Source: Candidatus Krumholzibacteriia bacterium
GTDB lineage: Bacteria > Krumholzibacteriota > Krumholzibacteriia > LZORAL124-64-63
DNA: 64,000 nucleotides
Assembly: GCA_014859985.1 (NCBI GenBank)
Contig: JACZKN010000092.1
Location: 5,980-69,979 of the forward strand
Reading direction: 5' to 3'
Of the stretch, positions 1 through 64,000 are shown piece by piece. Numbering within the stretch: the first letter of the stretch is position 1; every line of letters starts with the position of its first letter. The notes beneath the pieces are model-generated. The model saw nothing but the letters and a program-made list of their open reading frames with translations. It ran no database searches and was not told where the DNA came from. The position numbers and the translations under genes were made by a program.

Positions 1-126
1 TCCCGATCGACCCTCGACCGGCCGCGGCCTTTGCGGTAGTGTAGCAAGCTGTACGTCACGACATCTGGCCGCGAGGCAGACCGCAGCTCCGATGTCCGGC
101 TTCCTACCCTAAGAGCGTGCTCCAGC

Positions 127-327
127 ATGGCGGCGAGGAAGTACAAGTGTCCGAGTTGCGGTAGTTGGGCGGCCGTTAGGATCGTCTACGGGCTTCCGAC
201 GCCGGAGACCTGGGATCTGTCCGAGGCCGGCGAGATCGCGCTCGGCGGTTGCTGCCAGGAGATCGGCGCCCCCGACCGGAGGTGCAAGAAGTGCCGGTTC
301 GAATGGAATTCGAGGAACCATGAATAG
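127..327 (+). CDS. small zinc-ribbon protein (66 aa)
   Basis: CPSCGS...CKKCRF two CxxC pairs; overlaps start of next gene by 8 nt (translational coupling). Confidence 0.4.
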   Translation: MAARKYKCPSCGSWAAVRIVYGLPTPETWDLSEAGEIALGGCCQEIGAPDRRCKKCRFEWNSRNHE

Positions 328-1132
328 GCTGAGACTGCTCTCCCTACTTGAAGCTGCGGGTGTCGCTATTGACCGTAACAGCTACAAGATCCACCTCGCC
401 ACGGGAGACGATTTCCCGCCCATCGACGCCTTCTACGCTGGCGCCTTCAAGGAATGGCAGGAGAACCAAGCCAACAGGAACTTCGGCCGAGACATGGTAA
501 TCGGCCTGATCCACCTGGGTGCTGACCGCTGGTTGTTCGCCGGGGTGTATCGGGTCTTGGGATTCCAGCCAGCGGGCGAGCGGTTCAAGTACGAGACTGC
601 GCTCCTAGACGGCCAGGAAGACCTCATCGGCCGCTTGATCGTCCAGCACAAGCGCTCAGCCCGCGCCGCCTACCTGGTCGGCCAACCCGACGGCGGCCCT
701 TTTTACGTGGCCGAGTACCGGGCCCAGCCCATGGCCGTCGAGGATTTCCCGGGGTACAACTCCGTCTCCATCTCCTATTCGAAGCTCGCCCTGATCGTCG
801 CCCAGAACCTCGACACCTGGCGCGGGGCGCTCTCCAATATGAAGGGCGTCTACCTGATCACGGATCTCAACACGGGCAAGCTCTACGTCGGCAGCGCCAC
901 GGGCAATGACGGCCTCTGGCAGCGGTTGTGCGCCTACGCCGCGTCCGGACACGGGGGGAACAAGGATCTCAAACGCGTCCTCGGCGAGCATGGCGCTCGA
1001 TACGTCGAGAACTTCCAGTACTCCCTGCTGGAGGTCGCAGACTCGCGGGCGACTGACGAGTACATCCTGGGCCGGGAGTCGTTCTGGAAGTGCGTGGTGG
1101 CGAGTAGGCAATTCGGCTACAACGCGAACTGA
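320..1132 (+). CDS. GIY-YIG nuclease-domain protein with uncharacterised ~170-aa N-terminal domain
   Basis: C-terminal GVYLITDLNTGKLYVGSA...R..H...E matches the GIY-YIG motif; N-terminal part unrecognised. Confidence 0.55.
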   Translation: MNRLRLLSLLEAAGVAIDRNSYKIHLATGDDFPPIDAFYAGAFKEWQENQANRNFGRDMVIGLIHLGADRWLFAGVYRVLGFQPAGERFKYETALLDGQEDLIGRLIVQHKRSARAAYLVGQPDGGPFYVAEYRAQPMAVEDFPGYNSVSISYSKLALIVAQNLDTWRGALSNMKGVYLITDLNTGKLYVGSATGNDGLWQRLCAYAASGHGGNKDLKRVLGEHGARYVENFQYSLLEVADSRATDEYILGRESFWKCVVASRQFGYNAN

Positions 1133-1324
1133 CCGTCTCCAGGCTCCAGACCTACCTGACGAAGATGGGATGGGCGTCGCCGGGACTTTGGTGGGGGCCA
1201 TTCAGTACAACCCCACGGCCCCCGGAGGTGATTCCGCAGTCTGAATTGATTTTCGTTGAGGGAGCTTCAGCTCCGCGCCGTTAGTGCGGGCTTGCGGACG
1301 GGGTTTTGCGTAGGGGCAGGCAGG

Positions 1325-1981
1325 TTACAGAACGCTCACGTATAGTCCCCGGTATCCTGGACCCGCGCTGAGTATTATATAATCGGATTCGACGCGTAGA
1401 TTGGCACCCGCATCGATTGTCGCCATCTTTCTGCGAATCGCCGGGCCGGCTGCCCGGAGTAGTAAGCTGTGTACAGGCATGGTCGCTGGACGCACGATCA
1501 AATACCAGCGGTGAATTGGTCCCATGTCGCGTTGGACCTTCGCCAGTTCGGTGACAGCCGCTTCAGCCGGAAGCTCCTTGCGTATGTGACGAAAGATGGG
1601 CAAATCATCGACGACAAAATATTGTGCACAAGCCCCCTGAGACGAGAATGATTCAATCGCCTTGCTGCCTTGACGCACGAACCGATATAGCTCGAGCGTC
1701 GGAGGGGCAGATGGAGTGTACTTCACTCCAATTGCCACACGATCCGTCTGCCGAATGGTCTCAATCGCCCATTGGTGGAGGGCCGGCCAGGCAGCTACCG
1801 TAGTCGGAGGCAGCGACAGACCTTGTGCGGCACGGGGCAAGCAGTTGAACCGTATCGACCCGTCCGACCCAAGTCCAAGTTCTAAACCCCATGAGCCCTC
1901 AAGGAGCTGAAGATCCTTAGCGATGGCCACGAACTGGGGGTCGGCCCCAATAGAGGCAAGAGCAGCATCTATACAGTTCAT
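1325..1981 (-). CDS. hypothetical protein, translationally coupled (ATGA overlap) to upstream ATP-grasp ligase
   Basis: 218-aa ORF, no recognisable motifs; start overlaps ATP-grasp stop by 4 nt. Confidence 0.45.
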   Translation of the reverse strand: MNCIDAALASIGADPQFVAIAKDLQLLEGSWGLELGLGSDGSIRFNCLPRAAQGLSLPPTTVAAWPALHQWAIETIRQTDRVAIGVKYTPSAPPTLELYRFVRQGSKAIESFSSQGACAQYFVVDDLPIFRHIRKELPAEAAVTELAKVQRDMGPIHRWYLIVRPATMPVHSLLLRAAGPAIRRKMATIDAGANLRVESDYIILSAGPGYRGLYVSVL

Positions 1982-3012
1982 ACATGCACCGGCGGCGACT
2001 GCAAGATTGTGGCGATTGCGCGGCTAATCGGGAGGCCGGCAAGCTTTTCCGTCCATAGCCACTGTCCGTTTGGGTTCAGATCGAGAAATACAAACTTGCC
2101 GGTGGGCGTCACTGCGAAATCGATGCTCGCGAAATACAGCCCGAGGGATCTGACGAACCGGGTGCATGTCGCCTCCACTTCTTCCGGGAGCGCTATCGCC
2201 CTGTGAGAGACCTCGTCGAAGTTGTACCTCCGATAGTCGTGACGCGTGTCTGGATAGTCCTGTGAATGGATTGCGCACGCGAAGACTTGGTCTCCAACCA
2301 CGGTTGCTCTTACTTCGAATGCCTTAGGAATCCTCTCTTGGACAAGGCATGGTGCGGACTTCCACAAATGGTCGAGGACCAAGTCTTCTTCATTCAGGGG
2401 TTGCGAATATACAGCGTGCCTTCCGGTCGGGTAGTCGATCCATTGACTTCGTTGCAGCTTGAAGATCACGTCTCGGTTGTGATCCTCGTAGAACGCTCGT
2501 GCAAGCGTCACCGATGTCGTGACGAGTGTGTCAGGTATGTTGAACCCAAACCGTGCCGCCAGTTGATACTGGTAGCACTTCCGGTCCAGGGGTTCGTACA
2601 CGTCGCGATCGCACAAAACGAAGCCATCAAAGGCGGTGACAAGCGCCCTGAGGAGTTCGTCACGTTCGGAGACGATGATTCTGTGCTCATCTGAGCTCAC
2701 GCCAGCCGTGGCAGTGTCGGGGTCCTGGATTCTTCGGTGCCATATCGACCGCAAAGCCGTTGACGGTATTACTTCCATTCCAATCTGGATGGACCAACTG
2801 GCGTTTCCGGCTATGTGTTGGAAGCAAGGCTCGTGCTCGAATGGGTACTTGTCCGTATCGATTCGAACGAACGGTGTGCCCTCGTCCTCAAGCCACTCGC
2901 ATACGGCGGTTGCGTGTGGGTCGTCCGAGTAGGTTAGGATGAGAACGGTCAAGCGGGTCTCCCAAGCATACCAAGAAGGTGTTGCGCGGGGAGCATCGTA
3001 CCCGCGGGCCAC
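1978..3012 (-). CDS. ATP-grasp peptide ligase (MdnC/MvdD-like graspetide maturase family)
   Basis: N-terminal LTVLILTYSDDPHATAV..FVRIDTD and C-terminal FVFLDLNPNGQWLW..GLPI fit microviridin-type ATP-grasp ligases. GTG start at 3012 taken from the ORF track. Confidence 0.65.
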   Translation of the reverse strand: MARGYDAPRATPSWYAWETRLTVLILTYSDDPHATAVCEWLEDEGTPFVRIDTDKYPFEHEPCFQHIAGNASWSIQIGMEVIPSTALRSIWHRRIQDPDTATAGVSSDEHRIIVSERDELLRALVTAFDGFVLCDRDVYEPLDRKCYQYQLAARFGFNIPDTLVTTSVTLARAFYEDHNRDVIFKLQRSQWIDYPTGRHAVYSQPLNEEDLVLDHLWKSAPCLVQERIPKAFEVRATVVGDQVFACAIHSQDYPDTRHDYRRYNFDEVSHRAIALPEEVEATCTRFVRSLGLYFASIDFAVTPTGKFVFLDLNPNGQWLWTEKLAGLPISRAIATILQSPPVHV

Positions 3013-3033
3013 GACTTGGCCAAGCCTGACTAG

Positions 3034-3213
3034 CTAGTAGTCGTCGGGCACCCAAACACCGCCGATGGTGCTAGCCGAGGGCCACGTGGCGGCCTGCTCG
3101 CTCCTTGGGATGACGACCGGCGTCGCCTTCCGTCCAGCGAGCGTCTGGGCGGTCTGCTGGACGGCGGGCGGACGATCGGTGGAGCGGTTGGGTTGGGTGT
3201 TGGCGGTGTTCAT
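3034..3213 (-). CDS. candidate precursor peptide (59 aa) for the ATP-grasp ligase: MNTANTQPNRSTDRPPAVQQTAQTLAGRKATPVVIPRSEQAATWPSASTIGGVWVPDDY
   Basis: Hand-translated; absent from ORF track (below 60 aa). ATG at 3213 (minus) preceded by GGGGAGAAcg SD; stop 21 nt upstream of the ATP-grasp start; C-terminus rich in Thr/Ser and Asp (ester donor/acceptor residues). Confidence 0.5.
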   Translation of the reverse strand: MNTANTQPNRSTDRPPAVQQTAQTLAGRKATPVVIPRSEQAATWPSASTIGGVWVPDDY

Positions 3214-3701
3214 CGTTCTCCCCCTAAGTATTCACTTGCGATGAGTTCGCTTGAAGCGTGTGACCATGCGAGCGAGGCGAGTCAATTGAGAAATACGAGC
3301 AAGAAACTGTAGTCCAGAATCACTGGCCTGACCTCTCCCTGCGACAAGCGTTAACCCGCCAACGTGGGAGCAAGGCGGCGGACGAGCGATAGTACCTGCG
3401 AGCAATGCTTGCCCGTGCGAACGATACCAGATTCGACGCCTGTTTTCAAGCAACTTGGCGGTAGGACTTGGCGGTAGGATAGCTGGGTGAGGCCGTGCTA
3501 GCCCCAACTTGACCACAGATCTGCCACCGTGAAGGACTAAGGCGTAGTAGCGTAGATAGTTGCAGCGATATCGGCCGACATCTTGTAGGGGCGACTCATC
3601 GGAGCTAAACAACTATATTAGCTTCACAATTTCGCATTATTCACTGTACAAGTCGGGGCGACCGTGATAGCATACCCCCAGCCAAGAGGAGCTGGCGGCC
3701 C

Positions 3702-3917
3702 ATGCATCTGCGCATTTCCACCAGGAAGAAGGACCGTAAGACCTACCAGTACGTCCAGCTCGTCGAGAGCTTCCGGCGTGACGACGGCGTCCCCAGCCGC
3801 CGGACCGTCGCTAACTTGGGCCGGCTGACCGACCGTGAGATCGCCAACCTGCGCGTTGCCCTGCAGGCGTCGAGGTTGGGGATCACGCTTGAGCTTCCCG
3901 AGAGCGCCGACGATTAG
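3702..3917 (+). pseudogene. IS1634-family transposase N-terminal fragment (remnant)
   Basis: MHLRISTRKKDRKTYQYVQLVESFRRDDGVPSRRTVANLGRL matches the conserved N-terminus of IS1634-type transposases; ORF stops after 71 aa with no continuation; lower-GC scar 3240-3700. Confidence 0.5.
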
Positions 3918-3988
3918 GCCGATGGCATTAGCAGCCGCCGCACTGCAGCCTCAGTTCGGAGGCCCCATGCATTCGACCATCACCCACC

Positions 3989-4162
3989 CTACTTCGCCGC
4001 CGCCGTCTTCACTTTCGGCAGCACCTCGCACCCGTAGTAGCAGCACGCGCCCTTCTTCGCCTTGGGCGTCAGGCCGAGATCCTTGATCGCCTTCTTCACT
4101 TTCGTGTCGGGCAGGCCGAGCTCCTTCGCGATCGCACCGGCGGTCAACAAGTCGTCGGGCAT
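3989..4162 (-). CDS. small hypothetical protein (57 aa) with HTH-like N-terminus and CCYYGC motif
   Basis: Internal ATG at 4162 preceded by GAAGGAGGA SD; AIAKELGLPDTKVKKAIKDLGL helix-like. Confidence 0.35.
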   Translation of the reverse strand: MPDDLLTAGAIAKELGLPDTKVKKAIKDLGLTPKAKKGACCYYGCEVLPKVKTAAAK

Positions 4163-4271
4163 TGGTCGGTCCTCCTTCGCTTGCCATGGGCAGTTGGGTC
4201 CGGGGCTCGTGAGTTCAGGAACCTGGGGACGATAGATCGTAGTCATCTCTCAGCCCGTTGCTGAGGCGCGC

Positions 4272-5177
4272 TCATTTCACCAAGACCATCCTCTTCGTCT
4301 CGCTGTAGTCGCCGAACTCAAGGCGATAAAAGTAGACGCCAGCGGCTACGCGACGGCCCGCCGTATCTCGGCCTCGCCATACGGCTTCGTTGCGCCCCTC
4401 ATTAACGGTCTCGTTGCCGAGTATAACATCTACCAATCGTCCCGCCGCGTCGAACACCGAAAGGCAGACAACCCCCTGCTCAGTCACGTAGAATGGGATC
4501 GTCGTAGAGGGATTGAAGGGATTGGGGAAACACGGGCGAAGCAGGTCCTTCCCGGCGACCTCGCCGAGTTCACCCGCACTCGACAAACCAAGACCGTATG
4601 CCGTCCAGGCAAACCCACAGTAACCCCATGTCTCGTCACCTGTACTCACCATACGCACCCCCACCTGATAGTCGGGGTGTTCCTCTACTAGGCCGGCGGG
4701 AATCGTCAGAAGCAGCGTAGCGGTCATGACGCCGGGCGTCAGCGGATTCGCGTCGAATCGGAACTCCGCGTCCGTATTGATGTCATATCTTGTATCGTAT
4801 ATGAATACGATTTCATTCGGCTCAGTACCCCCGTCACTGACAACGCCAGCTCCGGTGAGCGGGAAAAAGTTACCTGGGCCGGCTCCGGCGCCATAGATCC
4901 TCAATCGTATTGCATTCGAGGTAGCTCCCGTTGGAGATTCGAGCGCAAGCGCCACGAGTACCCTATCAAGGCCGCCGCCACAGCTCCCGACGCAATATGT
5001 CGTACTCTCCCTGGACGGTGCAAACGACCAGAGCGAGAAGCCATTCCCGCCAGAACATCCACCCGTTCGGACCCAATAGTCCGCGGCATTGACTGCCGGC
5101 CCAGACCCCAACACGCCCACCAGAAACAACATGGCAATTCCGAGTGGACGCAAAGTACCTCGCACTTGCCGCAACAT
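4272..5177 (-). CDS. secreted protein with C-terminal FlgD-Ig/T9SS-like sorting domain
   Basis: Signal peptide MLRQVRGTLRPLGIAMLFLVGVLGSGPAVNAA from ATG at 5177; C-terminal CFPNPFNPSTTIPFYV...GVYFYRLEFGDYSETKRMVLVK motif. Confidence 0.55.
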   Translation of the reverse strand: MLRQVRGTLRPLGIAMLFLVGVLGSGPAVNAADYWVRTGGCSGGNGFSLWSFAPSRESTTYCVGSCGGGLDRVLVALALESPTGATSNAIRLRIYGAGAGPGNFFPLTGAGVVSDGGTEPNEIVFIYDTRYDINTDAEFRFDANPLTPGVMTATLLLTIPAGLVEEHPDYQVGVRMVSTGDETWGYCGFAWTAYGLGLSSAGELGEVAGKDLLRPCFPNPFNPSTTIPFYVTEQGVVCLSVFDAAGRLVDVILGNETVNEGRNEAVWRGRDTAGRRVAAGVYFYRLEFGDYSETKRMVLVK

Positions 5178-5852
5178 GAAGCACCCCGCGTATTCAGGAA
5201 AGTATGCCCCCCAGTGGACCAGGGGACCCAAAATGGTCTGCCACAGGGAAAAGGCTATCACAGATGGAGACACGATCACAAGTCGACGGGCACTTTCGCG
5301 GCATTCTCAGGCAACGACCATTCGAGCTCCCGGTTGTCCAATCTCGAGCGCGTGCCGCGGGCGCGACGGTATCGGCTTCGTCCCAGACGCCCCAAACCTC
5401 ACATTCATACCCCCAATAAGACCAGGCCAGCGGCCGGTATATCATTTAGGGGGATGATAGATACAAAGTCGCCCCTACAACGCTCTCGCAAGCGATTGCT
5501 GCCCAACGATTACACGTTTGGTGTGGTCGAGATTCTGACAACTGCTGGGTCTGAGCACCGCACAAAAACACAGACACAGACTGGTTCAGACAAAAACCGA
5601 CGGCCGTTCTGTTAACCGCGGGCGATTCAGACAGGCACGGTTCTCGCCTCCCACCCTCGCAAAACCCTTTGCCCCCGCGTCTTATAGCGACAAAAAAAGC
5701 AGGCGCAATGCACCTGCCCTCGTTTCCCTATTTGAAAAACTTGGCTCCCCAAACGTAACAGTTCTCGACACCGCCGCCGGCCCGGATGGGCCAAGCCCGA
5801 GGTCTGGTTCCGGATCGTCCATATCGCCCAGGAAGGCGCGGATAGGGCACCA

Positions 5853-6311
5853 GTGGCCGCCTACCGCGAACAGACGGTGGAAATCGCCCTGGGGCCCAAG
5901 GGGGCGTTCCAGACCGGGATCGTGGGCGCCCTGAAACGACGGGTGGCGCCTGACCAGACCGTCAACGCCCTGTCGGCCAAGGCCCGGAACCGGAAGCCGC
6001 CCAAGCCTCCCCAGACCCCGAAAGTGGTCGAGCTTCTCAGGACGGCCCAGGAGTGGCGGCGACAGCTCGACGCGGGCGAGGTCACGAACCAGGCCGAAAT
6101 CGCCCGTCGAGAAGGGATCACGCGCGCCCGGGTGACCCAGGTCATGAGTCTGGTACGCCTCGCGCCCGATATCCAGGAATACGTCCTGTCCCTCCCCGAA
6201 ACGGTCCGCCGACCGATAATCACCGAACGCGCTCTGCGGCCCATCGCGCTCCTGGAGACGGCGACCGACCAGAAGACCAGGTTTCAGGAACTCATCTCGG
6301 ACATCTCGTAG
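5853..6311 (+). CDS. DNA-binding protein with ParB/KorB-type HTH
   Basis: EVTNQAEIARREGITRARVTQVMSLVRLAPDIQEYVL resembles the ParB-family HTH; no ParB N-terminal nuclease motif. Confidence 0.4.
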   Translation: MAAYREQTVEIALGPKGAFQTGIVGALKRRVAPDQTVNALSAKARNRKPPKPPQTPKVVELLRTAQEWRRQLDAGEVTNQAEIARREGITRARVTQVMSLVRLAPDIQEYVLSLPETVRRPIITERALRPIALLETATDQKTRFQELISDIS

Positions 6312-6381
6312 AACGCACCCGTGATCAACTGGTGTGCTGAACAGGTTGCACCGCGGCAAATCGTGGGCTATTCTCGCCGAC

Positions 6382-7113
6382 ATGCCAAGATTTGACGACT
6401 TCATCGTATTCGTGGACGAGAGTGGGGACCATTGGATGGCCACCCCGGACCCGAATTACCCGATCTTCGTCCTTGCGTTCTGCCTCTTCAAGAAGAGCGA
6501 CTACTCCCATGTCGCCGTGCCAAAGCTGATCGACTTCAAATTCAAGCACTTCGGACACGACCAGATAGTTCTGCACGAGCGCGAGATCAGGAAATCGAAG
6601 GGTGACTTCAGCATACTCCAAATCGAGTCGGTTCGGGAAGCTTTCCAGCGCGACACAAACCAACTGATAGAAGATTCCCCGTTCACGCTAGTTGCCGGAG
6701 TGATCGACAAGGTCCGACTCCAGAACAACTACGCTACCCCGGAGAACCCGTACCACCTCGCAATGACGTTTGGCCTGGAGCGGATCTACCTTCATCTACA
6801 CAACTTTACGCCAGGAACGGTCTGGTTTGTCTTTGAGGAGCGGGGCAAGAAGGAGGATGCCGATCTGGAGCTGCAATTCCGGCGGGTGTGTGAAACAAAC
6901 GCAACGAGGAATGCGCTTCCGTTCAGAATCCGGTTCGCTTCGAAGGCCTCGAATTCGTGTGGGCTCCAGATCGCTGATCTGCTCGCGCGTCCGATCGGCC
7001 GGCACGTGATGAACCCGACCCAACCGAACAGGGCCTATGAGATCATCGAGCCGAAGTTCAGACGGAATCCACAGGGACGGATTGAAGGCTGGGGGCTCAA
7101 GGAGTTCCCGTAA
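6382..7113 (+). CDS. DUF3800-family protein
   Basis: N-terminal FIVFVDESGD and C-terminal GLQIADLLARPIGRH hallmarks; ATG at 6382. Confidence 0.55.
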   Translation: MPRFDDFIVFVDESGDHWMATPDPNYPIFVLAFCLFKKSDYSHVAVPKLIDFKFKHFGHDQIVLHEREIRKSKGDFSILQIESVREAFQRDTNQLIEDSPFTLVAGVIDKVRLQNNYATPENPYHLAMTFGLERIYLHLHNFTPGTVWFVFEERGKKEDADLELQFRRVCETNATRNALPFRIRFASKASNSCGLQIADLLARPIGRHVMNPTQPNRAYEIIEPKFRRNPQGRIEGWGLKEFP

Positions 7114-7221
7114 AAGCGAAGGGCCCCGACTTTCGCCGAGGCCACAACGCCGACCGAGTATTCCCAGTCCATTTTCACACAGGTTAGGGCTGGCCGGCCC
7201 GGGAGTCAATGGGAAATCGAG

Positions 7222-7953
7222 ATGAAATTGCTAACCGTAGATCAAAACGAGATCGCCACACGGCGGGTGAACGAGGCCATTGAGAAGCGCATAGGCCAGC
7301 TCCGGCTGGACTTGAAAGCCCTGAAGGAAGAGCTGAGTAACCGAGGCCTTCAGCTCGACTCGGGCGTTGCGTATCAGGAGTTCGCTCGACTAGCAGGGAC
7401 CACACTGGATGACCTAATTTGGGGTGCTTGGATGGCCCTACGCGACTTTCTAGGGGAAGTCGATCTCATCGCTCCAACCGGACTCGCCCGCGACGTCCAC
7501 GAGTTTCTTCGCCCGCAGACCGATCAACTTGAGCGTGTCGCCTTGGGGGTCGTCTACGAGAACCTCCACACTCTGAAGGAAGGGAATCCGAAGTACCGTA
7601 ATGAACTCGATCTCGCGCTCAAGAAAGCAATAGGCGATCGCAAACGACAGGTCTGGAACCGCGTCTGTACGGATTCCCGGTTGCTTGAAGAGCGACTAAG
7701 GAAGGAACAGCAAGTAGACGATCGAAGGGAACGACGCGCCGACAGGCGAGCACTCACGACCGCGATCTGGACCGTCGTAGCGACGGTGGTGCTAACAACG
7801 CTTGCCGGCCTTCTATTCAGGCCACGCGGTGAACCGGCTGGAGTCGCTCGACCAGAAAGTATCCAGCAGGTCGAAGTGCTACCAGATACGACATCTGCCG
7901 ATACTGTCGTCCGAGCGCCCTTGGACACAGCGACCGTAGACACGACGCGCTAG
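7222..7953 (+). CDS. coiled-coil protein with C-terminal transmembrane anchor, hypothetical
   Basis: 243 aa; charged helical N-terminal part, TM segment ALTTAIWTVVATVVLTTLAGLLF. Confidence 0.4.
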   Translation: MKLLTVDQNEIATRRVNEAIEKRIGQLRLDLKALKEELSNRGLQLDSGVAYQEFARLAGTTLDDLIWGAWMALRDFLGEVDLIAPTGLARDVHEFLRPQTDQLERVALGVVYENLHTLKEGNPKYRNELDLALKKAIGDRKRQVWNRVCTDSRLLEERLRKEQQVDDRRERRADRRALTTAIWTVVATVVLTTLAGLLFRPRGEPAGVARPESIQQVEVLPDTTSADTVVRAPLDTATVDTTR

Positions 7954-8924
7954 TTCTCCAATAAACGCTTGAGCGACCCGCGAACATCACCGATGTACCT
8001 ACCCGCCGCACCAAGAGCCTGCGACACGAGGATATGCCGTTCGTTCTCCAATTCGCCGACGATGTGGTCGACAAACAGCTGAGGCACTCCAAGATGCCTC
8101 GCTATCTCGTTGGTCTGGCGAAGTCCATCGTTGAGGATCGCGAGGATGACGTTGCGATGGATCTCACTAAAGTTCGGCACATATGCCTCGAAGTAGGTCG
8201 ACCAGCCGTAGTTTGTGACTTGGAAGCTGTCGAGGTTTGGCCCCAATGTAGCGTGAACCTCAACGAGCCCATGGTTCTCTAACACGTCGAGTGTGTCCCG
8301 CAATTCAGCCTCCGGAATGGCCAGGTCCCTGAGGACCAGGCCTGGCTCAACAAGGTACTCGCCTGACTCGACCATGAACTCGCACGAGTACTTGAACACT
8401 GCGCTATCCAGAGAGTTGAGGCCGTAGATGTGGGCAGCGTCCGCGGTCACGTATGCCGGGGGCGGCCCCAGTGGAGGCTTTGGCCGGTGATCGTAGACTG
8501 CGGCAACGATACTCTCGATCGCCTGCGTCGGGTCCTCTAGGTCATCAACCCGCTGCCAGACCGTAGATCGGAGTGGCTCCGGCACGTCGCAACCGTCGAG
8601 AACGACGGGGATGATCCTCGCTCCCTTCTGGATACGGCCAACGACAGCGGCGTTGAGTTCCTCCTTCACCCACGGCTTCGAGACGCTGAACTGCGAGAGT
8701 ACAAGGATCACTGCCGATGCGTTTCGGAGGCCTTCGTTGAAGATCTTATCGACAAGCGAATCGCCTGGAAGGATTTCCCAGAAATCGAGCCATACGTCAA
8801 TACCCCGCTCGCGCAGTTGCTCTGCGAGTCGGAACACGAAACGTTCCTTATCCTCGGAGGCGTGACTCAAGAACACTCTCGGGGCGCGGTCTTTGGTTTC
8901 CATGACACGAATGCTCCTTGTCAC
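7950..8924 (-). CDS. TIR-domain protein with tandem winged-helix-like C-terminal domains
   Basis: RVFLSHASEDKERFV...AVILVLSQFSVSKPWVKEEL is a canonical TIR with the catalytic Glu context; C-terminal repeats LRDLAIPEAELRDTL and LRQTNEIARHLGVPQ look like wHTH. Confidence 0.65.
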   Translation of the reverse strand: MTRSIRVMETKDRAPRVFLSHASEDKERFVFRLAEQLRERGIDVWLDFWEILPGDSLVDKIFNEGLRNASAVILVLSQFSVSKPWVKEELNAAVVGRIQKGARIIPVVLDGCDVPEPLRSTVWQRVDDLEDPTQAIESIVAAVYDHRPKPPLGPPPAYVTADAAHIYGLNSLDSAVFKYSCEFMVESGEYLVEPGLVLRDLAIPEAELRDTLDVLENHGLVEVHATLGPNLDSFQVTNYGWSTYFEAYVPNFSEIHRNVILAILNDGLRQTNEIARHLGVPQLFVDHIVGELENERHILVSQALGAAGRYIGDVRGSLKRLLEN

Positions 8925-9197
8925 CGGGCGGGCACGGGTCCTACTTGCCGATCGTGTCGTAGTTGGGAACGGTGCCGTCCCTGCGATGAACTACGACTCC
9001 ACCGTCGCCCTTCCGTCGGGCGATCTTGTTTGCTGACTGGTCGGCCTCGTGCTGAGGTAGGCGACGGTTTTCCCCCTGGGCTCCATTGTGCTTCCCGCGT
9101 CAACCGACTTTGGGATAAGGCATTACTGGCCGATCGTTGGATCTTTCCGCCATGGTCAGCCCCCTAATCTACAAGTACCTCCCACCGGAAGAGGACA

Positions 9198-11279
9198 CTA
9201 TTGACCAATAGCCAGGTCATCGAGGAACTCGGATGATGGTTCAACGCCGGTAACCAGGAGGTGGTCGCGCGCTCGCGTGCAGGCGACATAGAGTAGATGG
9301 CGTTCGGTGTTGTAGACCTCTTCAAGGTCCGCGTCATCCGCCACCGATTCAATTCGCTCCTGTAACGGCAGCACCTCATCGTCGCAGGCCATCACGGCGA
9401 CAGCTCGGAACTCGAGGCCTTTGGCCAGGTGCATCGTACAGATCGACACGCTCCCCGGCCGAGTGTCGAAGCTCTCCCGTAGCTCCAGGGCTTCAAGACC
9501 GGCGCGCTCCACCGCCGCCCTGGCACGGGGAAACTGCGCCGCAGAGCGCACGAAGATCCCGACCTCGCGCGGCTGCAACCCGTCCTTGCGAAGATCGACC
9601 AGCCAATCCGCGACGGACGCGATCTCATCCGATTCATCATCGAATCGTCGCAGCTCAGGGTTGGCTCCGTTGAACACGGACACCGTTCCGCGTCGGTTCT
9701 CCCGGTTCCCATCCACATCGGCCAATTCGGCTGGCAACAATCGATCTGCCTGTTGGCGGATCTGATGGGACGTGCGGTAGTTGACCCGCAAGGTAGAGGA
9801 GCGCCCACGCACGTCGACACCGAGAGACTTCCAGGAAAACGGCGGTTGGAATATTCGCTGTCCAAGATCGCCGGCGAAGAATAGCCCATCTGGACGACCC
9901 GTTGAAAGCGCAGCCAGAAAGCGTAGCTCGGGGACGCCGATATCCTGTGCCTCGTCCACGACAGCGAAGTCATACGGGCAGCTACTAGCGGCGAGGAGCC
10001 GCTTGGAAACCGCGGCAAACATCATGGCCATGGTGATCTCGCCACGTCTTGCTAGCTCTTGCCACACCCGGTCGAATACCGACCACAGGACCTGCCTCTG
10101 CTGCTCACCAAGTCTGGTCTTTCGCCCCAAGCGGGCAACATCCCGGTAAGTCTCCCATGTGTCCAGTTGCCACGCATCGACGACATCGTTCCATTCCGTC
10201 CACAAGAAGTGATCTGTGAATCGGTGGCCGCCAACGTCACGCGAAGCGCTCTTCAGCATGGCGCGCAACTCGGGCTCATGGACCAATTTCGGTTTGGTCA
10301 CCAAAGCGGCGTGCAGCCGCCGCCCGACCTCGCCGATCGCCAGGACCTCGATCCTTTCGAACAGTCTCGCGTCATTTCCGACCAGACGGCGCAGCTTTAC
10401 ACGAAGTGCGTCTGCCAGAGTGCCGGAAAACGTGGTCAGAAGAACGCGCGCGTTCTCATCTCGCTTTGCAAGGAATGCTGCACGGTGAAGTGCAACGACG
10501 GTCTTTCCTGTACCCGCGGAGCCTGCCACGCGCGCGGGGCCGGTGAACGTCCGCTCGACCAAGGTGCGCTGCGCCGGATGTAGGAATACCGTCCACTTTT
10601 CCCACGGGTAGTCCAGAGCCAGGCGCAGTTCATCGACGTTCGCCATGACCCGGAACCGGCGAAGCGCATCGGGATGCTCAAATGGATCGCCTTGCTCAGT
10701 TGCAGCGACAGGGACAGGTGGCATCCCCCCTGTGGCGATCTCGAGCAAAGCCTCGGCCGCCTCAGCTGGAAGACGGTCTGCGAGCTCGAGAATCGTGTCT
10801 TCTGTCGCTGTACGCACATTGGCTAGCCAATCGACCGGCACGCCATACGACAAGAGCGTGTGGTCATCAAGCGCAGCAAACGGGGTCTTCTGCGGCCGTT
10901 CGGGTTCCTGGGCCTCGATGAATTTGGGGATGACGATCTCTTGGTACGTCTCGCGGATCTCGACAATCTGAGCGGCACCCGTTGTCGGGTGTGCTTCCAG
11001 CTTACGCTTTTCCGCCCACCGATAGGCGTCATCGTGATGCCCGGCAAAGCAGAGCACCAGGCTCGCTGCGGTCTTGTGGACAATCAGACGCAGATCCTTG
11101 CTGACCCGTACCGACCAGAAGTTCTTGTCCTTCGCCTTCTCGAGCTTGTGGAACTGCATGCTCGGGTGTGCCGGATTGACCTGGAGGTCGAATGCCGTCG
11201 TCTTGACGGCCTTCTGCTCGTCACCTGAGAGTCGGCCCAGGCTGGTCGTAAAGGTGTCGGCAATTCGAAACGTAATCAT
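9198..11279 (-). CDS. UvrD/Rep-like SF1 helicase with N-terminal RelE/ParE-fold domain
   Basis: Helicase motifs I GSAGTGKT, II VVDEAQD, VI TMHLAKGLEFRAV; first ~100 aa (...LQVNPAHPSMQFHKL..WSVRVSKDLRLIVHKTAASLVLCFAGHHDDAY) follows the RelE/ParE toxin pattern; start overlaps Mod stop (ATGA). Confidence 0.65.
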   Translation of the reverse strand: MITFRIADTFTTSLGRLSGDEQKAVKTTAFDLQVNPAHPSMQFHKLEKAKDKNFWSVRVSKDLRLIVHKTAASLVLCFAGHHDDAYRWAEKRKLEAHPTTGAAQIVEIRETYQEIVIPKFIEAQEPERPQKTPFAALDDHTLLSYGVPVDWLANVRTATEDTILELADRLPAEAAEALLEIATGGMPPVPVAATEQGDPFEHPDALRRFRVMANVDELRLALDYPWEKWTVFLHPAQRTLVERTFTGPARVAGSAGTGKTVVALHRAAFLAKRDENARVLLTTFSGTLADALRVKLRRLVGNDARLFERIEVLAIGEVGRRLHAALVTKPKLVHEPELRAMLKSASRDVGGHRFTDHFLWTEWNDVVDAWQLDTWETYRDVARLGRKTRLGEQQRQVLWSVFDRVWQELARRGEITMAMMFAAVSKRLLAASSCPYDFAVVDEAQDIGVPELRFLAALSTGRPDGLFFAGDLGQRIFQPPFSWKSLGVDVRGRSSTLRVNYRTSHQIRQQADRLLPAELADVDGNRENRRGTVSVFNGANPELRRFDDESDEIASVADWLVDLRKDGLQPREVGIFVRSAAQFPRARAAVERAGLEALELRESFDTRPGSVSICTMHLAKGLEFRAVAVMACDDEVLPLQERIESVADDADLEEVYNTERHLLYVACTRARDHLLVTGVEPSSEFLDDLAIGQ

Positions 11280-14137
11280 TCGACTCTGAACACCTTCATC
11301 ACCTCGTCACCGAGATGGTTGATCACCTTCACTGCGATTCTGCCACCTGCAGGCTTGTCGAATGGACGCGATGTATCGCTATGCAAACTCTCCCAGGCAT
11401 CCTCGTTGATCTCCGCCTTGAGGGTCGTCTTGAGGCTCTTGTATGGGTCACTCGCGCCGAGAAAGTAGGCGTGGCGAACGAAGAAGCTCTCTCCGTTGTA
11501 GTCGGTGTCGATGAACCAGCATGCGATGCCCTCGGCGCCGTCGCTGCGGACCTCGCCTGTATTCGGGTGGAACACGTCCACGCCGTTGATCCGCACTTTG
11601 ATCTGGCTGTCCTCGGCGTCGTCACTATCGACCGGAAGAACGTCGATATCCGGCTCGCCGAAGATCACGAACAGGTTGCCCTTGCCGGTGTTCTTCAGGT
11701 CGTCGGCCATGTGCAGGTCGGCGTTCATCCGGGCCTTGAGCACCGGGACACGGCCGAGCTTGTCGAACTCCGACGAGTGGGCGTCGTAGTTGAAAGCGCA
11801 CGCGATCAACACGTCGAAGCCCGCATCGCCGGCCTCGCGGGCGGCCAGCACCAGATCCTGGCGGCTGACGGTGCCGAATTCCGGGCCGATGAAGATGCCC
11901 GCTCTACGGGTCTCGTTGCCACCCTTTCCGTCGGAGAACATACCCTCGGCGCAGATGAATGTGCCCGGCCAGCCCTTGATGGAGCTGAAGTTGATCTTGT
12001 CTTCCTTGTGCGCCTGCTGCACGCCTGCCGTCTTGAGGTTGTCCAGGATCATCTCGACGAAGCCATCACCATCTGCCACCGGCTGCGGGCCAGCCTGCTG
12101 CGGATCGATCAGCTCGTCGTTTTCATCCACGTCCATCACGCGGTGTGGGCTGAGCGATTCGACGGTGAATGGCCCGGCCACGCGGACTTTGCTGCGATCC
12201 TCGTAGGGTTTGTCGAAGAGGAACTCGAAGTCGGCCTTGGCAGCGATGGAGGCGTCAATCTTCCGCTGGCGCGCGATGCGAGCCTTCCACCAATCGCTGT
12301 GGAGCTTCTTTGTTGTGTCCGGCCATTTCGTGTCAGCCTCGCGTGGAATCTCCCAATCCTCCCACTTGGTCTTCATCGCGGCGTTCAGCGTCTGGCGTTG
12401 TGGCTCGAGCGCCTCCTGCCACTTCTCCCAAATGACGTCGATCTCGGCATTGTTGGCAATCGACTTGAGAGTAATGTGCGGGACACGCTCGTAAACGAAG
12501 CCGTGGCGGATGTTGCCATAAACTCGTTGGGTGCTCGGTGTTGTATGGGTAAGCTCAGCTTCCTTGAGCTGGCCGTCCATGGAGTCAGCGAGTATGTAGT
12601 AAGGATAACGGGCGCCCATGATGCGAGCGCGAGCAAGAGCTAAGGCCACCCGAGAGGTGTCAATCGTTATCCAGCGGCGGCCCCACTGCTCCGCAATCGC
12701 CGCTGTAGTCCCTGCGCCACAAGTTGGATCCAGAACGAGGTCGCCTGGGTCCGTTGCCATAAGGACGCAGCGTTGAATTACCTTCTCATTGGTCTGCACC
12801 ACATACATTTTGCGGTCGCTTGTGAACCCGGCCACGCCCGTATCTGTCCAGACGTTAGTGCGGGGCATTACGGCGAAGTCGTCAAAGTAACGTTTGTATC
12901 TCAAGCTGTTGCCAACGACCAATAATCGATTTGCCTTGCGCAAGCGGTGCATTCCAACTGTGGAAGTGGACCAGTACCGATGACCGCTCCGAAACTCTTT
13001 GCCGAACGCCGAGATCGGCTCCGAGAGACTTTCGTGTGACGACGTGAGGTCGCTAGCCGCAAACACCCGTACGTTGTCGCTGGGGTCTGGGTCAACAAGG
13101 TCACTCAAACTGAGTCGCTTGGTTTGACCGTCTTGGAGCTCGGCATAGTTGTATCCTTTGGAACCCGTCCCCCCGAGTTCTTTCAATTCGACGGAGTTGC
13201 GATACTTCACGCGCTCAGAATCTTTAGCGTACCAGAGAATTGTGTCATTCACTTGGGGCAAGAGTCCTCGACCTTGGGTGCTAGTCGTGACGTAGTGTAT
13301 GGTGGCGCAACAATTCTCATCGCCGAACACTTCATCAAGTAGCGCCCTCACGCGATGCGTGTGCTCATCGCCGATCTGGACGAAGATCGATCCCGTTTCT
13401 GTCAGCAAGTCACGTGCGACAGTCAGGCGGTCACGGAGGTAGGTTAGGTACGAGTGAATACCATCCCGCCAAGTGTCGCGGAAGGCCTTGACCTGTTCTG
13501 GCTCGCGGGTGATGTGCTCGACGTTGCCGTCCTTGACATCGCGGCTGGTGGTGGACCACTGAAAATTGGAGTTGAACTTGATACCGTACGGCGGGTCGAT
13601 GTAGATGCACTGCACCTGCCCGCGTAGACCTTCGCGTTCGGTCAGGGAGGCCATCACCTGGAGCGAATCGCCCAGGATCATGCGGTTGGTCCAGTTGGCG
13701 TCGTGCTGGTAGAACTCAGTGCGAGCGTTCTCGTTGGGAAGACCGTTGAAATCGGCGAACAGATCGGGAAACAGGCTAGGCGCGGCATTCTCGGCTTCCT
13801 CGTGCTCCTGTTGCTGAGTGCGGCGCATCAGGTCATCGATCAGCACCTTGGGGTGGACCTTCTCCTGGATGTACAGCGGCGGTGCGTAGACGATGAGGTC
13901 CGACCAGTCCTGCTCATCCTTGCCCCGCCAAACAAGCTGCGGATCTAGATCGCGGTTGCGCGCAGATTTCTCCTCGTCCAGCCCGCCCGCACCCCGTTCG
14001 TAGGTTACCTCGATGGGTCGAGCGTGGTGCTCCGGCACGACAGACTCGAGCTCGGCGGTAGGGATATTCTTGCGCGACGCTTCCTCGTGAGTCAGCGTTT
14101 CGACCGTCTTCCGCTTCTTGCTTACTCGCTTCGCCAT
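11276..14137 (-). CDS. mod: Type III-like N6-adenine/N4-cytosine DNA methyltransferase (Mod, beta-class) with long N- and C-terminal extensions
   Basis: Motif IV QCIYIDPPYG precedes motif I LDPTCGAGTTAAIA (beta order); 953 aa; SD AAAGGA before ATG. Confidence 0.7.
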   Translation of the reverse strand: MAKRVSKKRKTVETLTHEEASRKNIPTAELESVVPEHHARPIEVTYERGAGGLDEEKSARNRDLDPQLVWRGKDEQDWSDLIVYAPPLYIQEKVHPKVLIDDLMRRTQQQEHEEAENAAPSLFPDLFADFNGLPNENARTEFYQHDANWTNRMILGDSLQVMASLTEREGLRGQVQCIYIDPPYGIKFNSNFQWSTTSRDVKDGNVEHITREPEQVKAFRDTWRDGIHSYLTYLRDRLTVARDLLTETGSIFVQIGDEHTHRVRALLDEVFGDENCCATIHYVTTSTQGRGLLPQVNDTILWYAKDSERVKYRNSVELKELGGTGSKGYNYAELQDGQTKRLSLSDLVDPDPSDNVRVFAASDLTSSHESLSEPISAFGKEFRSGHRYWSTSTVGMHRLRKANRLLVVGNSLRYKRYFDDFAVMPRTNVWTDTGVAGFTSDRKMYVVQTNEKVIQRCVLMATDPGDLVLDPTCGAGTTAAIAEQWGRRWITIDTSRVALALARARIMGARYPYYILADSMDGQLKEAELTHTTPSTQRVYGNIRHGFVYERVPHITLKSIANNAEIDVIWEKWQEALEPQRQTLNAAMKTKWEDWEIPREADTKWPDTTKKLHSDWWKARIARQRKIDASIAAKADFEFLFDKPYEDRSKVRVAGPFTVESLSPHRVMDVDENDELIDPQQAGPQPVADGDGFVEMILDNLKTAGVQQAHKEDKINFSSIKGWPGTFICAEGMFSDGKGGNETRRAGIFIGPEFGTVSRQDLVLAAREAGDAGFDVLIACAFNYDAHSSEFDKLGRVPVLKARMNADLHMADDLKNTGKGNLFVIFGEPDIDVLPVDSDDAEDSQIKVRINGVDVFHPNTGEVRSDGAEGIACWFIDTDYNGESFFVRHAYFLGASDPYKSLKTTLKAEINEDAWESLHSDTSRPFDKPAGGRIAVKVINHLGDEVMKVFRVE

Positions 14138-14148
14138 TATGAAATCCT

Positions 14149-17100
14149 TTAGGCCGTCTGATTGGTTACGGAGTCGATCATCCTGTTGAACTCGGCCTCG
14201 ACTCTGGCCTCGAAATCGCTGCCGATCTGGTAGACGTCAGCGAACTCTGCAAACGCCCATCGGCCGTAGGTGCCAAGGTTATTCACTCCAGGTACCCAGT
14301 AGACGTCCATCGTAGACTTCTTCTCCTTGGCGTCTTCGCCGCGATATCCCTTGATCTCCACGACCAAGTGTAGCGGATCATCTTCTCCGCGTCCGTCGTC
14401 AACCAGGACGATGAAGTCGGGGATGTACGTTCGCATCTGGGAGCCGAAACGATACGGCACTTCCATCCCGAGGTTGTGATTTTTGACGTACGACCGAACG
14501 CAAGGATGCGCCTCCGCCACGCGGCAGAACTCCGCCTCCCAGTCGCTATCCAGAATGACCCAGTTGATGTGGCAACGTCTGGAATCCGTCTGCCACCGGT
14601 CTCTTTTCGATGTGTTGAAGTTCACAAATGAAGTCGAACCCGTCGGGTTATACGGATCAAGCACGGCCTTGATCGGCCGCTCGCCGATGAGCGAGCGGGT
14701 GATACCGGCTGTGATCCGCTCGCAGGCCATGTCTGCCAATTCCTGGTACATCAGTAATGCCGGGTAGGTGTCCCCTTTGCACTCGAGGCAGCTTTCCAGC
14801 CACTGCTTCGTTATGCGCTTTAGCTGCCCGAATAAATGAAGCTTTGGCTCCTCACCAGGATCTCGCCACTTCGTGTAAAGCAGCCGCTTCGTGACGTGGA
14901 ACAGCAACGTTGAGCGGCGCATGTCCCCAAGGTGCTCGAGGCTCAAATCGACGTCTTCGCCAATGATTCCCGCGTTCTTCGTGATCGATGGGCCAACGAT
15001 ATCGGGCGTCAGTACTAGAACCGAATCGTCGTTGAATTCAGCCGACAGCCTCTCTTCCGGCAACTCCACACGATAGCCATCCACTCGGGGAAAGCGGATC
15101 TCCAAGGAGTCGCGCTCTGGCCGTACAGCTTTGACTTGCACGGTTTCCCGCGGGGGCTGAGGCGGCGCTACTACCGGCTTAGCAGTGAAGTCGAACGGTA
15201 CGCCGAGAACGTCGGCATATTCGACGTTGAAGAGATTCTCTTCGTTCAGGTCATAGGATTGCCTGCGAAGAGCACGGCCGATGACCTGCTCACATAGCAA
15301 CTGCGTGCCGAACGCTCGCACACCCAGAACGTGTGTGACGGTGTTGGCGTCCCAACCCTCGGTCAGCATGGAGACCGACACCACGCAGCGGATCGATTCT
15401 CCCAGACGGTCTGGCTTCCCGACCGTGTTCATCACTTCTCGGAGCAGGTCTTGGTCTGTGAGGTTTTCGGCCTGCCGGAGGTCACCTGTTCGCTCGACGA
15501 TCTCTCGACGAAAGCGATCGATCTCGTCTGAGGCGAGATCTCGGAAATTCTTGTCCAGGGCATCCCCAGATTCGAGTTGTTCGCTGTCGATCAGCAAAGT
15601 CCGTGGGCGACCCAGTGGATTGCCATGGTCGTCAAAGTTTCGAAAGAGCTCCAGCCGGCCATTCTCGAGCGTTGTCGAACCGTCCTCGTTCTCTCTCTGG
15701 AAGCCAGAGATATAGTCGTACACCAGCTTCGAGGTCGAAGTGTTGTTGCAGACGACAATGAAGCATGGCGGGACCTTGATGGATGCCTTCTGCCATAGTT
15801 CGTATGTCTTTTCATAGTGGCCATAGAGGGCTTCAAGTGCTGTCTGCAACTCAACAGGGATGCTGAGTGGGTCAAGCGTCTTCCCTTTGCCGCGCCCCTT
15901 CTTTGGCATCCGCTTCCCGATATGCTCCCAAAGGTTCCGGAACTTCGGCATCTCCTCGCCTGGAATGTTGTCGGCGACCGGAACGCGAGGAAGTTTGACG
16001 ATGCCGCATTCGATGGCATCCATGAGCGAGAAGTCGCACATCGTCCAAGGGAAAAGGGTGCCTTCGGCGTAGCCGGAACCTCGCAGGAAGAACGGGGTCG
16101 CCGATAGATCGAAGACCTGGGCGAGGCCAAGCTTCCGGTTAATGGCTTCCAGACCCGAAATCCACACCCTTGCGGCTTCGTTGTTCTTTTCCGCTTCCTT
16201 GCGGTCGTCCCCCTTGAGGTCTCCCTCGTCATCGTTGACCTGCTTCTCGCGATAGCAGTGATGGCCTTCGTCATTGAGCGCCAAGACGTTTTTCATGCCC
16301 ATCAAGTCGGGCATGACTCGCTGAAGCATCTGCCCTTCCGATTCAAGGGTACTCAACTCCTCGCCACGTCCCTGAAGCAGTGAGCGACCGCCCTTCGACA
16401 GATCCAGCCGTTCCCGCAGCTTGAACGAGTGGAAGTTCGTAATGACGATCTTGGCGCGATCGAGATCGGCCAACATGTCGTTGGGTACGAGTTCGCGACT
16501 CTGGTAGTAGCTGTCGGGATCGTTGGGCAACAAGACGCGTAGGCGGTCACGGATCGTGATTCCCGGTGCGACGACAACGAAACCACGCGTGAACTTCTTG
16601 CTGGTTGGCCTCCGCACTGCGTTGATTGTCTGCCAAGCGATGATCATCGCCATGACCGTGGTCTTCCCTGCACCAGTCGCCAGCTTGAGCGCCAACCGTA
16701 ACAGCTCAGGATTGGCCTGTTCGTTCGCAGCCTTAAGATGATCAACGAGCTGGCGCCCTGTCTTGCCAGACTTCGGCGCGACCTCCCAAAGCCAAATAGC
16801 GGTCTCGACGGCTTCCAACTGGCAGAAAAACGGACGAAAGGAGGCGAACTTATGGTGCCGCCAATGTTGGAGGAGCCGAGCTGTCTCCGGCGTCACCTGC
16901 CATTGACTGGAGTTGGGCAGCGCTCTCCAACGATCGACTTCCCTGCGAACAGCATTGATGATCGGTGTCGGGTCATATTGCTGTTCTTGGGTCGAGAGCC
17001 CTTTGCCCTCATTGAAGACGATCTCTTGCTGCGTCTTCTTCTTGTGCTTCCGAGGCTTGGGAATAGGCGTTATCAGCTGGCAAGGCCGACGACGATCGAC

Positions 17101-17202
17101 AACTTTCTGGGTCGGTTGGCCGTTCTCATCAAGCTCCCAATGACGAATGGGGTAGTCGTATGGAGAATTGAGGATTGGATGCTTGAAGAACTCGTGATCC
17201 AT
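14149..17202 (-). CDS. res: Type III-like restriction endonuclease/helicase subunit (Res)
   Basis: MDHEFFKHPILNSPYDYPIRHWELDENGQPT N-terminus, Walker A LATGAGKT, DEGHH box, C-terminal PD-(D/E)xK-like D...EIKGYRGEDAKEKK. Start moved to internal ATG at 17202 because the track ORF upstream overlaps the HTH gene in another frame. Confidence 0.7.
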   Translation of the reverse strand: MDHEFFKHPILNSPYDYPIRHWELDENGQPTQKVVDRRRPCQLITPIPKPRKHKKKTQQEIVFNEGKGLSTQEQQYDPTPIINAVRREVDRWRALPNSSQWQVTPETARLLQHWRHHKFASFRPFFCQLEAVETAIWLWEVAPKSGKTGRQLVDHLKAANEQANPELLRLALKLATGAGKTTVMAMIIAWQTINAVRRPTSKKFTRGFVVVAPGITIRDRLRVLLPNDPDSYYQSRELVPNDMLADLDRAKIVITNFHSFKLRERLDLSKGGRSLLQGRGEELSTLESEGQMLQRVMPDLMGMKNVLALNDEGHHCYREKQVNDDEGDLKGDDRKEAEKNNEAARVWISGLEAINRKLGLAQVFDLSATPFFLRGSGYAEGTLFPWTMCDFSLMDAIECGIVKLPRVPVADNIPGEEMPKFRNLWEHIGKRMPKKGRGKGKTLDPLSIPVELQTALEALYGHYEKTYELWQKASIKVPPCFIVVCNNTSTSKLVYDYISGFQRENEDGSTTLENGRLELFRNFDDHGNPLGRPRTLLIDSEQLESGDALDKNFRDLASDEIDRFRREIVERTGDLRQAENLTDQDLLREVMNTVGKPDRLGESIRCVVSVSMLTEGWDANTVTHVLGVRAFGTQLLCEQVIGRALRRQSYDLNEENLFNVEYADVLGVPFDFTAKPVVAPPQPPRETVQVKAVRPERDSLEIRFPRVDGYRVELPEERLSAEFNDDSVLVLTPDIVGPSITKNAGIIGEDVDLSLEHLGDMRRSTLLFHVTKRLLYTKWRDPGEEPKLHLFGQLKRITKQWLESCLECKGDTYPALLMYQELADMACERITAGITRSLIGERPIKAVLDPYNPTGSTSFVNFNTSKRDRWQTDSRRCHINWVILDSDWEAEFCRVAEAHPCVRSYVKNHNLGMEVPYRFGSQMRTYIPDFIVLVDDGRGEDDPLHLVVEIKGYRGEDAKEKKSTMDVYWVPGVNNLGTYGRWAFAEFADVYQIGSDFEARVEAEFNRMIDSVTNQTA

Positions 17203-17213
17203 TGGGGGCGTCC

Positions 17214-17435
17214 TTAGGCTTTCTGATTGCGATTCTGACTGAGCCACTTGTCGATCGCAGTTTTGTGGAAACGCCAGTGGCGGCCGATCTTCTGACCGGG
17301 TACGTCCCCCCGGCGCGCCAGGTGATAGAGCGTCGATTTCGGTAGCTTCAGGTATTCGGCCAGCTGGTCGATGGTTAGCACCATATCTCGCGGTTCTTTC
17401 ATCAGTAACACCTCGCCGTGCAAGGCGAAGCGCAT
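17214..17435 (-). CDS. excisionase/AlpA-family HTH DNA-binding protein (possible controller of the R-M operon)
   Basis: LTIDQLAEYLKLPKSTLYHLARRGDVPGQKIGRHWRFHKTAIDKWL; stop 11 nt before Res ATG. Confidence 0.55.
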   Translation of the reverse strand: MRFALHGEVLLMKEPRDMVLTIDQLAEYLKLPKSTLYHLARRGDVPGQKIGRHWRFHKTAIDKWLSQNRNQKA

Positions 17436-17681
17436 TGCACAGTCGGAATGAGTGCAGGAGATAGTAGGCGTCGCTGGCAGTTGCTGTCAATTGTTGTTGG
17501 ATATCAGCCAGCAATGGCCACAGCAAGACGATTAACGCGTTTTACGTCACCGCATTAAGTCAGGAAGATGGAGATAGGGAAGCGCAGACAGAAGGTGATG
17601 GAGGGTCTCCTCTACTCCTCCGGCGCTGCCTCAATCATCTCGGTTGCGGCAGAACGCAGCCCAATCGACTTGGGACACTGC

Positions 17682-18083
17682 CTATTTCTTCTGAAATGTG
17701 CTCACCACTCCCGGAAGGATCTTCTCCGCCGATCGTCCGATCACGTACCCACCAAGACCGATCTCGACGATGTCCCAGAGCTTCAGGACCTCAGCCTCGC
17801 CCAGGTTCGGGGCCGACCACCCGAGCCACCGAGCCACGATCAACCCGACGAAGACCAGCATCGTGATCGGCCGCCAGGTCCGCTGGAGCCAACTCTGGCC
17901 CTGCGCCTCGGCCTTGACGACCTCGGCGGCCGCCCGTTCGATCTCCGAAGTCCGCTCCAGGACGGCCGCCTGCAGCGCCTGCTGCAGTTCGATCCGCTTC
18001 AGTTCCTGCTCCGGGTCCGGGAAGATGCGGTCGGCGACTCCGCCGGCGACCTTCCCCAGAATGCCAAGGATCTCTCCAACCAT
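17682..18083 (-). CDS. holin-like membrane protein
   Basis: 133 aa, membrane segments, immediately downstream of endolysin. Confidence 0.45.
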   Translation of the reverse strand: MVGEILGILGKVAGGVADRIFPDPEQELKRIELQQALQAAVLERTSEIERAAAEVVKAEAQGQSWLQRTWRPITMLVFVGLIVARWLGWSAPNLGEAEVLKLWDIVEIGLGGYVIGRSAEKILPGVVSTFQKK

Positions 18084-18095
18084 TGCTCTCTCCTC

Positions 18096-18590
18096 TCAGG
18101 CATAGGCCCGGTTCAGCCACCCGCCCTGGAACACGATCTGATCCGCGCTTCGGGCCACCCGAAGCCGGTATTCACCGGCGGCCTCAGACCTCAGGGCCGC
18201 CATCAATGCCTTCTGGTCGGCTTGCTCCGCCGCCCCGCAGGTCTCGGTACCCAGAAGCCCGTCGATCACGACCCGCAGACCGCAGGCCTGCAAGGCACGC
18301 TGGAGGCAGGTCACCGCCGTCTTGTTGCCGAGGTTGACGGCCAGATCGAACACCTTGACGGCGATCGCCTCGGGCAGGAACTCGTAGCGATGCCCCCGCC
18401 AGTAGCGCTCCCAGTAGACTTCGATCGCCTGCTCTCGGGTGAGGCTCGCCACGTCCAGGTCCGGGTTCCAACGCTTGGCGATCCCGAACTTGGTCGGCCC
18501 GCCCCGATCGACAGGGTTGTCGGTGTAGGTGTCACCCTCGTGCTCGAGGACTACCTCGATCGCCCGATCAAAGAGTTCTCTGCGGTTCAC
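18096..18590 (-). CDS. endolysin, GH108 lysozyme with PG-binding domain
   Basis: LEHEGDTYTDNPVDRGGPTKFGI and FDLAVNLG...LQRAL..DG..G..T match the GH108/PG_binding_3 pattern. Confidence 0.7.
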   Translation of the reverse strand: MNRRELFDRAIEVVLEHEGDTYTDNPVDRGGPTKFGIAKRWNPDLDVASLTREQAIEVYWERYWRGHRYEFLPEAIAVKVFDLAVNLGNKTAVTCLQRALQACGLRVVIDGLLGTETCGAAEQADQKALMAALRSEAAGEYRLRVARSADQIVFQGGWLNRAYA

Positions 18591-18591
18591 G

Positions 18592-18996
18592 TCAGGCCTC
18601 CCTTCGGGCCAGCTCGAGGCGCAGCGCCCCGAGGATGTCGCACAACCGCTGGCTGCGGTCCTTCATGTCCGTCTCGATCTCCTTCTGGGTCTCGTTGAGC
18701 CGCTCCATCCCGCTGCGGATCTGGATCAGGACCTCATGGACGTCGTCCAGCGAGTGCCGTCCAGGGGCCAGCGGGCAGACGACCTTGAGCTCCTCGAAGG
18801 CGACCTTCGTCCCATTGCTCCCATTGCGCCTCCACAGCTGATTTCGGGCGAGGTCGACGGTCTGGATGGCCAGCTTCACGGCCAGCATCGTCGCCATCAG
18901 CCCGAGCCCGCCAAGCCCCAAGCTGCGCGCTACTTCCAACGTCAGTTCCATCGATTGCCTTTCAGGACTCGAAGCGCCAGTCAAACGGGGGGTCAA
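18592..18996 (-). CDS. hypothetical phage membrane protein (lysis-associated?)
   Basis: TM segment GLGGLGLMATMLAVKLAI; adjacent to endolysin. Confidence 0.3.
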   Translation of the reverse strand: MTPRLTGASSPERQSMELTLEVARSLGLGGLGLMATMLAVKLAIQTVDLARNQLWRRNGSNGTKVAFEELKVVCPLAPGRHSLDDVHEVLIQIRSGMERLNETQKEIETDMKDRSQRLCDILGALRLELARREA

Positions 18997-19450
18997 ACTT
19001 GCTCGGCTGGACGTATGAGGCGATCAGCGTGAACCATGGCACGCTCAGCCAAGCTTGGGTCAGGGCCTGGAGTTCGACTTCGGCGCGGTAGGTCTCCCCG
19101 ACCGTAAGGCTAGGCACGTACACACGGTGGTCCGATGCCGTCGTCCACCCGCTCGTCCCGACGACCACCTCGTCGCTGACTCGGATGATCCGCATCCTCG
19201 CTCTGGCCTCAGTCAAGGGGGCGTTGAGGAAGGCGTACAGGTACGAGTTCGTGCCAGCAGCCGTGAAGGTGGATTGCGACGTGAGGACGAGTAGAACGGG
19301 CTCAGAAGCTACAATCCGCGGGGGCAGGATGACGCCTGTCCCATTCGCCCAACCGCCGTTGTGCACTTCTCCGCCGTACTGGGCCCGGGCAGCCATGGGG
19401 GCCACCGCCACCAGCCAAAGGATGATCACGGTGCAAGATCGAATACGCAT
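18962..19450 (-). CDS. secreted hypothetical protein
   Basis: Signal peptide MRIRSCTVIILWLVAVAPMAARA. Confidence 0.35.
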   Translation of the reverse strand: MRIRSCTVIILWLVAVAPMAARAQYGGEVHNGGWANGTGVILPPRIVASEPVLLVLTSQSTFTAAGTNSYLYAFLNAPLTEARARMRIIRVSDEVVVGTSGWTTASDHRVYVPSLTVGETYRAEVELQALTQAWLSVPWFTLIASYVQPSKFDPPFDWRFES

Positions 19451-19456
19451 TGCAGA

Positions 19457-19834
19457 TCACTCCCACATCATGTCTGCACGGCCATCGCCCGAGAGAAAGG
19501 CTGCGTCCGGGGCATTCGGTTCGAAGATGAAGCGCACGGGCAGACCCTCTCTCAGGGTGAAGACCGAGTCTCCGAGGGCTACCTTCGGTTTGAGTCGCGA
19601 CCAGGTATGCGCCGCGTCGTCGAAGACCCAGAACGACATGGTGACCGTCCCCAGGTCGGGCAACGCATACATGTCGAGGATGTGCGCCTTCTTCGATCCC
19701 ACCGGGCCGGTCCCGTAGAAAGGCACCCAGCCGGTGGCTTCGGCAACCGCACCATCCTGCGCAGCCAGGCCCAGCAGAGGAAGCCACATAGCAGCCACGA
19801 CCAGCAGCACCAAGCAGATGATCTTCGTTCTCAC
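19457..19834 (-). CDS. secreted hypothetical protein
   Basis: Signal peptide MRTKIICLVLLVVAAMWLPLLGLAA. Confidence 0.35.
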   Translation of the reverse strand: MRTKIICLVLLVVAAMWLPLLGLAAQDGAVAEATGWVPFYGTGPVGSKKAHILDMYALPDLGTVTMSFWVFDDAAHTWSRLKPKVALGDSVFTLREGLPVRFIFEPNAPDAAFLSGDGRADMMWE

Positions 19835-19892
19835 GTTCCAACCTCTCCATTCCGCCCCTTATCTGGGGCACCCAGCAGGCCTTGTAGCTCAC

Positions 19893-21401
19893 TCAATGAG
19901 TCGCTGACTCCATTTCCTCGTTCTTCTCTTCCTCATCGCCCTCGGAGTCCTTGGGCTGGTCTTCTGCCGGCTCGTCCGTAGCCACCGTTTCCCCCGAGAT
20001 CGACAGTCCGTACTCCTTGGCTAGCGCCTGCTCCCGGGCCAGTTCGGCGAAGACGTCCTCGATGTCCTCGCCCTTCTCAGCCAGGAACCCGGTCCTTGTC
20101 CCCAGACCGTTCTGGATCGACAGTACGGCGGCCTTGGCTTCCTTCTCGGGATCGATCCACTGCCAGCCACGAGGACGATGGCGGACGGACATGTAGCGGG
20201 AGGGATCGCGAGAGGAGAGCTTCAGGCTGCCCGTTAGCAGCGCCATGCCGAGCCAGGCCGAGTACAGCGGCCGCCGCCACATGTCGATGAAGTCCTGCTG
20301 GATGGAGCGCCAGTCGTCCCGTTCGACCAGCGCGAAGCTGCGCATGGTGGAGTAGCTGACGCCCTCGGCGTCGTTGGCCAGCACGTTGTAGAACACGCTG
20401 AACCCCGAGGCGATCTTCCGGAGCATCTGCTTGATGAACGCCGGGAACTGCGCCGTTGGATGGTCCGGCTCCCAGGCCTTGAACTCGTAGCCATCAGGGA
20501 CAATCTCGAACGTCCCCGGGTTGGCCTCCATGGTGGCAGGCCGTGGATCGCTGGCCAGGTCGCCGGCCAGGGAGTCGGCTCGCTTCTCGAACAGCCCCAT
20601 CTTCGAGGCGCCGATCCGTGCAGCGACGGCCTCCGACTCCTCATAGGCGTTGAGCATGTGCGCCGGGACCATGACCGAGTGGACCCACGTGACGCCTCTG
20701 GTCTGGTTCACGCGATCGGGGTCATAGAGGTGGAGCATCTCCGCAGCCGGGATGAAGTACCGCTCCCGCATCAGGTCAGTACCGACGGAGTCCCAGATCC
20801 AGTAGCCCACCGGTCGCCCGATGGCGTCGATCTCTACGCCCATGCGGATCTCGTTCTGGGAGCCGCGGCGGGGACGGTTGAATGTCTCGTCGATCAGGTC
20901 AGCGTCGATCGCTTGCAAGGCCAGGCCATGGGCATTGCCCTCGAATCCACGCCAGAGGCGGACGAAGGCCTCGCCGTCGCAAGCCACGGTCTTGAGGATC
21001 AGCTTCTCGAAGCGGCGCAACGTGAGCCGGCCGTCGACCGTCACCGGGGCGCTGGCCCAGGCATTCCACGCCTCATCGATGGCGGCGTTGGCCTTCGAGT
21101 CGGGCTGGTCCCCGGCCCAGACCTGGGCCTGGAGCTTGATCCCCATCGGTCCGATGACGTTGGTCACCAGCAGGCGGAAGTAGCGTTTGACGTAGCTGTT
21201 GTTGCGGCCGAGCTCGCGGGCGCGGGCCCGCAGCATGCGGATGTCGCCGCGGACTTCCTCGTCCGCGGACCGGGTCTGGGCGATCCAGTCCAGGAGCAGG
21301 CGGTGGACTCCCGCCCCGTCAAACACGCCGCGCTGACCGCGCAACTCCCGCCAGGCTGAACGAAACGCGCGACCGAGGCGCTTGTGCAGCGGTCGCTTCA
21401 T
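19893..21401 (-). CDS. phage portal protein, lambda (gpB) family
   Basis: ~500 aa; C-terminal region aligns by eye with lambda gpB (G.SY..L..M.S.S..R...W pattern); acidic C-terminal tail. Confidence 0.65.
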   Translation of the reverse strand: MKRPLHKRLGRAFRSAWRELRGQRGVFDGAGVHRLLLDWIAQTRSADEEVRGDIRMLRARARELGRNNSYVKRYFRLLVTNVIGPMGIKLQAQVWAGDQPDSKANAAIDEAWNAWASAPVTVDGRLTLRRFEKLILKTVACDGEAFVRLWRGFEGNAHGLALQAIDADLIDETFNRPRRGSQNEIRMGVEIDAIGRPVGYWIWDSVGTDLMRERYFIPAAEMLHLYDPDRVNQTRGVTWVHSVMVPAHMLNAYEESEAVAARIGASKMGLFEKRADSLAGDLASDPRPATMEANPGTFEIVPDGYEFKAWEPDHPTAQFPAFIKQMLRKIASGFSVFYNVLANDAEGVSYSTMRSFALVERDDWRSIQQDFIDMWRRPLYSAWLGMALLTGSLKLSSRDPSRYMSVRHRPRGWQWIDPEKEAKAAVLSIQNGLGTRTGFLAEKGEDIEDVFAELAREQALAKEYGLSISGETVATDEPAEDQPKDSEGDEEEKNEEMESATH

Positions 21402-22003
21402 CGGTCAAACCCAGGCTTGGTGAACGACACGAGCACCGGTCGCGTGAAGGACCCGGGATTCTTGAGACCCGCCAGGCGGGACTCGAGGCTCGCCAGGAGG
21501 CTCATCGCCTCCTTGATCGGCATCTTGGCGACAACGCGCCCGGCGATCTGGTAGCTCTCCATCCCCGCGGGCAGACGACCCTCGATGTGGGCCCGCAGCA
21601 TCGTGATCGCCCGCTCGATCCACTCCTGCTCGCTGCCTTCGGAGGCCTCGGCCAGATTGGGCAGCACCGTGACGGTGCCGCGACCTACCTCGTAGACCTC
21701 GCCGCCGCTGTTCGAGACCCGCTCGACCCACTTGTACAGTCCCGCGACGAATCCACCCTCGGTATCGGGTGCCTCGATGGTGACGAGGAACTCGTCGCCG
21801 TCGGTAGCCGCTGTCTTCGCGAGCACGCTCGCGCCCGCCAGATGGACCCGGAGCGTCCACCCGGCAGAGGCCGGGTAATCGACCAACCGCCTGCGGTAGC
21901 AGACGGTGGTGCCGGCGGCGAACTGATCGGGGAGATTTGCGAGTTCCTGTGCCATGCGCCCACGGTGCCACCGCTCGCGTAACCCCACCAATCTAAATGA
22001 CAT
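21398..22003 (-). CDS. hypothetical phage protein upstream of portal (start uncertain; ATG 22003 lies inside a palindrome, alternative ATG 21955)
   Basis: 201-aa ORF coupled (ATGA) to portal. Confidence 0.35.
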   Translation of the reverse strand: MSFRLVGLRERWHRGRMAQELANLPDQFAAGTTVCYRRRLVDYPASAGWTLRVHLAGASVLAKTAATDGDEFLVTIEAPDTEGGFVAGLYKWVERVSNSGGEVYEVGRGTVTVLPNLAEASEGSEQEWIERAITMLRAHIEGRLPAGMESYQIAGRVVAKMPIKEAMSLLASLESRLAGLKNPGSFTRPVLVSFTKPGFDR

Positions 22004-22012
22004 TTAGATTGG
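21988..22012. repeat. perfect 25-bp palindrome CCAATCTAAATGACATTTAGATTGG between divergent portal-side and capsid-side genes
   Basis: Read directly; both strands begin ORFs with ATG(A/T)CATTTAGATTGG because of the symmetry. Confidence 0.9.
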
Positions 22013-22024
22013 TCCGGTTTTCGC

Positions 22025-22049
22025 GGATGCATCACTACTGGATGCATGA
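22025..22049 (+). promoter_or_regulatory. direct repeats GGATGCAT(C/G)A x2 (each containing palindromic ATGCAT) overlapping the capsid gene start
   Basis: ggatgcatcactactggatgcatga read directly. Confidence 0.4.
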
Positions 22050-24025
22050 ACACGCAAAGCGCCATCAAGACACGCACCGTCAAGGTGCCACGGATCCAGT
22101 ACCGGGACTTCGAGGTCGAGGTCGAGGCCCGCGCCGGAGACGAAGAAGGCCAGATCCGGCTCTACCCCGTGTCCTTCTCCAGCGAGGCTCCCGTCCGCCG
22201 CTACTCCTGGGACAACTGGGAGGAGTACGACGAGGTCCTGTCCCACAAGGCCAGCGACGTCGACCTCAGCAGGGCCAAGAACGGCCTGCCCCTGATCAAG
22301 TCCCACCAGCGCCTTCTGCACTTCGGCTCGGTCAACGATATCGATCTCGACGAGAAACGCGGCCGCCTTCGCGGCAATGCGAGCTTCTCGTCGATCCCGT
22401 TGGGCCAAGAGCAGGAGACGATGCTCCGCGAGGGGCACATCAAGACCGTCTCGGTGGGCTACCAGGTCCTGTCGATGGAAATGGTCACCAAGGACAAGAA
22501 GTCGGGCCTGGCGACCTACCGCTGCCGCTGGATGCCCTACGAGGTCTCCACCGAACCCATTCCCGCCGACCACAAGGTCGGCTTCGGGCGCACGCGAGGC
22601 GCATCCGAGGTCGACCTGGTCGAGTTCACGATCGAAGAGCCCGCCCCAGAAGGAGAACGAACCATGAGTGTCGAAGCAGGAACCCCGCCCGCCGCGGTCG
22701 AACGGCCCGCCACGGGCACCGAGACCCGAGAAGCGCCGGCGGCGTCCGCGCCGGCACCCAAGGTCACCGAGACCCGGGATCGCGGCGCCGAAGCGGCCGA
22801 GATCATGGACATGGCCCAGGCCCACGGCCTGACCGACAAGGCCTCCGGCTGGATCCGGCAGGGATTCACCCCGGACCAGGTCTCACGTGAGATCCTCAAG
22901 TCCGTCCGTACCCACGGTCCCGGCCAGCCGTCGGCTGAAGCGCTGGCAGCAATGCCGGCCAAGGACAGGAAGCGCTACTCTATCCACCGCGCGATCCGCA
23001 TGCAGGCCGAACTGATGGACGGTAAGCGCAGCCGGTACGACGGGCTCGAGGCCGAGGTCCACGAGGAACTCACCAAGCACCGCACCGGCGCGGACCACGG
23101 CGGCGTGCTGGTGCCGTGGCGTCTGAGCGATGACGACCAGCAGCGCGTCCTGGGCACGACCCAGCCCTCGGGCGGCGCGACCGTGGTCGGCCAGCAGATC
23201 ATGCCCGACATGATCGATCTGCTGCGCAACCGTGCTCTCGTGCTGGTCGCGGGTGCCAAGCTCTATCCGGGCCTGCAGGGTGTGGTCTACTTCAACAAGA
23301 AGACCGGCGCTCCGAGCGTGACCTGGATGGAAGAGAACCCGCCCGCCGACGCCCCCCAGTCCGAGCCCGCGTACGGTTACGTGTCGCTCTCGCCCAAGAC
23401 CCTGATTGGCCAGGTGCAGATCCCCCGGCAGCTGCTGGTGATGTCCTCGATCGACGTCGAGGCCGACATCCGCAGCGACCTGGCGACCGGCCACGGCCTG
23501 GCCCTGGATCTCGGCGCGCTGCACGGCAAGGGCACGGACAAGCAGCCGGTGGGCATCTACGGAGCGGCCGACGTGCAGTCCCACGGCGTGGGCGGCGTGC
23601 CCGACCTGACGGACATCACCACGATGCCTGCCCTGGTCGCGGACAAGAACGCCGACCTCGGGGCGCTGTCCTGGATGACCACCCCGCTGATGGCCGGCGT
23701 GCTCAAGCGCACGCCCCTGGTCACCGGCTACCCGGTCTTCCTGTGGGCCGGCACCTACCGCGAGGGCGAGCTCGGCGGCTACCCCGCCCGCACCACGAAC
23801 CAGATCTCCAAGACCCTGGGGGCCGGCAGCAACGAGCACGGCCTCGTCTTCGGCAACTGGAACGACCTGCTGGTGGGCATGTGGGGCAACGACCTCGAGA
23901 TCGTGGTCGACGTCGTAACCAAGGCCGCCCGCGGCCAGATCCTGATCACCAGCTACTCGATGGCCGACACCGCCGTCCGCCGCGGCGAGTCGTTCGTCAA
24001 GGGCACCGGCGCCCTGCTGTCGTAG
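22046..24025 (+). CDS. prohead protease/scaffold-like N-terminal domain fused to HK97-fold major capsid protein
   Basis: 659 aa; C-terminal half (SGGATVVGQQIMPDMIDLLRNRALVLVAGAKLYPG...) typical of HK97-family MCP; N-terminal ~280 aa resembles HK97-type prohead protease. Confidence 0.65.
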   Translation: MNTQSAIKTRTVKVPRIQYRDFEVEVEARAGDEEGQIRLYPVSFSSEAPVRRYSWDNWEEYDEVLSHKASDVDLSRAKNGLPLIKSHQRLLHFGSVNDIDLDEKRGRLRGNASFSSIPLGQEQETMLREGHIKTVSVGYQVLSMEMVTKDKKSGLATYRCRWMPYEVSTEPIPADHKVGFGRTRGASEVDLVEFTIEEPAPEGERTMSVEAGTPPAAVERPATGTETREAPAASAPAPKVTETRDRGAEAAEIMDMAQAHGLTDKASGWIRQGFTPDQVSREILKSVRTHGPGQPSAEALAAMPAKDRKRYSIHRAIRMQAELMDGKRSRYDGLEAEVHEELTKHRTGADHGGVLVPWRLSDDDQQRVLGTTQPSGGATVVGQQIMPDMIDLLRNRALVLVAGAKLYPGLQGVVYFNKKTGAPSVTWMEENPPADAPQSEPAYGYVSLSPKTLIGQVQIPRQLLVMSSIDVEADIRSDLATGHGLALDLGALHGKGTDKQPVGIYGAADVQSHGVGGVPDLTDITTMPALVADKNADLGALSWMTTPLMAGVLKRTPLVTGYPVFLWAGTYREGELGGYPARTTNQISKTLGAGSNEHGLVFGNWNDLLVGMWGNDLEIVVDVVTKAARGQILITSYSMADTAVRRGESFVKGTGALLS

Positions 24026-24048
24026 CCAGGCACGAAGGGATAGATCGC

Positions 24049-24354
24049 ATGACGGAGCAAGGCACGCTCACCATCGAGGTCACCACCGGTCATTGCCTAG
24101 GAGGCGAAGGCAACGACGTCACCCCCGGCCAGATCCTGGTGGCCCCGAAGGACCTGTCGATCGCGGACGCCCGCAAGAAGGTCCGGATGGGCTACGCCCG
24201 CGTCATCCCGTCCGTGCCCGAGGCGGGTCCGGAGGCTCCCGCGGCCTCCGGGCCCGCCACCATCAGCCACCAAGACCCGGCCCCAGAGGATCGGGACCCA
24301 GATACCCAAGCGCAGACAAAGCGCAAAGGCCGGCCACGAGCCGGCGGGAGGTAA
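24049..24354 (+). CDS. small phage hypothetical protein
   Basis: Internal ATG at 24049 in structural operon. Confidence 0.3.
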   Translation: MTEQGTLTIEVTTGHCLGGEGNDVTPGQILVAPKDLSIADARKKVRMGYARVIPSVPEAGPEAPAASGPATISHQDPAPEDRDPDTQAQTKRKGRPRAGGR

Positions 24355-24358
24355 CCGC

Positions 24359-24748
24359 ATGACCCACCTACTGAACGCCCTGGCCCAGGCCGTGAGCGGG
24401 GAACTCGCTCCGGCCGCCCGGCGGACCACGACTCTGACCGGGACCGGGATCGACGTGCTCGAGTACGAGGGTGTAGCCCTGGTCCTGCTGAACGCGTCGG
24501 CCGGCACCGGGACAAGCCCCACCCTGGACGTGAAGCTCCAGCACTCGGACGACGACTCGACCTACGAGGATGTCACCAGCGGCGCGTTCACCCAGGTCAC
24601 AGATGTGGCTGAGACCGCCGGCGTGCGGGTCATGAAACTGAACGTTTCGGACCTGAAGCGCTACCTGCGGGTGGTCGGCACCATCGCCGGCACCACGCCG
24701 TCGTTCGACTTCGGTGTGGAGTTCGTCGGGATCACGAAGGCGGGCTGA
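24359..24748 (+). CDS. phage structural hypothetical protein
   Basis: Position in head module. Confidence 0.4.
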   Translation: MTHLLNALAQAVSGELAPAARRTTTLTGTGIDVLEYEGVALVLLNASAGTGTSPTLDVKLQHSDDDSTYEDVTSGAFTQVTDVAETAGVRVMKLNVSDLKRYLRVVGTIAGTTPSFDFGVEFVGITKAG

Positions 24749-24751
24749 GCC

Positions 24752-25057
24752 ATGACCCTCGGCGGCTTCGACATCGCCGCGATGCTCGCGGACCTGGCAG
24801 AGGCCGGTGGCACGGTCGAGGTCACTCTCGGCGACACCACCGTCTTCGGTCTGATGGACCGCGAGGCCGTCGAGATCCTCGGCGGGGAGATGCCAGCCAT
24901 CGTCGCCGCCGATGAGATCGTCCATGTGCAGAGCGGGGTGTTGCCGGGCTTGCAGTCCGGAGCCGCCATCACCGTGGGCGGTACCGCCTACAACGTCCTG
25001 AAGGTCCTTCCCTACGGGGACGGGGCCATGGTCCGAGTCGCGTTGAGGACGTCATGA
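24752..25057 (+). CDS. putative head-tail connector protein
   Basis: Position and size; overlaps neighbours by 4 nt. Confidence 0.35.
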   Translation: MTLGGFDIAAMLADLAEAGGTVEVTLGDTTVFGLMDREAVEILGGEMPAIVAADEIVHVQSGVLPGLQSGAAITVGGTAYNVLKVLPYGDGAMVRVALRTS

Positions 25058-25524
25058 GCACGATCCGCGAGCAGATCGTCTCGGCTGCAGTCCTGGCGCT
25101 GACCACGGACGCGCCCGTTGGCGTTCCCGCACCCGTGCGGACGCGCCTGGACTCACCTGGCGCAGACCAACTGCCCGCGCTGACGGTCTACCAGGGCACC
25201 GAGACGGTCGATCCGATGCGGGATGCCAAGACGGGCACAGCAAGCCGTGGCCCCATCGTGAGGCGTTCGGTGCTTCTGAGCGTCGAGGTCCTGACCAAGG
25301 CCGCGGCTGGAGACGAGCCCGACAAGGCCGCTGATCCGATGCTCGCCTGGGCTACGGCTTCGCTGGCAGCAGCCGGCACGTTCGGTGGTCTGGCCAACGG
25401 TCCGGCCGACGAGCTCGGCACGAAGTTCGAGTACGAGCAGGCCGAGACGTCGTTCTGCCGGGCCACCCAGACGTTCCGAGTCGATTACCAGTCCCGCGCC
25501 GATGACGCGGAGAACCTGACCTAA
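25054..25524 (+). CDS. putative head-tail joining/tail completion protein
   Basis: Position. Confidence 0.35.
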   Translation: MSTIREQIVSAAVLALTTDAPVGVPAPVRTRLDSPGADQLPALTVYQGTETVDPMRDAKTGTASRGPIVRRSVLLSVEVLTKAAAGDEPDKAADPMLAWATASLAAAGTFGGLANGPADELGTKFEYEQAETSFCRATQTFRVDYQSRADDAENLT

Positions 25525-25537
25525 GAGGGAGGAAGCC

Positions 25538-26305
25538 ATGCCCGAGGTCGTCAACGGCAACAATATCCTGCTCGGCAGGGGCAAGATCTACTTCGACCGT
25601 TTGAACGCGAGCGGCGTACGCACCGGCGAGCTGTTCCTGGGCAATTGCCCCACGTTCGAGGTCACGCCTACGAGCGAGGACATCAAGAAGTACTCGAGCG
25701 CCGATCGGTCGGCCGACCTGATCGCCTCGGACGTGCTGCGCACCACGCTCGCCATCCGCATCGTAGGCGACGAGTTCTCCAAGGAGAACCTGGCCATGGC
25801 CCTGTTCGGCGACACGGCCACGCTGGCTCAGACAGGCTCGACCGTCACCGCCGAGGAAATCGCTGGCGTCCTGCAGGGCCGGTACTACGCGCTGGCCATG
25901 CGCCAGGTGAGCCTGGTCACGGTGACAGGGACGGGCGGCACCCCCACCTACGACGTGGACGATGACTACAAGGTCGATGCCATCACCGGCCGCATCTACA
26001 TCGTCGAGGGCGGTGCGATCACCGACGACACGGACATCGAGGTGGACTACACCTACGGCACCATCGCCCTGCCGACCGTCCGCGGCATGAACCAGACCTC
26101 GATCAAGGGCTACCTGCGGTTCATCGGCGACCCTGCGCGCGGCCCCAAGTACGAGTGCGAGATCTGGCGGGCGTCGATTCGCGCAGACGGAGCCATCGGG
26201 TTCATCTCCGACGAGTACGCGAGCTTCACCCTGACCGGGGACATCGAGTCCGACGCGTCGAACCACCCGAACGAGCCGCATTACCGGCTGATCAGGATCG
26301 CGTGA
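25538..26305 (+). CDS. putative major tail protein
   Basis: 255 aa immediately upstream of chaperone pair and tape measure. Confidence 0.45.
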   Translation: MPEVVNGNNILLGRGKIYFDRLNASGVRTGELFLGNCPTFEVTPTSEDIKKYSSADRSADLIASDVLRTTLAIRIVGDEFSKENLAMALFGDTATLAQTGSTVTAEEIAGVLQGRYYALAMRQVSLVTVTGTGGTPTYDVDDDYKVDAITGRIYIVEGGAITDDTDIEVDYTYGTIALPTVRGMNQTSIKGYLRFIGDPARGPKYECEIWRASIRADGAIGFISDEYASFTLTGDIESDASNHPNEPHYRLIRIA

Positions 26306-26874
26306 TGACCGAGAAACACACGATCGGCGGCCGCACGTTCCTGCCGCTGCGCGAATCAACCGTCGAGCAGGACTTCCGGTTCTTGGCCCTGATCAATCGG
26401 GCCCGGATCGACGAGGTGGTCATGCAGCCCGGCGAGAGCCCCGAGGCCTTCGCCCGGCGGCTGATGGAGGTGACGATCGAAAGCGGCGCGATCCTGGACC
26501 TTCTCGGGTGCCTCCTGATCCCGGAGGACATCGCACCCCAGGACCGGGACCCCGGGGAGGCCTGGACCCCAGAGGTTGGACGCGAAACCGCCCGGTTCCT
26601 TGGGCAGCTACGGGACCCCAAGGACAAGGCGGAGGTGCGAAGTCTGGTCCTGTCGCTGCTGGTCTCTTTTTTCGAGAGCGGGATCGTCTCTTTGTGGACT
26701 TCGACGACATCCTCCACCGAGGCGATCCCGAACCCCAAGACAGGCCAGGCATCCCCGGCCGGTACGGCCCCTGGACCGAGCTCGTCGGAGAGCTTGCCGC
26801 AGGCGACCACGACCGAGCCGAGCGGATCGTCCGCTGGCCGCTCCGGGTCGCCCTCGCCTCCTACCGCCGGGTGA
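26305..26874 (+). CDS. tail assembly chaperone (G-like), with probable -1 frameshift extension to 27017
   Basis: Gene between major tail and tape measure; overlapping ORF 26508..27017 in the -1 frame runs to the TMP start. Confidence 0.45.
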   Translation: MTEKHTIGGRTFLPLRESTVEQDFRFLALINRARIDEVVMQPGESPEAFARRLMEVTIESGAILDLLGCLLIPEDIAPQDRDPGEAWTPEVGRETARFLGQLRDPKDKAEVRSLVLSLLVSFFESGIVSLWTSTTSSTEAIPNPKTGQASPAGTAPGPSSSESLPQATTTEPSGSSAGRSGSPSPPTAG

Positions 26875-27003
26875 TGAAAGAGCAGGCGCTCGAGGACTAC
26901 CGCCACAGGTTCCTCTGCTGGTGCGTCCTGGCACCGCATAGCGCCAAGGGATCGCGACCGCGGCCGCCGGCCGTGCCCGATATCCTGAGAGGAAGGTCCA
27001 CCG

Positions 27004-29562
27004 ATGGCCACCCCTGATGTGCGAGTCCGGCTATCGGCCGAAGGCGTCGCCGAGGTCGTGGCCTCCCTCAAGAAGGTCCAGGCCGAAAGCCAGAATACCT
27101 CGGCCAAACAGGCGCGCGGGTTCTCGGGTCTGAACCGCGTCCTGGGCTCGACTTCATCGCTTCTCGGCGGCCTCGGAGTCGCTCTCGGAGTGCGCCAGTT
27201 CCAGCAGTGGATCCAGTCTTCGGTGAACGCCGCTGACCAGATCCAGAAACTCGGTCAGAAGGTCGGCGCTTCGACCGAAAACCTCTCTGCCTTGCACCTT
27301 CTGGCCCGGACCTCCGCCTCAAGCCTCGGGGAGATGGGTGCGGCCCTCGCCAAGCAGAACAAGTTCATCGGGGATGTGGCTGAGGGTAACCCGAAGGCCG
27401 TCGCCACCTTTCGCGACTTAGGGCTGACTCTCGATGACTTGAAGGGCAAGGACTCGGTCGAGATCTTCGAGCTCCTGGCTCAGCGGATCACCGCTATGCC
27501 CTCGCCGATCCAGAAGACCAAGACCGCCATGGACATCTTCGGGCGGGCCGGGTCGAACCTCATCCCGACCATGAATGCCCTGGCGGACGAGGGCCTTGGT
27601 GGGGTCATCGAACGAGCCCGCGAACTGGGCGTCCTGATCGACACCCGCCTGGCCGAGTCCGCCCGGCAGATGAACGACGACTTCGAGCTCCTGAAGGCCC
27701 AGAGCGAAGGCCTCGGCACCCGGTTGGCCGCGGGTCTCGTGCCGCAGCTGTCCCAGGCCCTGCAGATCATGAGCGGCGACCTGAAGCAGACCACCGAGGC
27801 CTGGGAGAAGTTCGGCCAGGGCATCGGGCTCGTGCTGAAGTTCATCGTCGCGGTCGTCTCGTCCGCGTTCGACGTGGTGGGCACGGCGCTGTCGTTCGTG
27901 ATGATGCGGATCGATTCGAGCGTCAGGGCGGTCTGGGCATTGCTGCACGGCAATCTCGATGAGGCCAAGGCCTATCTCAAGACCGCGGGCGAAGCGATCA
28001 GCGCCGAGCAGAACGAACTGTTCGACCGCCTGAAGGCCCGGTTCGAACTGACGATCACCACCCCGACCGAGCCCACCGCGCGAGAGGAAGCCCCTGCGGA
28101 GGATTACTCCGAGGACCCGGCCGCGTTGGCCGCCAAACGCGCCCAGGCTCTCCAGATGACCCTCGATCGCGAGCTGGCGCTGGTCAGGTCGATGGGAGCC
28201 CTACGCAACGCCGCCGAGAAGCGGTCTTTCGAGCAGGGCCTCAAGGACGTCCGCTCCTACTACGAGGATCGCCGCCGTGCGGCTGAGGAGGAGTACGCCA
28301 AGGAGATCGCCGTCCTCGAGCAGAAGCGTGCTCTTCTTGACAGCGAAGTCGATCCGAGCCGTCGCCTGCAGGAACAGGGGAAGATCGACGCCGAACTGGC
28401 CAAAGCTCGCGCGACACAGGAAGAGCGCATCGCTGCGTTGCTGTACGAGGAGCGCGAGGCGGTCCAGAAGCTCGCCCAAGAGCGCCTTGGGCTCGAGAAG
28501 ACCCTGCTCGAAGCCCAGGGCCGCCGCCACGAAGCCGCGCTCCTGGGAATCGACGAAGAGATCCGGCGGGCCGATCTGCTGCTCAAGAAGCAGGGCGCAG
28601 CGGACGCCGAGCGCGAGGCCACGCTCGCCCGGCTGCGCAGTTCGATGGAATCCGGGGCCAACTTCGACGAGATCAAGCGCCAGGCCGAAGCCGCGCTGGC
28701 CGACCTGGACGCCACGCGCTCCGAGATCGAAGCCCGCGTCTCGGCGGGCCTGCTGTCCCAGGTCGAGGGCGAGCAGCAGATCCTGGACATCGAAGCCGAG
28801 CGCCTGACGGCCCTGCAGGCTCTCGCGGAGGCACTCGAGCAAACGGCCTGGGCTACCGGGGACCCGGAGAAGATCGCCCAGGCCAGAGGCTTCACCGAAG
28901 CGGTCCGCGACCTCGGGTTCGCGGTCGAGGGTGCCCGCGCTTCGTTCGCCGCCTTCGGCAAGACGGCGCTGGATAGTGGTCGCGACGCCCTGACCGAGTT
29001 CTTCGACACCGGGATCACCGGCGCGAAATCCCTCGGCGATGCCTTCCGAAACTTGGCCCTGTCGATCATCGCCGATCTGAAGCGCATGGCCGCCCAGCTT
29101 CTGGCCACCGCCATCATCAAGAAGATCGCCGGGGTGTTCAGCGGTGGCGGTCAGGTCGGGGGGGCGGATAAGAAAGCCACGGGCGGTGTCCTGGGCGGGC
29201 TCGGCACCGGCACGTCGGATTCCAACCTCGCTTGGTTCTCTCGCGGCGAGTACCTCGTGCGCGCCGCGGTGGTCCGCGAGCCGGGCGTCCTGCGCCACCT
29301 CGACGAACTGAACCGCCGCGGATCACAGGCCTTGGTCCCGACTCCTGTCCTTATCGAATCCCCCGTGCCTCGCTTCGCCGAGGGCGGCCTGGTCGATGGG
29401 CCCGCAGCCACGGACCCGCAGGCCTCCAACGACAGTCAACTGCTGATCGGCCTGGAGGATGGGCTGATCCTCCGCCACCTGGAAAGCCCCGCCGGCCAGC
29501 GCATCCTGGTCAAGGCCATGGCCAAGAACCGCCGCGCGATCCGCTCGGCCCTGGGGACGTGA
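27004..29562 (+). CDS. tail tape measure protein
   Basis: 852 aa, Ala/Glu/Arg/Leu-rich coiled coil, canonical position. Confidence 0.75.
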   Translation: MATPDVRVRLSAEGVAEVVASLKKVQAESQNTSAKQARGFSGLNRVLGSTSSLLGGLGVALGVRQFQQWIQSSVNAADQIQKLGQKVGASTENLSALHLLARTSASSLGEMGAALAKQNKFIGDVAEGNPKAVATFRDLGLTLDDLKGKDSVEIFELLAQRITAMPSPIQKTKTAMDIFGRAGSNLIPTMNALADEGLGGVIERARELGVLIDTRLAESARQMNDDFELLKAQSEGLGTRLAAGLVPQLSQALQIMSGDLKQTTEAWEKFGQGIGLVLKFIVAVVSSAFDVVGTALSFVMMRIDSSVRAVWALLHGNLDEAKAYLKTAGEAISAEQNELFDRLKARFELTITTPTEPTAREEAPAEDYSEDPAALAAKRAQALQMTLDRELALVRSMGALRNAAEKRSFEQGLKDVRSYYEDRRRAAEEEYAKEIAVLEQKRALLDSEVDPSRRLQEQGKIDAELAKARATQEERIAALLYEEREAVQKLAQERLGLEKTLLEAQGRRHEAALLGIDEEIRRADLLLKKQGAADAEREATLARLRSSMESGANFDEIKRQAEAALADLDATRSEIEARVSAGLLSQVEGEQQILDIEAERLTALQALAEALEQTAWATGDPEKIAQARGFTEAVRDLGFAVEGARASFAAFGKTALDSGRDALTEFFDTGITGAKSLGDAFRNLALSIIADLKRMAAQLLATAIIKKIAGVFSGGGQVGGADKKATGGVLGGLGTGTSDSNLAWFSRGEYLVRAAVVREPGVLRHLDELNRRGSQALVPTPVLIESPVPRFAEGGLVDGPAATDPQASNDSQLLIGLEDGLILRHLESPAGQRILVKAMAKNRRAIRSALGT

Positions 29563-29565
29563 GCC

Positions 29566-31203
29566 ATGTTCGCCACCGGAACCGCCACCGACTACAACGA
29601 CCTGGCCGAGCGGCTGAACACCTTCCTGACCGCGAAGGGGTCGGCCTTCGGGCTCACCTATGCAGGGACCGGAGACGGAAGCCTGACTGGCTACTCCGGC
29701 GGTGTGTCGTCTGTCGCTGAGACGTTCACCATCACCGCGACTTCCCCTACGTCCTTCGACGTGGTCGGCACGGTGACCGGATCGATCGGCCCTGCCACCG
29801 TCGGCACCCCGTTCGCCCACACCAACCTGGAGTTCCTGATCACGGCTGGAGCGACCCCCTTCGTTGCCGGTGATCAGTTCGTCCTGTCGACCGCCCCCAA
29901 ATGGACCAGCCTGCGCCGGTCGCGCGGCTGCCGGCTCGAGGCCACCCAGGGCAACGAGGGCGCTTACGCCGTCCAGAACCTGGTCGACGGCAAGCTCAAC
30001 ATCTGGCCGTTCAACATCTCCAGCCTGACGAGCCGCTCCTGGAACATCTACACGACGGTAACGCTGCCCCAAGAGGTGGAGATCACCTTCTTCGAGCCGG
30101 TGACGATCGCCGCCTATGAGCTGACGCTCCACGACACCTCAGGCCAGGCCCCCAACTACTGGGAGATGCAGTACTGGGATGGCGGCGCCTGGGTGGCCCT
30201 CGACACCCAGATGGGGATCATCTTCTACAACGGGATTCCGCAGACCTTCACCATCGCATCGCCGGTGTCCGCGACCCGCTACCGGTGGCACATCACCAGC
30301 CTGCGCTACAGCCAGCTGCACATGGGAACCCTGCGCATGTTCAGGCAGGCGGACGGGGTCGACGCCTGCTTCCACGAGTACGCCTGGAAGGCCCCGGGCA
30401 ATGACGGCAACTCGGAGATCTACGTCGGGATCCACGGCTTCGAGCGGCAGGACGCCGACTATTTCGACTGGGAAATCGTCGGCATGGACGGCTGGCTCTC
30501 CGGGTCCAGCTTCTACCAGCAGGCCGGAATTCAGGGGAACCTCTACCTGCCGCTCTGGAACGCCGCCATCCCCTACTGGTTCGTCTGCGACGGCCGCCAC
30601 GCCGTGGTGATCGCCAAGATCTCCACCCAGTACGAGATCGCGGTCTTCGGCCTGCTCGACCCCTACTACTCCCCGGGCCAGTGGCCCTATCCGCTGGTCC
30701 TGGGCGGATCAATGTCCCACGGGGAGTTCTCCAGCTGGGACGACACCGACTACAGGTGGTCGGTGACGGACAATCGCCACCGTATCCCGACGCATGCCGA
30801 CACGGGCAACGCTCCGGTGGGCAGCGGTGAGCGCGACCCCTGGGACACCCAGCTGCGCGTCCGGAACCTCGATGGCGGCTGGAAGGCCGTCGAGGGAGCG
30901 CAACTCGACGCCATCACCTCCACACCGCAGATCTACCAACACATCATCTGGCCGACGCGGTGCGGCCTGTCCCAGCTCGACCCCGGTCCCGGGGCCACCT
31001 ATGACCTGTGGCCCGTGATGCTCATGCTCGGAGACCTCGGCAACGGCTACAACACGCCGGGCCAGTTGCCGGGCCTGGCCCTGGTCACCGGGCAGGACCT
31101 GAGCGCCGAGACCCTGATCCGCCAGGGCGCGGTCGACTGGATCGTCATCCCCAACGTCTTCCGCAACGACCGCGACGACTTCTGCGCCGTGAGGTTGGAC
31201 TAA
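29566..31203 (+). CDS. tail protein (distal tail/fibre-like)
   Basis: 545 aa after TMP. Confidence 0.45.
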   Translation: MFATGTATDYNDLAERLNTFLTAKGSAFGLTYAGTGDGSLTGYSGGVSSVAETFTITATSPTSFDVVGTVTGSIGPATVGTPFAHTNLEFLITAGATPFVAGDQFVLSTAPKWTSLRRSRGCRLEATQGNEGAYAVQNLVDGKLNIWPFNISSLTSRSWNIYTTVTLPQEVEITFFEPVTIAAYELTLHDTSGQAPNYWEMQYWDGGAWVALDTQMGIIFYNGIPQTFTIASPVSATRYRWHITSLRYSQLHMGTLRMFRQADGVDACFHEYAWKAPGNDGNSEIYVGIHGFERQDADYFDWEIVGMDGWLSGSSFYQQAGIQGNLYLPLWNAAIPYWFVCDGRHAVVIAKISTQYEIAVFGLLDPYYSPGQWPYPLVLGGSMSHGEFSSWDDTDYRWSVTDNRHRIPTHADTGNAPVGSGERDPWDTQLRVRNLDGGWKAVEGAQLDAITSTPQIYQHIIWPTRCGLSQLDPGPGATYDLWPVMLMLGDLGNGYNTPGQLPGLALVTGQDLSAETLIRQGAVDWIVIPNVFRNDRDDFCAVRLD

Positions 31204-32276
31204 TGGCCGCTTCCTACCAGACCGGAATCAGCAGCTCGCCCACGAACCTCCTGCAGACGCTGGTGGCCTGGCTCTCTGCCCAAGGCTGGACCGTGAACCA
31301 GTCCGAACAGGAAGGCACCGGTTGGCGGTCCCACCTGGTGAAGTCCGGCAGCCTGAACCTGAACCTCCGCGCCGCGGAGGACGAACGGCTCTGGACCAGA
31401 GGCATCAGCAGCTACCACGACCTGGGCGATGGCGGCTACGGGATCGGCCTGTACCTGGGAACCGGCTGGGACGGGGAGGAATTCTGGGACGCCCAACCGG
31501 GTGGCCCCATGCGGCCCTACGATCTGACCACGTCCGGCTGCGGCATGAACCTGCCCCAAGGACAGATCTCGGCCTACCACTTCTTCGACGACGGCAACGA
31601 CCACATCACCGTCGTCGTGGAGCGCGCGGCGGGGATCTTCTGCCACATGGGGTGGGGCCCGTCCCTTGAGCGGGCGACCTTGCCCGAACCGTTCCCCTAC
31701 TTCTACGCGAGCTCGAGCACGAAGCTCAACACCGCCGAAACCTCGGATCTGCTCTCCGGTAACCGGCACGGGATCGATCTGACCGCCTTTCCGCCCATGT
31801 CCCACACGGACGAGGACTACTCGACCATGGGCGGGTCGACGGCGCTGACCCATTGCACGGCATTCGTTCGCGTGGACGCCGCGTCCTTCTCTGGCCGCTG
31901 GGTCGGCGACTGCAAGGATGAGAACGAGGGTTACGGCTGGACCGGCCGCCGCATGCGCGACGCCCTGAACAAGTGTCTGGCCGCCCAGGGCGGCATGGAA
32001 GAGGACGAGTACGTCAACTACCAGTACCTGTGGGACGACGGCTCGGGCGGACCCGGGGAGAGGACGCTGCAGAGCGCATTCGGCGGTGCGCTGATGCTCC
32101 CCTTGCACTGCTTCGTGGAGACCGTTCCTCAGGGTCGCTGGGCCCCGATCGGCTATCCGCCCACTGTGTTCTGGACCGAAGCCGTAGGCCACGGCTACAG
32201 CGCTGGCGACATCTACCAGTTGGGCGGCCAGGACTACATGCTGTTCCCGTTCTTCGCCGTCAGGAAGGCCGCCTGA
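31203..32276 (+). CDS. tail protein, paralogue of the C-terminal region of the preceding gene
   Basis: Shared H..VV...A.I..HMGWG / PYWFVCDGRHAVVIAK-type segments; TAATG overlap. Confidence 0.4.
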   Translation: MAASYQTGISSSPTNLLQTLVAWLSAQGWTVNQSEQEGTGWRSHLVKSGSLNLNLRAAEDERLWTRGISSYHDLGDGGYGIGLYLGTGWDGEEFWDAQPGGPMRPYDLTTSGCGMNLPQGQISAYHFFDDGNDHITVVVERAAGIFCHMGWGPSLERATLPEPFPYFYASSSTKLNTAETSDLLSGNRHGIDLTAFPPMSHTDEDYSTMGGSTALTHCTAFVRVDAASFSGRWVGDCKDENEGYGWTGRRMRDALNKCLAAQGGMEEDEYVNYQYLWDDGSGGPGERTLQSAFGGALMLPLHCFVETVPQGRWAPIGYPPTVFWTEAVGHGYSAGDIYQLGGQDYMLFPFFAVRKAA

Positions 32277-33352
32277 TGGCCACCGCGGTCGTTATCCCTG
32301 GTCCGTTGAACCTCATCTCTGGGACCGACTATTCGGTCGATCTGGCGACAGCCGTCCTCGATCCTGTAAGCACGCGTCCTCTGCATGTCGTCGGCATGAA
32401 CGCCGGCGTTCGCACGGTGCTGGCCGATCCGCGCCCTGCGGCATTCCAAAAGGACGGCGGCGTCGCCCCGGTCCATGGCCTCGCGGTGCTCGGCCGCGTC
32501 CATGTGATCCCACGCAGGTTCGACCTCGGCGCGGTGGTATCAGAGCAGGAAGCCGAAGTCGAGGTCTGGAACGCCGACATCTATCGTGCCCAGGTCCTTG
32601 AGGAGATCACCGTTGACGGCCCCACCGGGATCGAGGTCGAGGACCCCATCGGCCTGCCGGCCCACTTCCCCGCCTCCGATTCCCAGGTCTACATGGTCAG
32701 GGCGCTGACCGACGGCGATGCCCTGATCGACAACCTCGTCACCTGGGAGTTCACAGGGCTAGACCCGTTGGGGACCAACCTCCGGGTGCTGGGGTTCCGG
32801 CTGATCCCATTCCCGTTCCCGCCGAACTGGGCGCAGCCCGTGACCGAGACGTTCGGGTTCATGACCGACATCATCGTCTCTTACCGGGGCATGGAGCAGC
32901 GCATCCAGTTGCGCACGGTCCCCGTGGGCACGATCCGCTACGCGACGCTGCTGGATGACCTGCGGGATGCCCAGATGGCTGGCGCGATCCTCTTCGGCAA
33001 CCAAGCTCGGGCGTTTGGTGTCGGCCGTTGGCAATTCCAGACCCGACTGCTGCAGAACGCCAGCGCGGACGACCACGAGGTCTTCTGCGACACGTCCGAC
33101 ATCCCGTTCGAGCCCGGCGGCATGGTCCTGCTGTGGACCGACCCCTACCACTGGGAAGTCCAGACCATCGAGAGCGTTCTTTCGGACCGCGTGGTTCTCA
33201 GCTTCGGGCTCATCCAATCCTGGGCTGCAGGTCCTACCATCGTCCTGCCGATCGTGGTCGGCCGGTTGTCGGCCGAAGAGGGCTTCACCTGGGATTCCCT
33301 GTCGATCGCGTCCACTTCGCTCACCTTCGACGTCGACGGGTTCCGGCCATGA
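32276..33352 (+). CDS. minor tail protein
   Basis: Position; TGATG overlap. Confidence 0.4.
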   Translation: MATAVVIPGPLNLISGTDYSVDLATAVLDPVSTRPLHVVGMNAGVRTVLADPRPAAFQKDGGVAPVHGLAVLGRVHVIPRRFDLGAVVSEQEAEVEVWNADIYRAQVLEEITVDGPTGIEVEDPIGLPAHFPASDSQVYMVRALTDGDALIDNLVTWEFTGLDPLGTNLRVLGFRLIPFPFPPNWAQPVTETFGFMTDIIVSYRGMEQRIQLRTVPVGTIRYATLLDDLRDAQMAGAILFGNQARAFGVGRWQFQTRLLQNASADDHEVFCDTSDIPFEPGGMVLLWTDPYHWEVQTIESVLSDRVVLSFGLIQSWAAGPTIVLPIVVGRLSAEEGFTWDSLSIASTSLTFDVDGFRP

Positions 33353-33969
33353 GTTACCTCGGCTACGACGTCCTCGAGCTCAACTACAACCGCATCGGCG
33401 CGTTCGAGGAGCGGCTGCACCGGAAGTTCACGCTCCTAAACTCGAAGACCGGCCGGCGCGTCGCCGACGAACAGGCACCAGCCCCCGCGGCTTCGCGACC
33501 GTTCACCTGGACCGCCTTTGGCCGTGACGAGATCACAGCTATGCGCACTTTCCTCGACGCCCGCCGAGGCCGCGCGGTGCCGTTCTGGCTGCCCAGCTTC
33601 CAGTGGGACCTCGCCCTGTCCGAGGATGTCTCCCAGAACCAGTCCAGCGCCACCATCTGGTGGATCAGGTACAAGCAGCAGATGTGGGGCACGACCGCGG
33701 CCCGGCGTCACCTGGCGATCTGGTCCCTGGGTGACGGCACCATGGACTACTGCAGGATCGTCGATGCTGTCGATGTGGCGAACTATCAGACCGAAACGCT
33801 CACGCTCGACTCGGTGGCCCAGCGTGAATACTCGCGCACCAAGACGGTGCTGTCGTTCCTGAAGTTCTGCCGCCTGGACGAGGATCGCATCGAGATCTCC
33901 TACCCGAGCCCTCAGGTGGCCGAGGCCACGATCCGGGTCCGTGAACTCCCCCTGGAGGCCCCGCTGTGA
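33349..33969 (+). CDS. minor tail protein
   Basis: ATGA overlap both sides. Confidence 0.4.
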   Translation: MSYLGYDVLELNYNRIGAFEERLHRKFTLLNSKTGRRVADEQAPAPAASRPFTWTAFGRDEITAMRTFLDARRGRAVPFWLPSFQWDLALSEDVSQNQSSATIWWIRYKQQMWGTTAARRHLAIWSLGDGTMDYCRIVDAVDVANYQTETLTLDSVAQREYSRTKTVLSFLKFCRLDEDRIEISYPSPQVAEATIRVRELPLEAPL

Positions 33970-34766
33970 CCTACGACGTCCGCGAAAAGAGCCGGTACCT
34001 GGGCCAGCCCGTCGAGGGCTTCCGGTTCGCCCAAGGCAGCAACCTGTGGCTCTATACGTCGGCGGATCGGGCGATTACGCTGCCCGCTGGAGTGTTCGCG
34101 CCGGAAGCCATCACGCGCAGCGAGCTCGACTTCTCCCAGGAGGACACCGGCGAGACGATCGACCTGACGCTGCCGCGTCCGAGCCCGGTGGCCGCGCTGT
34201 TCATCGGAGACCTGCCATCCACTCCGGTCTGGGTGACGGTCTACCGCGCCCACCGCGGCGAAGAGTCGCTTGCCGTGACGATCTTCAGCGGCAAGGTGAT
34301 CCGCGCCCGCTTCGAGGAATCCGAAGCCATCCTCACCGGGGCGAGCCTGATGGCCATGCTATCCCGCACGGTGCCGATCCTGGCCATGCAGACCCCGTGC
34401 AACCACGTCCTCTACTCGGGAGCGTGCGGCGCTGACCCGGGCGTTTACCGTGATCAGGTTTCCGCCACGTCGGTGACCGGCGCGACCGTCGTCTCCAACG
34501 GGTTCGCTCTGCGCCCTGATCAGTGGTTCCGTGGGGGCCGTCTCGAATCCTCCACCGGCGAGACCCGCTTCATCGTCGACCACCAAGGCGACACCGTCAC
34601 GCTGATCTCCCCGATCCCAGGGCTGTCCTCTCTGGACCAGGTCTGGGCCTACTGGGGCTGCGACCATCTCGAGGCCACCTGCCGCGACAAGTTCAGCAAC
34701 CTGATCAACCACCTGGGCTGGTCGCGCCTGCCGGGCCGGAACCCATTCTCCGGGAGGATCGACTGA
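33966..34766 (+). CDS. gpL-like tail tip protein with C-terminal Cys motif (CNHVLYSGACG...C...C)
   Basis: Four Cys cluster then NLINHLGWSRLPGRNPF tail; immediately before the gpJ-like gene. Confidence 0.45.
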   Translation: MTYDVREKSRYLGQPVEGFRFAQGSNLWLYTSADRAITLPAGVFAPEAITRSELDFSQEDTGETIDLTLPRPSPVAALFIGDLPSTPVWVTVYRAHRGEESLAVTIFSGKVIRARFEESEAILTGASLMAMLSRTVPILAMQTPCNHVLYSGACGADPGVYRDQVSATSVTGATVVSNGFALRPDQWFRGGRLESSTGETRFIVDHQGDTVTLISPIPGLSSLDQVWAYWGCDHLEATCRDKFSNLINHLGWSRLPGRNPFSGRID

Positions 34767-37216
34767 TGGCCTTCTGGATCATGGCCCTGGTCTACATCGT
34801 CGGCACGGTGCTCTACGAAGTCCTTCGCCCCAAGCCGAAGTTCGACGCTCCGACACCGTCGAGCCTGGGCGACTTCCAGTTCCCGACGATCGGCGAGGGC
34901 CGGACCATTCCCGTCGTCTGGGGGACCTGCAAGCTCTCCGGACCCATGGTGACCTGGTACGGCGATCTGCGCATCCAGGCCATCAAGGAGAAGGTCAAGA
35001 CCGGGCTGTTCTCCTCAAAGGAAATCACCACCGGCTACAAGTACTACCTCGGCATCCAGCTGGTACTATGCAGTGGTGAGATCGACGAGGTCCTGCAGAT
35101 CCGGTTCGACGACAGGCGGCCTTCTGCAGGCTACGCCCACGTTCCGGATCTCACCCAGATCAGCATCAACGCCCCTGGCTTCTTCGGCGGCGAGGACTCC
35201 GAAGGCGGCGTCAAAGGCAGCGTCTACGTCTACCGCGGGACTCCCACCCAGCCGGCGGACTCCTACCTCGAGGCCCGTATCGGGGAGAGCCTGCCCGCCT
35301 GGCGAAGGGTCTGCTACGCCGTATTCCGGCGCGTCTACGTGGGGACGAGCCCCTACATCAAGGCCGTCTCGTTCGTCGTCCGGCGCTGCCCCAATGGCCT
35401 CGGTCTCACCGGCGGAGCCCACAACATCGATGGCGACGCCAATCCCGCAGCCATGATCTACGACATCCTGATCTCGCCGTCTTCGGAGAACGGTCTCGGG
35501 TTGCCGGTGGGGTTTCTGGATGTTGCCGCGTTTCGCTCGGTTGGACAGACGCTGGCCGACGAAGGCCTCGGACTTTCCATGCTCCAGGATCGCGGCACAA
35601 CAGCGAAGGACCTCGTCCTTGAGATCCTGCGCCACGTCGACGGCGTCATGTACGTGGAACCGGCGTCCGGCCTTCTGACGATCCGCCTGGTCCGGTACGA
35701 CTACGATCCCGAGGCGATCCCGGTGCTCGATGCGGACTCGTGCACGGTAAAGTCGTTTGCCCGGCCGTCGTGGGGTGACCTCAAGAACACCGTGCGAATC
35801 GGCTACGTCAGCCGTGACGCCGGGTTCATCGAGAAGACCGCCCAGGCCCAGGACCTCGCTGGGATCGAGGTGCAAGGCGGCGAGGTCTCACTCCAGGATC
35901 TCACCCTTCGTGGGCTCTCGAATGCGACGTCTGCCCAGCAGGCCGCAGCCCGTGCCCTGGCGGCTCTGGCCTATCCGCTGGCTACGATCACCATCGAGGC
36001 TGACCGCTCGGCTTGGGCGTTCCGGCCCGGGGCGGTATTCAAACTCGTCTGGGACCCGCTGGGGATTGCCGGTATGGCTTGCCGGGTGGTCCGTGTGGGG
36101 ACTGGCCGCCTCGACTCCGGGAAGATCGAGATCGAAGCCATGGAGGATATCTTCGCCGTGGACTGGACTGGCTACTCGACTCCGCCAGCGTCCGGTTGGG
36201 AAGACCCTTCCGGTGACGTCCCGGCACTGACCGACCAAGTTGCCCTGGCCGCACCCTATGAGGCGGTGAAGGATTACGGAAGCCTAGGTGCCGATGTGCA
36301 ACTGGCCATCACGCTCGCCGCTGCTGGGGTGACCGGGGTCTCCCTCGGATACCGGGCCTATGTGGCTGACGGCGCGGGCGGCTGGGCGCCACCGGTCGAT
36401 ATCCCGTTCTTCACTCCATCAGGGGTTCTCAGCACTGCGATCGACGAACTCACGAGCGAGATCGTCGTCGCCTCGGGTCTGGACACCGACCTCGTCGAGT
36501 CGGTCAGCGCGCCCGACTTTTCCCTCGGGGTGAGCGTCGCATGGGTGGCCCATGAGGGGGTGGAGGAGTTCATCGCGTTCCAGAACGTAGTGCAGGGCGA
36601 GAGCAACATCACGCTTCAGGTCATCGCGCGGGGGTGCCTCGATACTGCGCCGACTGCATTCTCGGCCGGGACGCGGGTGTGGTTCATCTCCTACGGCAAC
36701 CAGATCGTGAACATCCGCGGGCCGGTGCCTCCGACCATCAACGTCTACAACGACATCCGATTTCAGGCCTACAACAACCAGAGCGAGTTTCCGTTCACGT
36801 CGTGCCCGACATCGCAAGTCGTGGCGACCACGCCAGCGCGGTCAGTAAAGGTCTATTGCCCTACCGACCTGCGCTTCAACGGAGAGAGCTACCCGGCGTC
36901 CATCACGGGCGAACTGACAGTATCCTGGTCGCACCGGAATCGGCTCGGGACCTGGAGCTATGTCGACTCCGGCAAGACGACGTCATCCGAGCCGGGCACA
37001 GAATACGACGTCCTGGTCTACGGGGAGCTCGGCACGCTGGTTCACACCGAGTCGGGATTGACGGGCACGTCCTGGACCTACCTCGAGGCGACGGAGATCG
37101 CGGAGTCGGGGCTCGCGCGACTCAACGACCATCTGCGGGTGATCATTCGGACATACGGGGCGGGACGGACTCATGAGGCGATTCGCGAGATCGAGTGGAA
37201 TGTTGAACGTAACTGA
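34766..37216 (+). CDS. tail tip/host-specificity protein (gpJ-like)
   Basis: 897 aa, last gene of tail module. Confidence 0.55.
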   Translation: MAFWIMALVYIVGTVLYEVLRPKPKFDAPTPSSLGDFQFPTIGEGRTIPVVWGTCKLSGPMVTWYGDLRIQAIKEKVKTGLFSSKEITTGYKYYLGIQLVLCSGEIDEVLQIRFDDRRPSAGYAHVPDLTQISINAPGFFGGEDSEGGVKGSVYVYRGTPTQPADSYLEARIGESLPAWRRVCYAVFRRVYVGTSPYIKAVSFVVRRCPNGLGLTGGAHNIDGDANPAAMIYDILISPSSENGLGLPVGFLDVAAFRSVGQTLADEGLGLSMLQDRGTTAKDLVLEILRHVDGVMYVEPASGLLTIRLVRYDYDPEAIPVLDADSCTVKSFARPSWGDLKNTVRIGYVSRDAGFIEKTAQAQDLAGIEVQGGEVSLQDLTLRGLSNATSAQQAAARALAALAYPLATITIEADRSAWAFRPGAVFKLVWDPLGIAGMACRVVRVGTGRLDSGKIEIEAMEDIFAVDWTGYSTPPASGWEDPSGDVPALTDQVALAAPYEAVKDYGSLGADVQLAITLAAAGVTGVSLGYRAYVADGAGGWAPPVDIPFFTPSGVLSTAIDELTSEIVVASGLDTDLVESVSAPDFSLGVSVAWVAHEGVEEFIAFQNVVQGESNITLQVIARGCLDTAPTAFSAGTRVWFISYGNQIVNIRGPVPPTINVYNDIRFQAYNNQSEFPFTSCPTSQVVATTPARSVKVYCPTDLRFNGESYPASITGELTVSWSHRNRLGTWSYVDSGKTTSSEPGTEYDVLVYGELGTLVHTESGLTGTSWTYLEATEIAESGLARLNDHLRVIIRTYGAGRTHEAIREIEWNVERN

Positions 37217-37315
37217 TCAATGGAGATTGGGAACTAATATTGCCCGGCGATGTCCAAGCGGCCGTAACTGTTCGGAAAGACGAGCTTGCGAATTATAAGA
37301 CAGAAGGTATCTTGA

Positions 37316-37666
37316 TTGCCTATGGGCATTATGAAAACAGTTCTGATTGCGACTCTCTGGTCGCTCCTCCTGGCGCCGACGGCATGCCTTGCCGGCGCTC
37401 TGGACCATTTCTGCCCTTCCTGTCCAGAGACACCCTGCGAACACGAAGTTCATTGTTCGAGTGACCCCTGCAACATCACCGTGGTCCCCCTGCCCGACAG
37501 CCGGTGCAAAGGTGATTTGTCTTTGGACATAGATGCCAGCGTCCACGCTCTCGTCGAATTCGGCGGAATCGCCTCGACGCCTGGTGACGCTGCGCCCTTT
37601 GTGGCTGACCCGTGCGTCTCGCTTCCGCTGCCCCTGCCCTCCGGCTTTCCGCCTCTCCGCTGCTAG
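37316..37666 (+). CDS. small Cys/His-rich secreted protein (possible periplasmic metal-binding)
   Basis: Signal peptide MKTVLIATLWSLLLAPTACLAGA; CPSCPETPCEHEVHCSSDPC; TTG start in track, ATG at 37322/37331 also possible. Confidence 0.4.
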   Translation: MPMGIMKTVLIATLWSLLLAPTACLAGALDHFCPSCPETPCEHEVHCSSDPCNITVVPLPDSRCKGDLSLDIDASVHALVEFGGIASTPGDAAPFVADPCVSLPLPLPSGFPPLRC

Positions 37667-37759
37667 CCTCACCGCTGAAGACAACCCTGGATGATTCGTC
37701 GGGCCGATTCGTCGTGCCACGTCTTTAGGCTGCGCTGATCTCGGAAAAGGATTCAAACC

Positions 37760-39094
37760 ATGAAACTGCTTGGGCGCTTTCGCCTCGGGCAAGCGTTGGC
37801 GATCGTGACATTGCTGGTCACGCCGGTGTTCGCCGATGCCTCGCCACCCGACACCACCGCCATTCACCCTGTCCCCGTCCCGGAGATTACGGACGGCGAG
37901 GATATCACCGCGGTTCAGGCCGGTGCGCTGGCCTTGACCCGTAGCCCTCGCCTGGCGGTTTACGATTTCGAACGCAGGATTCGGGATGCGCGCACTCTCC
38001 AGGCCGCCTTGCGCCCCAACCCGGAACTCGCTTTCGAAGTGGAGAACTTCGCGGGATCCGGTGACCTGTCGGGCTTCGGCGGTTCCGAACTCACCCTTTC
38101 GGTGGCCCAGCTGTTCGAGCTTGGCGGCAAGAGGTCCAATCGTCGAGAAGTCGCCCGCTTCGAACGCAAACTGGCGACCTGGGACTACGAAGCTGTCCGT
38201 CTTGAGGTCCTCAGCGATGTGTCACGGGCCTTCGTCGAGGTAGTCGCCGCTCAACTGCGGATCGCGCTCGCGGATGACCTGATCGAGACTGCCAAGCAGG
38301 ACCTCGTCGCCGTCGGCCGGCGTGTCGAGGCCGGAGCAGCTTCGCCGATCGAACGGACGCGTGCCCGGATCGCCCTGGCCACCGCGGAAATGGACCGCGA
38401 AACCGTGGCACTCGCACTGACTGCCGCCCGGGTCCGGTTGGCGACGACATGGGGTTCCGACCAGCCGAAATACGGCCGCGCCGTGGGCGACCTCGAACAG
38501 GTCGCACCGCCCCCGACGGCGTCAATGTTGGAGCAACGCCTGACAACGAACCCCGACATCGCACGCTGGGCGACCGAGCAATCCCTGCGCGAGGCATCCC
38601 TGAATCTGGAGCGTTCCCTGGGGAAGATCGACCTCGTCGCCTCTGGCGGATTCAGGCGTCTTGAGGAATCCGGAGACAACGCCTTCGTGGCCGGAATCGC
38701 GATTCCGCTGCCGGTTGCCAACCGGAATCAGGGGAACGTCCAGGCCGCCGCTCTCGAACTGGCCAAGGTCGAGAAGGAACGTCTGGCAGCAACCAGTACC
38801 GCGCAGGCGGCGCTGGCATCGGCGTACGCTGACCTCTCTGCCGCCTTCAAGGCCGCAACCACGCTCAGAGAAGAAATCCTACCGGCCGCCGAGGAAGCCA
38901 TGGCGACCGCCGAGAGTGCCTACCTGAAAGGCCTCTTCAACTTCACCGATGTTTTAGCTGTCCGCACGACCTATCTCGATCTGCGGGAGCGTCATATCGC
39001 GTCCCTCGCCAGCTACCACATTGCCCTCGCCGAGCTCGAGCGCGTCGTCGCCGGGCCTCTGAGTCAGGTCGAGAACAACCAGGAGCGTCCGTAA
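37760..39094 (+). CDS. czcC: outer-membrane efflux protein (CzcC/TolC family)
   Basis: Signal peptide; OMF-family repeats; first gene of HME-RND operon. Confidence 0.7.
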   Translation: MKLLGRFRLGQALAIVTLLVTPVFADASPPDTTAIHPVPVPEITDGEDITAVQAGALALTRSPRLAVYDFERRIRDARTLQAALRPNPELAFEVENFAGSGDLSGFGGSELTLSVAQLFELGGKRSNRREVARFERKLATWDYEAVRLEVLSDVSRAFVEVVAAQLRIALADDLIETAKQDLVAVGRRVEAGAASPIERTRARIALATAEMDRETVALALTAARVRLATTWGSDQPKYGRAVGDLEQVAPPPTASMLEQRLTTNPDIARWATEQSLREASLNLERSLGKIDLVASGGFRRLEESGDNAFVAGIAIPLPVANRNQGNVQAAALELAKVEKERLAATSTAQAALASAYADLSAAFKAATTLREEILPAAEEAMATAESAYLKGLFNFTDVLAVRTTYLDLRERHIASLASYHIALAELERVVAGPLSQVENNQERP

Positions 39095-39095
39095 C

Positions 39096-40082
39096 ATGAA
39101 ACCGACGAGCTTTCCCATCCTAGAACGCAGGTTCGTGAATCAGGCCGCACTTGTTCTGCTGGCCCTCTCCCTGGCGATGCCGCAACTGTCCGCTCTGGCG
39201 CAGGAACCGGGTCACGAGGCCCACGGCGACGAACAGGGGCACGACGAAGAAGGACACGAGGAGATCGTGAGTCTCAGCGCCGAAGAGATGCGTGAATTCG
39301 GCATCGTCGTCGCCGAAGCCGGCTACGCCACCCTCACGAGCAGCGTCGACCTACCCGGTGAGATCCAGACCAACGACAACATGCTCGCCCACATCGTCCC
39401 ACGCTTTTCCGGCATCGTGACCGACGTGCGTGCTCAAATCGGCGACAAAGTCGCGGCTGGTCAGGTTCTCGCCGTAATCGAAAGCGACGAGAGTCTGTCT
39501 CCCTACGAGGTCAAGACCCTCATCGCCGGCACGGTCATCGCCAAGCACATTACGCTTGGCGAGGCGATCTCGCGGGAGCATGCCGCCTTCGTCGTCGCTG
39601 ATCTCAGCTCCGTCTGGGCGGACATCACGGTCTATCAGCGGGACATCAGCACAGTGGCAGTCGGCCAGGATGTCCAGATCTCCGGGGGACACGCCCACCC
39701 GGCCGTGACCGGCGCGATCTCCTATGTCGCTCCTGTCATCGACGAGGAAACCAGAACCGCCTTGGCGAGGGTCATTCTGCCCAATCCGGGAGGCACCTGG
39801 CGTCCCGGCACGTTCATCACGGCCCGAATCCTCCTCGAAAGCTTCGTCGTGCCCGTCGCCATCCCGCGGACGGCGCTACAGCACTTCGAAGATCAGGACG
39901 TCGTCTTCGTTCAGACCCCGGAAGGCTTCATGCCCAGACCCGTGACCGTCGGACGGTCGGATGAGAACACGCTCGAGATCGTCTCGGGCCTCGCAGCCGG
40001 TGAAAACTACGTATCCCAGGGTGGGTTCACGCTCAAGGCGGAACTCGGCAAGGGATCCTTCGGCGGCGGTCACGCGCACTGA
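39096..40082 (+). CDS. czcB: RND periplasmic adaptor (CzcB/HlyD family) with His-rich N-terminus
   Basis: EPGHEAHGDEQGHDEEGHEE metal-binding stretch; MFP fold segments. Confidence 0.7.
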   Translation: MKPTSFPILERRFVNQAALVLLALSLAMPQLSALAQEPGHEAHGDEQGHDEEGHEEIVSLSAEEMREFGIVVAEAGYATLTSSVDLPGEIQTNDNMLAHIVPRFSGIVTDVRAQIGDKVAAGQVLAVIESDESLSPYEVKTLIAGTVIAKHITLGEAISREHAAFVVADLSSVWADITVYQRDISTVAVGQDVQISGGHAHPAVTGAISYVAPVIDEETRTALARVILPNPGGTWRPGTFITARILLESFVVPVAIPRTALQHFEDQDVVFVQTPEGFMPRPVTVGRSDENTLEIVSGLAAGENYVSQGGFTLKAELGKGSFGGGHAH

Positions 40083-40096
40083 TTGGAGATGACGCC

Positions 40097-43000
40097 ATGC
40101 TCGAACGAATGATCGAATTCGGCCTGAAGAACCGCCTGTTGGTGCTCATCATCGCACTGATAGTGATGGGTGCCGGCTATGCCGGCTACACGCGCCTGCC
40201 GGTCGACGCCTTCCCGGACGTCTCGCCCAATCTCGTCCAGGTCTTCACGGTGACCGAGGGCCTCGCGCCCGAGGAGATCGAGAAGTACGTCACCTTCCCC
40301 GTCGAAGCCGCCATGACAGGTCTGCCGGGCACCGCCAAGGTCCGGTCGGTGTCCAACTTCGGATTGTCCGTGGTCAACGTCTACTTCCGCGACGATGTGA
40401 ACATCTACTTCGCCCGGCAGCTCGTCGGCGAACGCCTGCAGGAAGCCCGAGAACAGATCCCCGAAGGATTCGGCGACCCCCAGATGGGCCCGATCTCCAC
40501 CGGCATGGGGCTCGTCCTCTTCTACTACCTGGAGGATACTACCGGCGAGTACTCGCTTGAGGATCTGCGCACGATCCAGGATTGGCTGATCAAGTTCCAC
40601 CTGCAGACCGTGCCCGGGGTCACCGAGGTTCTCGGCATCGGGGGCTTCGAGAAACAGTACCAGATCAGGATCCGACCCGAGCAGCTCCTGCGCTACGACG
40701 TCACCCTGGACGATGTGATCGCTTGCGTGCGCTCCAACAACCTCAACGTCGGCGCGCAGTTCATCGAGAAGAACTCCGAAGAGTTCATCGTCCGTTCCGT
40801 CGGGCTGGCGACCGGCATGGAGGATCTCAGCTCGATCGTCGTCAAGACCGTCGACGGGACCCCCATCTTCCTGTCCGATCTAGCGGAGATCGGATCCGGC
40901 GGCGCGATTCGTCGCGGACTGCAGACCCGCAACGGCACCGGAGAGGTGGTTTCCGGACAGGTGGTCAAGCTCTTCGGCGCCAACTCGTCCACCGTGATCG
41001 GCCGTGTCGAGTCCAAGCTCGAGGAGATCAACAAGATCCTGCCCGATGGGGTACGCATCGTTCCCTACTACGAGCAGAAATCGCTCGTCGAGGCCGCCGT
41101 CAAGACCGTGATCAACGCGCTATTGCAGGGTGTCGTTTTGGTGACGATCGTCCTGCTTGTCTTCATGGGCGGTCTGCGCCCGAGCATCGTGGTCGCCCTC
41201 TCGCTGCCGTTCTCGGTGCTCTTCGCGTTCCTGCTGATGGAACGCTTCGGCGTCTCGGCCAACCTCATGTCGCTCGGCGGCCTGGCGATCGCAATCGGGA
41301 TGATGGTCGACGGTACCATCGTCATGGTGGAGAACATCGACCGCCGGTTGCGGATCGCACCGCCGGACATGACCCGTCTGCGGACCATCTCGCTCGCCTG
41401 CGCGGAGGTCGGCCGTCCCATCCTGTTCGCTATCACCATCATCATTCTCGTCTTCGTGCCCCTGTTCACGCTCCAGGGCGTCGAGGGGAAAACCTTCCGG
41501 CCGCTGGCCTACACCGTGACCATGGCCATGCTGGGATCGCTCATCTTCGCCCTGCTTCTGGCGCCGACCCTGAGCAGCCTCCTGATGCGGGTCCGCCGGC
41601 GCGATGACTCCGACGGTGACGGTGAAGCCCTGGTGGTACGCTGGCTCTTGAAACCGTATCGGCCCGTCGTCCAGTTCTTCGTCCGGCGTAGCTGGGCGGC
41701 CATCGCAATCGCGGTGGTTCTGATGGTGGCCGGCGCAGCGGTGGTTCCTCGCCTCGGTTCGGAGTTCACGCCCAAGCTGCGCGAGGGGACCATCGTCGCC
41801 CGTCTGACGATGGCGCCCTCGATCTCGCTGACCGAGAGCCAGCGGACGGCGCAGATCGTCGAGCGGCGCCTGATGGCGATTCCCGAGGTCCGGGAGGTCG
41901 TTACCCGCATCGGCCGCGGTGAGGTCGGGGCACACACCGATCCCATCAACAGCGCCGAGATGTACGTGATCCTCCGTCCTGAATCCGAGTGGCGCGTCGC
42001 CGGAGGCCAGGAAGCCATCGAGGACGTCATCCGCGACGAGGTCGGCAACGTGCCCGGCGTCCTGGTCAACCTGACCCAGCCCATCGAGATGACGGTGGAT
42101 GAACTCCTGGAGGGCGTCCGCGCCGAGCTCGCCGTGAAGATCTTCGGCGACGATCTCGACGTCCTCAAGGAACGCGCGGCGGAGATCGCGGCCGTCGTCG
42201 GCTCCGTTCCCGGCGCCGCCGACGTCCAGGTCGACCAGGTCAGCGGCGCTCCCCAGCTGCTCCTGCGTATCGACCGGAAGGCGATCGCCCGCTACGGGAT
42301 CAACGTCGACGAGGTCCAGGGAGTCATCCGGGCCGCGGTGGGCGGCGAGGTCGCCGGACAGATCTACGAGGGGATCCGTCGCTTCGACATCCTGGTCCGT
42401 TTCGTCCCCGAGGCTCGCCAGACCGCCGAGAGCATCGGCCACATCCTCATCACCGCCCCGGACGGGGCCCGGGTGCCGCTGGACCAACTGGCCTCCATCG
42501 AGGAGATCGTCGGACCCCGGCAGATCACCCGCGAGGACAACCAGCGGTTCATCTCCGTGCAGTGCAACGTCGTCGATCGCGACATCGGCTCGTTCGTCGC
42601 CGACGCACAGGACGCGATCGATGCCTCGGTCGAACTGCCGCCGGGTTACCTCGTGACCTGGGGCGGACAGTTCCGCCTGCAGCAGGAAGCGAACCGCCGC
42701 TTCGCCGTGGTTATTCCGGCGACGCTGTTGCTGGTCTTCCTCCTGCTGTTCGGCAACTTCGGTTCGATCCGCAACTCCATCCTGATCCTGCTGAACATCC
42801 CGCTGGCCCTGGTCGGCGGCGTGGTCGCGCTGTGGCTGACGGGCCAAAACCTTTCGGTCCCGGCATCAGTAGGCTTCATCGCCCTGTTCGGCATCGCCCT
42901 GGAGAACGGCATGGTGCTGGTGACCTACCTCAACCAGCTGCTGCGCGACGGGCTACCCGTCGCCGAGGCCTCCATCCAGGGCGCGTGCCAGCGCCTGCGC

Positions 43001-43195
43001 CCGGTCCTGATGACCGCGATCACCACGGCGCTCGGTCTGTTTCCGCTGCTCTTCTCGCACGGAACCGGCAGCGAGGTCCAGCGTCCGCTGGCCACCGTTG
43101 TCGTCGGAGGCCTGGTAACATCCACGATTCTCACCCTGCTCGTGATCCCGGCCTTCTACAAGTGGTTTGCGGTCAAGGTTGAGCACGAGGTCTAA
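40097..43195 (+). CDS. czcA: heavy-metal efflux RND permease (CzcA/CusA family)
   Basis: 1032 aa, 12-TM RND architecture, HME-type sequence throughout. Confidence 0.8.
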   Translation: MLERMIEFGLKNRLLVLIIALIVMGAGYAGYTRLPVDAFPDVSPNLVQVFTVTEGLAPEEIEKYVTFPVEAAMTGLPGTAKVRSVSNFGLSVVNVYFRDDVNIYFARQLVGERLQEAREQIPEGFGDPQMGPISTGMGLVLFYYLEDTTGEYSLEDLRTIQDWLIKFHLQTVPGVTEVLGIGGFEKQYQIRIRPEQLLRYDVTLDDVIACVRSNNLNVGAQFIEKNSEEFIVRSVGLATGMEDLSSIVVKTVDGTPIFLSDLAEIGSGGAIRRGLQTRNGTGEVVSGQVVKLFGANSSTVIGRVESKLEEINKILPDGVRIVPYYEQKSLVEAAVKTVINALLQGVVLVTIVLLVFMGGLRPSIVVALSLPFSVLFAFLLMERFGVSANLMSLGGLAIAIGMMVDGTIVMVENIDRRLRIAPPDMTRLRTISLACAEVGRPILFAITIIILVFVPLFTLQGVEGKTFRPLAYTVTMAMLGSLIFALLLAPTLSSLLMRVRRRDDSDGDGEALVVRWLLKPYRPVVQFFVRRSWAAIAIAVVLMVAGAAVVPRLGSEFTPKLREGTIVARLTMAPSISLTESQRTAQIVERRLMAIPEVREVVTRIGRGEVGAHTDPINSAEMYVILRPESEWRVAGGQEAIEDVIRDEVGNVPGVLVNLTQPIEMTVDELLEGVRAELAVKIFGDDLDVLKERAAEIAAVVGSVPGAADVQVDQVSGAPQLLLRIDRKAIARYGINVDEVQGVIRAAVGGEVAGQIYEGIRRFDILVRFVPEARQTAESIGHILITAPDGARVPLDQLASIEEIVGPRQITREDNQRFISVQCNVVDRDIGSFVADAQDAIDASVELPPGYLVTWGGQFRLQQEANRRFAVVIPATLLLVFLLLFGNFGSIRNSILILLNIPLALVGGVVALWLTGQNLSVPASVGFIALFGIALENGMVLVTYLNQLLRDGLPVAEASIQGACQRLRPVLMTAITTALGLFPLLFSHGTGSEVQRPLATVVVGGLVTSTILTLLVIPAFYKWFAVKVEHEV

Positions 43196-43214
43196 GCCAT
43201 GAAGGAGAGCAGTC

Positions 43215-43553
43215 ATGAAGGAGATCAAAGCCTACATCCAGACGCACAAGCTGGCGGACGTCACCTCGGCGCTCCATCGCATCGAGGGGGTGACGGGGAT
43301 GAGCATCGTGGACTGCCGCGGCTTTGGTGCGGGCTGGGCCGGCACGGAACACGCGTCCGACTCCGAAACGTTCAGCTATCGAAAAGGCGTGAAGATCGAG
43401 GTATTCTGCCGGGATGACCTCGCCGCGGACATCATGGCAGCAATCGAGCAGGCGGCACACACCGGTTTGAAGGGGGATGGGAAGATTTACGTCGCGGACA
43501 TTTCGCACGCGGTTCGTATCAGCACCGGCGAGACCGGTGAAGCTGCCGTGTGA
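43215..43553 (+). CDS. P-II (GlnB)-like small regulatory protein associated with metal efflux operons
   Basis: MKEIKAYIQTHKLADVTSALHRIEGVTGMSIVDCRGFG, PII-like fold signature. Confidence 0.55.
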   Translation: MKEIKAYIQTHKLADVTSALHRIEGVTGMSIVDCRGFGAGWAGTEHASDSETFSYRKGVKIEVFCRDDLAADIMAAIEQAAHTGLKGDGKIYVADISHAVRISTGETGEAAV

Positions 43554-43583
43554 GACCGTCCGCGACGAGAAAGGGCCGCCACC

Positions 43584-44489
43584 ATGGGACACGGACATTC
43601 GCATCACCCGGACCCTGAACAGACCGGAGACCGTCGACTGCTTGCCGCCATCGTTGTCAACGTCCTGCTGACCGGCGCTCAGGTGGTCGGCGGGGTCATC
43701 TCGGGCAGCCTGTCCCTGGTGGCGGACGCCTTGCACAACCTGAACGACGCCGCGTCTCTTGGTATCGCCCTGATTGCGCGTCGAATTGCGCGTCGGCCGG
43801 CAGACAAGGTTCGCACCTTCGGCTACCGGAAAGCCGAGGTGATCGGTGCCCTGATCAACACGACGACGCTGATCATTGTCGGCCTTTACCTCGTCTATGA
43901 AGCGGTCGCCCGCTTCCTGCAGCCCGAGCCCATCGACGGGTGGATCGTTGTCATCGTCGCGAGCTTCGCTCTTGTCGTGGATCTCGCCACTGCCCTGATG
44001 ACCTTCTCGATGGCCAAAGAGAACATCAACATCAAGGCCGCCTTCGTCCACAACGTCGCGGACGCCCTCGGATCGCTCGTCGTCATCTGCGTCGGCATCG
44101 TGGTCCTGGCGTTTCAATGGTACGTCGCCGATCTCATCGCGACCCTCCTCCTGGCCGGCTACATCCTGTTTCAGGGATATCGGCTGATGGCGGAGTCGGT
44201 CCGCATCCTGATGGACAGCGTCCCGGCCGACCTGGATCGCGATGGCATCGCAGCCCGGATGGCGGCCGTTCCCGGGGTCCACGACGTGCATCATGTCCAC
44301 ATCTGGCAGATCGATGAGCACCACCGCGCGCTCGAGGCCCACATCGTTGCCCAGGCAGGTCCCGAGGATGCCGAGGCGATCAAGCGAGCGCTGAAGGAAC
44401 TGCTTCGCCAGGAATTCGCGATCGCTCACACCACTCTCGAGTTTGAGTCGCGTGGGGTATGCGACAACGAAAGTGGACCATGCGCCTGA
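43584..44489 (+). CDS. czcD: cation diffusion facilitator (CzcD-like)
   Basis: N-terminal His-rich MGHGHSHHPD, six TM, CDF signature SLVADALHNLNDA. Confidence 0.75.
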   Translation: MGHGHSHHPDPEQTGDRRLLAAIVVNVLLTGAQVVGGVISGSLSLVADALHNLNDAASLGIALIARRIARRPADKVRTFGYRKAEVIGALINTTTLIIVGLYLVYEAVARFLQPEPIDGWIVVIVASFALVVDLATALMTFSMAKENINIKAAFVHNVADALGSLVVICVGIVVLAFQWYVADLIATLLLAGYILFQGYRLMAESVRILMDSVPADLDRDGIAARMAAVPGVHDVHHVHIWQIDEHHRALEAHIVAQAGPEDAEAIKRALKELLRQEFAIAHTTLEFESRGVCDNESGPCA

Positions 44490-44774
44490 GGGTCCACGTC
44501 GGTCCCGCCGCCCATCGTCTCCGCAAGACTACCTTCTGAGCTGGACCTGACCGGCACGCTCTGCCCGCACGGATCGTCGTTGTACTCAACAATTTGTCGT
44601 TGCCTGACTGCGATGTCCCCAAAATCCGTGGTCACCCCCCCTTTTACCAGCAGGAGCCCACGTGGTCGGCGACGTATCGACGTGCCGGGCGAGATCCGAC
44701 ACATCTGCTTGCCGCGGGGTAGGTAACCGAGAGAGGCAGGCCCGCCCACGCGCGGCCACAGGTTAGGCGCAGGA

Positions 44775-45083
44775 GTGACGATGTTCCGCAACGAGGCGCT
44801 TGAACGAGGCAGGTTCAAGCGCGTCCCCGATCGCTGGCAGACCGAGTTCGGCCGCTGGGTGGCCGACTTCGGTGTGCCCCGCATCGTCGCTGGCCTGGCC
44901 CAAGACCCTGACCTCCGCGTCACCAACCAGGCTGTCTACGAGTGGCTCCAGGGCCACGCCCCTCACCCGGCCCGCGCCATGGCCCTCGTCGAGATGTCCC
45001 GGGGGCGCCTCACCCTCGAGGTCATCTACGAGCACAGCCGACAGGTCAAGCAGTCCGAAGGCGAAACCGGAGGACCGCGATGA
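44775..45083 (+). CDS. hypothetical protein, possible HTH regulator
   Basis: 102 aa; PRIVAGLAQDPDLRVTNQAVYEWL helix-turn-helix-like. Confidence 0.3.
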   Translation: MTMFRNEALERGRFKRVPDRWQTEFGRWVADFGVPRIVAGLAQDPDLRVTNQAVYEWLQGHAPHPARAMALVEMSRGRLTLEVIYEHSRQVKQSEGETGGPR

Positions 45084-45745
45084 GGATCGACCTGAAGATC
45101 GACTCCGCCCCGCTGGTCTTGCGCCTGCAGAACGGCCAGCGCCGCCTGGCCTACGCCGTCGTCAACGCCATCAACAACACGGCGAAACGCATCCAGGCCG
45201 TCGAACGTCGGCGCGTCGAGGAAGAGTTCACGATCCGCAAGAAGGAGTTCATCCGGCGCCAGGCCGCCGTCATCAAGCCATTTGCCAACGTGAAGCAAGG
45301 TCGGCCCTACGCCGAGATCGGGGTGGGCCAGAAGCCCCGCCTCCTTCTCTCCGCCTTCGAGCGCGGAGCCGAACGCAAGCCGTTCACGCAGGGTGCTCGG
45401 CGCGTGGCCGAGCCCGTGGTCGGCGGGCCCGCGCGTCCGCGGTTCACGCAGCCCGTCCCACCCGAACTGCGGATCAGGAAGCTGCGCTTCGACCGCACCA
45501 AGACGGGCCGTCGCCGCGTCGGTGTCACCCGCACCAAGACCTACCTCGTCCCCGAGGTCGGGATCTTCCAGCGCATCGGTCCCGCAGCCACGCGCCTCGT
45601 CTACGCCTTCACCCGTGGCAAGAAGCTCGAGCCCCGTCTGCGGTTCGTCGCCACGGCCAAGAAGGAGTCCGACCGCTGGTTCCGCGAGGAGATGGAGCAG
45701 GAAGTCCTGGGCGCCATCGCCCGGGCGAAGGGACGGGGCCTGTGA
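45080..45745 (+). CDS. hypothetical phage protein
   Basis: 221 aa, basic; ATGA overlap. Confidence 0.35.
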   Translation: MRIDLKIDSAPLVLRLQNGQRRLAYAVVNAINNTAKRIQAVERRRVEEEFTIRKKEFIRRQAAVIKPFANVKQGRPYAEIGVGQKPRLLLSAFERGAERKPFTQGARRVAEPVVGGPARPRFTQPVPPELRIRKLRFDRTKTGRRRVGVTRTKTYLVPEVGIFQRIGPAATRLVYAFTRGKKLEPRLRFVATAKKESDRWFREEMEQEVLGAIARAKGRGL

Positions 45746-45873
45746 ACCCGAGAAGCCAGCACGCTCTGCTACGTCGGCGGAGCGCCACAACCATAACTGA
45801 CGATGCCATAGGTACTTCCGGCGCTATCCACCGCGGGTGCCGGCGACCTCGGCCCTCGTAGCGTGGGAGAGTC

Positions 45874-47370
45874 ATGAAACGAGTTTCCACCGATACCAAG
45901 TGTTCCAGTTCCGCCGAGTCCAAGAAGGCCGCAAACGCGCCAGAAACGGCCTCTACGGGCGATTCCGCGCGTTCCGAGTCTCCTGTGATCCTGCCCGGAA
46001 AACTGGAACACTGGAACATCGACCGGCTCCGCCCCTACGAGCGGAACCCGCGCACGCACAGCCCCGAGCAGATCACCAAGATCGCCGCCAGCCTCCTCGA
46101 GTTCGGCTGGACCAACCCGATCCTGGTCGACGGCGAGGCGGGCATCATCGCGGGTCATGGCCGGCTCCTGGCCGCCCGCGAGCTGGACATGACCACGGTC
46201 CCGGTGATTGAACTCACCCACCTGACCGAGGCCCAGAAGCGAGCCTACGTCATCGCCGACAATCGGCTTGCCCTGGACGCCGGCTGGGACGAGGACCTGC
46301 TGGCCGAGGAACTGAAGGCCCTCGAGGACCTCGACTTCAACCTCGAGCTGACCGGCTTTGATCTGGACGAGCTGCACGACCTCCTGGACGACGAGACCGT
46401 CGAGGATGCCCCGGCCCCGGAGCCTCCCGAGGAACCCACCAGCCGGCAGGGCGACCTGTGGGTCCTGGGCAACCACCGCCTGTTGTGCGGCGACAGCTGC
46501 GATCCCGCGTCGGTCGACCGTCTGCTCGGTGGCCAGAAGATCCACCTCGTGAACACCGACCCGCCGTACAACGTGAAGGTCGAACCGCGATCCAACAACG
46601 CCATCGCCGCCGGCTTGTCCAGCTTCCCGCCGTCCACCAAAAGCGCCGTCGAGGCCTCCGATTCCCGCGGCATGCACCATCAGGGATTCGACCTCGCCCG
46701 GCACAAGACCAAATCCAAACCGACCGGCAAGATGCGCCCCAAGGACCGCCCTCTGGCCAACGACTTCGTCTCGGACGAGGCCTTCGACGAGATGCTCCTG
46801 GCCTGGTTCGGGAACATCGCCCGCGTGCTGCAGCCGGGGTGCTCGTTCTACATCTGGGGCGGCTACGCCAACTGCGCCAACTATCCCCCGGTCCTGAAGG
46901 CCTGCGGTCTGTACTTCAGCCAGGCGGTCATTTGGGTGAAAGAGCACCCCGTGCTCACCCGCAAGGACTACATGGGCAACCACGAGTGGGCGTTCTATGG
47001 CTGGCGTGAAGGGGCAGGGCACAAGTTCTACGGGCCGACCAATGCCGTCGATGTCTGGGCGGTCAAGAAGGTCAACCCCCAGAGCATGGTCCACCTGACC
47101 GAGAAGCCGGTCGAACTGGCCGTACGCGCTATCCAGTACTCGTCGAAGCCCGGTCAGAACGTGCTCGACCTGTTCGGCGGCAGCGGTTCGACCCTGATCG
47201 GTGCCGAGCAGACCGGCCGGCATGCGTTCCTCATGGAACTCGATCCCGCCTACACCGACGTGATCGTGATGCGCTGGCAGGAGGCCACCGGCCAGAAGGC
47301 CACGCTCGACGGCGACGGCCGGACGTTTGACGAGATCGCTGCCGACCGCAGGGCCGACCGGGATGAGTAG
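45874..47370 (+). CDS. ParB-like nuclease domain fused to DNA methyltransferase
   Basis: N-terminal ParB-N (ILVDGEAGIIAGHGRLLAAREL); C-terminal MTase motifs VNTDPPYN and LDLFGGSGST. Confidence 0.7.
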   Translation: MKRVSTDTKCSSSAESKKAANAPETASTGDSARSESPVILPGKLEHWNIDRLRPYERNPRTHSPEQITKIAASLLEFGWTNPILVDGEAGIIAGHGRLLAARELDMTTVPVIELTHLTEAQKRAYVIADNRLALDAGWDEDLLAEELKALEDLDFNLELTGFDLDELHDLLDDETVEDAPAPEPPEEPTSRQGDLWVLGNHRLLCGDSCDPASVDRLLGGQKIHLVNTDPPYNVKVEPRSNNAIAAGLSSFPPSTKSAVEASDSRGMHHQGFDLARHKTKSKPTGKMRPKDRPLANDFVSDEAFDEMLLAWFGNIARVLQPGCSFYIWGGYANCANYPPVLKACGLYFSQAVIWVKEHPVLTRKDYMGNHEWAFYGWREGAGHKFYGPTNAVDVWAVKKVNPQSMVHLTEKPVELAVRAIQYSSKPGQNVLDLFGGSGSTLIGAEQTGRHAFLMELDPAYTDVIVMRWQEATGQKATLDGDGRTFDEIAADRRADRDE

Positions 47371-47373
47371 GCG

Positions 47374-47937
47374 GTGGCCAGGGGAGCAAAGAAGGAGCTG
47401 ATCTCGCAGCGCGAGTACGCCCGCAGGCGCGGCTTGACCCACGTCGCGGTTCAGCGTGCCGTGAAGGCAGGCCGGATCTCGACCGTGAATGGGAAGATCG
47501 ACCCTGCGCTCGCCGACCAGCAGTGGCAGGAGAACACCGACCAGAGCAAGCCCCGCAATCGGATCACCGGTAACCCCAAGCAGACCAAGGCACCAGGTGA
47601 ACCATCTGAACCCATGGACATGGGCGGAGCCGATGAAATCGTCGGAGGCTCGTCGACGGCCACCGGATATGCCAAGGCCCGCGCCGCTCGCGAGCTCTAC
47701 CAGGCGCAGCTGGCGAAGCTCGAGTTGGACCGCAAGCGCGGCACCCTCGTGCGCGCCGACGAGGTGCGTCTCGGCGCATTCAACATGGCCCGCAAGGCCC
47801 GCGATCAGTTGATCGCCTTGCCCGAGCGCCTGGCCTCCGTCCTAGCTGCTACAGAGGAGCCCGCCGAGGTCCAGCGCATCCTCGAGGAAGAGATCGAGCG
47901 GATCTGCCAGGAGATCGCGGATGCAGAACGGCCGTGA
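47374..47937 (+). CDS. terminase small subunit
   Basis: HTH ISQREYARRRGLTHVAVQRAVKAGRI; precedes TerL. Confidence 0.55.
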   Translation: MARGAKKELISQREYARRRGLTHVAVQRAVKAGRISTVNGKIDPALADQQWQENTDQSKPRNRITGNPKQTKAPGEPSEPMDMGGADEIVGGSSTATGYAKARAARELYQAQLAKLELDRKRGTLVRADEVRLGAFNMARKARDQLIALPERLASVLAATEEPAEVQRILEEEIERICQEIADAERP

Positions 47938-49771
47938 CACGTATGAGACCGCCTACCGGGCGGGCTGGCGGCCGGAGCCGCGGCTGACGGTCAGCGAGTG
48001 GGCCGACGAGCACCGCGTGCTGGGCAACCGCTCGGGCCATGCCGCGGTGCACTGGCACACCGACACGACGCCGTACCTGCGCGAGATCATGGACGCTCTG
48101 GGCCCACGGTCTCCGGCCCGCCGGGTCGTGTTCATGAAGGGTTCGCAGCTTGGCGGCACCGAGGCGGGCAACAACTGGCTCGGGTACGTGATGCACCACG
48201 CGCCCGGGCCGATCCTCGTCTTGCGCCCCACCGTGGACGAGGCCCGGCGGTTCAGCCGGCAGCGCCTCGATCCCATGATCGCCACCACGCCCGTGCTCCA
48301 CGAGCTGGTCCGCGAGGCGCGGTCCCGCGACGGCGGCAACAGCCTCCTGATCAAGGAGTTCCCCGGCGGGGTCCTATTCCTGACCGGCTCGAACTCCGCG
48401 ACCGGCGTCAAGTCGATGCCGATCCGCTGGCTCTTCTGCGACGAGATCGACGAGTACCCAGGCGATGTCGACGGGCAGGGCGACCCGATCTCGCTAGCTG
48501 AGAAGCGCACCACCGGCCCCCTCTACTCGCGCCGCAAGGTGTTCCTGGTCTCGACGCCCACGGTCAAGGGCATCTCACGGATCGAGCGGGAGTTCCTCGC
48601 GTCGGACCAGCGGCGGTACTTCGTCCCCTGCCCCGAGTGCGGCCACTTCGACTGGATGCGGTGGGAGAACATCCGATGGCGTGACGACGACCCCAAGACC
48701 GCCGCCATGGCCTGCGTCCACTGCGGCGTCCTGATCGAGGAGCGCTTCAAGCCCCAGATGCTCAATCAGGGGCAATGGCGCCCCACCGCGAAGGGCAACG
48801 GCGAGACGATCGGGTTCCATCTGTCCAGCCTCTACTCGCCGCTGGGCTGGCTGCCATGGTCGGCCACCGTCGCTGAATTCGTGGAGTCCAAAGAGAACCC
48901 ACTCCGGCTGAAGAACTGGGTCAACAGCGTGTTGGGCGAGACCTGGGAAGAACGCGGCGAGACCGTCGACCCGGACAGTCTGCTGGCCCGGGCGGAGCGG
49001 TACGAGGCCGAGGTGTCCACTGGCGTGGGTGTGCTCGTGGCCGCGGTCGACGTGCAGGGTGACCGCCTCGAGTGCGCCGTGAAGGGGTACGGCGCCGCTG
49101 AGGAGTCCTGGCTTGTCGCCTTCTCCCAGTTCCACGGCGATCCGGGGCGCGACCAGGTCTGGCTCGACCTCGACCGCTTCTTGCGAACCGAGTTTGCCCA
49201 CGAGAGCGGCCAGAAGGTCCCGATCTCCTGCGTCGCCGTCGACAGCGGCGGTCATCACTCCGAGCAGGTCTACCGGTTCTGCCGCGCCCGGATCGACCGG
49301 CGAGTGTTCGCCGTTCGTGGTGGCTCCGAACGGGGCAAGCCGCTCGTGGGCCGCCCGTCCGATCACAACCGCTACCGGGCGAAGCTGTTCACCCTCTGCG
49401 TCGACACCGGCAAAGAGATCGTCTACTCGCGGCTGCGCATCGGGTCACCCGGACCCGGCTACTGCCACCTGCCCGAGTGGATCGACGAGGAGTACATCGC
49501 CCAGCTTACCGCCGAGAAGGCCATCCGCAAATGGATCAAGAACCGCGGCACGGTGCGCGAGTGGGTCAAGACCCGCGATCGCAACGAGGCCCTCGACCTC
49601 GAGGTCTACTGCCTGGCCGCCCTCCACATCCTGGGACCCGCCTTCGTGAAGTCCTTGCCCGAGCGCGCAGCGGCCCTGGCCAATCTGCGCGAGGTGCCTG
49701 TCGCGGCCGAGCCGGAGCCGAGCATGCCTTTGCGGCGCCCCCGGGGGTGGATCGATGGCTGGCGAGGGTAG
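47921..49771 (+). CDS. terminase large subunit, lambda gpA family
   Basis: 616 aa; GpA-type N-terminal ATPase (LTVSEWADEHRVL...TPYLREIMDAL) and C-terminal nuclease. Confidence 0.7.
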   Translation: MQNGRDTYETAYRAGWRPEPRLTVSEWADEHRVLGNRSGHAAVHWHTDTTPYLREIMDALGPRSPARRVVFMKGSQLGGTEAGNNWLGYVMHHAPGPILVLRPTVDEARRFSRQRLDPMIATTPVLHELVREARSRDGGNSLLIKEFPGGVLFLTGSNSATGVKSMPIRWLFCDEIDEYPGDVDGQGDPISLAEKRTTGPLYSRRKVFLVSTPTVKGISRIEREFLASDQRRYFVPCPECGHFDWMRWENIRWRDDDPKTAAMACVHCGVLIEERFKPQMLNQGQWRPTAKGNGETIGFHLSSLYSPLGWLPWSATVAEFVESKENPLRLKNWVNSVLGETWEERGETVDPDSLLARAERYEAEVSTGVGVLVAAVDVQGDRLECAVKGYGAAEESWLVAFSQFHGDPGRDQVWLDLDRFLRTEFAHESGQKVPISCVAVDSGGHHSEQVYRFCRARIDRRVFAVRGGSERGKPLVGRPSDHNRYRAKLFTLCVDTGKEIVYSRLRIGSPGPGYCHLPEWIDEEYIAQLTAEKAIRKWIKNRGTVREWVKTRDRNEALDLEVYCLAALHILGPAFVKSLPERAAALANLREVPVAAEPEPSMPLRRPRGWIDGWRG

Positions 49772-49848
49772 CCGGGGCCGATCCCGGCCGGGAGGTGGCC
49801 TTCAGAAACGCCAGATTCTGGCCCCATTCCGCCAATCCGCGCGCGGCC

Positions 49849-49872
49849 ATAATGCACTGCGAATAATGCACT
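49849..49872 (+). repeat. direct repeat ATAATGCACT x2 (14-bp period) in AT-rich patch after terminase
   Basis: cataatgcactgcgaataatgcactt read directly. Confidence 0.5.
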
Positions 49873-49963
49873 TAACGGTCGATTCGCCTTCCCATTCGGC
49901 CGCGAAAGCTCGTCACTGTCAGTGCGACGGGCACGGGGCCCGGCGCCCCGAAAGGAGCTCATC

Positions 49964-50230
49964 ATGACGGTCAACGAGATGATCGAACGCCTGCAGGAGG
50001 CCGCCGACGACGGGTTCGGCGAGTGCGAGGTGCGCCTCGCCTTCCAGCCCAGTTGGCCCCTGCAATTCACCGTCGCCGGGATCGCCACGCCGGACGACGA
50101 GTCCCGCGCCCAAGGCAAACCCGACGAAGAACCCGATGACGCCGCCTCGGTGGTCTACCTCGTCGAAGGCGGCCACCCCGATGACGACTCCCCCTACGCG
50201 CCGGCCTGGGCCTTCGCCGCGGCACAGTGA
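49964..50230 (+). CDS. small hypothetical protein
   Basis: AAAGGAG SD before ATG. Confidence 0.4.
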   Translation: MTVNEMIERLQEAADDGFGECEVRLAFQPSWPLQFTVAGIATPDDESRAQGKPDEEPDDAASVVYLVEGGHPDDDSPYAPAWAFAAAQ

Positions 50231-50243
50231 GGAGGTCGGCCCC

Positions 50244-50456
50244 ATGGCACCCAAAAACGATCGACCCGCCCGGCTCCGCTTCAGCGACGGGATGGAATTC
50301 GACCTCAGCGGCGACCTGCGGGTCGTCCACCGGCGCGACGGCTGGTACGTCGTCGGCCGGGGGATGCTCATCCCCGTCGCCGATCGCGAAGAAGGTAATC
50401 GCACGGTCGCGCAGATGACGAACGAAGGAGGCAGCGACGATGCGCTACGGACCTGA
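50244..50456 (+). CDS. small hypothetical protein
   Basis: GAGGAGG SD. Confidence 0.4.
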   Translation: MAPKNDRPARLRFSDGMEFDLSGDLRVVHRRDGWYVVGRGMLIPVADREEGNRTVAQMTNEGGSDDALRT

Positions 50457-50766
50457 TGACAAGTTCTGGGTCGTGGTCGACCCGAAGCCCCACAGCACGC
50501 TCGAGGACCTCGTGTTCGAGGCCTCGTTGCGCGACCTCGATCTGCAATTCAAAGGCGGACTGCAGATCGACGAGAACCCGACCCTGTTCACCGACCGGCA
50601 GGAGGCGCGCCTCGAGGCCTACGGACGGCTGACCGCCATGCGGGCCAGCCAGGCCATCCTGCGCGCCGGCCGCGAGAACCCGAACACCAGGATCGACCGC
50701 GTCGAGGTCTACGGCGCGGACGGAGAGTTGGTGTTCGCGGCGGACATTCCGCGGGAGGTCGACTGA
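50440..50766 (+). CDS. hypothetical protein
   Basis: GAAGGAGG SD. Confidence 0.4.
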   Translation: MRYGPDDKFWVVVDPKPHSTLEDLVFEASLRDLDLQFKGGLQIDENPTLFTDRQEARLEAYGRLTAMRASQAILRAGRENPNTRIDRVEVYGADGELVFAADIPREVD

Positions 50767-50767
50767 C

Positions 50768-51019
50768 ATGGCAAAGACCGCGACACCCCGGTTCGGCCTG
50801 AAGGCCCATCAAGTGTTCTGGAACGAGCGGGGCAGCATCGTCTGCGCCTGCTGCCACATCCCGTACCCCGGGTCCGACACCTGGATCTGGGAGCGGTGGG
50901 AAGAGATCACGCCCGCTGACATGGCGGAGATCGACCGCCAGGGCGGGCGCGTGGCGTGCGAGGGCTGCGGCAAGGAGCCCAGCCGGATCGTGCGTCTGGA
51001 CCCGAGCGAGAGGAACTGA
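50768..51019 (+). CDS. small Cys-rich (zinc-finger-like) protein
   Basis: CACC...C..C and CEGCG motifs. Confidence 0.4.
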   Translation: MAKTATPRFGLKAHQVFWNERGSIVCACCHIPYPGSDTWIWERWEEITPADMAEIDRQGGRVACEGCGKEPSRIVRLDPSERN

Positions 51020-51022
51020 ACC

Positions 51023-51283
51023 ATGGCCAAGACCACCAAGAAGACCACCCGGGCCCGCAAGCCCGCCGCCGAGAAGCCGGCCGCCGAGGCCAAGACCAAG
51101 GCCCCGCGCGAAGAGCTCTGCGTGTTCGCGTTCCGGCTGACCGAGGCCGAGCGCGACGCCATCCACAAGGCCGCCGGGCCGGCGAAGGCCTCGAAGTTTG
51201 CACGCAGCCTGCTGGTGGCCGCCGCGACGAAGGACGAGGCGGCGGTTCGGGCGATCATGAAGGAGGTCGTATCCGAAGCCTAG
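51023..51283 (+). CDS. small ribbon-helix-helix-like DNA-binding protein
   Basis: Basic N-tail then CVFAFRLTEAERDAIHKAA strand-helix pattern. Confidence 0.35.
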   Translation: MAKTTKKTTRARKPAAEKPAAEAKTKAPREELCVFAFRLTEAERDAIHKAAGPAKASKFARSLLVAAATKDEAAVRAIMKEVVSEA

Positions 51284-51311
51284 CTCGCTGGAACCCGTTC
51301 TGAACCGACGA

Positions 51312-51331
51312 CCTCTCGGCGAGCCGAGGGG
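51312..51331. terminator. hairpin CCTCTCGGC-GA-GCCGAGGGG between convergent gene sets (bidirectional terminator candidate)
   Basis: 9-bp stem with one mismatch, followed by TCTTCGG. Confidence 0.4.
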
Positions 51332-51341
51332 TCTTCGGCAT

Positions 51342-51659
51342 TCATGTCGACTCCTCCGCCGACTTGCCCCCACTCTCATGCTCCCCGTTCACGAGCGCAC
51401 GGATCTGCCCGAGGATCGCTGCCTCAAACTGCCCGGCAGTCTCACGATCGATCGGGTGATGCAGCGGGTGAGGTCGGCCATTGGTCGCGAGCTTTCGCGG
51501 GTAGGTCAGGAACAGGTGGCCGGTCGGGTCGCGGCGGATGGCGATGTCATTGAGCAGGACGCCGCCGTAGCGGCAGGAGGCGAAGGCGACCAGGCCGCTG
51601 GTAGCGTCGGGGGCCAGGCGGATCCGGACTTCGGCGATCAAGTTCTCGGCGCTCTTCAT
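51342..51659 (-). CDS. spoVG: SpoVG-family nucleic-acid-binding protein
   Basis: EVRIRL..LVAFASCRYGGVLLNDIAIRRDPTGHLFLTYPRK....HPLHHPIDRETAGQFEAAIL matches the SpoVG pattern (DVRLR..AFASIT.D..FVVHDIRVIEG.NGLFVAMPSR...HPIN..TR..I). Confidence 0.65.
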   Translation of the reverse strand: MKSAENLIAEVRIRLAPDATSGLVAFASCRYGGVLLNDIAIRRDPTGHLFLTYPRKLATNGRPHPLHHPIDRETAGQFEAAILGQIRALVNGEHESGGKSAEEST

Positions 51660-51842
51660 GACGTGACGACCTCCGGGTCAGTGACCTGAATGAGCGGATC
51701 CTCGGATTGGCTGCGTCGGTCCCGCCAGGCTCGGGCCCGGCATGCGTCCGAACAGAACCTCTTCGGTTGTCCGCGTCGCGTGTTCTGGGGTTCGAACTCC
51801 CGCCCGCACAGGCCGCAGAACGAAATCAGAGGCCCCGGCATT
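51656..51842 (-). CDS. small zinc-ribbon protein (CGLCG...FCSDACRARAWRDRR)
   Basis: Internal ATG at 51842; the longer track ORF runs through the iteron repeats and is unlikely to be coding. Confidence 0.4.
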
Positions 51843-52023
51843 CCGTTCGTTTCGGTTTCAGGTGCCTGGATACCTCCTGGCCTCTCCGCTTCGCTCAGAG
51901 CGCCTCCTGGACAGCCGTCCTCGTGCAGCGACTGTACCGCCAGAGAATCGCCGCCGGCGTGGCCGGAACTACCTTCACCCCGCCTATACGCGCGCACGCT
52001 GAAAACGGGGGGTATTTCCGTGA

Positions 52024-52195
52024 GGGGGGAAGATGGGGAAGGAAGGGAAGGAAGTAGAAGAGAGTGTGTCTTATAACGAGTTACATACCGAGCATTCTTC
52101 ACCTTCGTTCACCTTCCTTCACCCCGAAATCGACCTTCGAAGAGGCTTCCTTCACCTTCGTTCACCTTTCTTCACTGCTTCCTTCACCCTTCCCC
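52024..52195. repeat. iteron-like repeat field: (GGAAG)n tract then >=7 copies of TTCAC(C/T) in two 27-bp units TTCACCTTCGTTCACCTT(C/T)CTTCAC; candidate phage replication origin
   Basis: Read directly; located at the 3' end/downstream of the primase gene. Confidence 0.55.
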
Positions 52196-54379
52196 CTTCG
52201 CCGAGCCTGACGATGATCCAGCCAGACGGTAGATCCGACCTGTCCGGCCGGAAGTCGCCTGTACCTGGACGACGATGTCGCCTCGCTGCTCGAGCGTGGT
52301 CACCAGACCGGAGAAGCTCTTGGCGTCGGTCTTCATCCGCTTCAGCAACACGCCATGGGGCAGCGCCCGGTCCGGAGCGGCACGCAGCTTCTGAAGGAAC
52401 CGCAGGCACTCGGCATGGAACGGATTGTCCGCGACATGGGATTGGGCCATGAACAACATCCGCTTGGTCTGGTGCAGGATGAGGCGGCTGGCCCAGGACG
52501 CGGCCGTCTTGCCGATCTCGGGTCGCTCGTGGTTCTCGCTCACGGCGTAGATCAGCGCGAGTTTGCGGGCGTGCTCGCTGACTCTGCCCCAGACGGTCGT
52601 CCCTACGCTGTCGTCGGCCGCCTCCGCCCTGGCATACTCAGCCTCGGCTTCGAGCCTGGTCTCGACCAGGACGTCCGTCGCCTCGTCGGTGTGCGGAACG
52701 ACACGCGGCACGGGATGCCAGTTCTCGAGGTTTCCGGTGCCGGCCCTGAAGTCCGCCCACCACTGCGCCGTCTCGAGCACGCGCTCCGGCATCGGAAGCA
52801 GCCGCGGTTCCCGCCCGGTCGAGCGGCTGCCGCACTCCAGAACGATCATCCGGGCGAAGAATCCGTTCGTCAGCATCCGCTCCGACAGCGCCTCGTAGTA
52901 GTGGTTCGGTATCGCCGTGCCGAAGACCACCAAGCAGGGCTGGTCGATGGCCCCAGGCGCGTCTCGGCCTGCCTTGCGGCGCATCGGGAAGATCGAGTTG
53001 GCCGACGAGTACATGGTCAGGAGCGTTTCCATGATGCTCTCGTACCGGGCGTCGCGCGCCTTGTTGATCGACTGGAGCATGCCGTCGATCTCGTCGGTCT
53101 GGAAAAGCATGGCCGGCTCGGTGAACAGCGCATCCTGCAGGCCCTCGCCCGAGGCGAACCGCCCGCCGATCTGACCGGACATGCCGAGCGTGTGCAGGAT
53201 CTCGGCGTTGATCTTGCGCGGGCGGTCCTTACCCGCAGACGAGTGGGCAAGGCCGAGGATGTAGACGTTCGTCCTGTTGTCGCCGGGGTCACGCACCTTG
53301 CGCCCTGCGAGCGTGGCCAGCAGCGCCAGCGCGCCGGCGAAGGCCATGGAGCTGTTCGGATACGGAGCCGTCTCCAGGCAGTAGTCCATGACCTCGGAGA
53401 CGAAGCCGGGGATACGGAGGAGTTCGACCGGCAGCGGGCCGGGATCTGGCATCTCGGGCACGCTATCCTCGGGCTCGGTCGCCCCGGGATTGTCCTGCCG
53501 CCAGTGGTCTTCCACCACGGCGACGGCGACCTGGTCGGGCTCGTACCGGGCGATGCTGGTCGCGATCCGCTGGACCTCCCGGTCCTTCAGCGGCGGGCTG
53601 CAGCGGTCGAGATTGGCCCGGACCAGGGCGGCCAGGATCTCCTCCTGGCTCATCCCCACCCGGCGCATGGCCCCGCCCAGTCGCGCCAGCGTGGCGTTCC
53701 GGTGCCCGGCTGGTATATCGTTGCCACCGGCGGCCGCCGGTGCGCACGGGGGCGCCGCGGGCGCGCCCTGGGCCGCAACCGGCCGTTCCTCAGCGGGCCC
53801 GCCTGGCTCCTTGGCAAAGAGGTCCGCGCCACCTTCGACCCGGGATCCAAGCCACGCGGGGGCTTTGGGCTGATCGGCCAGTCCCACCTCGAGCGCCCGG
53901 ACCCACTGATACGGCTTGCCGCCCACCACCGAGGGCGGCAGGACGATGTAGCCGCCGTTGGCCCTGGTGTCGACTTTCGGAGCGAGCCGACCGGCGGTGC
54001 TGCTCCAGCTCTTGCCCGCCGGCTGCCGGAAGATGTAGTGCCGGCCGCCGCGAGGCGTCATGGAGAGCGGGCAGTCCCCGAGGCCTTCCAGGTCGTCGCC
54101 GGGCCACGGATTGTCCGCCCCGTCGACGTCCACGACCAAGAGGCCGGCGGTCGGCATGCCGATGTTCGCATCCGGTCGAGCCGTCCACCAGGCCTCGATC
54201 TGGCCGGCGTCCGTGGTGGCGTCAAGGAACCCGTGCGGCGTCGCGGGGGCCTTCCCGCCCGGCACGCACGGAAAGACCGGGTACCCGAGTTCCGCATACC
54301 TCAACGCTGCCTGCAGTAATGTCGTCCCGGTCTCGGTCATAGACACCCGATCGCGGTCAGAAGGGTAGGTCATCGTCAT
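52184..54379 (-). CDS. bifunctional DNA primase/polymerase (PrimPol domain) with large C-terminal region
   Basis: LGYPVFPCVPGGKAPATPHGFLDATTD...LVVDVD prim-pol N-terminal signature. Confidence 0.65.
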   Translation of the reverse strand: MTMTYPSDRDRVSMTETGTTLLQAALRYAELGYPVFPCVPGGKAPATPHGFLDATTDAGQIEAWWTARPDANIGMPTAGLLVVDVDGADNPWPGDDLEGLGDCPLSMTPRGGRHYIFRQPAGKSWSSTAGRLAPKVDTRANGGYIVLPPSVVGGKPYQWVRALEVGLADQPKAPAWLGSRVEGGADLFAKEPGGPAEERPVAAQGAPAAPPCAPAAAGGNDIPAGHRNATLARLGGAMRRVGMSQEEILAALVRANLDRCSPPLKDREVQRIATSIARYEPDQVAVAVVEDHWRQDNPGATEPEDSVPEMPDPGPLPVELLRIPGFVSEVMDYCLETAPYPNSSMAFAGALALLATLAGRKVRDPGDNRTNVYILGLAHSSAGKDRPRKINAEILHTLGMSGQIGGRFASGEGLQDALFTEPAMLFQTDEIDGMLQSINKARDARYESIMETLLTMYSSANSIFPMRRKAGRDAPGAIDQPCLVVFGTAIPNHYYEALSERMLTNGFFARMIVLECGSRSTGREPRLLPMPERVLETAQWWADFRAGTGNLENWHPVPRVVPHTDEATDVLVETRLEAEAEYARAEAADDSVGTTVWGRVSEHARKLALIYAVSENHERPEIGKTAASWASRLILHQTKRMLFMAQSHVADNPFHAECLRFLQKLRAAPDRALPHGVLLKRMKTDAKSFSGLVTTLEQRGDIVVQVQATSGRTGRIYRLAGSSSGSAKGEG

Positions 54380-56078
54380 CGTGCGGGTTGTATGCCCGCA
54401 CGCCGCCCTCGATCATCGCGCCCACCGGCTCGAGGTCATCGTCCATCCCGGGCTCCCGCCATGGCGGACGATCGCCCAGCTCGTAGCCCACGATCTGCGG
54501 GAACTGCTCCCCGACCACCGTTCGCACGGTGATGGTGCCGGTCTCGCAGAGGGCTCCGTCCTGGGCCAGGGCCGCGGCCTCGGCCGCCGTCGGCGGCACC
54601 GGAGCGTTCGACCGCTTCCGCCACCACGACTCGGCCTTGTGGCGAGCCCAGCCGCCGTGCTCGAAGCAGATCCATTCGCTGTAGTACTGGTGGAACCCAA
54701 CCTCGTACTCGACCCGCAGCGTCTTGGGCGCATCCTCCGGCGCGCCCTTCTTCGTGTGGACGCTGAAGAACACCTCGCGGACCTCGTGGACCGACGTCGT
54801 GACCTCACCCGACAGGATGCCCTCGGTGGACGCTGTGGCGTCGTGCTGTTGCCGTTCCGGCGGTGGGAACTCGTAGCCGCAGTCAGGGCACACCGTATAG
54901 CCGGTGGCGATCAAGCTCCTGCACACGGGGCACTGCTTGGCCGGCGCCTCGCCGCCCATGCGGTGGTGGACCTCCCGGACCCGGATGGCGTCGACCGGCC
55001 CGTGCCGCAGCACGTTGCCGCCGAAGTCCAGGACCAGACAGTTCTCCTTCCCCTCGCACAGACGGAAGCCCCGGCCGACCATCTGGTAGTAGAGGCCCGG
55101 GGACAGCGTCGGCCGCATCATGGCCACGCAGTCGATGTTCGGGGCGTCGAACCCCGTGGTGAGAACGTTGACGTTGACCAGGTACTTGATCCGGCCCTCT
55201 TTGAACTGAGCCAGGACCCGGTCGCGCTCCTCGCTCGCCGTCTCGCCGAACACCGTGGCCACGGGCTCGCTCGTCATCCGGCCCAGCACCGCGGCGACGT
55301 GCTCCGCGTGCCGGATACCGGAGGTGAACACGAGCACCGACCGGCGCACCTGCGCCTGCTCGACGATCTCCCGACAGGCCGACTCCACGAGCTCGTCGGT
55401 GTCCATCAGATCCTCGGCCTCACTGGCGATGAACTCGCCCGCGCGCACGTGCAGACTCGAGGTGTCCAGCGGCTGCGCCGCGCCCTTGGTCACCAGGGGG
55501 CAGAGGTAGCCCTGGACGATCAGCTCCTTCACACCGATCTCGTAGCAGACCTCGTTCAGGACGTTGCCCGGCTCACAGATCATCCCGCTCTTCATCCGGA
55601 ACGGCGTCGCGGTCAGGCCGATCACCCGCAAGTGCGGGTTCACCTTCCTGGCGTCGTCGAGGAACGTCCGGTACATCCCATCCCCATCGGGCGGGATCAT
55701 GTGGGCCTCGTCGATGATCACCAGGTCGAACGCGTCGAGCTCGCAGGCCCGCTTGTACACCGACTGGATGCCCGCGATGATAATCGGGTGCTCGGTGTCG
55801 CGGCTCTTCAGGCCGGCCGAGTAGATCCCCGTCTTCATCCACATCTCGGGCGCCACGACCTGGATCTTCTCCAGCGCCTGCTCGAGTAACTCCTTCACGT
55901 GAGCCAGGATCAAGACTCGGCCGTTCCACCGGCCCACCGCGTCCCGGCAGACCGTGGCCATGACCGGCGTCTTGCCCCCGCCGGTGGGGATCACCACGCA
56001 GGGATTGTCTTCCCGGTCCCGCAGATGCTGATAGATCGCGTCCACCGCCTCCTGCTGATAGGGCCTCAGTTCAAGCAT
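54357..56078 (-). CDS. SF2 DEAD/DEAH-box DNA helicase with zinc ribbon
   Basis: VIPTGGGKT, DLVIIDEAH, GLTATP, QMVGRGFR; CPVCR..CPDCG. Confidence 0.65.
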   Translation of the reverse strand: MLELRPYQQEAVDAIYQHLRDREDNPCVVIPTGGGKTPVMATVCRDAVGRWNGRVLILAHVKELLEQALEKIQVVAPEMWMKTGIYSAGLKSRDTEHPIIIAGIQSVYKRACELDAFDLVIIDEAHMIPPDGDGMYRTFLDDARKVNPHLRVIGLTATPFRMKSGMICEPGNVLNEVCYEIGVKELIVQGYLCPLVTKGAAQPLDTSSLHVRAGEFIASEAEDLMDTDELVESACREIVEQAQVRRSVLVFTSGIRHAEHVAAVLGRMTSEPVATVFGETASEERDRVLAQFKEGRIKYLVNVNVLTTGFDAPNIDCVAMMRPTLSPGLYYQMVGRGFRLCEGKENCLVLDFGGNVLRHGPVDAIRVREVHHRMGGEAPAKQCPVCRSLIATGYTVCPDCGYEFPPPERQQHDATASTEGILSGEVTTSVHEVREVFFSVHTKKGAPEDAPKTLRVEYEVGFHQYYSEWICFEHGGWARHKAESWWRKRSNAPVPPTAAEAAALAQDGALCETGTITVRTVVGEQFPQIVGYELGDRPPWREPGMDDDLEPVGAMIEGGVRAYNPHDDDDLPF

Positions 56079-56424
56079 CGACGATCTCCTCCAGGCGCAC
56101 GAGGGTGCGGCCGCCGCGGACCGACCCGCGCATCTCGATGTTCAGTTTCTTGATCTGGCTGTCGTCCGTGTACAGGCCGCCGTGCTGCAGAGCGTCTAGG
56201 AGCGCCTTCTGCACGTTGTCGATGTCCCTGCGCTGCCGGTCCGGCGGATAGACCTCGATCTCCAGATGCAGGGGCCCGTCCAGGCTCCCGATCCCGAGGC
56301 CGGCGAGGATGGCGCAGACCCGCTCGCGGAACCTGCGCCCCTCGCGGCTGATGAGCGTCCGGGGCCCGACCCGCCGGTAGTAGTGGTTCACCGACGGAGG
56401 GAACGGGAGCTCGACCTCGATCAT
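56071..56424 (-). CDS. rusA: RusA-family Holliday junction resolvase
   Basis: MIEVELPFPPSVNHYY start; ATGA coupling to upstream gene. Confidence 0.6.
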   Translation of the reverse strand: MIEVELPFPPSVNHYYRRVGPRTLISREGRRFRERVCAILAGLGIGSLDGPLHLEIEVYPPDRQRRDIDNVQKALLDALQHGGLYTDDSQIKKLNIEMRGSVRGGRTLVRLEEIVDA

Positions 56425-56876
56425 CGCCGGGCCCAGGGCGGCGTGCTCGAGGTCTCCTGCTGAGGCACACCCGCGGCGGCGTCTTTGCGCGCGTAGCCGC
56501 GGATCTCGTTGACCACGTCGCCCGTGTCGTCGCGCTTCTTGCACTTGACCGTGATCTGCAGGGGCAGGTTGTGCAGTTCGACCGAGTCCTTGGGCTGCAG
56601 CACGCCGACCGCCCGGCAGATCGCCGACAGTTCGCCCTGGGCGATCTGGACCGCCTGGCGGTTCGGGTTGTCCAGGTTGAGCCGCGCCCAGAGCATCCGG
56701 TTCTTGAACTCGCCGTCAATCACCTGGAACGTCAGCTCGAGGAAGTGGCCCGTGCCGCTCTTGGTCGGCTTCATCTGCGATTCGGTGATGACGGTGAGGT
56801 ACTTGCCCGCGGGCAGCGGCTCGAAATCGGTCGCGGGGTCGACGGTCGCGGCATCGAAGCCGTTGAGGTTCGCCAT
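56421..56876 (-). CDS. DUF669-family phage protein
   Basis: MANLNGFDAATVDPATDFEPLPAGKYLTVITESQMKPTKSG..FLELTFQVIDGEFKNR; start taken from internal ATG at 56876. Confidence 0.5.
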   Translation of the reverse strand: MANLNGFDAATVDPATDFEPLPAGKYLTVITESQMKPTKSGTGHFLELTFQVIDGEFKNRMLWARLNLDNPNRQAVQIAQGELSAICRAVGVLQPKDSVELHNLPLQITVKCKKRDDTGDVVNEIRGYARKDAAAGVPQQETSSTPPWARR

Positions 56877-56878
56877 GG

Positions 56879-57679
56879 TTACTTCGCTCCTTTGGTCTTG
56901 CCGCCCTGGGGCGCGCTCACAGGTTCGGGGTGGATGTGCTGGGCGTAGACGTTCCAGTCCAGCGGCATCTCTTCGGGAAGGGCGAGGCGGTTTTTGGCCA
57001 CGTGGGCGGGGCGCTCGACCGTGCGCAGCACGCGCTCGCCGGTGCCGATGCCCTGGTTGCGCTTGCGGTCGAAGCCCTCGTCGGTCTGCTTGGTGAAGAC
57101 CTTGAACGTGGCGAACATGACCTCGTCGCACCACTCCTGCAGAACCTGGGAAGCCAGGCGGTGCAGGCGCGGCACGTAGCGGTCGTAGGACTCGGTCTCG
57201 GGGTTCTCGAAGCGTTCGATGCGGGCGTGGGCGATCAGGATCGTCGTCATGCCCTTCTCGCTGCGCAGCGCCGACAGGCCCTCGATGAACTCGCGCCACT
57301 GCGTCAGGGCGAACACGTAGCCCTTGGCGTAGCCGATGTCCTCGATGCTCTCGACGTTGCGCCGACGGCACACGTCGGCCCAGATGAGCCGCTCCAACCA
57401 GTCCAGCGAGTCGATCACGACAGTTCGATAGGAGTGCTCGTCGGTGTAGAGCTCCGACAGGGCCTGCATGGCCTGATCGAACGTCGTGGTGACGGGGAAC
57501 TTGGCGCAGTCGATCTCGCCAAGGCCGTCCTCGGTCTGGATGAACACCGGGTTGGGCGCGTAGCTGGCGAAGGTCGACTTCCCAATGCCGTGGGTGCCGT
57601 AGAGCATCACCCGCCTGGGCGCCGGACTTCGTCCGCTGATGACTTGCTGCAAGAGTTTCACGGTAGTCTCTCCTTCCAT
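56879..57679 (-). CDS. Sak4-like RecA-family ATPase (AAA_24)
   Basis: Walker A MLYGTHGIGKST, VVIDSLDWLERL, ILIAHA. Confidence 0.6.
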   Translation of the reverse strand: MEGETTVKLLQQVISGRSPAPRRVMLYGTHGIGKSTFASYAPNPVFIQTEDGLGEIDCAKFPVTTTFDQAMQALSELYTDEHSYRTVVIDSLDWLERLIWADVCRRRNVESIEDIGYAKGYVFALTQWREFIEGLSALRSEKGMTTILIAHARIERFENPETESYDRYVPRLHRLASQVLQEWCDEVMFATFKVFTKQTDEGFDRKRNQGIGTGERVLRTVERPAHVAKNRLALPEEMPLDWNVYAQHIHPEPVSAPQGGKTKGAK

Positions 57680-57769
57680 TGCAGGTTGGTGGGGAAGCGG
57701 GCGGACCTAGGGAGTCCCGACGCGCTCGGGCGACAGCGCGTCACGCCATTCCGCCCGATTCCGCCTGTG

Positions 57770-58618
57770 TCAGATCAGATCGAAAGTCCGGATTTCCTCG
57801 TAGCCGCTGAGCCACTCGTCCTTCTCGCGGCACGCGATCAGGCGCGCGATGCTCTCCTCGTTCTCCTTCTCGGCGAGGCCGAGGACCTCCTCGCTCATGC
57901 GCCAGACGCCGGTGCGCAGCGGCTCGCGCTTCTCGACGGCGATCATGTAGACGGGGAGCCGCTCGCCGGTGAGAGCGGCGGCCAGAGACCGGTAGAAGGC
58001 GAGCTGGTAGACGTAGCCGTAGCTGCGCGCGTCCATCTGGAGCCAGTCGAGGTTGTCGCAGGTCTTCAGGTCGACGATGCCGCGCTCGGGGTTCAGCCAG
58101 TCCAGACGCGACTGGCACGGCACGCCGCAGTACTCGGCGCGGATTACGCCCTCGGCGACGCCGTCGGCCAGCAACGCCGCGGCATGTTGGTGGGCTCGCA
58201 CCGACGCGTTCAGGCTCTCGATCAGGGCCGCCTGATCGTCGTCGAGCACGGGCTTGCCCTTCGCCTCCGCCCAATCCTGGAAGGCCTTTGTGCGGCTACC
58301 GAACGACTGGCCGGTCTTGGGGTTGATCGGGCCGCCAAACGCGTAGGCCTGCTCGTAGGCCTCGCGGCCCTCGAGGATCAGGACGTGGGCGGCGCGGCCG
58401 AGGACGTACGCCGGGCGGTCCTCGTCCAGGACCAGTCCGAGCTCCTTCTTGTGGAAGAGCAGCGCATTGCGCCGGAACTCGGCTAGCAGATGGCTGGAGA
58501 GGTACTTGCCGGCCTGGGCGTGGTACACCCCTGCCGGCTCGCGGATCAGGAAGCCCAGGTCTTCGACGAGTGCGTCCCCGTCCTTCCGGCGCTTACGAAA
58601 CACATCCGGGATGCTCAT
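57770..58618 (-). CDS. PD-(D/E)xK family nuclease (RecB/Cas4-like exonuclease)
   Basis: RGIVDLKTCDN...YGYVYQLAFY core. Confidence 0.5.
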   Translation of the reverse strand: MSIPDVFRKRRKDGDALVEDLGFLIREPAGVYHAQAGKYLSSHLLAEFRRNALLFHKKELGLVLDEDRPAYVLGRAAHVLILEGREAYEQAYAFGGPINPKTGQSFGSRTKAFQDWAEAKGKPVLDDDQAALIESLNASVRAHQHAAALLADGVAEGVIRAEYCGVPCQSRLDWLNPERGIVDLKTCDNLDWLQMDARSYGYVYQLAFYRSLAAALTGERLPVYMIAVEKREPLRTGVWRMSEEVLGLAEKENEESIARLIACREKDEWLSGYEEIRTFDLI

Positions 58619-58809
58619 GCGTTGGACTCCTTCACTGGCGCCGCAGCACCTGCGGTTGGGCGTTTGCGCGTTTCGATCCGACCTGGACCGGGATCACGTT
58701 TGAGGTAGCTGACGATCAAGTCCGCGACGGCATGGACCACGGCGTCGGTGTCCTTCTCAGATAGCTCGCGGCAGTGCCGGCGGATCTCGAATCGCGTGGA
58801 GGGCGCCAC
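58615..58809 (-). CDS. small hypothetical protein
   Basis: 64-aa ORF coupled to the nuclease gene. Confidence 0.3.
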   Translation of the reverse strand: MAPSTRFEIRRHCRELSEKDTDAVVHAVADLIVSYLKRDPGPGRIETRKRPTAGAAAPVKESNA

Positions 58810-58811
58810 GG

Positions 58812-59078
58812 CTACGCCCTCCTCAGCGACAGCAGGAAGTCCTCGATCGCCGGGTGCGGTTTGAGATTCCGTCGCTGCACGACTGACGCGGACTCTTCAT
58901 CGAGCTCGCGGTCATCGAGGCGGCGGAGGAACTTCCCGCGGAGCACGTCGAGGCTCTTCACCAGTCGCCACACCAGGTCGTCGTCGACCTTGTGGACCGC
59001 GACGAGACCGCCGATGAGCAGGGCTTCTTCCTCGAACAGGTCCGTGATCAGTTCACGGGCTTCGGCTTTGGTGATCAT
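58812..59078 (-). CDS. hypothetical protein downstream of sigma factor
   Basis: ATG at 59078 with GAGGAG SD. Confidence 0.35.
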   Translation of the reverse strand: MITKAEARELITDLFEEEALLIGGLVAVHKVDDDLVWRLVKSLDVLRGKFLRRLDDRELDEESASVVQRRNLKPHPAIEDFLLSLRRA

Positions 59079-59170
59079 GGGCTCCTCGCTTCCCGGGACC
59101 CGATGTTCCATGCGTCCCTGATGGACAAAGGGGGGGCGAGGCCCGGAAGTGGGGACATGCCGCGGCGGTG

Positions 59171-59935
59171 TCACGGCATCTCCTTCTCATGGCTTCGGAT
59201 AGCTGCCTCGGCCCTTTGCCGGCGCTTCTTCGCGGCCTCGGTCTTGAGCCCCGCATCGCGCGCGTACTCCGAGATCGACTGACCGTAGAGGCGAGTGCCG
59301 ACCAGGAGGAGGAAGTCGGCCTCAGTGATTCGGCCGGCGTCGAGATGCGCCTGGAGTCGCGCCAACTCCCGCCGGTGCATGTCGCGGAGATCAACCCAGT
59401 CGGGATCAACTCCATCGATGGTCCCGGCCAGGTTCGACAATTCTTCCGGGTCGGTTGCGATCTCCCTCTCAGCGTGGATCCAGTCACGCCGGTAGTCATC
59501 GTGCAGGCGATGGATCGTAGTGTTGTAGATCCATTGCACGAGGCGGTCGCGCCTGCGCGCGAGATCAATCCGGCACACCGATTGGTGAAAGGCCCAGTAG
59601 ATCCGTTGCCAGAGTTCGTCCGGCTCGTCCATGTCCCAGGGCCGCTTCCTGAAGTGTATCGAGCCAAGCCCTGGCCAAAACACTGCGAGGAGGATCGCCC
59701 GCCATCGGGGATCTCCGTCCGCTTCATGGGCCGCAAGAATCGGCCGCAGGGCCTCGTCCTTGCTCGGATCATCAGATGTTCCTTGGCGCATGAACGCCAG
59801 CACATCCGCCCACGTGGTGAACTGCTGCAGGAACGGCGCGTGATCCTGGAGATTGATGAGAAGATTCTTGTACTCTTCGGTTTCGAGTTGCCGTGCGAGT
59901 CGCGCACGATCCCGATTTCTCGAGACGCTTACCAT
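59171..59935 (-). CDS. sigma-70 family (ECF-like) sigma factor
   Basis: Region-2-like DELWQRIYWAFHQSV...VQWIYNTTIHRLHDDYRR and region-4-like HTH GQSISEYARDAGLKTEAAKKRRQRA. Confidence 0.5.
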   Translation of the reverse strand: MVSVSRNRDRARLARQLETEEYKNLLINLQDHAPFLQQFTTWADVLAFMRQGTSDDPSKDEALRPILAAHEADGDPRWRAILLAVFWPGLGSIHFRKRPWDMDEPDELWQRIYWAFHQSVCRIDLARRRDRLVQWIYNTTIHRLHDDYRRDWIHAEREIATDPEELSNLAGTIDGVDPDWVDLRDMHRRELARLQAHLDAGRITEADFLLLVGTRLYGQSISEYARDAGLKTEAAKKRRQRAEAAIRSHEKEMP

Positions 59936-60041
59936 GACGCCTGGCCTTACTGGCCGGGCGTCTGGCGCCTCCTATTGGCCGATCAGGGCGTCGTGCGCCT
60001 CGATGACAAATGGATCTACTCGCGACGTTTGCAGCGTCGCT

Positions 60042-60257
60042 CTACGGAGTCGTGCTCTTTCTACCTTGATCGTGTCGCTCGTTTAATGTGCGGCAGTTCC
60101 GACACACGCACGCTACCGGGAGACCAACGAGATACTCGTGGCCGCGAGCGAAGCGGATGTGCAACCGATCACCCCGCGATACAGCGAGGAGTCTTCCGCA
60201 GTTCGCGCATCGCCAATCGTCTGAGCCGGCGTCGCCCGCTCGGCATTTCGCGGCCAT
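60042..60257 (-). CDS. small zinc-finger protein (Com-like)
   Basis: CANCGRLLA...HIRF...CVCRNCRTLN; start at internal ATG 60257. Confidence 0.3.
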   Translation of the reverse strand: MAAKCRAGDAGSDDWRCANCGRLLAVSRGDRLHIRFARGHEYLVGLPVACVCRNCRTLNERHDQGRKSTTP

Positions 60258-60502
60258 CACTGCTGATCCCCCGCGCTCTGGGTCTCGTTGTCGGCCCTCC
60301 TGATGTTGTCTGGGCATTGAGTGGCATACCTGACGAAGCGCCCACAGCGCCGGCACGTCACTCGGATGTGGCGAGTGTTGTTGGCAAACGTCTGCCAAGT
60401 CATGAGGAGGCTCTGACTGCAGCACTGGGGACAGGTGATGGGCTTTGACTCAGTTGACGGCGTCGCGCTGCGCGGCCGCTGAAGGGGCCTGAAGTTGGGC
60501 AT
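60257..60502 (-). CDS. small Cys4 zinc-ribbon protein
   Basis: CPQCCS...CRRCGRFVRYA. Confidence 0.35.
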   Translation of the reverse strand: MPNFRPLQRPRSATPSTESKPITCPQCCSQSLLMTWQTFANNTRHIRVTCRRCGRFVRYATQCPDNIRRADNETQSAGDQQ

Positions 60503-60652
60503 CGGGTGCTCCTTGCTCGTGAGTATCCTGAGGAGCAGCCCGTGGCCCTATGTCCGCGATGGAGACCCAATGGAAACGCCCCCGGTTCTCGGGGGCGCGT
60601 CGACTGGCATCTGCCGGTACGCTGCGCCCTCTACAGAGCAGGCGCGACGCAC

Positions 60653-60682
60653 CGCGTAGCAGGTGCTACTTTTCGCGTAGCA
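60653..60682. promoter_or_regulatory. operator-like site: CGCGTAGCA direct repeat (21-bp spacing) with inverted repeat TAGCAGGTGCTA
   Basis: Read directly in the intergenic region between the QueC-like gene and the Zn-finger genes; TTGACT hexamer just downstream. Confidence 0.4.
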
Positions 60683-60695
60683 ATTGTTGACTACC

Positions 60696-62729
60696 TCAAA
60701 TTATCCACTCCACTCGCTCGCGCGGCTCATAGCACGGCTTCCAGCCGCAGTTTAGCGTCGGACGCGTCAGGTGTTCTGCGAGTCGCTTGTCGTACTTCCC
60801 GATCTCGGTGCGGGTGCGGCGAATGGCTGCCAGCACCGCCTTCCGGACCCGATCTCGGTCATCGGATTGTTTTCGTAGTCGCCCATGGAGCCCCTGGTCC
60901 CGCTTGATGTGCTCCATCAGGTCTTCCATCTCGACTCGAATTTGCTCCTCGGCATCCGAATCCTGCCGCTCCGCGGCGTCCTCCGACTGGTCTCTGAGCT
61001 GCTCGTAGCGAGCACGATAGGCCGCCATCGCCTGTTCGTCCGAGCCCTCGCCCGCGTCCCCGAGTAGGTATTCCTGCGATCTCCGTGCGACTCGCGCAGC
61101 GAGGTCCTCAACCGATATGCCTGTCCCTTGATTCTCTAGAAGCACATGTATGTAGGCGGCACCTTTACTTGGCAGCAGGATGAACTCCTGCCCACCTGCG
61201 TACCGCACCTCCCATACCTGGCCTTTCCTTCGGAAGGTGAATTCGGGGCACTCCTTGTCGCTCGCAGCTGCCCCCCCAGCACCTGCACCGGCCTCGCTTC
61301 CAGCCGCTCCCGAATCGCACACTAAGCGAAGCAAGCAAGACGCGGGCAGGGTTCGTTCTCGAATCTCCTTCGCATGCTTCGCGATCGCGCTGTCCACAAC
61401 GCTTGTGACCTGCTGTGCATGCTTCCTGTACAACTCATAGATCTTCACAGCGGTCGCGTCGGCCGAACCGTCGATGTGTCGTAACACGCGACTGATCTCC
61501 CCGAAGCGCGAGAAGAAGTCCAGTGGAACCATCCGCCCAACATCGTTCGCAGTTTCCACGTAGGAGCCCAGAAGTGTGCGCGTCTCGTCTTCGTCTCGAC
61601 CATCGACCAACAGCTTGACCTTGTATCCTTCCTCCGGATCTAGTGCTTCGGCACCTGCCGCGAGCACAGCAAAGCGACGGTCGATGCACTGGGAACACGC
61701 TCCGCAGTGTGGATGCAGGTTTGTCATCTCCCAGGTGTGAGTACAACTCGTCGAGAACCGGATCATATCTCCACAGCCAGCGGAGACTATCCCTCCGACG
61801 ACTTCCGCCTTGGTCTTCCATAGAAACGGATTCTCGACATCGAACCTTCGATCAGCCACCAGCGAGAGGATCTCTGCGTATCCGTTCATCACCTGCGGAT
61901 GCGTGGTTCTTGTCGCTCTTGCCCCTACAATTTGGGCCGATGGCGGGAAGTTGAAACTGATGACCCCGTTCTCATAGAATCGAATCCGAGCAAGCCCCAG
62001 CATCTGCGCAACGGTAGCGCCGAGGGCCATGTACAAGAACGACCGACTTCGCTGCGTGTACTCCCTGCCAAGCACCTTGCTCTTGTTGATGGTCACAGGG
62101 ACGAACATCGGGTCCAATGCGGACCGCTCAGTTAGCTCCCTGGTGAGCTTCCTGTATCGCCGAACGAGTTTCTTGCTTGGCTGGTGGGTGATAAGAGCGA
62201 TTCGACGTTTGTCTACCACGCCCTCCTGAACCGCACCGCCCAGTGAATCGAGTCCTCCTGAGAAGAGTACGACCTCCTCGACCCGATCGGGTCCGTCGTT
62301 CTGCCCGGTGAAGAGGTACTCCTGGACCGGCGGACCATCGGTCAGTTTCATGAATTCGAACTCGTATTCGTCTTCGGAGAGGAAACCCAGCGTGGTTAGA
62401 AGTGCCGTCCTGACCTTCTTACTGGACCACAGGTCCGGTTCTCGAACCGGAATCCTGAAGAACAGCCGCCGCCGCCAATCTGCACCAAGGTTGTTCACGC
62501 CGTCACCGCCCCGAGTGACAGCCTGATCTGCGCAGTACACGTAGGTGGCGATCTCCAAGAGATCCACGAAGGCAGATGGAACATTGTCCATCATGGCCTT
62601 GCTGATCGCGCCAATCTCGAGCTTTACGTTCGCATGTCGACCCCAGAGGCGGAGGCGCAGCGGTTTCCCAGCAACCGGGAGTGCCTTATCGGAGACGCTA
62701 CCGCAGATGATGGCTCTCTCATTTGCCAT
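60696..62729 (-). CDS. multidomain QueC-like PP-loop ATPase (N-terminal unknown domain, QueC-like core, Ala/Gly linker, C-terminal wHTH-like plus acidic coiled-coil)
   Basis: VLFSGGLDS PP-loop; SCTHTW...HPHCGACSQCIDRR aligns with the QueC zinc site TCYNG...GCGECPAC; start could be 62756 or 62729 (MANER). Confidence 0.6.
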   Translation of the reverse strand: MANERAIICGSVSDKALPVAGKPLRLRLWGRHANVKLEIGAISKAMMDNVPSAFVDLLEIATYVYCADQAVTRGGDGVNNLGADWRRRLFFRIPVREPDLWSSKKVRTALLTTLGFLSEDEYEFEFMKLTDGPPVQEYLFTGQNDGPDRVEEVVLFSGGLDSLGGAVQEGVVDKRRIALITHQPSKKLVRRYRKLTRELTERSALDPMFVPVTINKSKVLGREYTQRSRSFLYMALGATVAQMLGLARIRFYENGVISFNFPPSAQIVGARATRTTHPQVMNGYAEILSLVADRRFDVENPFLWKTKAEVVGGIVSAGCGDMIRFSTSCTHTWEMTNLHPHCGACSQCIDRRFAVLAAGAEALDPEEGYKVKLLVDGRDEDETRTLLGSYVETANDVGRMVPLDFFSRFGEISRVLRHIDGSADATAVKIYELYRKHAQQVTSVVDSAIAKHAKEIRERTLPASCLLRLVCDSGAAGSEAGAGAGGAAASDKECPEFTFRRKGQVWEVRYAGGQEFILLPSKGAAYIHVLLENQGTGISVEDLAARVARRSQEYLLGDAGEGSDEQAMAAYRARYEQLRDQSEDAAERQDSDAEEQIRVEMEDLMEHIKRDQGLHGRLRKQSDDRDRVRKAVLAAIRRTRTEIGKYDKRLAEHLTRPTLNCGWKPCYEPRERVEWII

Positions 62730-63504
62730 CGGGCCGCGCCCCCTCTTTGAGTTCATCGGAGAGCTTCTTCATCGCGACGTGCGCGAACCCAGATGCATCC
62801 TTCCGCGAGATCCCTTTCTTTTCCCAGTTGGTCTTCGAGAACCAGCCGCCGGAAAAGTCTTCGACGATCTTAGATGCTTCCTGGCAATGGCGTCCGAGCG
62901 CTTTCGAGAATCCGGCTTGCTGAGCCAGGGTTGCGAAGCGCCTGTCTTCGCCAACATGGAGGGTCATTGCTCGACTGAGGAAGTAGTCGAGGTACCTCTC
63001 AGTCAGGCGTGCGAAGAATTGGCGGGCGAAGACGCTGAACTGGCGGTTGGTCCCCAACTGCCGAAGCTCACGCTGAACATCGGCTGCGGTCGTTCCGAAG
63101 AGGCTCTGAGTCCTCTCACCGAGTACCCGGGTCAGCGTCTCGGTCGCAGACATCTCTGCCATTTCACCGAGGTCCGTACGACCACCGTTCTTAGAGAGAC
63201 GACGGTCCACCGCATCGGCGAAAGCACCGACCAGCTCCATTAAAGTCGGGGCATCGCGGACGTCGATCCCCGCCGCACGGAGTGATCCGGCGTAGTCATC
63301 TGATCGCGCCGCGAGTGGAAGCTGGGTCAGGAGCCAGATCGTCTCAACCAGGCCTTTATCGTCACTGGCGAGTTTCAGACCTCGCTCGGCCGCCGAGATT
63401 GTGGCGTTGGCGACCTGCGCGGTGCCTGCGCCTCCTTCGATAAGCCCAACAACCTGCTGCCACCGTCTCGTGCGCGGAAGCTCACCGAGGCGCAAGTGCC
63501 CCAT
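62719..63504 (-). CDS. hypothetical partner protein beginning Met-Gly, coupled to the QueC-like gene
   Basis: GAGG SD 7 nt before ATG at 63504; overlaps downstream gene by 11-38 nt. Confidence 0.5.
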   Translation of the reverse strand: MGHLRLGELPRTRRWQQVVGLIEGGAGTAQVANATISAAERGLKLASDDKGLVETIWLLTQLPLAARSDDYAGSLRAAGIDVRDAPTLMELVGAFADAVDRRLSKNGGRTDLGEMAEMSATETLTRVLGERTQSLFGTTAADVQRELRQLGTNRQFSVFARQFFARLTERYLDYFLSRAMTLHVGEDRRFATLAQQAGFSKALGRHCQEASKIVEDFSGGWFSKTNWEKKGISRKDASGFAHVAMKKLSDELKEGARPDGK

Positions 63505-63771
63505 GCTCTTACCTCACATCGTCAGAACGGAGTTGTGGCTTCGCCAATTATCGGCTGGGACCGGCTCCACCTGAAGCGGAAATGCCCTCGCCCGGTCCCG
63601 CTCAATTCCACGGAGATGTCCCCACGGGCCGTACTCGCCCCCCCTTTCTCTTTCGAGGAGGCGCGTGTCGGAGTCCGCGTGATTGCCTTGATGCAGGGGG
63701 CGTTCAGAGGTAGGACTGAATGTGGCCGTGTCTCCCCAACTCACATGATCACAGGAGGTTGCGTTCACCAC

Positions 63772-64000
63772 ATGCCTGCAAAACGAGAATCCCTAACCCG
63801 GGTCGCCTTCTACACCCGGATCTCCACAGACGAGGACCACCAGAAGTACTCGCTCGGTGCCCAATCCGAGCGCCTCGAGGCCTTTTGCAAGGCCCAGTGG
63901 GGCGACGACTGGCGGCTCCACAAGGTCTACCGCGACACCGAGAGCGGAACCCACATGAACCGCCCCGGCCTCGAGGAGATGCTCTTTGATGCCGAGTCGG
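63772..64000 (+). CDS. serine recombinase (probable prophage integrase), 5' part only
   Basis: RVAFYTRISTDEDHQ...RPGLEEML catalytic-domain signature; truncated by window end. Confidence 0.65.
   Translation, partial: MPAKRESLTRVAFYTRISTDEDHQKYSLGAQSERLEAFCKAQWGDDWRLHKVYRDTESGTHMNRPGLEEMLFDAES

Follow-up and report, generated by a model that had tools for sequence, protein, structure and literature searches.

The window analysed here, a stretch of 64,000 nucleotides from a Krumholzibacteria genome, contains a three-gene operon in which a 59-aa precursor peptide is followed by an ATP-grasp enzyme and then by a 218-aa open reading frame, all encoded on the minus strand (Table 1). The three open reading frames that an earlier sequence-only reading had placed here were recovered from the sequence at the same positions. 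Promoter and terminator scans, as well as RNA folding of the intergenic region between the peptide and the ATP-grasp gene, gave no signal above chance.

Table 1. Features of the peptide/ATP-grasp cassette, in window coordinates
Feature	Position	Strand	Remarks
Precursor peptide gene	3034..3213	-	59 aa + stop; ORF scan; GenBank MBE0564918.1 / IH621_03105, hypothetical protein
Shine-Dalgarno sequence GGGGGAGAA	3216..3224 (plus-strand numbering)	-	2 nt (CG) ahead of the peptide ATG; read from sequence
Graspetide synthetase gene	1978..2952	-	324 aa from the likely TTG start at 2952; GenBank MBE0564917.1, 324 aa
ATP-grasp open frame including GTG start	1978..3012	-	344 aa
ATP-grasp Shine-Dalgarno sequence GGGAGA	2958..2963	-	5 nt upstream of TTG 2952
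218-aa protein gene	1325..1981	-	ORF overlapping the ATP-grasp stop through ATGA at 1978..1981

The peptide ends in ...ATWPSASTIGGVWVPDDY. We divide it into a presumed leader (residues 1-42), which contains an LAGRK motif, and a core (residues 43-59, TWPSASTIGGVWVPDDY, nt 3037..3087). As had been proposed, it lies directly upstream of the ATP-grasp gene behind a strong ribosome-binding site (GGGGGAGAA-CG-ATG). It had also been described as unannotated, which is true of the ORF track used in that first reading and not of GenBank, where the peptide has an entry. The ORF has the attributes expected of a graspetide precursor, namely, a leader, conserved Ser/Thr donors and Asp acceptors in the core, and a position next to the synthetase gene. 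The microviridin leader motif PFFARFL, already reported as missing, is indeed absent from the peptide sequence, as is a TxKxPSD-type core.

The open frame of the second gene does extend to a GTG codon, giving the 344-aa protein originally described. However, translation most likely begins at the TTG at 2952 to yield a 324-aa enzyme, because this codon is preceded at 5 nt by a GGGAGA Shine-Dalgarno sequence and alignments with homologues begin only at residue 21 of the longer ORF. The enzyme carries the MvdD pre-ATP-grasp domain PF21068 (residues 22-130, 41.2 bits against a Pfam gathering score of 27) and matches three NCBIfam RiPP maturase models over their full length (TIGR04187, E 3.5e-59; TIGR04185, 1.3e-56; TIGR04184, 6.7e-53). 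End-to-end matches were likewise obtained to the solved structures of MdnC (5ig8, E 1.4e-39) and CdnC (1.3e-27), and AMdnB and MdnB also align over the full length. The scores nevertheless stay below the curated cut-offs: TIGR04187, the top-scoring NCBIfam model, gives 200.6 bits against 350; the microviridin MvdC and MvdD equivalogs give 192 and 180 bits against 425 and 475; and TIGR04192 (grasp-with-spasm), although matched over its full length, gives 100.5 bits against 230. By its profile matches the enzyme is thus a graspetide synthetase that lies outside every named subfamily cut-off. The initial description of a microviridin-type macrocyclase survives as regards the graspetide synthetase and is too narrow if microviridin is meant strictly.

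Every residue that is 100% invariant among 120 homologues is retained in the enzyme (K145, P160, K185, Q225, R235, D259, R261, D298, N313, and G316), and the only departures at positions conserved in at least 90% of them are T203S, I300A, and E311D. The D-x-R loop, which is called conserved in graspetide macrocyclases (PsnB preprint), reads DYR (D259-Y-R261). We considered whether the ATP-grasp could instead be a RimK/glutathione-synthetase-type ligase acting on some other substrate, with the 59-aa ORF as a chance frame. The RimK-family model TIGR00768 is matched weakly (E 1.9e-9, 37.3 bits against a cut-off of 143.4), and relatives of the enzyme are labelled "RimK-type ligase-like" in some databases. 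The full-length RiPP maturase matches are, however, some 50 orders of magnitude better. The enzyme also has the MvdD-specific pre-ATP-grasp domain, and loci from distant taxa preserve both the sequence and the position of the small ORF. A grouping with RimK, which the sequence-only reading had raised against itself, was not what we found: the enzyme groups with the MvdC/MvdD/SAV_5884 maturases (E 1e-53 to 1e-59, compared with 2e-9 for RimK). The RimK explanation is already effectively refuted, and we assign it almost no weight. Viral contigs contained only distant ATP-grasps (identity of 30% or less).

The peptide ORF is more than a chance frame because it matches the peptide of a related locus, L001 (E 8e-10 in a pairwise comparison), and because a two-sequence profile then recovered a third peptide from 5.8 billion proteins (E 2.7e-19); judged by this conservation, it is a real precursor. 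The core pattern TWPSA[S/C]T[I/V][G/K]GV..DD[Y/F] is found in the window and directly upstream of the closest ATP-grasps, in L001, L085, and L120/P0124, and the peptide is syntenic upstream of the enzyme in L001, L085, and L120. L085 is the cultured flavobacterium Yeosuana marina JLT21, with the core GTWPSACTIKGVPVADDF. It had been suggested that homologous loci might lack the small ORF; instead, an ORF with the common core is present in every homologous locus for which upstream DNA is available. The closest relative, P0002, on a 5,005-bp contig of JGI sample 3300078620, has an 84-aa gene called upstream and a 243-aa gene called downstream. The clade is very rare, with five loci found, and these are spread over distant phyla. 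Two partial matches, P0012 and P0015, were rejected as members, being other graspetide types with a TPR neighbour in one case and PCAT in the other.

The four TWPSA-clade enzymes are mutual best hits and form a monophyletic group in a neighbour-joining tree of 111 enzymes, where their sister clade comprises the DD[W/F/Y]/Tiki loci. This larger sister family, from CPR/DPANN organisms, combines precursors of the pattern ..[C/S]T[W/F][R/K]G[V/I]P..DD[W/F/Y] with a putative peptidase resembling Tiki. A Tiki-like gene is also carried by L001, within the window's own clade, and a Tiki-like sequence is absent from the whole window (best tblastn match, E 6.2).

An alignment of 14 precursors, consisting of the 4 TWPSA-type peptides and 10 precursors from the sister family, bears on the identity of the cross-linking residues. 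G52, D57, and D58 never vary, 13 of the 14 have T49, position 48 is only ever C or S, and position 46 is only ever S or T. The proposal that Ser/Thr and Asp at the C-terminus serve as the cross-link residues is supported by this conservation of putative donors and acceptors. At the position of S48 in the window peptide, 10 of the 14 precursors have a Cys, which in the sister family might conceivably be a natural thioester (thiolactone) donor; the literature consulted (PMC13097080) mentions thioesters as non-native only. The window peptide also departs from the wider family: the near-invariant Glu of the leader is replaced by Thr, and the near-invariant Pro54 is replaced by Trp, with a Pro at position 56 instead. 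Recognition or cyclization could therefore differ or be impaired in this peptide. The F[A/S]E[Q/M][F/Y]LE leader motif of the sister family is absent from the window leader.

We conclude, with a probability of roughly 80%, that the locus is a compact graspetide (omega-ester peptide) operon made up of a precursor, an ATP-grasp macrocyclase, and an accessory protein. The view that it represents a graspetide cluster of an uncharacterized group is upheld, given that no curated subfamily cut-off is reached and that its core motif was not found in the supplement text searched from two large graspetide surveys (PMC13097080 and PMC8939145); the alternative offered alongside it, a novel peptide-modification system, is not needed. 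The core motif of the sister family and the term Krumholz were not found in that text either, nor was Yeosuana in the text from PMC13097080, although such silence is weak evidence of absence.

From residue conservation and by analogy with characterized graspetides, a pathway can be proposed. The 324-aa enzyme would bind the leader of the translated 59-aa peptide through its pre-ATP-grasp domain; this leader bears the [L/I]P[L/I]G[R/K] motif of the clade (LAGRK in the window). At the expense of ATP, the enzyme would then convert the side chains of D57 and D58 into acyl phosphates, and attack on these by Ser/Thr hydroxyls of the core would close two macrolactones, lowering the mass by 36 Da. This route, in which Ser/Thr residues attack an acyl phosphate, is the graspetide chemistry described in PMC13097080 and the PsnB preprint. 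The donor pair would be S48-T49 (or S46) and the acceptor pair D57-D58, with a turn containing the invariant G52 between them. By analogy with the plesiocin TTxxxxEE hairpin, two nested rings appear most likely, an inner one joining T49 to D57 and an outer one joining S48 or S46 to D58.

Comparison with known systems places the cassette among several graspetide types. The microviridin synthetases MdnC/MdnB (MvdD/MvdC; group 1; PDB 5IG8, 5IG9, 7M4S) have the same domain layout, a pre-ATP-grasp domain followed by ATP-grasp, align with the window enzyme over the full length (E 1e-36 to 1e-39), and share its D-x-R loop; the precursor also lies directly upstream of the ATP-grasp, as in the window. 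Unlike microviridin loci, the cassette has one ATP-grasp gene rather than two and lacks an acetyltransferase. Its core has no conserved Lys, in contrast to that of microviridin, and so no lactam is expected. Plesiocin, with its synthetase PsnB (group 2; PDB 7DRM), has the same core layout as the window peptide: two neighbouring donors, a short turn, and two neighbouring acceptors. The likeness suggests that in the window, too, one enzyme makes two nested macrolactones. The window acceptors are Asp rather than Glu, however; 7 residues, one of them an invariant Gly, lie between donors and acceptors, against 4 in plesiocin; and the core occurs once, at the extreme C-terminus, where plesiocin has four repeats. 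The window enzyme is only weakly similar to PsnB (E 2e-6).

The SAV_5884-type maturases (TIGR04187) include MirB of rosaritide, a graspetide synthetase that needs the co-encoded, noncatalytic partner MirC and so sets a precedent for partner dependence (PMC13097080). All linkages in rosaritide are Ser/Thr-Asp macrolactones near the C-terminus (PMC13097080). The window differs from this system in having no PCAT transporter and in its core motif. The CPR/DPANN Tiki/TraB-like peptidase loci may correspond to the branches 1-2 described by Makarova et al. (2022; PMC8939145) and perhaps to groups 27/42 of PMC13097080. Their precursor cores, ..P[S/T]x[C/S]T[W/F/I][R/K/G]G[V/I]...DD[W/F/Y], are homologous to that of the window, which is set apart by its TWPSA signature and its different downstream gene.

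That downstream gene, described from the outset as ATGA-coupled and of no known family, agrees with this description on both counts. At the junction the plus strand reads TCAT, giving ATGA on the minus strand, where the stop of the ATP-grasp gene overlaps the start of the 218-aa gene; the overlap implies that the two genes are translationally coupled. The protein has no Pfam, NCBIfam, or PADLOC match, and the PpiC/SurA-like TIGR04500 signal is absent from it. The protein was its own sole match both in a word-indexed search of 5.8 billion proteins and in a full HMMER scan of 1.84 billion representatives, and AF2 predicted no confident fold (pLDDT 44). The 218-aa ORF is missing from the GenBank record and appears as a gene call in Logan only.

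These results raise the possibility that the system consists of no more than the peptide and the ATP-grasp, and that the 218-aa ORF is an unrelated hitchhiker or no real gene at all. Its GC3 of 0.57 and its barely positive coding score (0.034 bits/codon in a codon-usage test, against 0.316 for typical window genes) fit such a view, as does the literature, in which a synthetase and a precursor alone make up several known graspetide groups. On the other hand, by our own rough estimate 218 codons without a stop would arise by chance at 56% GC with a probability of ∼3e-4, the ORF's own frame scores best of the six, if weakly, and the ATGA overlap argues for coupling. Moreover, a tightly coupled gene of 243-261 aa without a Pfam match follows the ATP-grasp in all three related loci in which this position is visible (P0002, L001, and L085), and two of these three genes are mutually homologous (E 9e-22). 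We regard a two-component system as unlikely, though it is the likeliest of the alternatives.

By eye, four collinear blocks can be traced between the 218-aa protein and the L001/L085 family: LELGLGSDGSIRFNCL/LEIGIETELCLKLNVL, AIGVKY..LELYRFV/HFGFKV..YEIYPLFV, WYLIVRP/SYVDGRP, and YIILSAGPGYRGLYVSV/YAIIGKENDNYSFYAT. The similarity was not significant by BLASTP (E 0.036 to 0.6), hhalign (probability 0.2%), shuffling (z 0.4 to 1.9), or HMM rank (44 of 2162, among window ORFs and 2000 shuffles), and because no test reached significance we do not claim homology. Neither the 218-aa protein nor the L001/L085 partner family showed any relation to the Tiki-like family. A PDB search with the L001/L085 partner and Tiki-like profiles gave nothing meaningful, the best match being to an unrelated protein at E 0.38. 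The likeliest role for the 218-aa protein is that of an accessory specific to this cassette. From gene position only, we would guess at a MirC-like partner or chaperone, or at a leader peptidase that replaces the Tiki-like protein; an immunity protein is also a candidate.

The cassette is flanked by an Uzume (UzuA) gene and a TIR gene and sits in a low-GC accessory region with adjoining defence genes. No transporter or recognizable peptidase adjoins the cassette, and no SPASM or PIMT gene was found near it. The ATP-grasp and 218-aa genes have a foreign-looking composition, the peptide gene has a host-like GC3 of 0.85, and an IS1634-like fragment lies 0.5 kb upstream. The cassette was probably acquired horizontally. 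It might then be a decaying, nonfunctional remnant of an acquired graspetide cluster, a reading favoured by the foreign composition and the IS1634-like fragment, by the loss of the near-invariant leader Glu and Pro54 from the precursor, and by the want of the Tiki-like gene that the sister family and L001 possess. We consider decay very unlikely, since all three frames are intact, the invariant catalytic-core residues of the enzyme are all kept, and the peptide has a strong Shine-Dalgarno sequence, a host-like GC3, and its full set of donors and acceptors. In a further-reaching proposal, the TWPSA cassettes may define a new group of graspetides whose synthetase relies on a rapidly evolving partner of undescribed fold, encoded just downstream and here diverged beyond recognition by sequence. 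The product might then serve in defence against phages or in conflicts between microbes, and not as a secreted protease inhibitor of the classical kind. We offer this proposal as speculation with a small chance of being correct.

On these findings, the cassette belongs to the well-known graspetide class as a rare and hitherto undescribed branch, and our understanding of the class itself is left unchanged by it. Graspetides increasingly supply constrained macrocycles that resist proteases, as well as protease inhibitors, and with each new core motif come a further ring topology and a further enzyme specificity. The uncharacterized coupled gene in this clade is timely, coming just after the first reports of graspetide synthetases that depend on a partner (PMC13097080). 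Because Yeosuana marina JLT21 is cultured, the clade has a tractable member, and the practical gain would be constructs for a new bicyclic scaffold and a test of whether an accessory protein is needed. The clade also ties the little-studied graspetides of CPR/DPANN organisms to free-living bacteria.

Three open reading frames, for a 59-aa peptide, an ATP-grasp enzyme and a 218-aa protein, lie on one strand with the last two coupled at an ATGA, as the sequence-only reading had described. The peptide ORF is preceded by GGGGGAGAA-CG-ATG on the minus strand. It had been called an unannotated, precursor-like peptide; it is in GenBank as hypothetical protein MBE0564918.1, and its precursor-like character is upheld by related peptides that adjoin the enzymes of relatives. 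The 344 aa given for the ATP-grasp do correspond to an ORF from a GTG, but the start is more probably TTG 2952, giving 324 aa, because GGGAGA lies 5 nt upstream and residue 21 onward is the only part aligned by all homologues and solved structures. The 324-aa form is GenBank MBE0564917.1. The 218-aa ORF is on record solely as a Logan gene call, and the source genome is a Krumholzibacteria MAG.

Coordinates of the cassette, its surroundings in the window, and Tiki-like genes at related loci (L numbers; examples among others)
Feature	Position	Strand	Basis
66-aa ORF, two CxxC pairs; overlaps and precedes UzuA gene	127..327	+	
UzuA (Uzume anti-phage system), 270 aa	320..1132	+	full-length PADLOC PDLC03973, E 1.7e-57
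218-aa ORF	1325..1981	-	ORF; start codon overlaps ATP-grasp stop as ATGA
ATP-grasp, 344 aa if GTG start	1978..3012	-	ORF
Precursor peptide, 59 aa	3034..3213	-	ORF and SD read from sequence
126-aa ORF 5' of peptide gene	3232..3612	-	non-coding score in all six frames
71-aa ORF resembling IS1634-family transposase N-terminus	3702..3917	+	single weak tblastn match
335-aa protein, T9SS type A C-terminal sorting domain	4272..5279	-	TIGR04183, 6.9e-8
ParB-HTH-like protein	5853..6311	+	
DUF3800 protein	6334..7113	+	3.5e-15
TIR_2-domain protein	7950..8924	-	Pfam 2.9e-28; PADLOC PDC-S66, bSEFIR, ThsB-like matches
Tiki-like protein gene, L001	2032..2691		
Tiki-like protein gene, L024	2037..2714		
Tiki-like protein gene, L034	4947..5582		

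The N-terminus of the ATP-grasp scores over the Pfam threshold for the MvdD pre-ATP-grasp domain. The whole protein matches the NCBIfam RiPP-maturase models SAV_5884 (3.5e-59), MvdC (1.3e-56), MvdD (6.7e-53) and grasp-with-spasm (1.1e-28), as against just 1.9e-9 for RimK, in line with the proposed RiPP macrocyclase type; it stays below the curated cut-off of every one of these models, RimK included. In a PDB search, MdnC (1.4e-39), AMdnB, MdnB and CdnC align over its full length, and PsnB is a weak match. All residues that are 100% invariant in a 120-homologue alignment are kept, including D259-Y-R261, the counterpart of the D(F/W)R loop reported as a conserved feature of graspetide macrocyclases (PMC13097080, PsnB paper). 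Taken together, the matches, the retained residues and the missed cut-offs indicate, at the level of sequence, that the enzyme is a competent-looking graspetide synthetase outside every named subfamily.

Among ATP-grasps, P0002 (45% identity) and P0003 (39%) are nearest to the window's enzyme. On the P0003 contig (L001), a 64-aa ORF immediately 5' of the enzyme ends in ...VIPESVDMATWPSACTIKGVPACDDF; the window's peptide ends in ...VIPRSEQAATWPSASTIGGVWVPDDY, and the two match pairwise with E 8e-10. A profile of these two sequences retrieved a third peptide from 5.8 billion proteins (P0124, E 2.7e-19), on a 603-bp contig where it is followed by the ATP-grasp start MVLIFTYTDDPHAKEVI. A GTDB genome scan gave a fourth, ...HEMGTWPSACTIKGVPVADDF, which directly adjoins ATP-grasp WP_166962098.1 in Yeosuana marina JLT21, a cultured flavobacterium. 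Homologous loci without the small ORF, which the sequence-only reading had set against its own proposal, are thus not what we found: L001, the P0124 contig and Yeosuana marina all carry the peptide. On the P0002 contig, an 84-aa gene call occupies the precursor position, an assignment by position only. The proposal of a graspetide-like cluster of an uncharacterised group is supported, and the alternative of a new peptide-modification system is not needed: the cassette is genuinely of the graspetide class, from a rare branch, and does not represent a novel type of system. We could not find a description of this branch in the literature, and neither its core motif nor that of its sister clade appears in the available part of the supplement text of PMC13097080 and PMC8939145.

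All 14 aligned precursors have G52, D57 and D58, and 13 of them have T49; position 46 is Ser or Thr without exception, and position 48 is Cys (10) or Ser (4) and nothing else; no Lys is conserved. In the window's peptide, Thr replaces the leader Glu of the family and Trp replaces its Pro54, with a Pro occurring at position 56. Graspetide synthetases use ATP to phosphorylate an Asp/Glu carboxylate, and a Ser/Thr/Lys side chain then attacks the acyl phosphate (PMC13097080; PsnB preprint). Because there are two acceptors, D57 and D58, two macrolactones are predicted, with a loss of 36 Da. As in the TTxxxxEE hairpin of plesiocin, an adjacent donor pair and an adjacent acceptor pair surround a Gly turn. 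Given this likeness, we favor a nested topology, in which an inner ring would join T49 to D57 and an outer ring S48 or S46 to D58.

The enzymes of the window, P0002, P0003 and P0009 are mutual best hits and form one clade in a neighbor-joining tree of 111 enzymes, built without bootstrap. The sister clade comprises 32 loci, nearly all groundwater CPR contigs and Woesearchaeota/Nanoarchaeia MAGs. Its loci conserve a downstream protein of ∼210-225 aa that has a GEIHGTKEIP motif (GEIHGT(K/Q)E) and matches the Tiki/ChaN superfamily weakly (PF04187, 6e-5); in L001, the homologue lies upstream of the precursor, and none was found in the whole 64-kb window. This Tiki-like protein is a candidate leader peptidase; its family profile has no meaningful match in the PDB, where the top hit (E 0.38) is an unrelated protein. 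CPR graspetide branches with Tiki/TraB peptidases have been described by Makarova et al. (PMC8939145) and new graspetide groups rich in candidate phyla by Carter et al.; identity of either with the present loci is unconfirmed. At 33-39% identity, further ATP-grasps (L006, L007, L023, L025, L040) accompany TxTxT...DxDxD-type precursors and a downstream DUF6624 neighbor (PF20329, 5e-23 in L006), in agreement with Carter et al., who report that DUF6624 co-occurs with graspetide groups 18, 20, 23 and 42.

The 218-aa protein has no match in Pfam, NCBIfam or PADLOC and no relative among 5.8 billion proteins (word-indexed search) or 1.84 billion representatives (HMMER). Its stop-free run length, ATGA coupling and top coding score among the six frames support it as a gene. 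In 3/3 relatives showing that position, the gene after the ATP-grasp is tightly coupled to it, encodes 243-261 aa and has no Pfam match; the products in L001 and Yeosuana marina (L085) are mutually homologous (E 9e-22), and the 218-aa protein shows collinear resemblances to them, none statistically significant by BLASTP, hhalign, shuffle or HMM tests. Comparison with the Tiki-like family revealed no resemblance. It is probably a cassette-specific accessory protein, for which a partner/chaperone, modeled on the MirC precedent (PMC13097080), a leader peptidase and an immunity protein are each tentative roles.

One flank of the operon is the convergent UzuA gene, whose product has a GIY-YIG-like C-terminus; the 66-aa ORF before it looks like a zinc ribbon. 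The other consists of ∼0.5 kb that appears not to code for protein and a fragment resembling IS1634, with the TIR, DUF3800 and ParB-HTH genes beyond. The 126-aa ORF there has no family match, and the stretch it occupies probably serves the operon as untranslated or promoter region; the 71-aa ORF is probably a transposase remnant, its sole support being a weak tblastn match (E 1e-3; 73% over 26 aa) with a transposase annotated as IS1634, and it has no Pfam/NCBIfam match. With the TIR_2, DUF3800 and ParB-HTH-like genes all no more than 6 kb away, the operon looks to be in a defense or accessory island. GC3 is 0.655 in the ATP-grasp gene and 0.566 in the 218-aa gene, far below their neighbors (0.82-0.83 in the UzuA and zinc-ribbon genes), and 0.85 in the peptide gene, a composition mismatch inside the operon. 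GC in the first 16 kb is 0.54-0.65 (mostly 0.55-0.62) versus 0.635 for the whole window. The neighboring genes, this low-GC stretch and the low GC3 of the two genes point to horizontal acquisition of the cassette into an accessory/defense region. The T9SS sorting domain of the 335-aa protein fits an FCB-group host. In Yeosuana marina, a sigma-70-like protein (L085 1944..2729; regions 2 and 4 matched) lies ∼2 kb upstream of the precursor, and a 423-aa ORF (L085 6832..8103), integrase-like by eye only, follows the cassette on the opposite strand.

The sister-clade precursors are a large family, found upstream of the ATP-grasp match in L015, L024, L027, L028, L034, L037, L043, L054, L068, L080, L084 and others. 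They carry an F[A/S]E[Q/M][F/Y]LE leader motif and end in ...[C/S]T[W/F][R/K]G[V/I]P[T/L][I/V]DD[W/F/Y]; the L080 precursor, ending in ...LTLPSASTFKGVPLLDDF, bridges this and the window-type motif. The occurrence of Cys or Ser alone before the near-invariant Thr (10 vs 4 of 14 precursors) is the pattern expected of a nucleophilic donor, and opens the possibility that natural thioester cross-links may occur in CPR/DPANN precursors.

Follow-up and report, generated by a model that had tools for sequence, protein, structure and literature searches.

An intact minus-strand open reading frame on a contig of a Candidatus Krumholzibacteriia bacterium joins an N-terminal TIR domain to two winged helix-turn-helix (wHTH)-like units. 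The question raised by this locus is what such a TIR-twin-wHTH protein does: it may be a self-contained anti-phage NADase, the maker of a signal for an effector encoded elsewhere, a sensor of DNA, or a regulator outside defense. We examined the gene, its relatives and their neighborhoods by computational analysis; the window below means the whole stretch of DNA analyzed, 64 kb in length.

The gene, its TIR domain and known TIR systems

The ORF is a genuine gene, and its features are listed here. Residue numbers follow the 324-aa ORF; seven is subtracted to obtain the numbers of the annotated 317-aa protein.

7950-8924, minus strand: complete TIR-twin-wHTH reading frame; the GTG at 8924 gives 324 aa, and the stop codon occupies 7950-7952
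8914-8919, minus strand: Shine-Dalgarno-like AAGGAG, 10 nt 5' of ATG 8903, read off the sequence
8490-8882, minus strand: TIR domain, AbTir/TcpB-like, residues 15-145, from Pfam TIR_2, PDB and Foldseek matches
8658-8660, minus strand: codon for the putative catalytic residue E89 (E82 when counted from ATG 8903), which lies in KPWV[KR]EEL and was assigned from the AbTir alignment
8451-8480, minus strand: conserved linker motif KPPLGxxPxY, residues 149-158, common to bSEFIR and absent from non-TIR fusions of the C-terminal module
8181-8429, minus strand: winged helix 1, residues 166-248, strongly acidic; conserved D173, C181, P204, E207, D210, T237 and G240
7953-8180, minus strand: winged helix 2, residues 249-324, near neutral; conserved N265, L292 and R320

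The true start is probably the ATG at 8903-8901, which yields a protein of 317 aa. A deposited 317-aa protein of a Krumholzibacteria MAG shows 100% identity to this version of the window protein.

Residues 17-137 matched Pfam TIR_2 (PF13676) with E=2.9e-28 and 99.2 bits against a gathering cutoff of 28, so the domain lies above the curated cutoff and belongs to the TIR superfamily. PDB sequence matches to BtTir and AbTir reached ∼E=7e-15 with the single protein and ∼1e-20 with the family profile, and Foldseek matched the TIR domain to 7uxu, 7uxr and 8g83. By sequence and by fold, the nearest solved relatives are the bacterial TIR NADases BtTir, AbTir, TcpB/BtpA and PdTIR, at ∼30-34% identity in structural alignments; a count by eye puts sequence identity to the BtTir/AbTir type at ∼40-45% across 91 aligned residues. 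HMMER pairs the window segment skpWvkEELnaav with kkdWtnyELdglv of AbTir, so that E89 coincides with the AbTir residue taken to be the catalytic glutamate, E208. The W-x-x-x-E helix that carries the catalytic Glu in AbTir/SARM1-type NADases is thus present, and E89 is invariant in 40/40 full-length homologs (43-87% identity). E88 and W85 are equally invariant, as is a large part of the TIR core. The W..E catalytic context proposed for this TIR domain in a preliminary description of the locus was borne out by these results. The window TIR domain is predicted from its sequence to be an NAD+ glycohydrolase/cyclase.

AbTir, BtTir, TcpB and PdTIR provide the top sequence and structure matches and share the position of the catalytic Glu. 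In these proteins, which have been considered virulence factors, the TIR domain comes last, after coiled-coil or other N-terminal regions. To our knowledge, none of them has a wHTH module.

A validated single-protein precedent is bSEFIR from Bacillus sp. NIO-1130, a single gene encoding an N-terminal TIR-like NADase and a non-catalytic C-terminal domain (10.1101/2022.05.11.491447; 10.1101/2024.02.11.579819), for which NAD+ depletion has been reported (10.1101/2024.02.11.579819). The window protein resembles bSEFIR in being a single polypeptide with an N-terminal TIR-superfamily domain, a KPxLGxxPxY linker and a non-catalytic C-terminus, and in its association with defense islands. For the comparison we used ∼400 residues of the 468-aa validated protein, as given in the supplement to Millman et al. 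BLASTP aligned residues 15-167 only (26% identity, E=1e-9), and the C-terminal profile, compared with the end of bSEFIR by hhalign, gave a probability of 2.8%, from the linker alone. The bSEFIR C-terminus is unrelated to the twin-wHTH module, and the two proteins differ in length (468 aa vs. 317 aa). Under the bSEFIR rule of Millman et al. (2022) the SEFIR match must exceed the TIR match. The window protein, in contrast to bSEFIR, has a TIR_2-scoring N-terminus with an AbTir-type WxxxE catalytic helix; it gave no SEFIR match at E<0.1 while TIR_2 scored 99 bits, and its homologs gave weak SEFIR matches only. By this definition the window protein falls outside bSEFIR: the relationship is confined to the N-terminus and linker, and TIR outscores SEFIR. 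The PADLOC bSEFIR HMM (PDLC03957) matches the window protein with E=9e-18 over model positions 33-203 of 412, by way of the TIR core alone, and it matches 40/40 family members. Table S6 of Millman et al., which lists bSEFIR genes, has no entry for Vibrio cincinnatiensis DSM 19608 or Methylococcus capsulatus Texas, two strains of the Millman genome set that carry TIR-twin-wHTH. The window protein is best read as a functional analogue of bSEFIR with an unrelated C-terminus.

Other catalogued models reached the TIR part only. The best PADLOC match was the candidate PDC-S66 (E=1.2e-23), in which residues 13-107 fall on model positions 147-240 of 282; its TIR domain is C-terminal and it has no counterpart of the wHTH module. 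The PADLOC ThsB models covered the TIR core with E of 1e-10 or weaker, the NCBIfam Thoeris type III model covered the same core far below its cutoff, and Retron-TIR (NF042941) scored 85.7 bits on the TIR part against an equivalog cutoff of 600. The protein is likewise distinct from CBASS/Pycsar TIR effectors, its C-terminus being two winged helices and the SAVED_TIR model matching the TIR core only. In single-protein TIR defenses such as SpbK, E. coli TIR-V/VI/IX, Cat1 (CARF-TIR), TIR-SAVED and TIR-STING, a sensor in cis gates the TIR NADase (PMC12847820, PMC11350192, PMC12162218). Those sensors (CARF, SAVED, STING and others) differ from the twin-wHTH module, and Cat1 is a weak match to the window TIR domain. 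The C-terminal region aligned neither to ThsB nor to the bSEFIR C-terminus, so that the finding named in the preliminary description as one that would refute it, an alignment to a ThsB-like or other catalogued TIR architecture, did not arise. Literature searches on bSEFIR, TIR-HTH and TIR plus wHTH in anti-phage defense returned no description of the TIR-twin-wHTH architecture.

We favor, with middling confidence, the reading that TIR-twin-wHTH is a self-contained, single-polypeptide anti-phage sensor-effector NADase. The C-terminal twin-wHTH would act as a conserved sensor or regulatory unit that holds the TIR domain inactive until an infection cue arrives, and the cue would more likely be a protein or a ligand other than duplex DNA. 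Activation would lead to TIR-TIR assembly, consumption of NAD+ and growth arrest of the infected cell. The analysis itself establishes the domain architecture, the conserved catalytic context, the broad distribution, the position among defense genes, the lack of a constant partner and the reuse of the module with other effectors; for the window protein we infer the NADase activity, the trigger, the oligomerization and the abortive outcome. The closeness of the TIR domain to enzymatically proven NADases, the invariant catalytic Glu, the spread of the family across phyla and the validated bSEFIR precedent for the same single-protein logic speak for this reading, as do the defense-rich neighborhoods, the lower-GC island and the effector swapping described below. 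The degree of conservation of the module, unusual for the recognition of fast-evolving phage proteins, speaks against it, as do the relatives linked to HmaC or Thoeris and the low pTM of the full-length model.

Distribution and gene neighborhoods

The architecture was expected to be uncommon, and it is not. A word-indexed search recovered full-length homologs in 1112 clusters at 90% identity; among the best 120 of these, nearly all are 310-327 aa long (three outliers: 285, 317 and 338 aa) and query coverage is 85-98%. A pattern-limited scan with one genome per species found TIR-twin-wHTH in at least 142 species. The bacterial phyla represented are Pseudomonadota, Acidobacteriota, Chloroflexota, Planctomycetota, Bacteroidota, Chlorobiota, Nitrospirota, Cyanobacteria, Fibrobacterota and Ignavibacteriota, and one archaeon, Methanosphaerula, carries the family as well. 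The C-terminal module alone comprises 443 representatives at 50% identity. Complete E. coli genomes yielded no full-length homolog in a DNA search of low sensitivity at such divergence, and phage records yielded partial TIR matches and no full-length homolog. One full-length copy resides on a Rhodoferax plasmid, and other copies neighbor Tn7-like genes or lie in an ICE, where they adjoin type IV secretion genes. The family is patchy and horizontally mobile, occurring in islands, ICEs, a Tn7-like element and a plasmid.

In the window, the TIR gene has the following neighbors:

14149-17526, minus strand: ResIII/endonuclease protein, 1125 aa, in the upstream operon
11276-14137, minus strand: type III Mod, 953 aa, full-length match to PADLOC MTase_III
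9198-11279, minus strand: UvrD-like helicase, 693 aa, start overlapping the Mod stop
7222-7953, convergent to the TIR gene: coiled-coil/TM gene, 243 aa, overlapping the TIR stop by 4 bp

The first three form an operon on the same strand upstream of the TIR gene and are followed by a gap of 273 bp. No promoter-like or same-strand terminator-like site was found in this gap, and the promoter scan is uninformative for the phylum. The GC content is ∼0.58 at positions 1-18000 and ∼0.65 beyond, and the TIR gene lies inside this lower-GC island. The island, with its type III-like R-M genes, UvrD-like helicase and TIR gene, adjoins lambda-like prophage genes (portal, protease-capsid, terminase gpA, tape measure and Prim-Pol) that run from ∼18 kb onward. 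The convergent coiled-coil/TM gene was considered as a partner and rejected. It has three homologs only and always follows DUF3800, and one contig carries this pair but lacks a TIR gene, which marks it as a separate cassette.

To compare gene contexts, we predicted ORFs in the window and in 86 related loci, clustered the proteins all-against-all, and scanned immediate neighbors with Pfam and PADLOC; the neighbor analysis rests on 80 loci with a called TIR gene. No conserved partner gene emerged from these 80 loci, and the partners detected are clade-specific (HmaC, Thoeris II, DUF4238 and SIR2_2). In 77 non-redundant loci the immediate neighbors are heterogeneous and defense-rich, with Mrr, MmeI, AbiEii-type AAA_21, KAP NTPase, DUF4062, SLATT, Fic, YaaC, Old/GajA-like, SIR2, HmaC and ThsA/ThsB among the families present. 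A same-strand methyltransferase lies within 8 kb upstream in 15/80 loci, the window included. The closest homolog (87% identity) sits in an entirely different neighborhood with transposases on its flanks, and the same protein recurs on further contigs with different neighbors.

Of three conspicuous clade-specific associations, the first is with HmaC. A ∼980-aa HmaC (DUF499) protein, identified by a full-length match to the PADLOC HmaC model, is encoded upstream on the same strand in 11/80 loci and directly abuts the TIR gene in 10 of the 11. In all nine loci inspected the HmaC TGA overlaps the TIR ATG (ATGA), and the TIR gene is translationally coupled to HmaC in this one clade. A DNA methyltransferase or the PADLOC candidates PDC-M61A/B are found further upstream in the HmaC loci, and PDC-M41A is often found downstream. 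A 2026 survey of DUF499/BREX systems does not mention TIR. The term stand-alone, used in the preliminary description, fits the window and most loci but not the relatives that are operonic with HmaC/DUF499 or lie beside type II Thoeris; given these two contexts, TIR-twin-wHTH may not act alone in every relative.

These neighborhoods bear on the first alternative, in which the protein would work like ThsB, a TIR protein thought to sense infection: it would make a cADPR isomer or an ADPR-derived messenger for an effector nearby or elsewhere in the genome, rather than deplete NAD+ itself. Type II Thoeris parts, ThsB plus ThsA_Macro, adjoin the gene in three loci (L021, L056 and L086), and ThsB adjoins it in four more. 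A 284-aa SIR2_2 gene follows the closest homolog in two contigs. DUF4238 genes are nearby in four loci (L001-L004) that represent three distinct places, and a defense system consisting of TIR and DUF4238 was reported in an E. coli survey (PMC11350192). ThsB_TIR (PF08937) scores just above its cutoff on the window protein (21.9 vs. 21.2 bits), over residues 56-110 only. TIRs of the AbTir/BtTir type reportedly produce cADPR isomers, as Manik et al. are said to have found in 2022. Against this alternative, a Pfam sweep of the 47 window ORFs showed no SIR2, SLOG, Macro, STING, SAVED, DUF4238 or cyclase-type family among the 25 of 26 families listed. ThsA was found neither among the neighbors nor elsewhere in the 64-kb window, and the stated lack of a ThsA, STING or SAVED partner therefore holds for this locus. 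Most of the 80 loci are without such a partner, the Thoeris-adjacent loci have their own ThsB (∼185-220 aa, ThsB_TIR domain only), and neighbors differ even between near-identical copies. We regard signal production for a separate effector as unlikely.

The twin winged-helix module

If the window protein is a self-contained sensor-effector, its sensing would fall to the C-terminal module. An AlphaFold2 model of the full-length protein, built with the 40-homolog alignment, had a mean pLDDT of 84.6 and a pTM of 0.54; beyond residue 166 the pLDDT was mostly >90 and the chain folded into two H-H-H-hairpin units. Residues 151-324 modeled alone (58 sequences) gave a pLDDT of 92.9 and a pTM of 0.85. 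In the predicted structure the module has the winged helix-turn-helix fold, a three-helix bundle with a beta-hairpin wing, and hhalign found winged helices 1 and 2 to be homologous to each other (probability 93%, E=2.8e-7). The two wHTH-like repeats described after the TIR domain thus correspond to two homologous winged helices predicted at residues ∼166-324 with a pLDDT of 93. The arrangement of the TIR domain relative to the winged helices, and hence autoinhibition, is not confidently predicted because the full-length pTM is 0.54.

Foldseek with the full-length model returned TIR matches only, so that a separate C-terminal model was needed; the latter gave weak, badly superposing tandem-WH matches (TM ∼0.3) to TFIIIC tauB, cullin, ScpB, SelB, ESCRT-II and YceH. 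No named wHTH Pfam family matched the protein at its cutoff (score/cutoff: TrmB 20.0/25.6, HTH_20 16/27, HTH_5 15.6/22), the weak TrmB, ArsR and Csa3-HTH matches being located at residues 252-298 in winged helix 2. The first winged helix contains 3 K/R and 14 D/E for a net charge of -11 (family mean -6.8, pI range 4.1-5.6). Its recognition-position helix is at -4 in the window protein (family mean -4.2), with E207 and D210 conserved. The second winged helix is near neutral, with a recognition-position helix at -3 (family mean -1.6).

These properties weigh on the proposal that the protein is a DNA-sensing TIR effector, whose winged helices would bind foreign or damaged DNA, for example the products of the adjacent restriction-type system, and thereby switch on the NADase. 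A wHTH fold alone is no proof of DNA binding, and the module has neither the profile score nor the basic recognition surface of DNA-binding wHTH families such as MarR, TrmB and ArsR. The acidic first winged helix and the net-negative recognition-position helices argue against canonical duplex-DNA recognition but not against other binding modes. The closest tandem-WH structural matches, weak as they are, come from ScpB, ESCRT-II, cullin and SelB, all scaffolds that bind protein or RNA, and R-M genes are the commonest island neighbors in any case. The DNA-sensing label given to the locus earlier is unsupported, and we consider activation by DNA quite improbable.

A non-defense regulator, in which TIR would contact other proteins or sense a ligand and the paired winged helices would be the output of a transcription factor or housekeeping protein, would suit a fold commonest in transcription factors and the weak TrmB, ArsR and Csa3 HTH matches, but the invariant catalytic Glu, the acidic wHTH surfaces, the patchy mobile distribution, the fusion of the module to other toxic-type effectors and the absence of a conserved adjacent regulated operon make it hardly credible.

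Under the favored reading of a sensor-effector NADase, the nature of the cue may be reflected in the conservation of the module, which retains ∼45% identity across phyla together with invariant polar residues. These residues suit a conserved ligand, which might be a small molecule, or a host factor no less well than a phage protein.

Reuse of the module and its significance

The twin-wHTH module is also found without TIR. Among the best 150 of the 443 representatives of the C-terminal module, 103 have a TIR domain, 38 consist of the module only or are short, and 7 have other N-termini; the 38 module-only or short representatives are possibly fragments. Pfam identified the other N-termini as Ser/Thr kinase (three), caspase (one) and cytidine deaminase (one). 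The kinase, caspase and deaminase fusions retain the module motifs GL..ID....K..CE, IP...ESL..L, F..T..GF..YA, N...A..L, H.L..L and S..L.R, with H286 of winged helix 2 among the residues kept, and they have no KPPLGxxPxY linker. The fusion of the same module to kinase, caspase and deaminase domains suggests that the twin-wHTH module is a portable sensor or regulator, and effector swapping behind one module is typical of conflict systems.

A broader proposal can be built on this reuse and on the HmaC operons. The acidic twin-wHTH would be a new portable immune sensor that gates at least four unrelated effector types (TIR, caspase, Ser/Thr kinase and deaminase). In one clade it would be hard-wired through the ATGA overlap to DUF499/HmaC BREX-related, R-M-like systems, where engagement or inhibition of the restriction-type layer could set it off as a second, abortive one; in the window, the coupling to a type III R-M system and helicase would be looser. 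As a whole, this proposal is speculative and rather improbable.

Current ideas are not overturned by these findings, because sensor-TIR fusions are already an established theme. The main points of note are the portable twin-wHTH module and the operonic link to HmaC in one clade. Current catalogues touch the TIR-twin-wHTH family through generic TIR matches only. If confirmed, it would be a widespread single-gene, NAD+-targeting defense family present in many phyla and one archaeon, and its C-terminus would be a new sensor module that evolution has also joined to kinase, caspase and deaminase effectors. The wiring between restriction-like and abortive layers of defense could be approached through the bacteria in which the gene is tightly coupled to HmaC/DUF499.

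Defence genes and prophage beside the TIR-wHTH gene

The TIR-wHTH gene of the window (7950..8924, minus strand) is accompanied by the following features; L-numbers denote related loci from other genomes, in their own coordinates.

5853-6311, plus strand: gene for a small protein with a ParB-like HTH (Pfam HTH_ParB, E=8.7e-5)
6334-7953, plus strand: DUF3800 gene, then the gene for a 243-aa coiled-coil protein
L093 5837-7687 and L094 429-2048: further copies of this gene pair
9198-17526, minus strand: three-gene operon of ResIII/endonuclease protein, type III Mod and UvrD-like helicase
about 17500-50000: lambda-like prophage genes
19893-21401: prophage portal gene
22046-24025: prophage protease-capsid fusion gene

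The 243-aa coiled-coil protein carries a single C-terminal TM helix and has three homologs among 5.8 billion proteins. The DUF3800 gene precedes the coiled-coil/TM gene in every case, and the two possibly form a two-gene cassette. The ParB-HTH-like gene adjoins this cassette, hinting that the island is a present or former mobile element.

In the three-gene operon, the 1125-aa ResIII/endonuclease protein is accompanied by a 953-aa Mod matched over its full length by PADLOC MTase_III, and the start of the 693-aa helicase gene overlaps the Mod stop. The sole match of the N-terminal ∼230 aa of the helicase is a faint one to RelE/HigB-like proteins. An extra SF1 helicase joined to a type III R-M system is an unusual combination.

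The prophage region also encodes terminase gpA, tape measure, a tail protein and Prim-Pol/PriCT/DUF3987. Its onset coincides with a GC step from 0.58 to 0.65, and the defence island may therefore be cargo at one end of a prophage.

Twin-wHTH module and linker motif

The twin-wHTH module was also found C-terminal to effector-type domains other than TIR (P-numbers denote the homologous proteins). The fusions and the linker are:

P0227, P0191, P0190: kinase + module
P0246: caspase + module
P0242: deaminase + module
P0217: unknown 180-aa N-terminus + module
8451-8480, minus strand: linker motif KPxLGxxPxY (counterpart at about residues 157-166 of bSEFIR)

This linker is common to the TIR-wHTH family and the validated single-protein defence bSEFIR (Millman et al., 2022), whereas their C-terminal domains are unrelated. 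Because it is missing in the non-TIR fusions of the module, the linker is part of the TIR/SEFIR side.

Neighbours of the family in other genomes

In one clade, mostly Burkholderiales, the TIR-wHTH start codon overlaps the HmaC/DUF499 stop (ATGA; nine loci sequence-checked). The HmaC-linked loci are L020, L024, L026, L037, L038, L041, L043, L047, L049 and L055, with the TIR-wHTH gene at about 8001 in most; HmaC lies more distantly upstream in L036. DUF1156-type methylase or the PADLOC candidates PDC-M61A/B are found upstream, and often PDC-M41A downstream. In this clade Hma/DUF499 systems thus seem to include the TIR-wHTH gene as an accessory that has not been described before.

Other relatives adjoin or lie near Thoeris genes, and one is archaeal:

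L021 6558-8940, L056 8001-11260, L086 7968-10440: TIR-wHTH gene directly adjoining the type II Thoeris genes ThsB and ThsA_Macro, with a different gene order in each locus
L084 8001-8951: full-length TIR-wHTH homolog, Methanosphaerula subterraneus chromosome

In L023, L034, L042 and L053, ThsB genes are followed by the TIR-wHTH gene; in the first three, a short TIR-only paralog and a member of cluster 32, an uncharacterised protein about 190-230 aa long, are encoded alongside. The presence of the full-length L084 homolog (39% identity) in a methanogenic archaeon implies that the TIR-wHTH gene has moved by inter-domain transfer.

Follow-up and report, generated by a model that had tools for sequence, protein, structure and literature searches.

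The window, a 64,000-nucleotide stretch of Candidatus Krumholzibacteriia DNA, contains an operon with the order HTH_17, Res (BPTD_3080 family), Mod (Type III class) and helicase (Table 1). A sequence-only reading of 9198-11279 had described, with no strand given, a RelE/ParE-type domain fused to a UvrD-like helicase as the last gene of a restriction-modification (R-M) operon. A plus-strand reading of this interval was rejected, as its translation is full of stops. The terminal position of the helicase gene is confirmed and the gene is translationally coupled to Mod, with the TGA stop of Mod and the ATG start of the helicase gene overlapping in the ATGA at 11276-11279, within the junction GTCGAATGATTACG, as had been proposed.

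The Type III-like Res and Mod genes anticipated upstream are likewise identified by Pfam, PADLOC and NCBIfam matches. Mod matches Pfam N6_N4_Mtase (E=2e-29) and, end to end, the PADLOC MTase_III model PDLC03632 (E=0). Res scores 1381 bits on NCBIfam NF046055 ('BPTD_3080 family restriction endonuclease'; cut-off 800), with Pfam ResIII and RE_endonuc matched as well; the PADLOC REase_III models barely detect it (E=8e-5). The true start of Res is the ATG at 17202 rather than the TTG at 17526, with the NF046055 match beginning at residue 115 of the extended ORF, and an independent gene call also gives 1017 aa. The components of a Type III R-M system, a Res with SF2 helicase and endonuclease and an N6/N4 methyltransferase Mod, are therefore found in one operon, but not in the canonical two-gene mod-res organisation: res comes before mod, a third gene is conserved, and cargo is often present. 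'Type III-like' is the safe label for this system. At the window locus the cargo slot is empty.

The HTH_17 gene product is a possible operon regulator. The gene is found upstream of Res in 2/29 related loci, the closest relatives only, and on this basis a conserved fourth, regulatory gene was rejected. Just upstream of it is a sigma-70-like promoter match, the only one in 7800-18800 where 3.0 would be expected; this count is not significant, and it is the position alone that is suggestive.

Table 1. Features of the helicase gene and its operon in the window.
Feature	Position	Strand	Basis
Whole gene, ArmD-like RelE/YoeB-fold + UvrD/GajB-like SF1 helicase	9198..11279	-	single ORF, 693 aa
RelE/YoeB/YafQ-like domain, residues 1-90, beta1-alpha1-alpha2-beta2-5-alpha3	11010..11279	-	
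Appended conserved beta-hairpin HPxTGAAQxVExRE, residues 92-110	10950..11006	-	model strands + conservation
Small conserved helical domain, four helices, residues 135-190	10710..10877	-	model + conserved motifs
Pre-helicase segment PFxHPDAxRRF...PWEKWxxF, residues 199-232	10584..10685	-	invariant alignment columns, aligned with ArmD
UvrD/GajB-like SF1 ATPase-helicase core, residues 233-693	9201..10583	-	Pfam, PADLOC
Walker A / motif I GSAGTGKT, residues 253-260 (K259 = ArmD K266)	10500..10523	-	
Walker B / motif II VVDEAQD, DEAQD 442-446 (D442 = ArmD D454)	9942..9962	-	
Motif VI YVACTRAR, VACTRAR 665-671	9267..9290	-	
Mod, Type III-class N6/N4 DNA methyltransferase, 953 aa	11276..14137	-	Pfam, PADLOC
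Res, BPTD_3080-family restriction endonuclease, SF2 ResIII helicase + C-terminal endonuclease, 1017 aa	14149..17202	-	
HTH_17 (excisionase/AlpA-like) gene, 73 aa, 11 nt upstream of Res	17214..17435	-	ORF; Pfam, identical public contig
Sigma-70-like promoter match TTGACA-18-TACTAT, just upstream of HTH_17 gene	17461..17490	-	consensus match

The fold of the N-terminal domain was examined using an alignment-based model, as a single-sequence AlphaFold model of residues 1-233 gave pLDDT values of 26-49 across the toxin domain. The model has the compact alpha/beta arrangement of the RelE/ParE superfamily, with an N-terminal strand, a two-helix hairpin and an antiparallel sheet (three- to four-stranded in the superfamily, which may add a C-terminal helix). 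The RelE/ParE toxin assignment therefore stands at the level of the fold, but not for the ParE branch, as the best structural matches belong to the RNase branch (YafQ/RelE/YoeB). Cami1 bound to the 70S ribosome is also among the structural matches. The model suggests that the domain is a member of the RNase branch rather than the ParE branch, and a corresponding RNase activity would be expected. Searches of the PDB with the N-terminus gave no match by single sequence, and by profile a non-significant match to YoeB (E=0.95) together with spurious armadillo-repeat matches. Among the best 150 of 2282 matches in a representative search with residues 1-115, none is a stand-alone toxin relative; all are close same-family fragments.

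Residues H44, S56, R58, R64, H68, H82, and Y86 are invariant in this domain across the R-M clade; in 120 R-M-clade homologues, H44, R64, H82, and Y86 are each present in 120/120 and D83 in 116/120. These positions were compared with the catalytic sets of YoeB (E46, R65, H83, Y84) and RelE (R61, R81, Y87, K52, K54). In hhalign, H44, R64, and H82 align with YoeB E46, R65, and H83 at a probability of 27%, a low value attributable to the use of single sequences as templates. Against RelE, again with a single-sequence template and at low probability, R64, H82, and Y86 align with R61, R81, and Y87. On these weak alignments the RelE catalytic residues may be retained in part: the aligned R64, H82, and Y86 are invariant, but nothing in the domain corresponds to RelE K52 and K54. 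R64, H82, D83, A85, and Y86 are kept as well in the seven ArmD proteins compared, homologues described below, of which two are identical. Position 44 is H or E in 6/7 of these, E being the YoeB residue, and R58 is replaced by Tyr in Thermales ArmD.

The beta-hairpin appended to this domain is formed by strands 92-96 and 103-107 in the structure model. All 120 homologues share its residues H97, P98, T100, G101, A102, A103, Q104, R109, and E110, and its motif is also recognisable in ArmD. The hairpin is a candidate in-cis regulatory element. No conserved small ORF that could encode a cognate antitoxin is found near the helicase gene in the related loci, where either Mod or cargo that varies lies next to it upstream. 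With its toxin domain fused to a 600-aa helicase and no cognate small gene, the locus is not a bicistronic type II toxin-antitoxin system.

The helical domain that follows is predicted with a pLDDT of about 80-85 even from a single sequence, and its GVPxxW and LPxEAAEAL motifs are conserved, also in ArmD. The only sequence matches obtained for residues 135-190 are to armadillo repeats and were dismissed as spurious. The identification of the remainder as an SF1 UvrD-like helicase with motifs I, II, and VI is upheld, as all three motifs are located and the Pfam matches exceed the curated cut-offs: UvrD-helicase PF00580 over residues 234-477 (E=1.5e-12, 48.2 bits, cut-off 23) and UvrD_C PF13361 over residues 590-677 (E=2.5e-18, 67.1 bits, cut-off 25.6), with AAA_19 and UvrD_C_2 also above cut-off. 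PADLOC models for GajB (down to E=1.6e-21) and NERD+UvrD (E=2.8e-26) match the same core. The helicase residues tabulated in 120 homologues (665-672, Asp442, G253) are invariant or nearly so, and A666, C667, T668, R669, and R671 of motif VI are invariant. Orthology to UvrD, Rep, or PcrA was rejected, as the NCBIfam models give 40-67 bits against cut-offs above 900; there is weak NCBIfam similarity to the RNA polymerase-recycling UvrD-like factors HelD and HelR (E about 1e-11 to 1e-12).

The fusion of the two domains is real, but it is not a new architecture, having already been described as ArmD of ARMADA type II (Bell et al. 2025, bioRxiv 10.1101/2025.09.15.676423; also 10.1101/2025.09.22.677730). 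BLASTP of the window protein against ArmD of E. coli NCTC 12900 / O157 OI-172 (WP_000218177.1) gives 32% identity (E=4e-93, residues 6-686 against 10-701). The protein is ArmD-like in its full-length homology, equal domain order, and common N-terminal motifs: both proteins contain the RelE-like domain, conserved hairpin, helical domain, and GajB-like UvrD helicase, their Walker residues align (K259 with K266, D442 with D454), and each is encoded by the last gene of its operon, which overlaps the gene before it by 4 nt. They differ at position 44, which is Glu in E. coli ArmD and His here, and in their partners. ARMADA type II is defined by armA (BrxHII/Snf2-like), armB (a PglX-like methyltransferase), armC (a YprA-like helicase with DUF1998/Vsr), and armD, and ArmA, ArmB, and ArmC are not homologous to the BPTD_3080 Res and beta-class Mod found here. 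No YprA-like or PglX-like gene is detected upstream in the window operon by Pfam, PADLOC, or NCBIfam. As the upstream genes are instead a BPTD_3080 Res and an N6_N4 Mod, the window system is not ARMADA although its protein is ArmD-like.

The function of ArmD has been probed in E. coli. All four ARMADA-II genes are required for defence, which is reported to be direct and non-abortive, with infected cells remaining viable and metabolically normal (bioRxiv 10.1101/2025.09.15.676423). The K266A substitution in ArmD abolishes defence and D454N causes a partial loss, mutagenesis in that study being confined to the ATPase motifs (bioRxiv 10.1101/2025.09.15.676423). This K266A phenotype, together with the motifs, suggests that the window protein carries out ATP-dependent DNA unwinding or translocation. 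In EHEC, deletion of armD is less damaging than deletion of armA, armB, or armC.

A homologue search with the helicase-gene product returned more than 8000 homologues, among them thousands of metagenomic sequences ranging from Planctomycetota to Acidobacteriota, Nitrospirota, and Proteobacteria. The R-M-clade proteins are about 65% identical across phyla and form a very tight, distinct clade. A phage-borne origin is unsupported, as tblastn of 50,697 phage records gave zero matches. The co-occurrence with Type III-like R-M that had been suggested for survey is pronounced: of the 56 related loci whose upstream flank reaches 4 kb or more, spread over many phyla, 51 (91%) have the same Mod (and usually Res too) upstream on the same strand. 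Junctions in these loci were scored as 'within 50 nt', and the homologues start one residue off the query. Mantel correlations are r=0.65 for helicase and Mod, r=0.52 for helicase and Res, and r=0.38 for Mod and Res (all p<=0.0015), showing that the three co-diverge across many phyla. The helicase gene is probably a dedicated third component of the R-M system; neither a stand-alone housekeeping paralogue nor an N-terminus without a RelE/ParE fold, the two outcomes named in advance as contrary to the sequence-only reading, was encountered.

Comparison of the related loci also revealed a variable segment in the operon. In about 80% of them, other known defence genes lie between Mod and the helicase gene, including IetAS, Hachiman, GmrSD, SIR2, AbiJ/AbiL, and PARIS-like ATPases, and it is solely among the cargo of some of these loci that GajA-like matches occur. 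No conserved gene cluster is found downstream of the helicase gene in the loci compared. A third context, in addition to R-M and ARMADA type II, is provided by one close homologue (51% identity), which is found beside MkoA-like and Hhe-like helicases at a locus lacking a methyltransferase. Distant plasmid members of the BPTD_3080 R-M family have no helicase gene; in Picosynechococcus pAQ5 the gene after Mod was considered as a divergent equivalent and rejected, as it encodes a P-loop + deaminase protein. A literature search found no description of the BPTD_3080 Res-Mod-helicase triad or of this sister clade of ArmD, so the R-M-tied clade is apparently undescribed.

Taken with its mechanism, the explanation that we favour, by a modest degree of confidence, is that a Type III-like R-M system has, as its dedicated third component, an ArmD-like SF1 helicase with a RelE/YoeB-type RNase domain. 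The protein is most likely an ATP-driven accessory sensor-effector of restriction, with a predicted RNase activity. Res-Mod would recognise and cut unmethylated invading DNA, and the helicase module would then load, in a GajB-like manner, on the resulting DNA ends, nicks, or stalled complexes. ATP-driven engagement would next free the RelE-like domain, which is presumed to be held inactive in cis at rest because no antitoxin gene is conserved; the conserved hairpin and the helical domain are candidate internal inhibitors. Once freed, the domain would cut RNA, with mRNA on the ribosome as the most probable substrate, so that a block of translation would come on top of the restriction of DNA. 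The invariance of the catalytic positions and the precedent of Cami1 suggest that the helicase is the sensor or motor and the RelE-like domain the effector, and the reverse polarity proposed earlier, in which the toxin-like domain gates helicase activity or localisation, is less likely. Several findings count against the sensor-effector explanation: the direct, non-abortive defence of ARMADA-II, with which global mRNA cleavage fits poorly; the milder phenotype of the EHEC armD deletion; the missing RelE K52/K54 equivalents and the Tyr in place of R58 in Thermales ArmD; the low hhalign probability against YoeB; and the wider BPTD_3080 R-M family, which functions without the helicase gene.

An RNase domain could also be wired to restriction in another way. 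In a guard or abortive module of the kind for which PrrC-EcoprrI is the paradigm, intact Res-Mod would act as the 'antitoxin' and the RNase would fire, halting translation, once the R-M complex is disabled or titrated by an anti-restriction factor from a phage, the protein not being needed for restriction itself. A toxin-type domain that keeps conserved catalytic positions, yet has no conserved antitoxin gene nearby, is consistent with such a module, as are the co-divergence that is strongest with Mod, which would fit a physical interaction, and the invariably terminal position of the gene in a methylation-based system. The ArmD homologue is, however, needed for a defence in which cells stay viable, and the R-M complex cannot be a universal inhibitor because the 51%-identity homologue occupies a methyltransferase-free locus; we consider this guard role unlikely, if still worth weighing. 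The non-abortive nature of ARMADA defence would be accommodated by a RelE-like domain that is catalytically dead and acts as an adaptor to the ribosome, RNA, RNA polymerase, or the Res/Mod or ArmC complex, leaving a protein that is purely a GajB-like DNA helicase/ATPase on restriction products. The absent K52/K54 equivalents, the replaced R58 in Thermales ArmD, and the weak similarity to HelD and HelR point the same way. Such an adaptor is nonetheless improbable, as the best structural matches are to the RNase branch rather than ParE and the positions aligned with the YoeB triad and RelE Tyr are kept across two clades only 32% identical; conservation of exactly the catalytic-aligned positions in both clades is the pattern of an active site rather than a binding surface.

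The Mod-helicase junction is a hotspot that collects unrelated defence genes, and the gene is found in two further contexts, which would suit a stand-alone defence or addiction gene that lands beside R-M operons with no functional tie to Res-Mod. This is already disfavoured and very improbable given that order and strand are shared at 91% of the loci from many phyla, that the gene's divergence tracks Res and Mod no less closely than these two track each other, and that start and stop overlap by 4 nt where the gene adjoins Mod. Furthermore, the helicase is never variable, unlike the cargo, and ArmD is essential within ARMADA-II.

The sensor-effector explanation can be extended beyond R-M. As the module is also terminal in ARMADA type II and occurs once beside an Hhe-like helicase, it may be a portable sensor-effector for helicase-nuclease machines. 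A more speculative and tentative proposal is that ArmD-like proteins are portable, antitoxin-free combinations of DNA-sensing helicase and RNase delivered locally to ribosomes on invader transcripts, and that the Mod-helicase junction is a dedicated defence slot. The helicase, loaded on invader DNA marked or cut by its partner, would bring the RNase to the coupled RNA polymerase-ribosome complex, and the slot would carry and co-express other defence systems. ArmD poses the puzzle of a DNA-targeting immune system bearing a domain related to enzymes that cleave ribosome-bound mRNA. If the proposal is true, local RNase delivery would turn off the genes of the invader with no global, abortive shutdown, reconciling a toxin-type domain with non-abortive defence, and the module would fit onto ATP-dependent restriction machines that are unrelated to one another (Type III-like R-M, ARMADA II, and Hhe-like systems). 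The Type III-like R-M system that has an ArmD-like module as its conserved third gene is very widespread. Current defence-annotation models would under-call it: PADLOC 2.0 lacks a model for the helicase family, and its detection of Res is marginal. The window locus, which is free of cargo, offers the three core genes Res-Mod-Hel as a minimal test bed, and the Mod-helicase junction is a defence hotspot that can be mined for new systems.

The protein can also be compared with other known systems. GajB of Gabija has a similar UvrD-like SF1 ATPase core, reflected in the match to several PADLOC GajB profiles, but does not contain a RelE-like N-terminal domain, and the partner here is an R-M system; no GajA-like (OLD-family ATPase-TOPRIM) gene flanks the helicase gene within the window. 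One part of the Gabija literature (bioRxiv 10.1101/2023.05.02.539174) describes GajB as sensing DNA termini made by its nuclease partner. YoeB, YafQ, and RelE are ribosome-dependent mRNA endonucleases; the window protein has the YoeB FWSxR motif and, by weak hhalign alignment, conserved residues at the YoeB E46/R65/H83 and RelE R61/R81/Y87 positions. These toxins are free proteins of 85-95 aa, whereas the present domain is the N-terminal part of a 693-aa helicase, shares 16-22% identity with them, and has an extra conserved beta-hairpin and no cognate antitoxin gene. Cami1, an ancillary effector of type III CRISPR, fuses a RelE-family ribosome-dependent RNase to a CARF sensor; here the sensor is an SF1 helicase rather than a cyclic-oligoadenylate-binding CARF domain, and the host system is R-M rather than CRISPR.

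The arrangement has a general precedent in the defence genes that are carried within R-M or BREX loci. The anticodon nucleases PrrC and RloC sit within Type I R-M loci, where an RNA-targeting toxin is wired into an R-M operon. Unlike the window protein, PrrC has a HEPN-type nuclease fold and an ABC-type ATPase motor and is associated with Type I R-M; it is also abortive, in contrast to the non-abortive defence of the ArmD homologue. The classical Type III enzymes EcoP1I and EcoP15I resemble the window system in having a Res composed of an SF2 helicase and a C-terminal endonuclease and an N6/N4 Mod. Canonical Type III systems cleave where two unmethylated sites lie in inverse orientation. The window system is distinguished from them by the placement of res before mod, a 953-aa Mod with a long C-terminal extension, the helicase as a conserved third gene, and the cargo slot.

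The helicase gene (Hel) is a single open reading frame whose start shares an ATGA with the stop codon of a Type III-class methyltransferase gene (Mod). A BPTD_3080-family restriction endonuclease gene (Res) and Mod lie upstream of Hel on the same strand, which agrees with the sequence-only reading that Hel overlaps the Mod stop as the last gene of a Type III-like restriction-modification (R-M) operon. The plus-strand reading of the Hel interval was ruled out by its many stops. The real start of Res is the ATG at 17202; a longer mechanical ORF (14149–17526, minus strand) begins at a TTG 108 codons upstream and is an artefact, because its extra 5' part overlaps HTH_17, a separate gene, in another frame.

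Features of the window and of related loci (L-numbered loci in their own coordinates)
Feature	Coordinates	Strand	Evidence or remark
UzuA (Uzume defence system) homologue	320–1132	+	PADLOC E=1.7e-57
4-nt-overlapping partner of the MvdD-type gene	1325–1981	−	low-GC island
MvdD-type pre-ATP-grasp protein	1978–3012	−	low-GC island
DUF3800 protein	6334–7113	+	low-GC island
TIR + C-terminal winged-HTH (wHTH)	7950–8924	−	directly downstream of Hel; Pfam TIR_2 E=2.9e-28; PADLOC PDC-S66 E=1.2e-23; ThsB-like models
Hel	9198–11279	−	693 aa
Mod	11276–14137	−	953 aa; Pfam N6_N4_Mtase E=2e-29; PADLOC MTase_III PDLC03632 E=0, end to end
Res	14149–17202	−	1017 aa; NCBIfam NF046055 'BPTD_3080 family restriction endonuclease', 1381 bits; ResIII helicase + C-terminal endonuclease domains
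HTH_17	17214–17435	−	73 aa; 11 nt upstream of Res
Sigma-70-like consensus match	17490–17461	−	ahead of HTH_17; only one in region
Lambda-family portal	19893–21401	−	
Prohead protease-capsid fusion	22046–24025	+	
QatC-like (QueC-family) protein	60696–62756	−	PADLOC E=1.7e-46
ORF overlapping QatC-like gene	62719–63504	−	upstream
Cargo examples	L020:6490–10004; L019:1327–3078; L001:9191–9973		
Distant BPTD_3080 R-M (Picosynechococcus PCC 7002 pAQ5)	L090:8989–17591		UPF0175/DUF3368 pair between Res and Mod
Qipengyuania citrea plasmid NZ_CP098496.1	L093:9787–21757		ArmD-like gene

Sequence methods alone give a weak case for the fold of the Hel N-terminus (HigB-like Pfam match, E=0.055; YoeB in a PDB profile search, E=0.95), and structure prediction was decisive. 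An AlphaFold2 model of residues 1–232, built from an alignment of 31 homologues, has a beta-alpha-alpha-beta4-alpha topology with pLDDT 78–91 over residues 1–100, and Foldseek agrees with this fold (E down to 2e-5, TM 0.70–0.76). The predicted RelE-type fold is thus secure, bearing out the RelE/ParE-superfamily assignment made from sequence; the best structural matches lie on the side of the ribosome-dependent RNases, not of ParE. The family profile was also aligned by hhalign to E. coli YoeB and RelE, using reference sequences whose numbering reproduces the published catalytic residues. In these alignments H44, R64 and H82 correspond to YoeB E46, R65 and H83, the FWSxR motif to FWSRR of YoeB, and R64, H82 and Y86 to RelE R61, R81 and Y87. 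As to the earlier proposed check on catalytic residues, the aligned positions are invariant in 120 of 120 close homologues. R64, H82, D83, A85 and Y86 are kept even in ArmD proteins only ~30% identical overall, and position 44 varies between His and Glu, the latter being the YoeB residue. On this alignment, the YoeB-like active site is probably intact. The toxin fold is followed by a conserved beta-hairpin (residues 92–110, HPxTGAAQxVExRE) and a small helical domain (residues 135–190), neither of which has a counterpart in free toxins.

In residues 233–693, UvrD-helicase and UvrD_C both score above their Pfam cut-offs, and the region has Walker A (K259), Walker B (D442) and motif VI, as the sequence-only reading had stated for motifs I, II and VI. 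Of the residues tabulated across 120 homologues, D442, the first Walker A glycine and motif VI show no variation. Many PADLOC GajB profiles match this region, the best PADLOC match being a 'NERD+UvrD' candidate, and its scores with the NCBIfam models of UvrD, Rep, PcrA and HelD are far below cut-off. By these profile matches, Hel is classed as a defence-type UvrD-like protein and not a housekeeping paralogue. The NCBI pipeline labels many family members '3'-5' exonuclease', a name that looks misleading because no exonuclease domain was detected in Hel.

More than 8000 homologues of Hel, typically ~65% identical and ~690 aa long, occur in Planctomycetota, Acidobacteriota, Nitrospirota, Chloroflexota, Verrucomicrobiota, Gemmatimonadota, Bacteroidota and several proteobacterial classes. 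The nearest relatives among genomes are Phycisphaerae. The co-occurrence survey suggested earlier, covering 80 genome loci, finds this Mod upstream and co-oriented in 51 of the 56 loci with at least 4 kb of upstream sequence, and Res precedes Mod wherever the flank reaches that far. No conserved gene was found downstream of Hel across related loci, so the module ends with Hel at its 3' side. Mantel tests over 26 taxa show that the pairwise divergence of Hel follows that of Mod (r=0.65) and of Res (r=0.52) at least as tightly as the latter two follow one another (r=0.38; all p≤0.0015). Res, Mod and Hel travel as a unit. The linkage is not family-wide in reverse, as plasmid-borne BPTD_3080 Res genes at most 46% identical to that of the window are without Hel.

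Hel abuts Mod, as in the window, in only 12 of 62 loci; the other 50 (~80%) have a gap of 0.1–9.9 kb. ORFs in the gap are co-directional with the operon in 100 of 112 cases, and the last ends at most 50 nt from the Hel start in 28 of 45. They are highly variable and mostly known defence genes, including IetA/IetS, HamA with a DEAD helicase (Hachiman), GmrSD, SIR2, AbiJ and AbiL, as well as AriA-, GajA- or OLD-like ATPases, a KAP NTPase, ABC-3C components, and RhuM and Schlafen-like proteins. Since most loci carry such cargo, the window represents the 'empty-slot' form of a usual defence-gene carrier. The distant pAQ5 system has an insertion too, and after its Mod, at the expected place of Hel, encodes a P-loop protein with a dCMP-deaminase domain; cargo insertion consequently seems a general habit of the BPTD_3080 R-M family. 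The conserved slot is a useful and apparently unreported feature.

The operon sits in a 19-kb lower-GC stretch (1–19000; genes 55–61% versus 66–69% in the flanks) that also encodes UzuA, the TIR-wHTH protein and DUF3800. On gene content, UzuA, the TIR gene and the R-M operon mark 1–19 kb as a defence island. The flank at 19900–59000 is prophage-like (GC 66–69%, GC3 up to 0.9), and the compositional contrast suggests separate acquisition. A portal gene and lysis cassette of a prophage immediately precede the operon, and prophage genes abut its promoter end (17560–24025); gene calls on an identical 46.7-kb contig in public run SRR12686319 place endolysin and holin between the portal and HTH_17 genes. 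The TIR-wHTH gene, not conserved beside Hel in other loci, is probably a separate defence gene. One frame of the 273-nt spacer between them (8925–9197, minus strand) reads ...EADQSANKIARRKGDGGVVVHRRDGTVPNYDTIGK*, by eye like the C-terminal half of DUF2188 proteins, and the spacer may hold what is left of a truncated gene. The QatC-like gene, at the opposite end of the window, possibly belongs to a Qat defence system.

ArmD, the last gene of ARMADA type II, was defined with that system in a 2025 preprint by Bell et al. (bioRxiv 10.1101/2025.09.15.676423). There, defence against phage HK022 requires the full set of four ARMADA genes, is abolished by ArmD K266A and weakened by D454N, and is direct and non-abortive (bioRxiv 10.1101/2025.09.15.676423). 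A second ARMADA preprint describes armD deletion as milder than deletion of the other genes. The E. coli protein (WP_000218177.1), traced in an O157 genome by a published primer, aligns with Hel over its full length (32% identity, E=4e-93). A plasmid tblastn with Hel residues 1–232 returned two groups by identity. At 46% or above, both contexts inspected (Gemmobacter, Sphingomonas) lie downstream of BPTD_3080 Res and Mod, and in seven further records this Res is present or Mod lies under the match; at 40% or below, six of six contexts inspected follow an ARMADA-II-like helicase-methyltransferase-giant-helicase array. One exception is the Q. citrea copy, 51% identical and with no methyltransferase, which lies between an MkoA-like RecB-family nuclease-helicase and an Hhe/PDC-S37 DUF4011 helicase, overlapping the latter by 4 nt. 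It gives the ArmD-like module a third context, one that lacks a methylase.

The best explanation of Hel as a whole, favoured with somewhat better than even confidence, is an ArmD-like sensor-effector serving as third component of a Type III-like R-M system. Its directly established ground is the architecture, motifs, operon structure, linkage, co-divergence and homology to a protein with a defence-essential ATPase. Res-Mod would tell unmethylated DNA apart and cut it, the GajB-like motor would engage the resulting ends or stalled complexes, and this engagement would unmask the putative RNase. GajB is described in a preprint as sensing the termini made by GajA (bioRxiv 10.1101/2023.05.02.539174). 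As the RelE/YoeB-like domain comes without an antitoxin gene, control must be in cis or by partners. Every descriptive statement of the sequence-only reading was correct; its interpretation, an accessory helicase gated by a toxin-like domain, is supported in part.

The main difficulty for an RNase mechanism is that ARMADA defence is non-abortive; any RNA cleavage would then have to stay localised or brief, or else the domain is perhaps a non-catalytic adaptor. A dead adaptor is compatible with non-abortive defence, and is nonetheless considered unlikely. It is doubtful that Hel guards the R-M complex in the manner of PrrC, while a mere hitch-hiker is very improbable, being contradicted by the co-divergence with Res and Mod and by the 51/56 linkage.

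Res-Mod-Hel offers a compact system in which to ask the role of a RelE-type domain inside a DNA-restriction machine. The literature searched yielded no account of the R-M-linked clade or the cargo slot, and 'undescribed' is provisional because that coverage is incomplete. Cami1, in which an effector of RelE fold is joined to a sensor, provides a precedent with the ribosome as target. Within the recently described ArmD-like kind, Hel represents a new clade in a new system context; it is not a new kind of protein.
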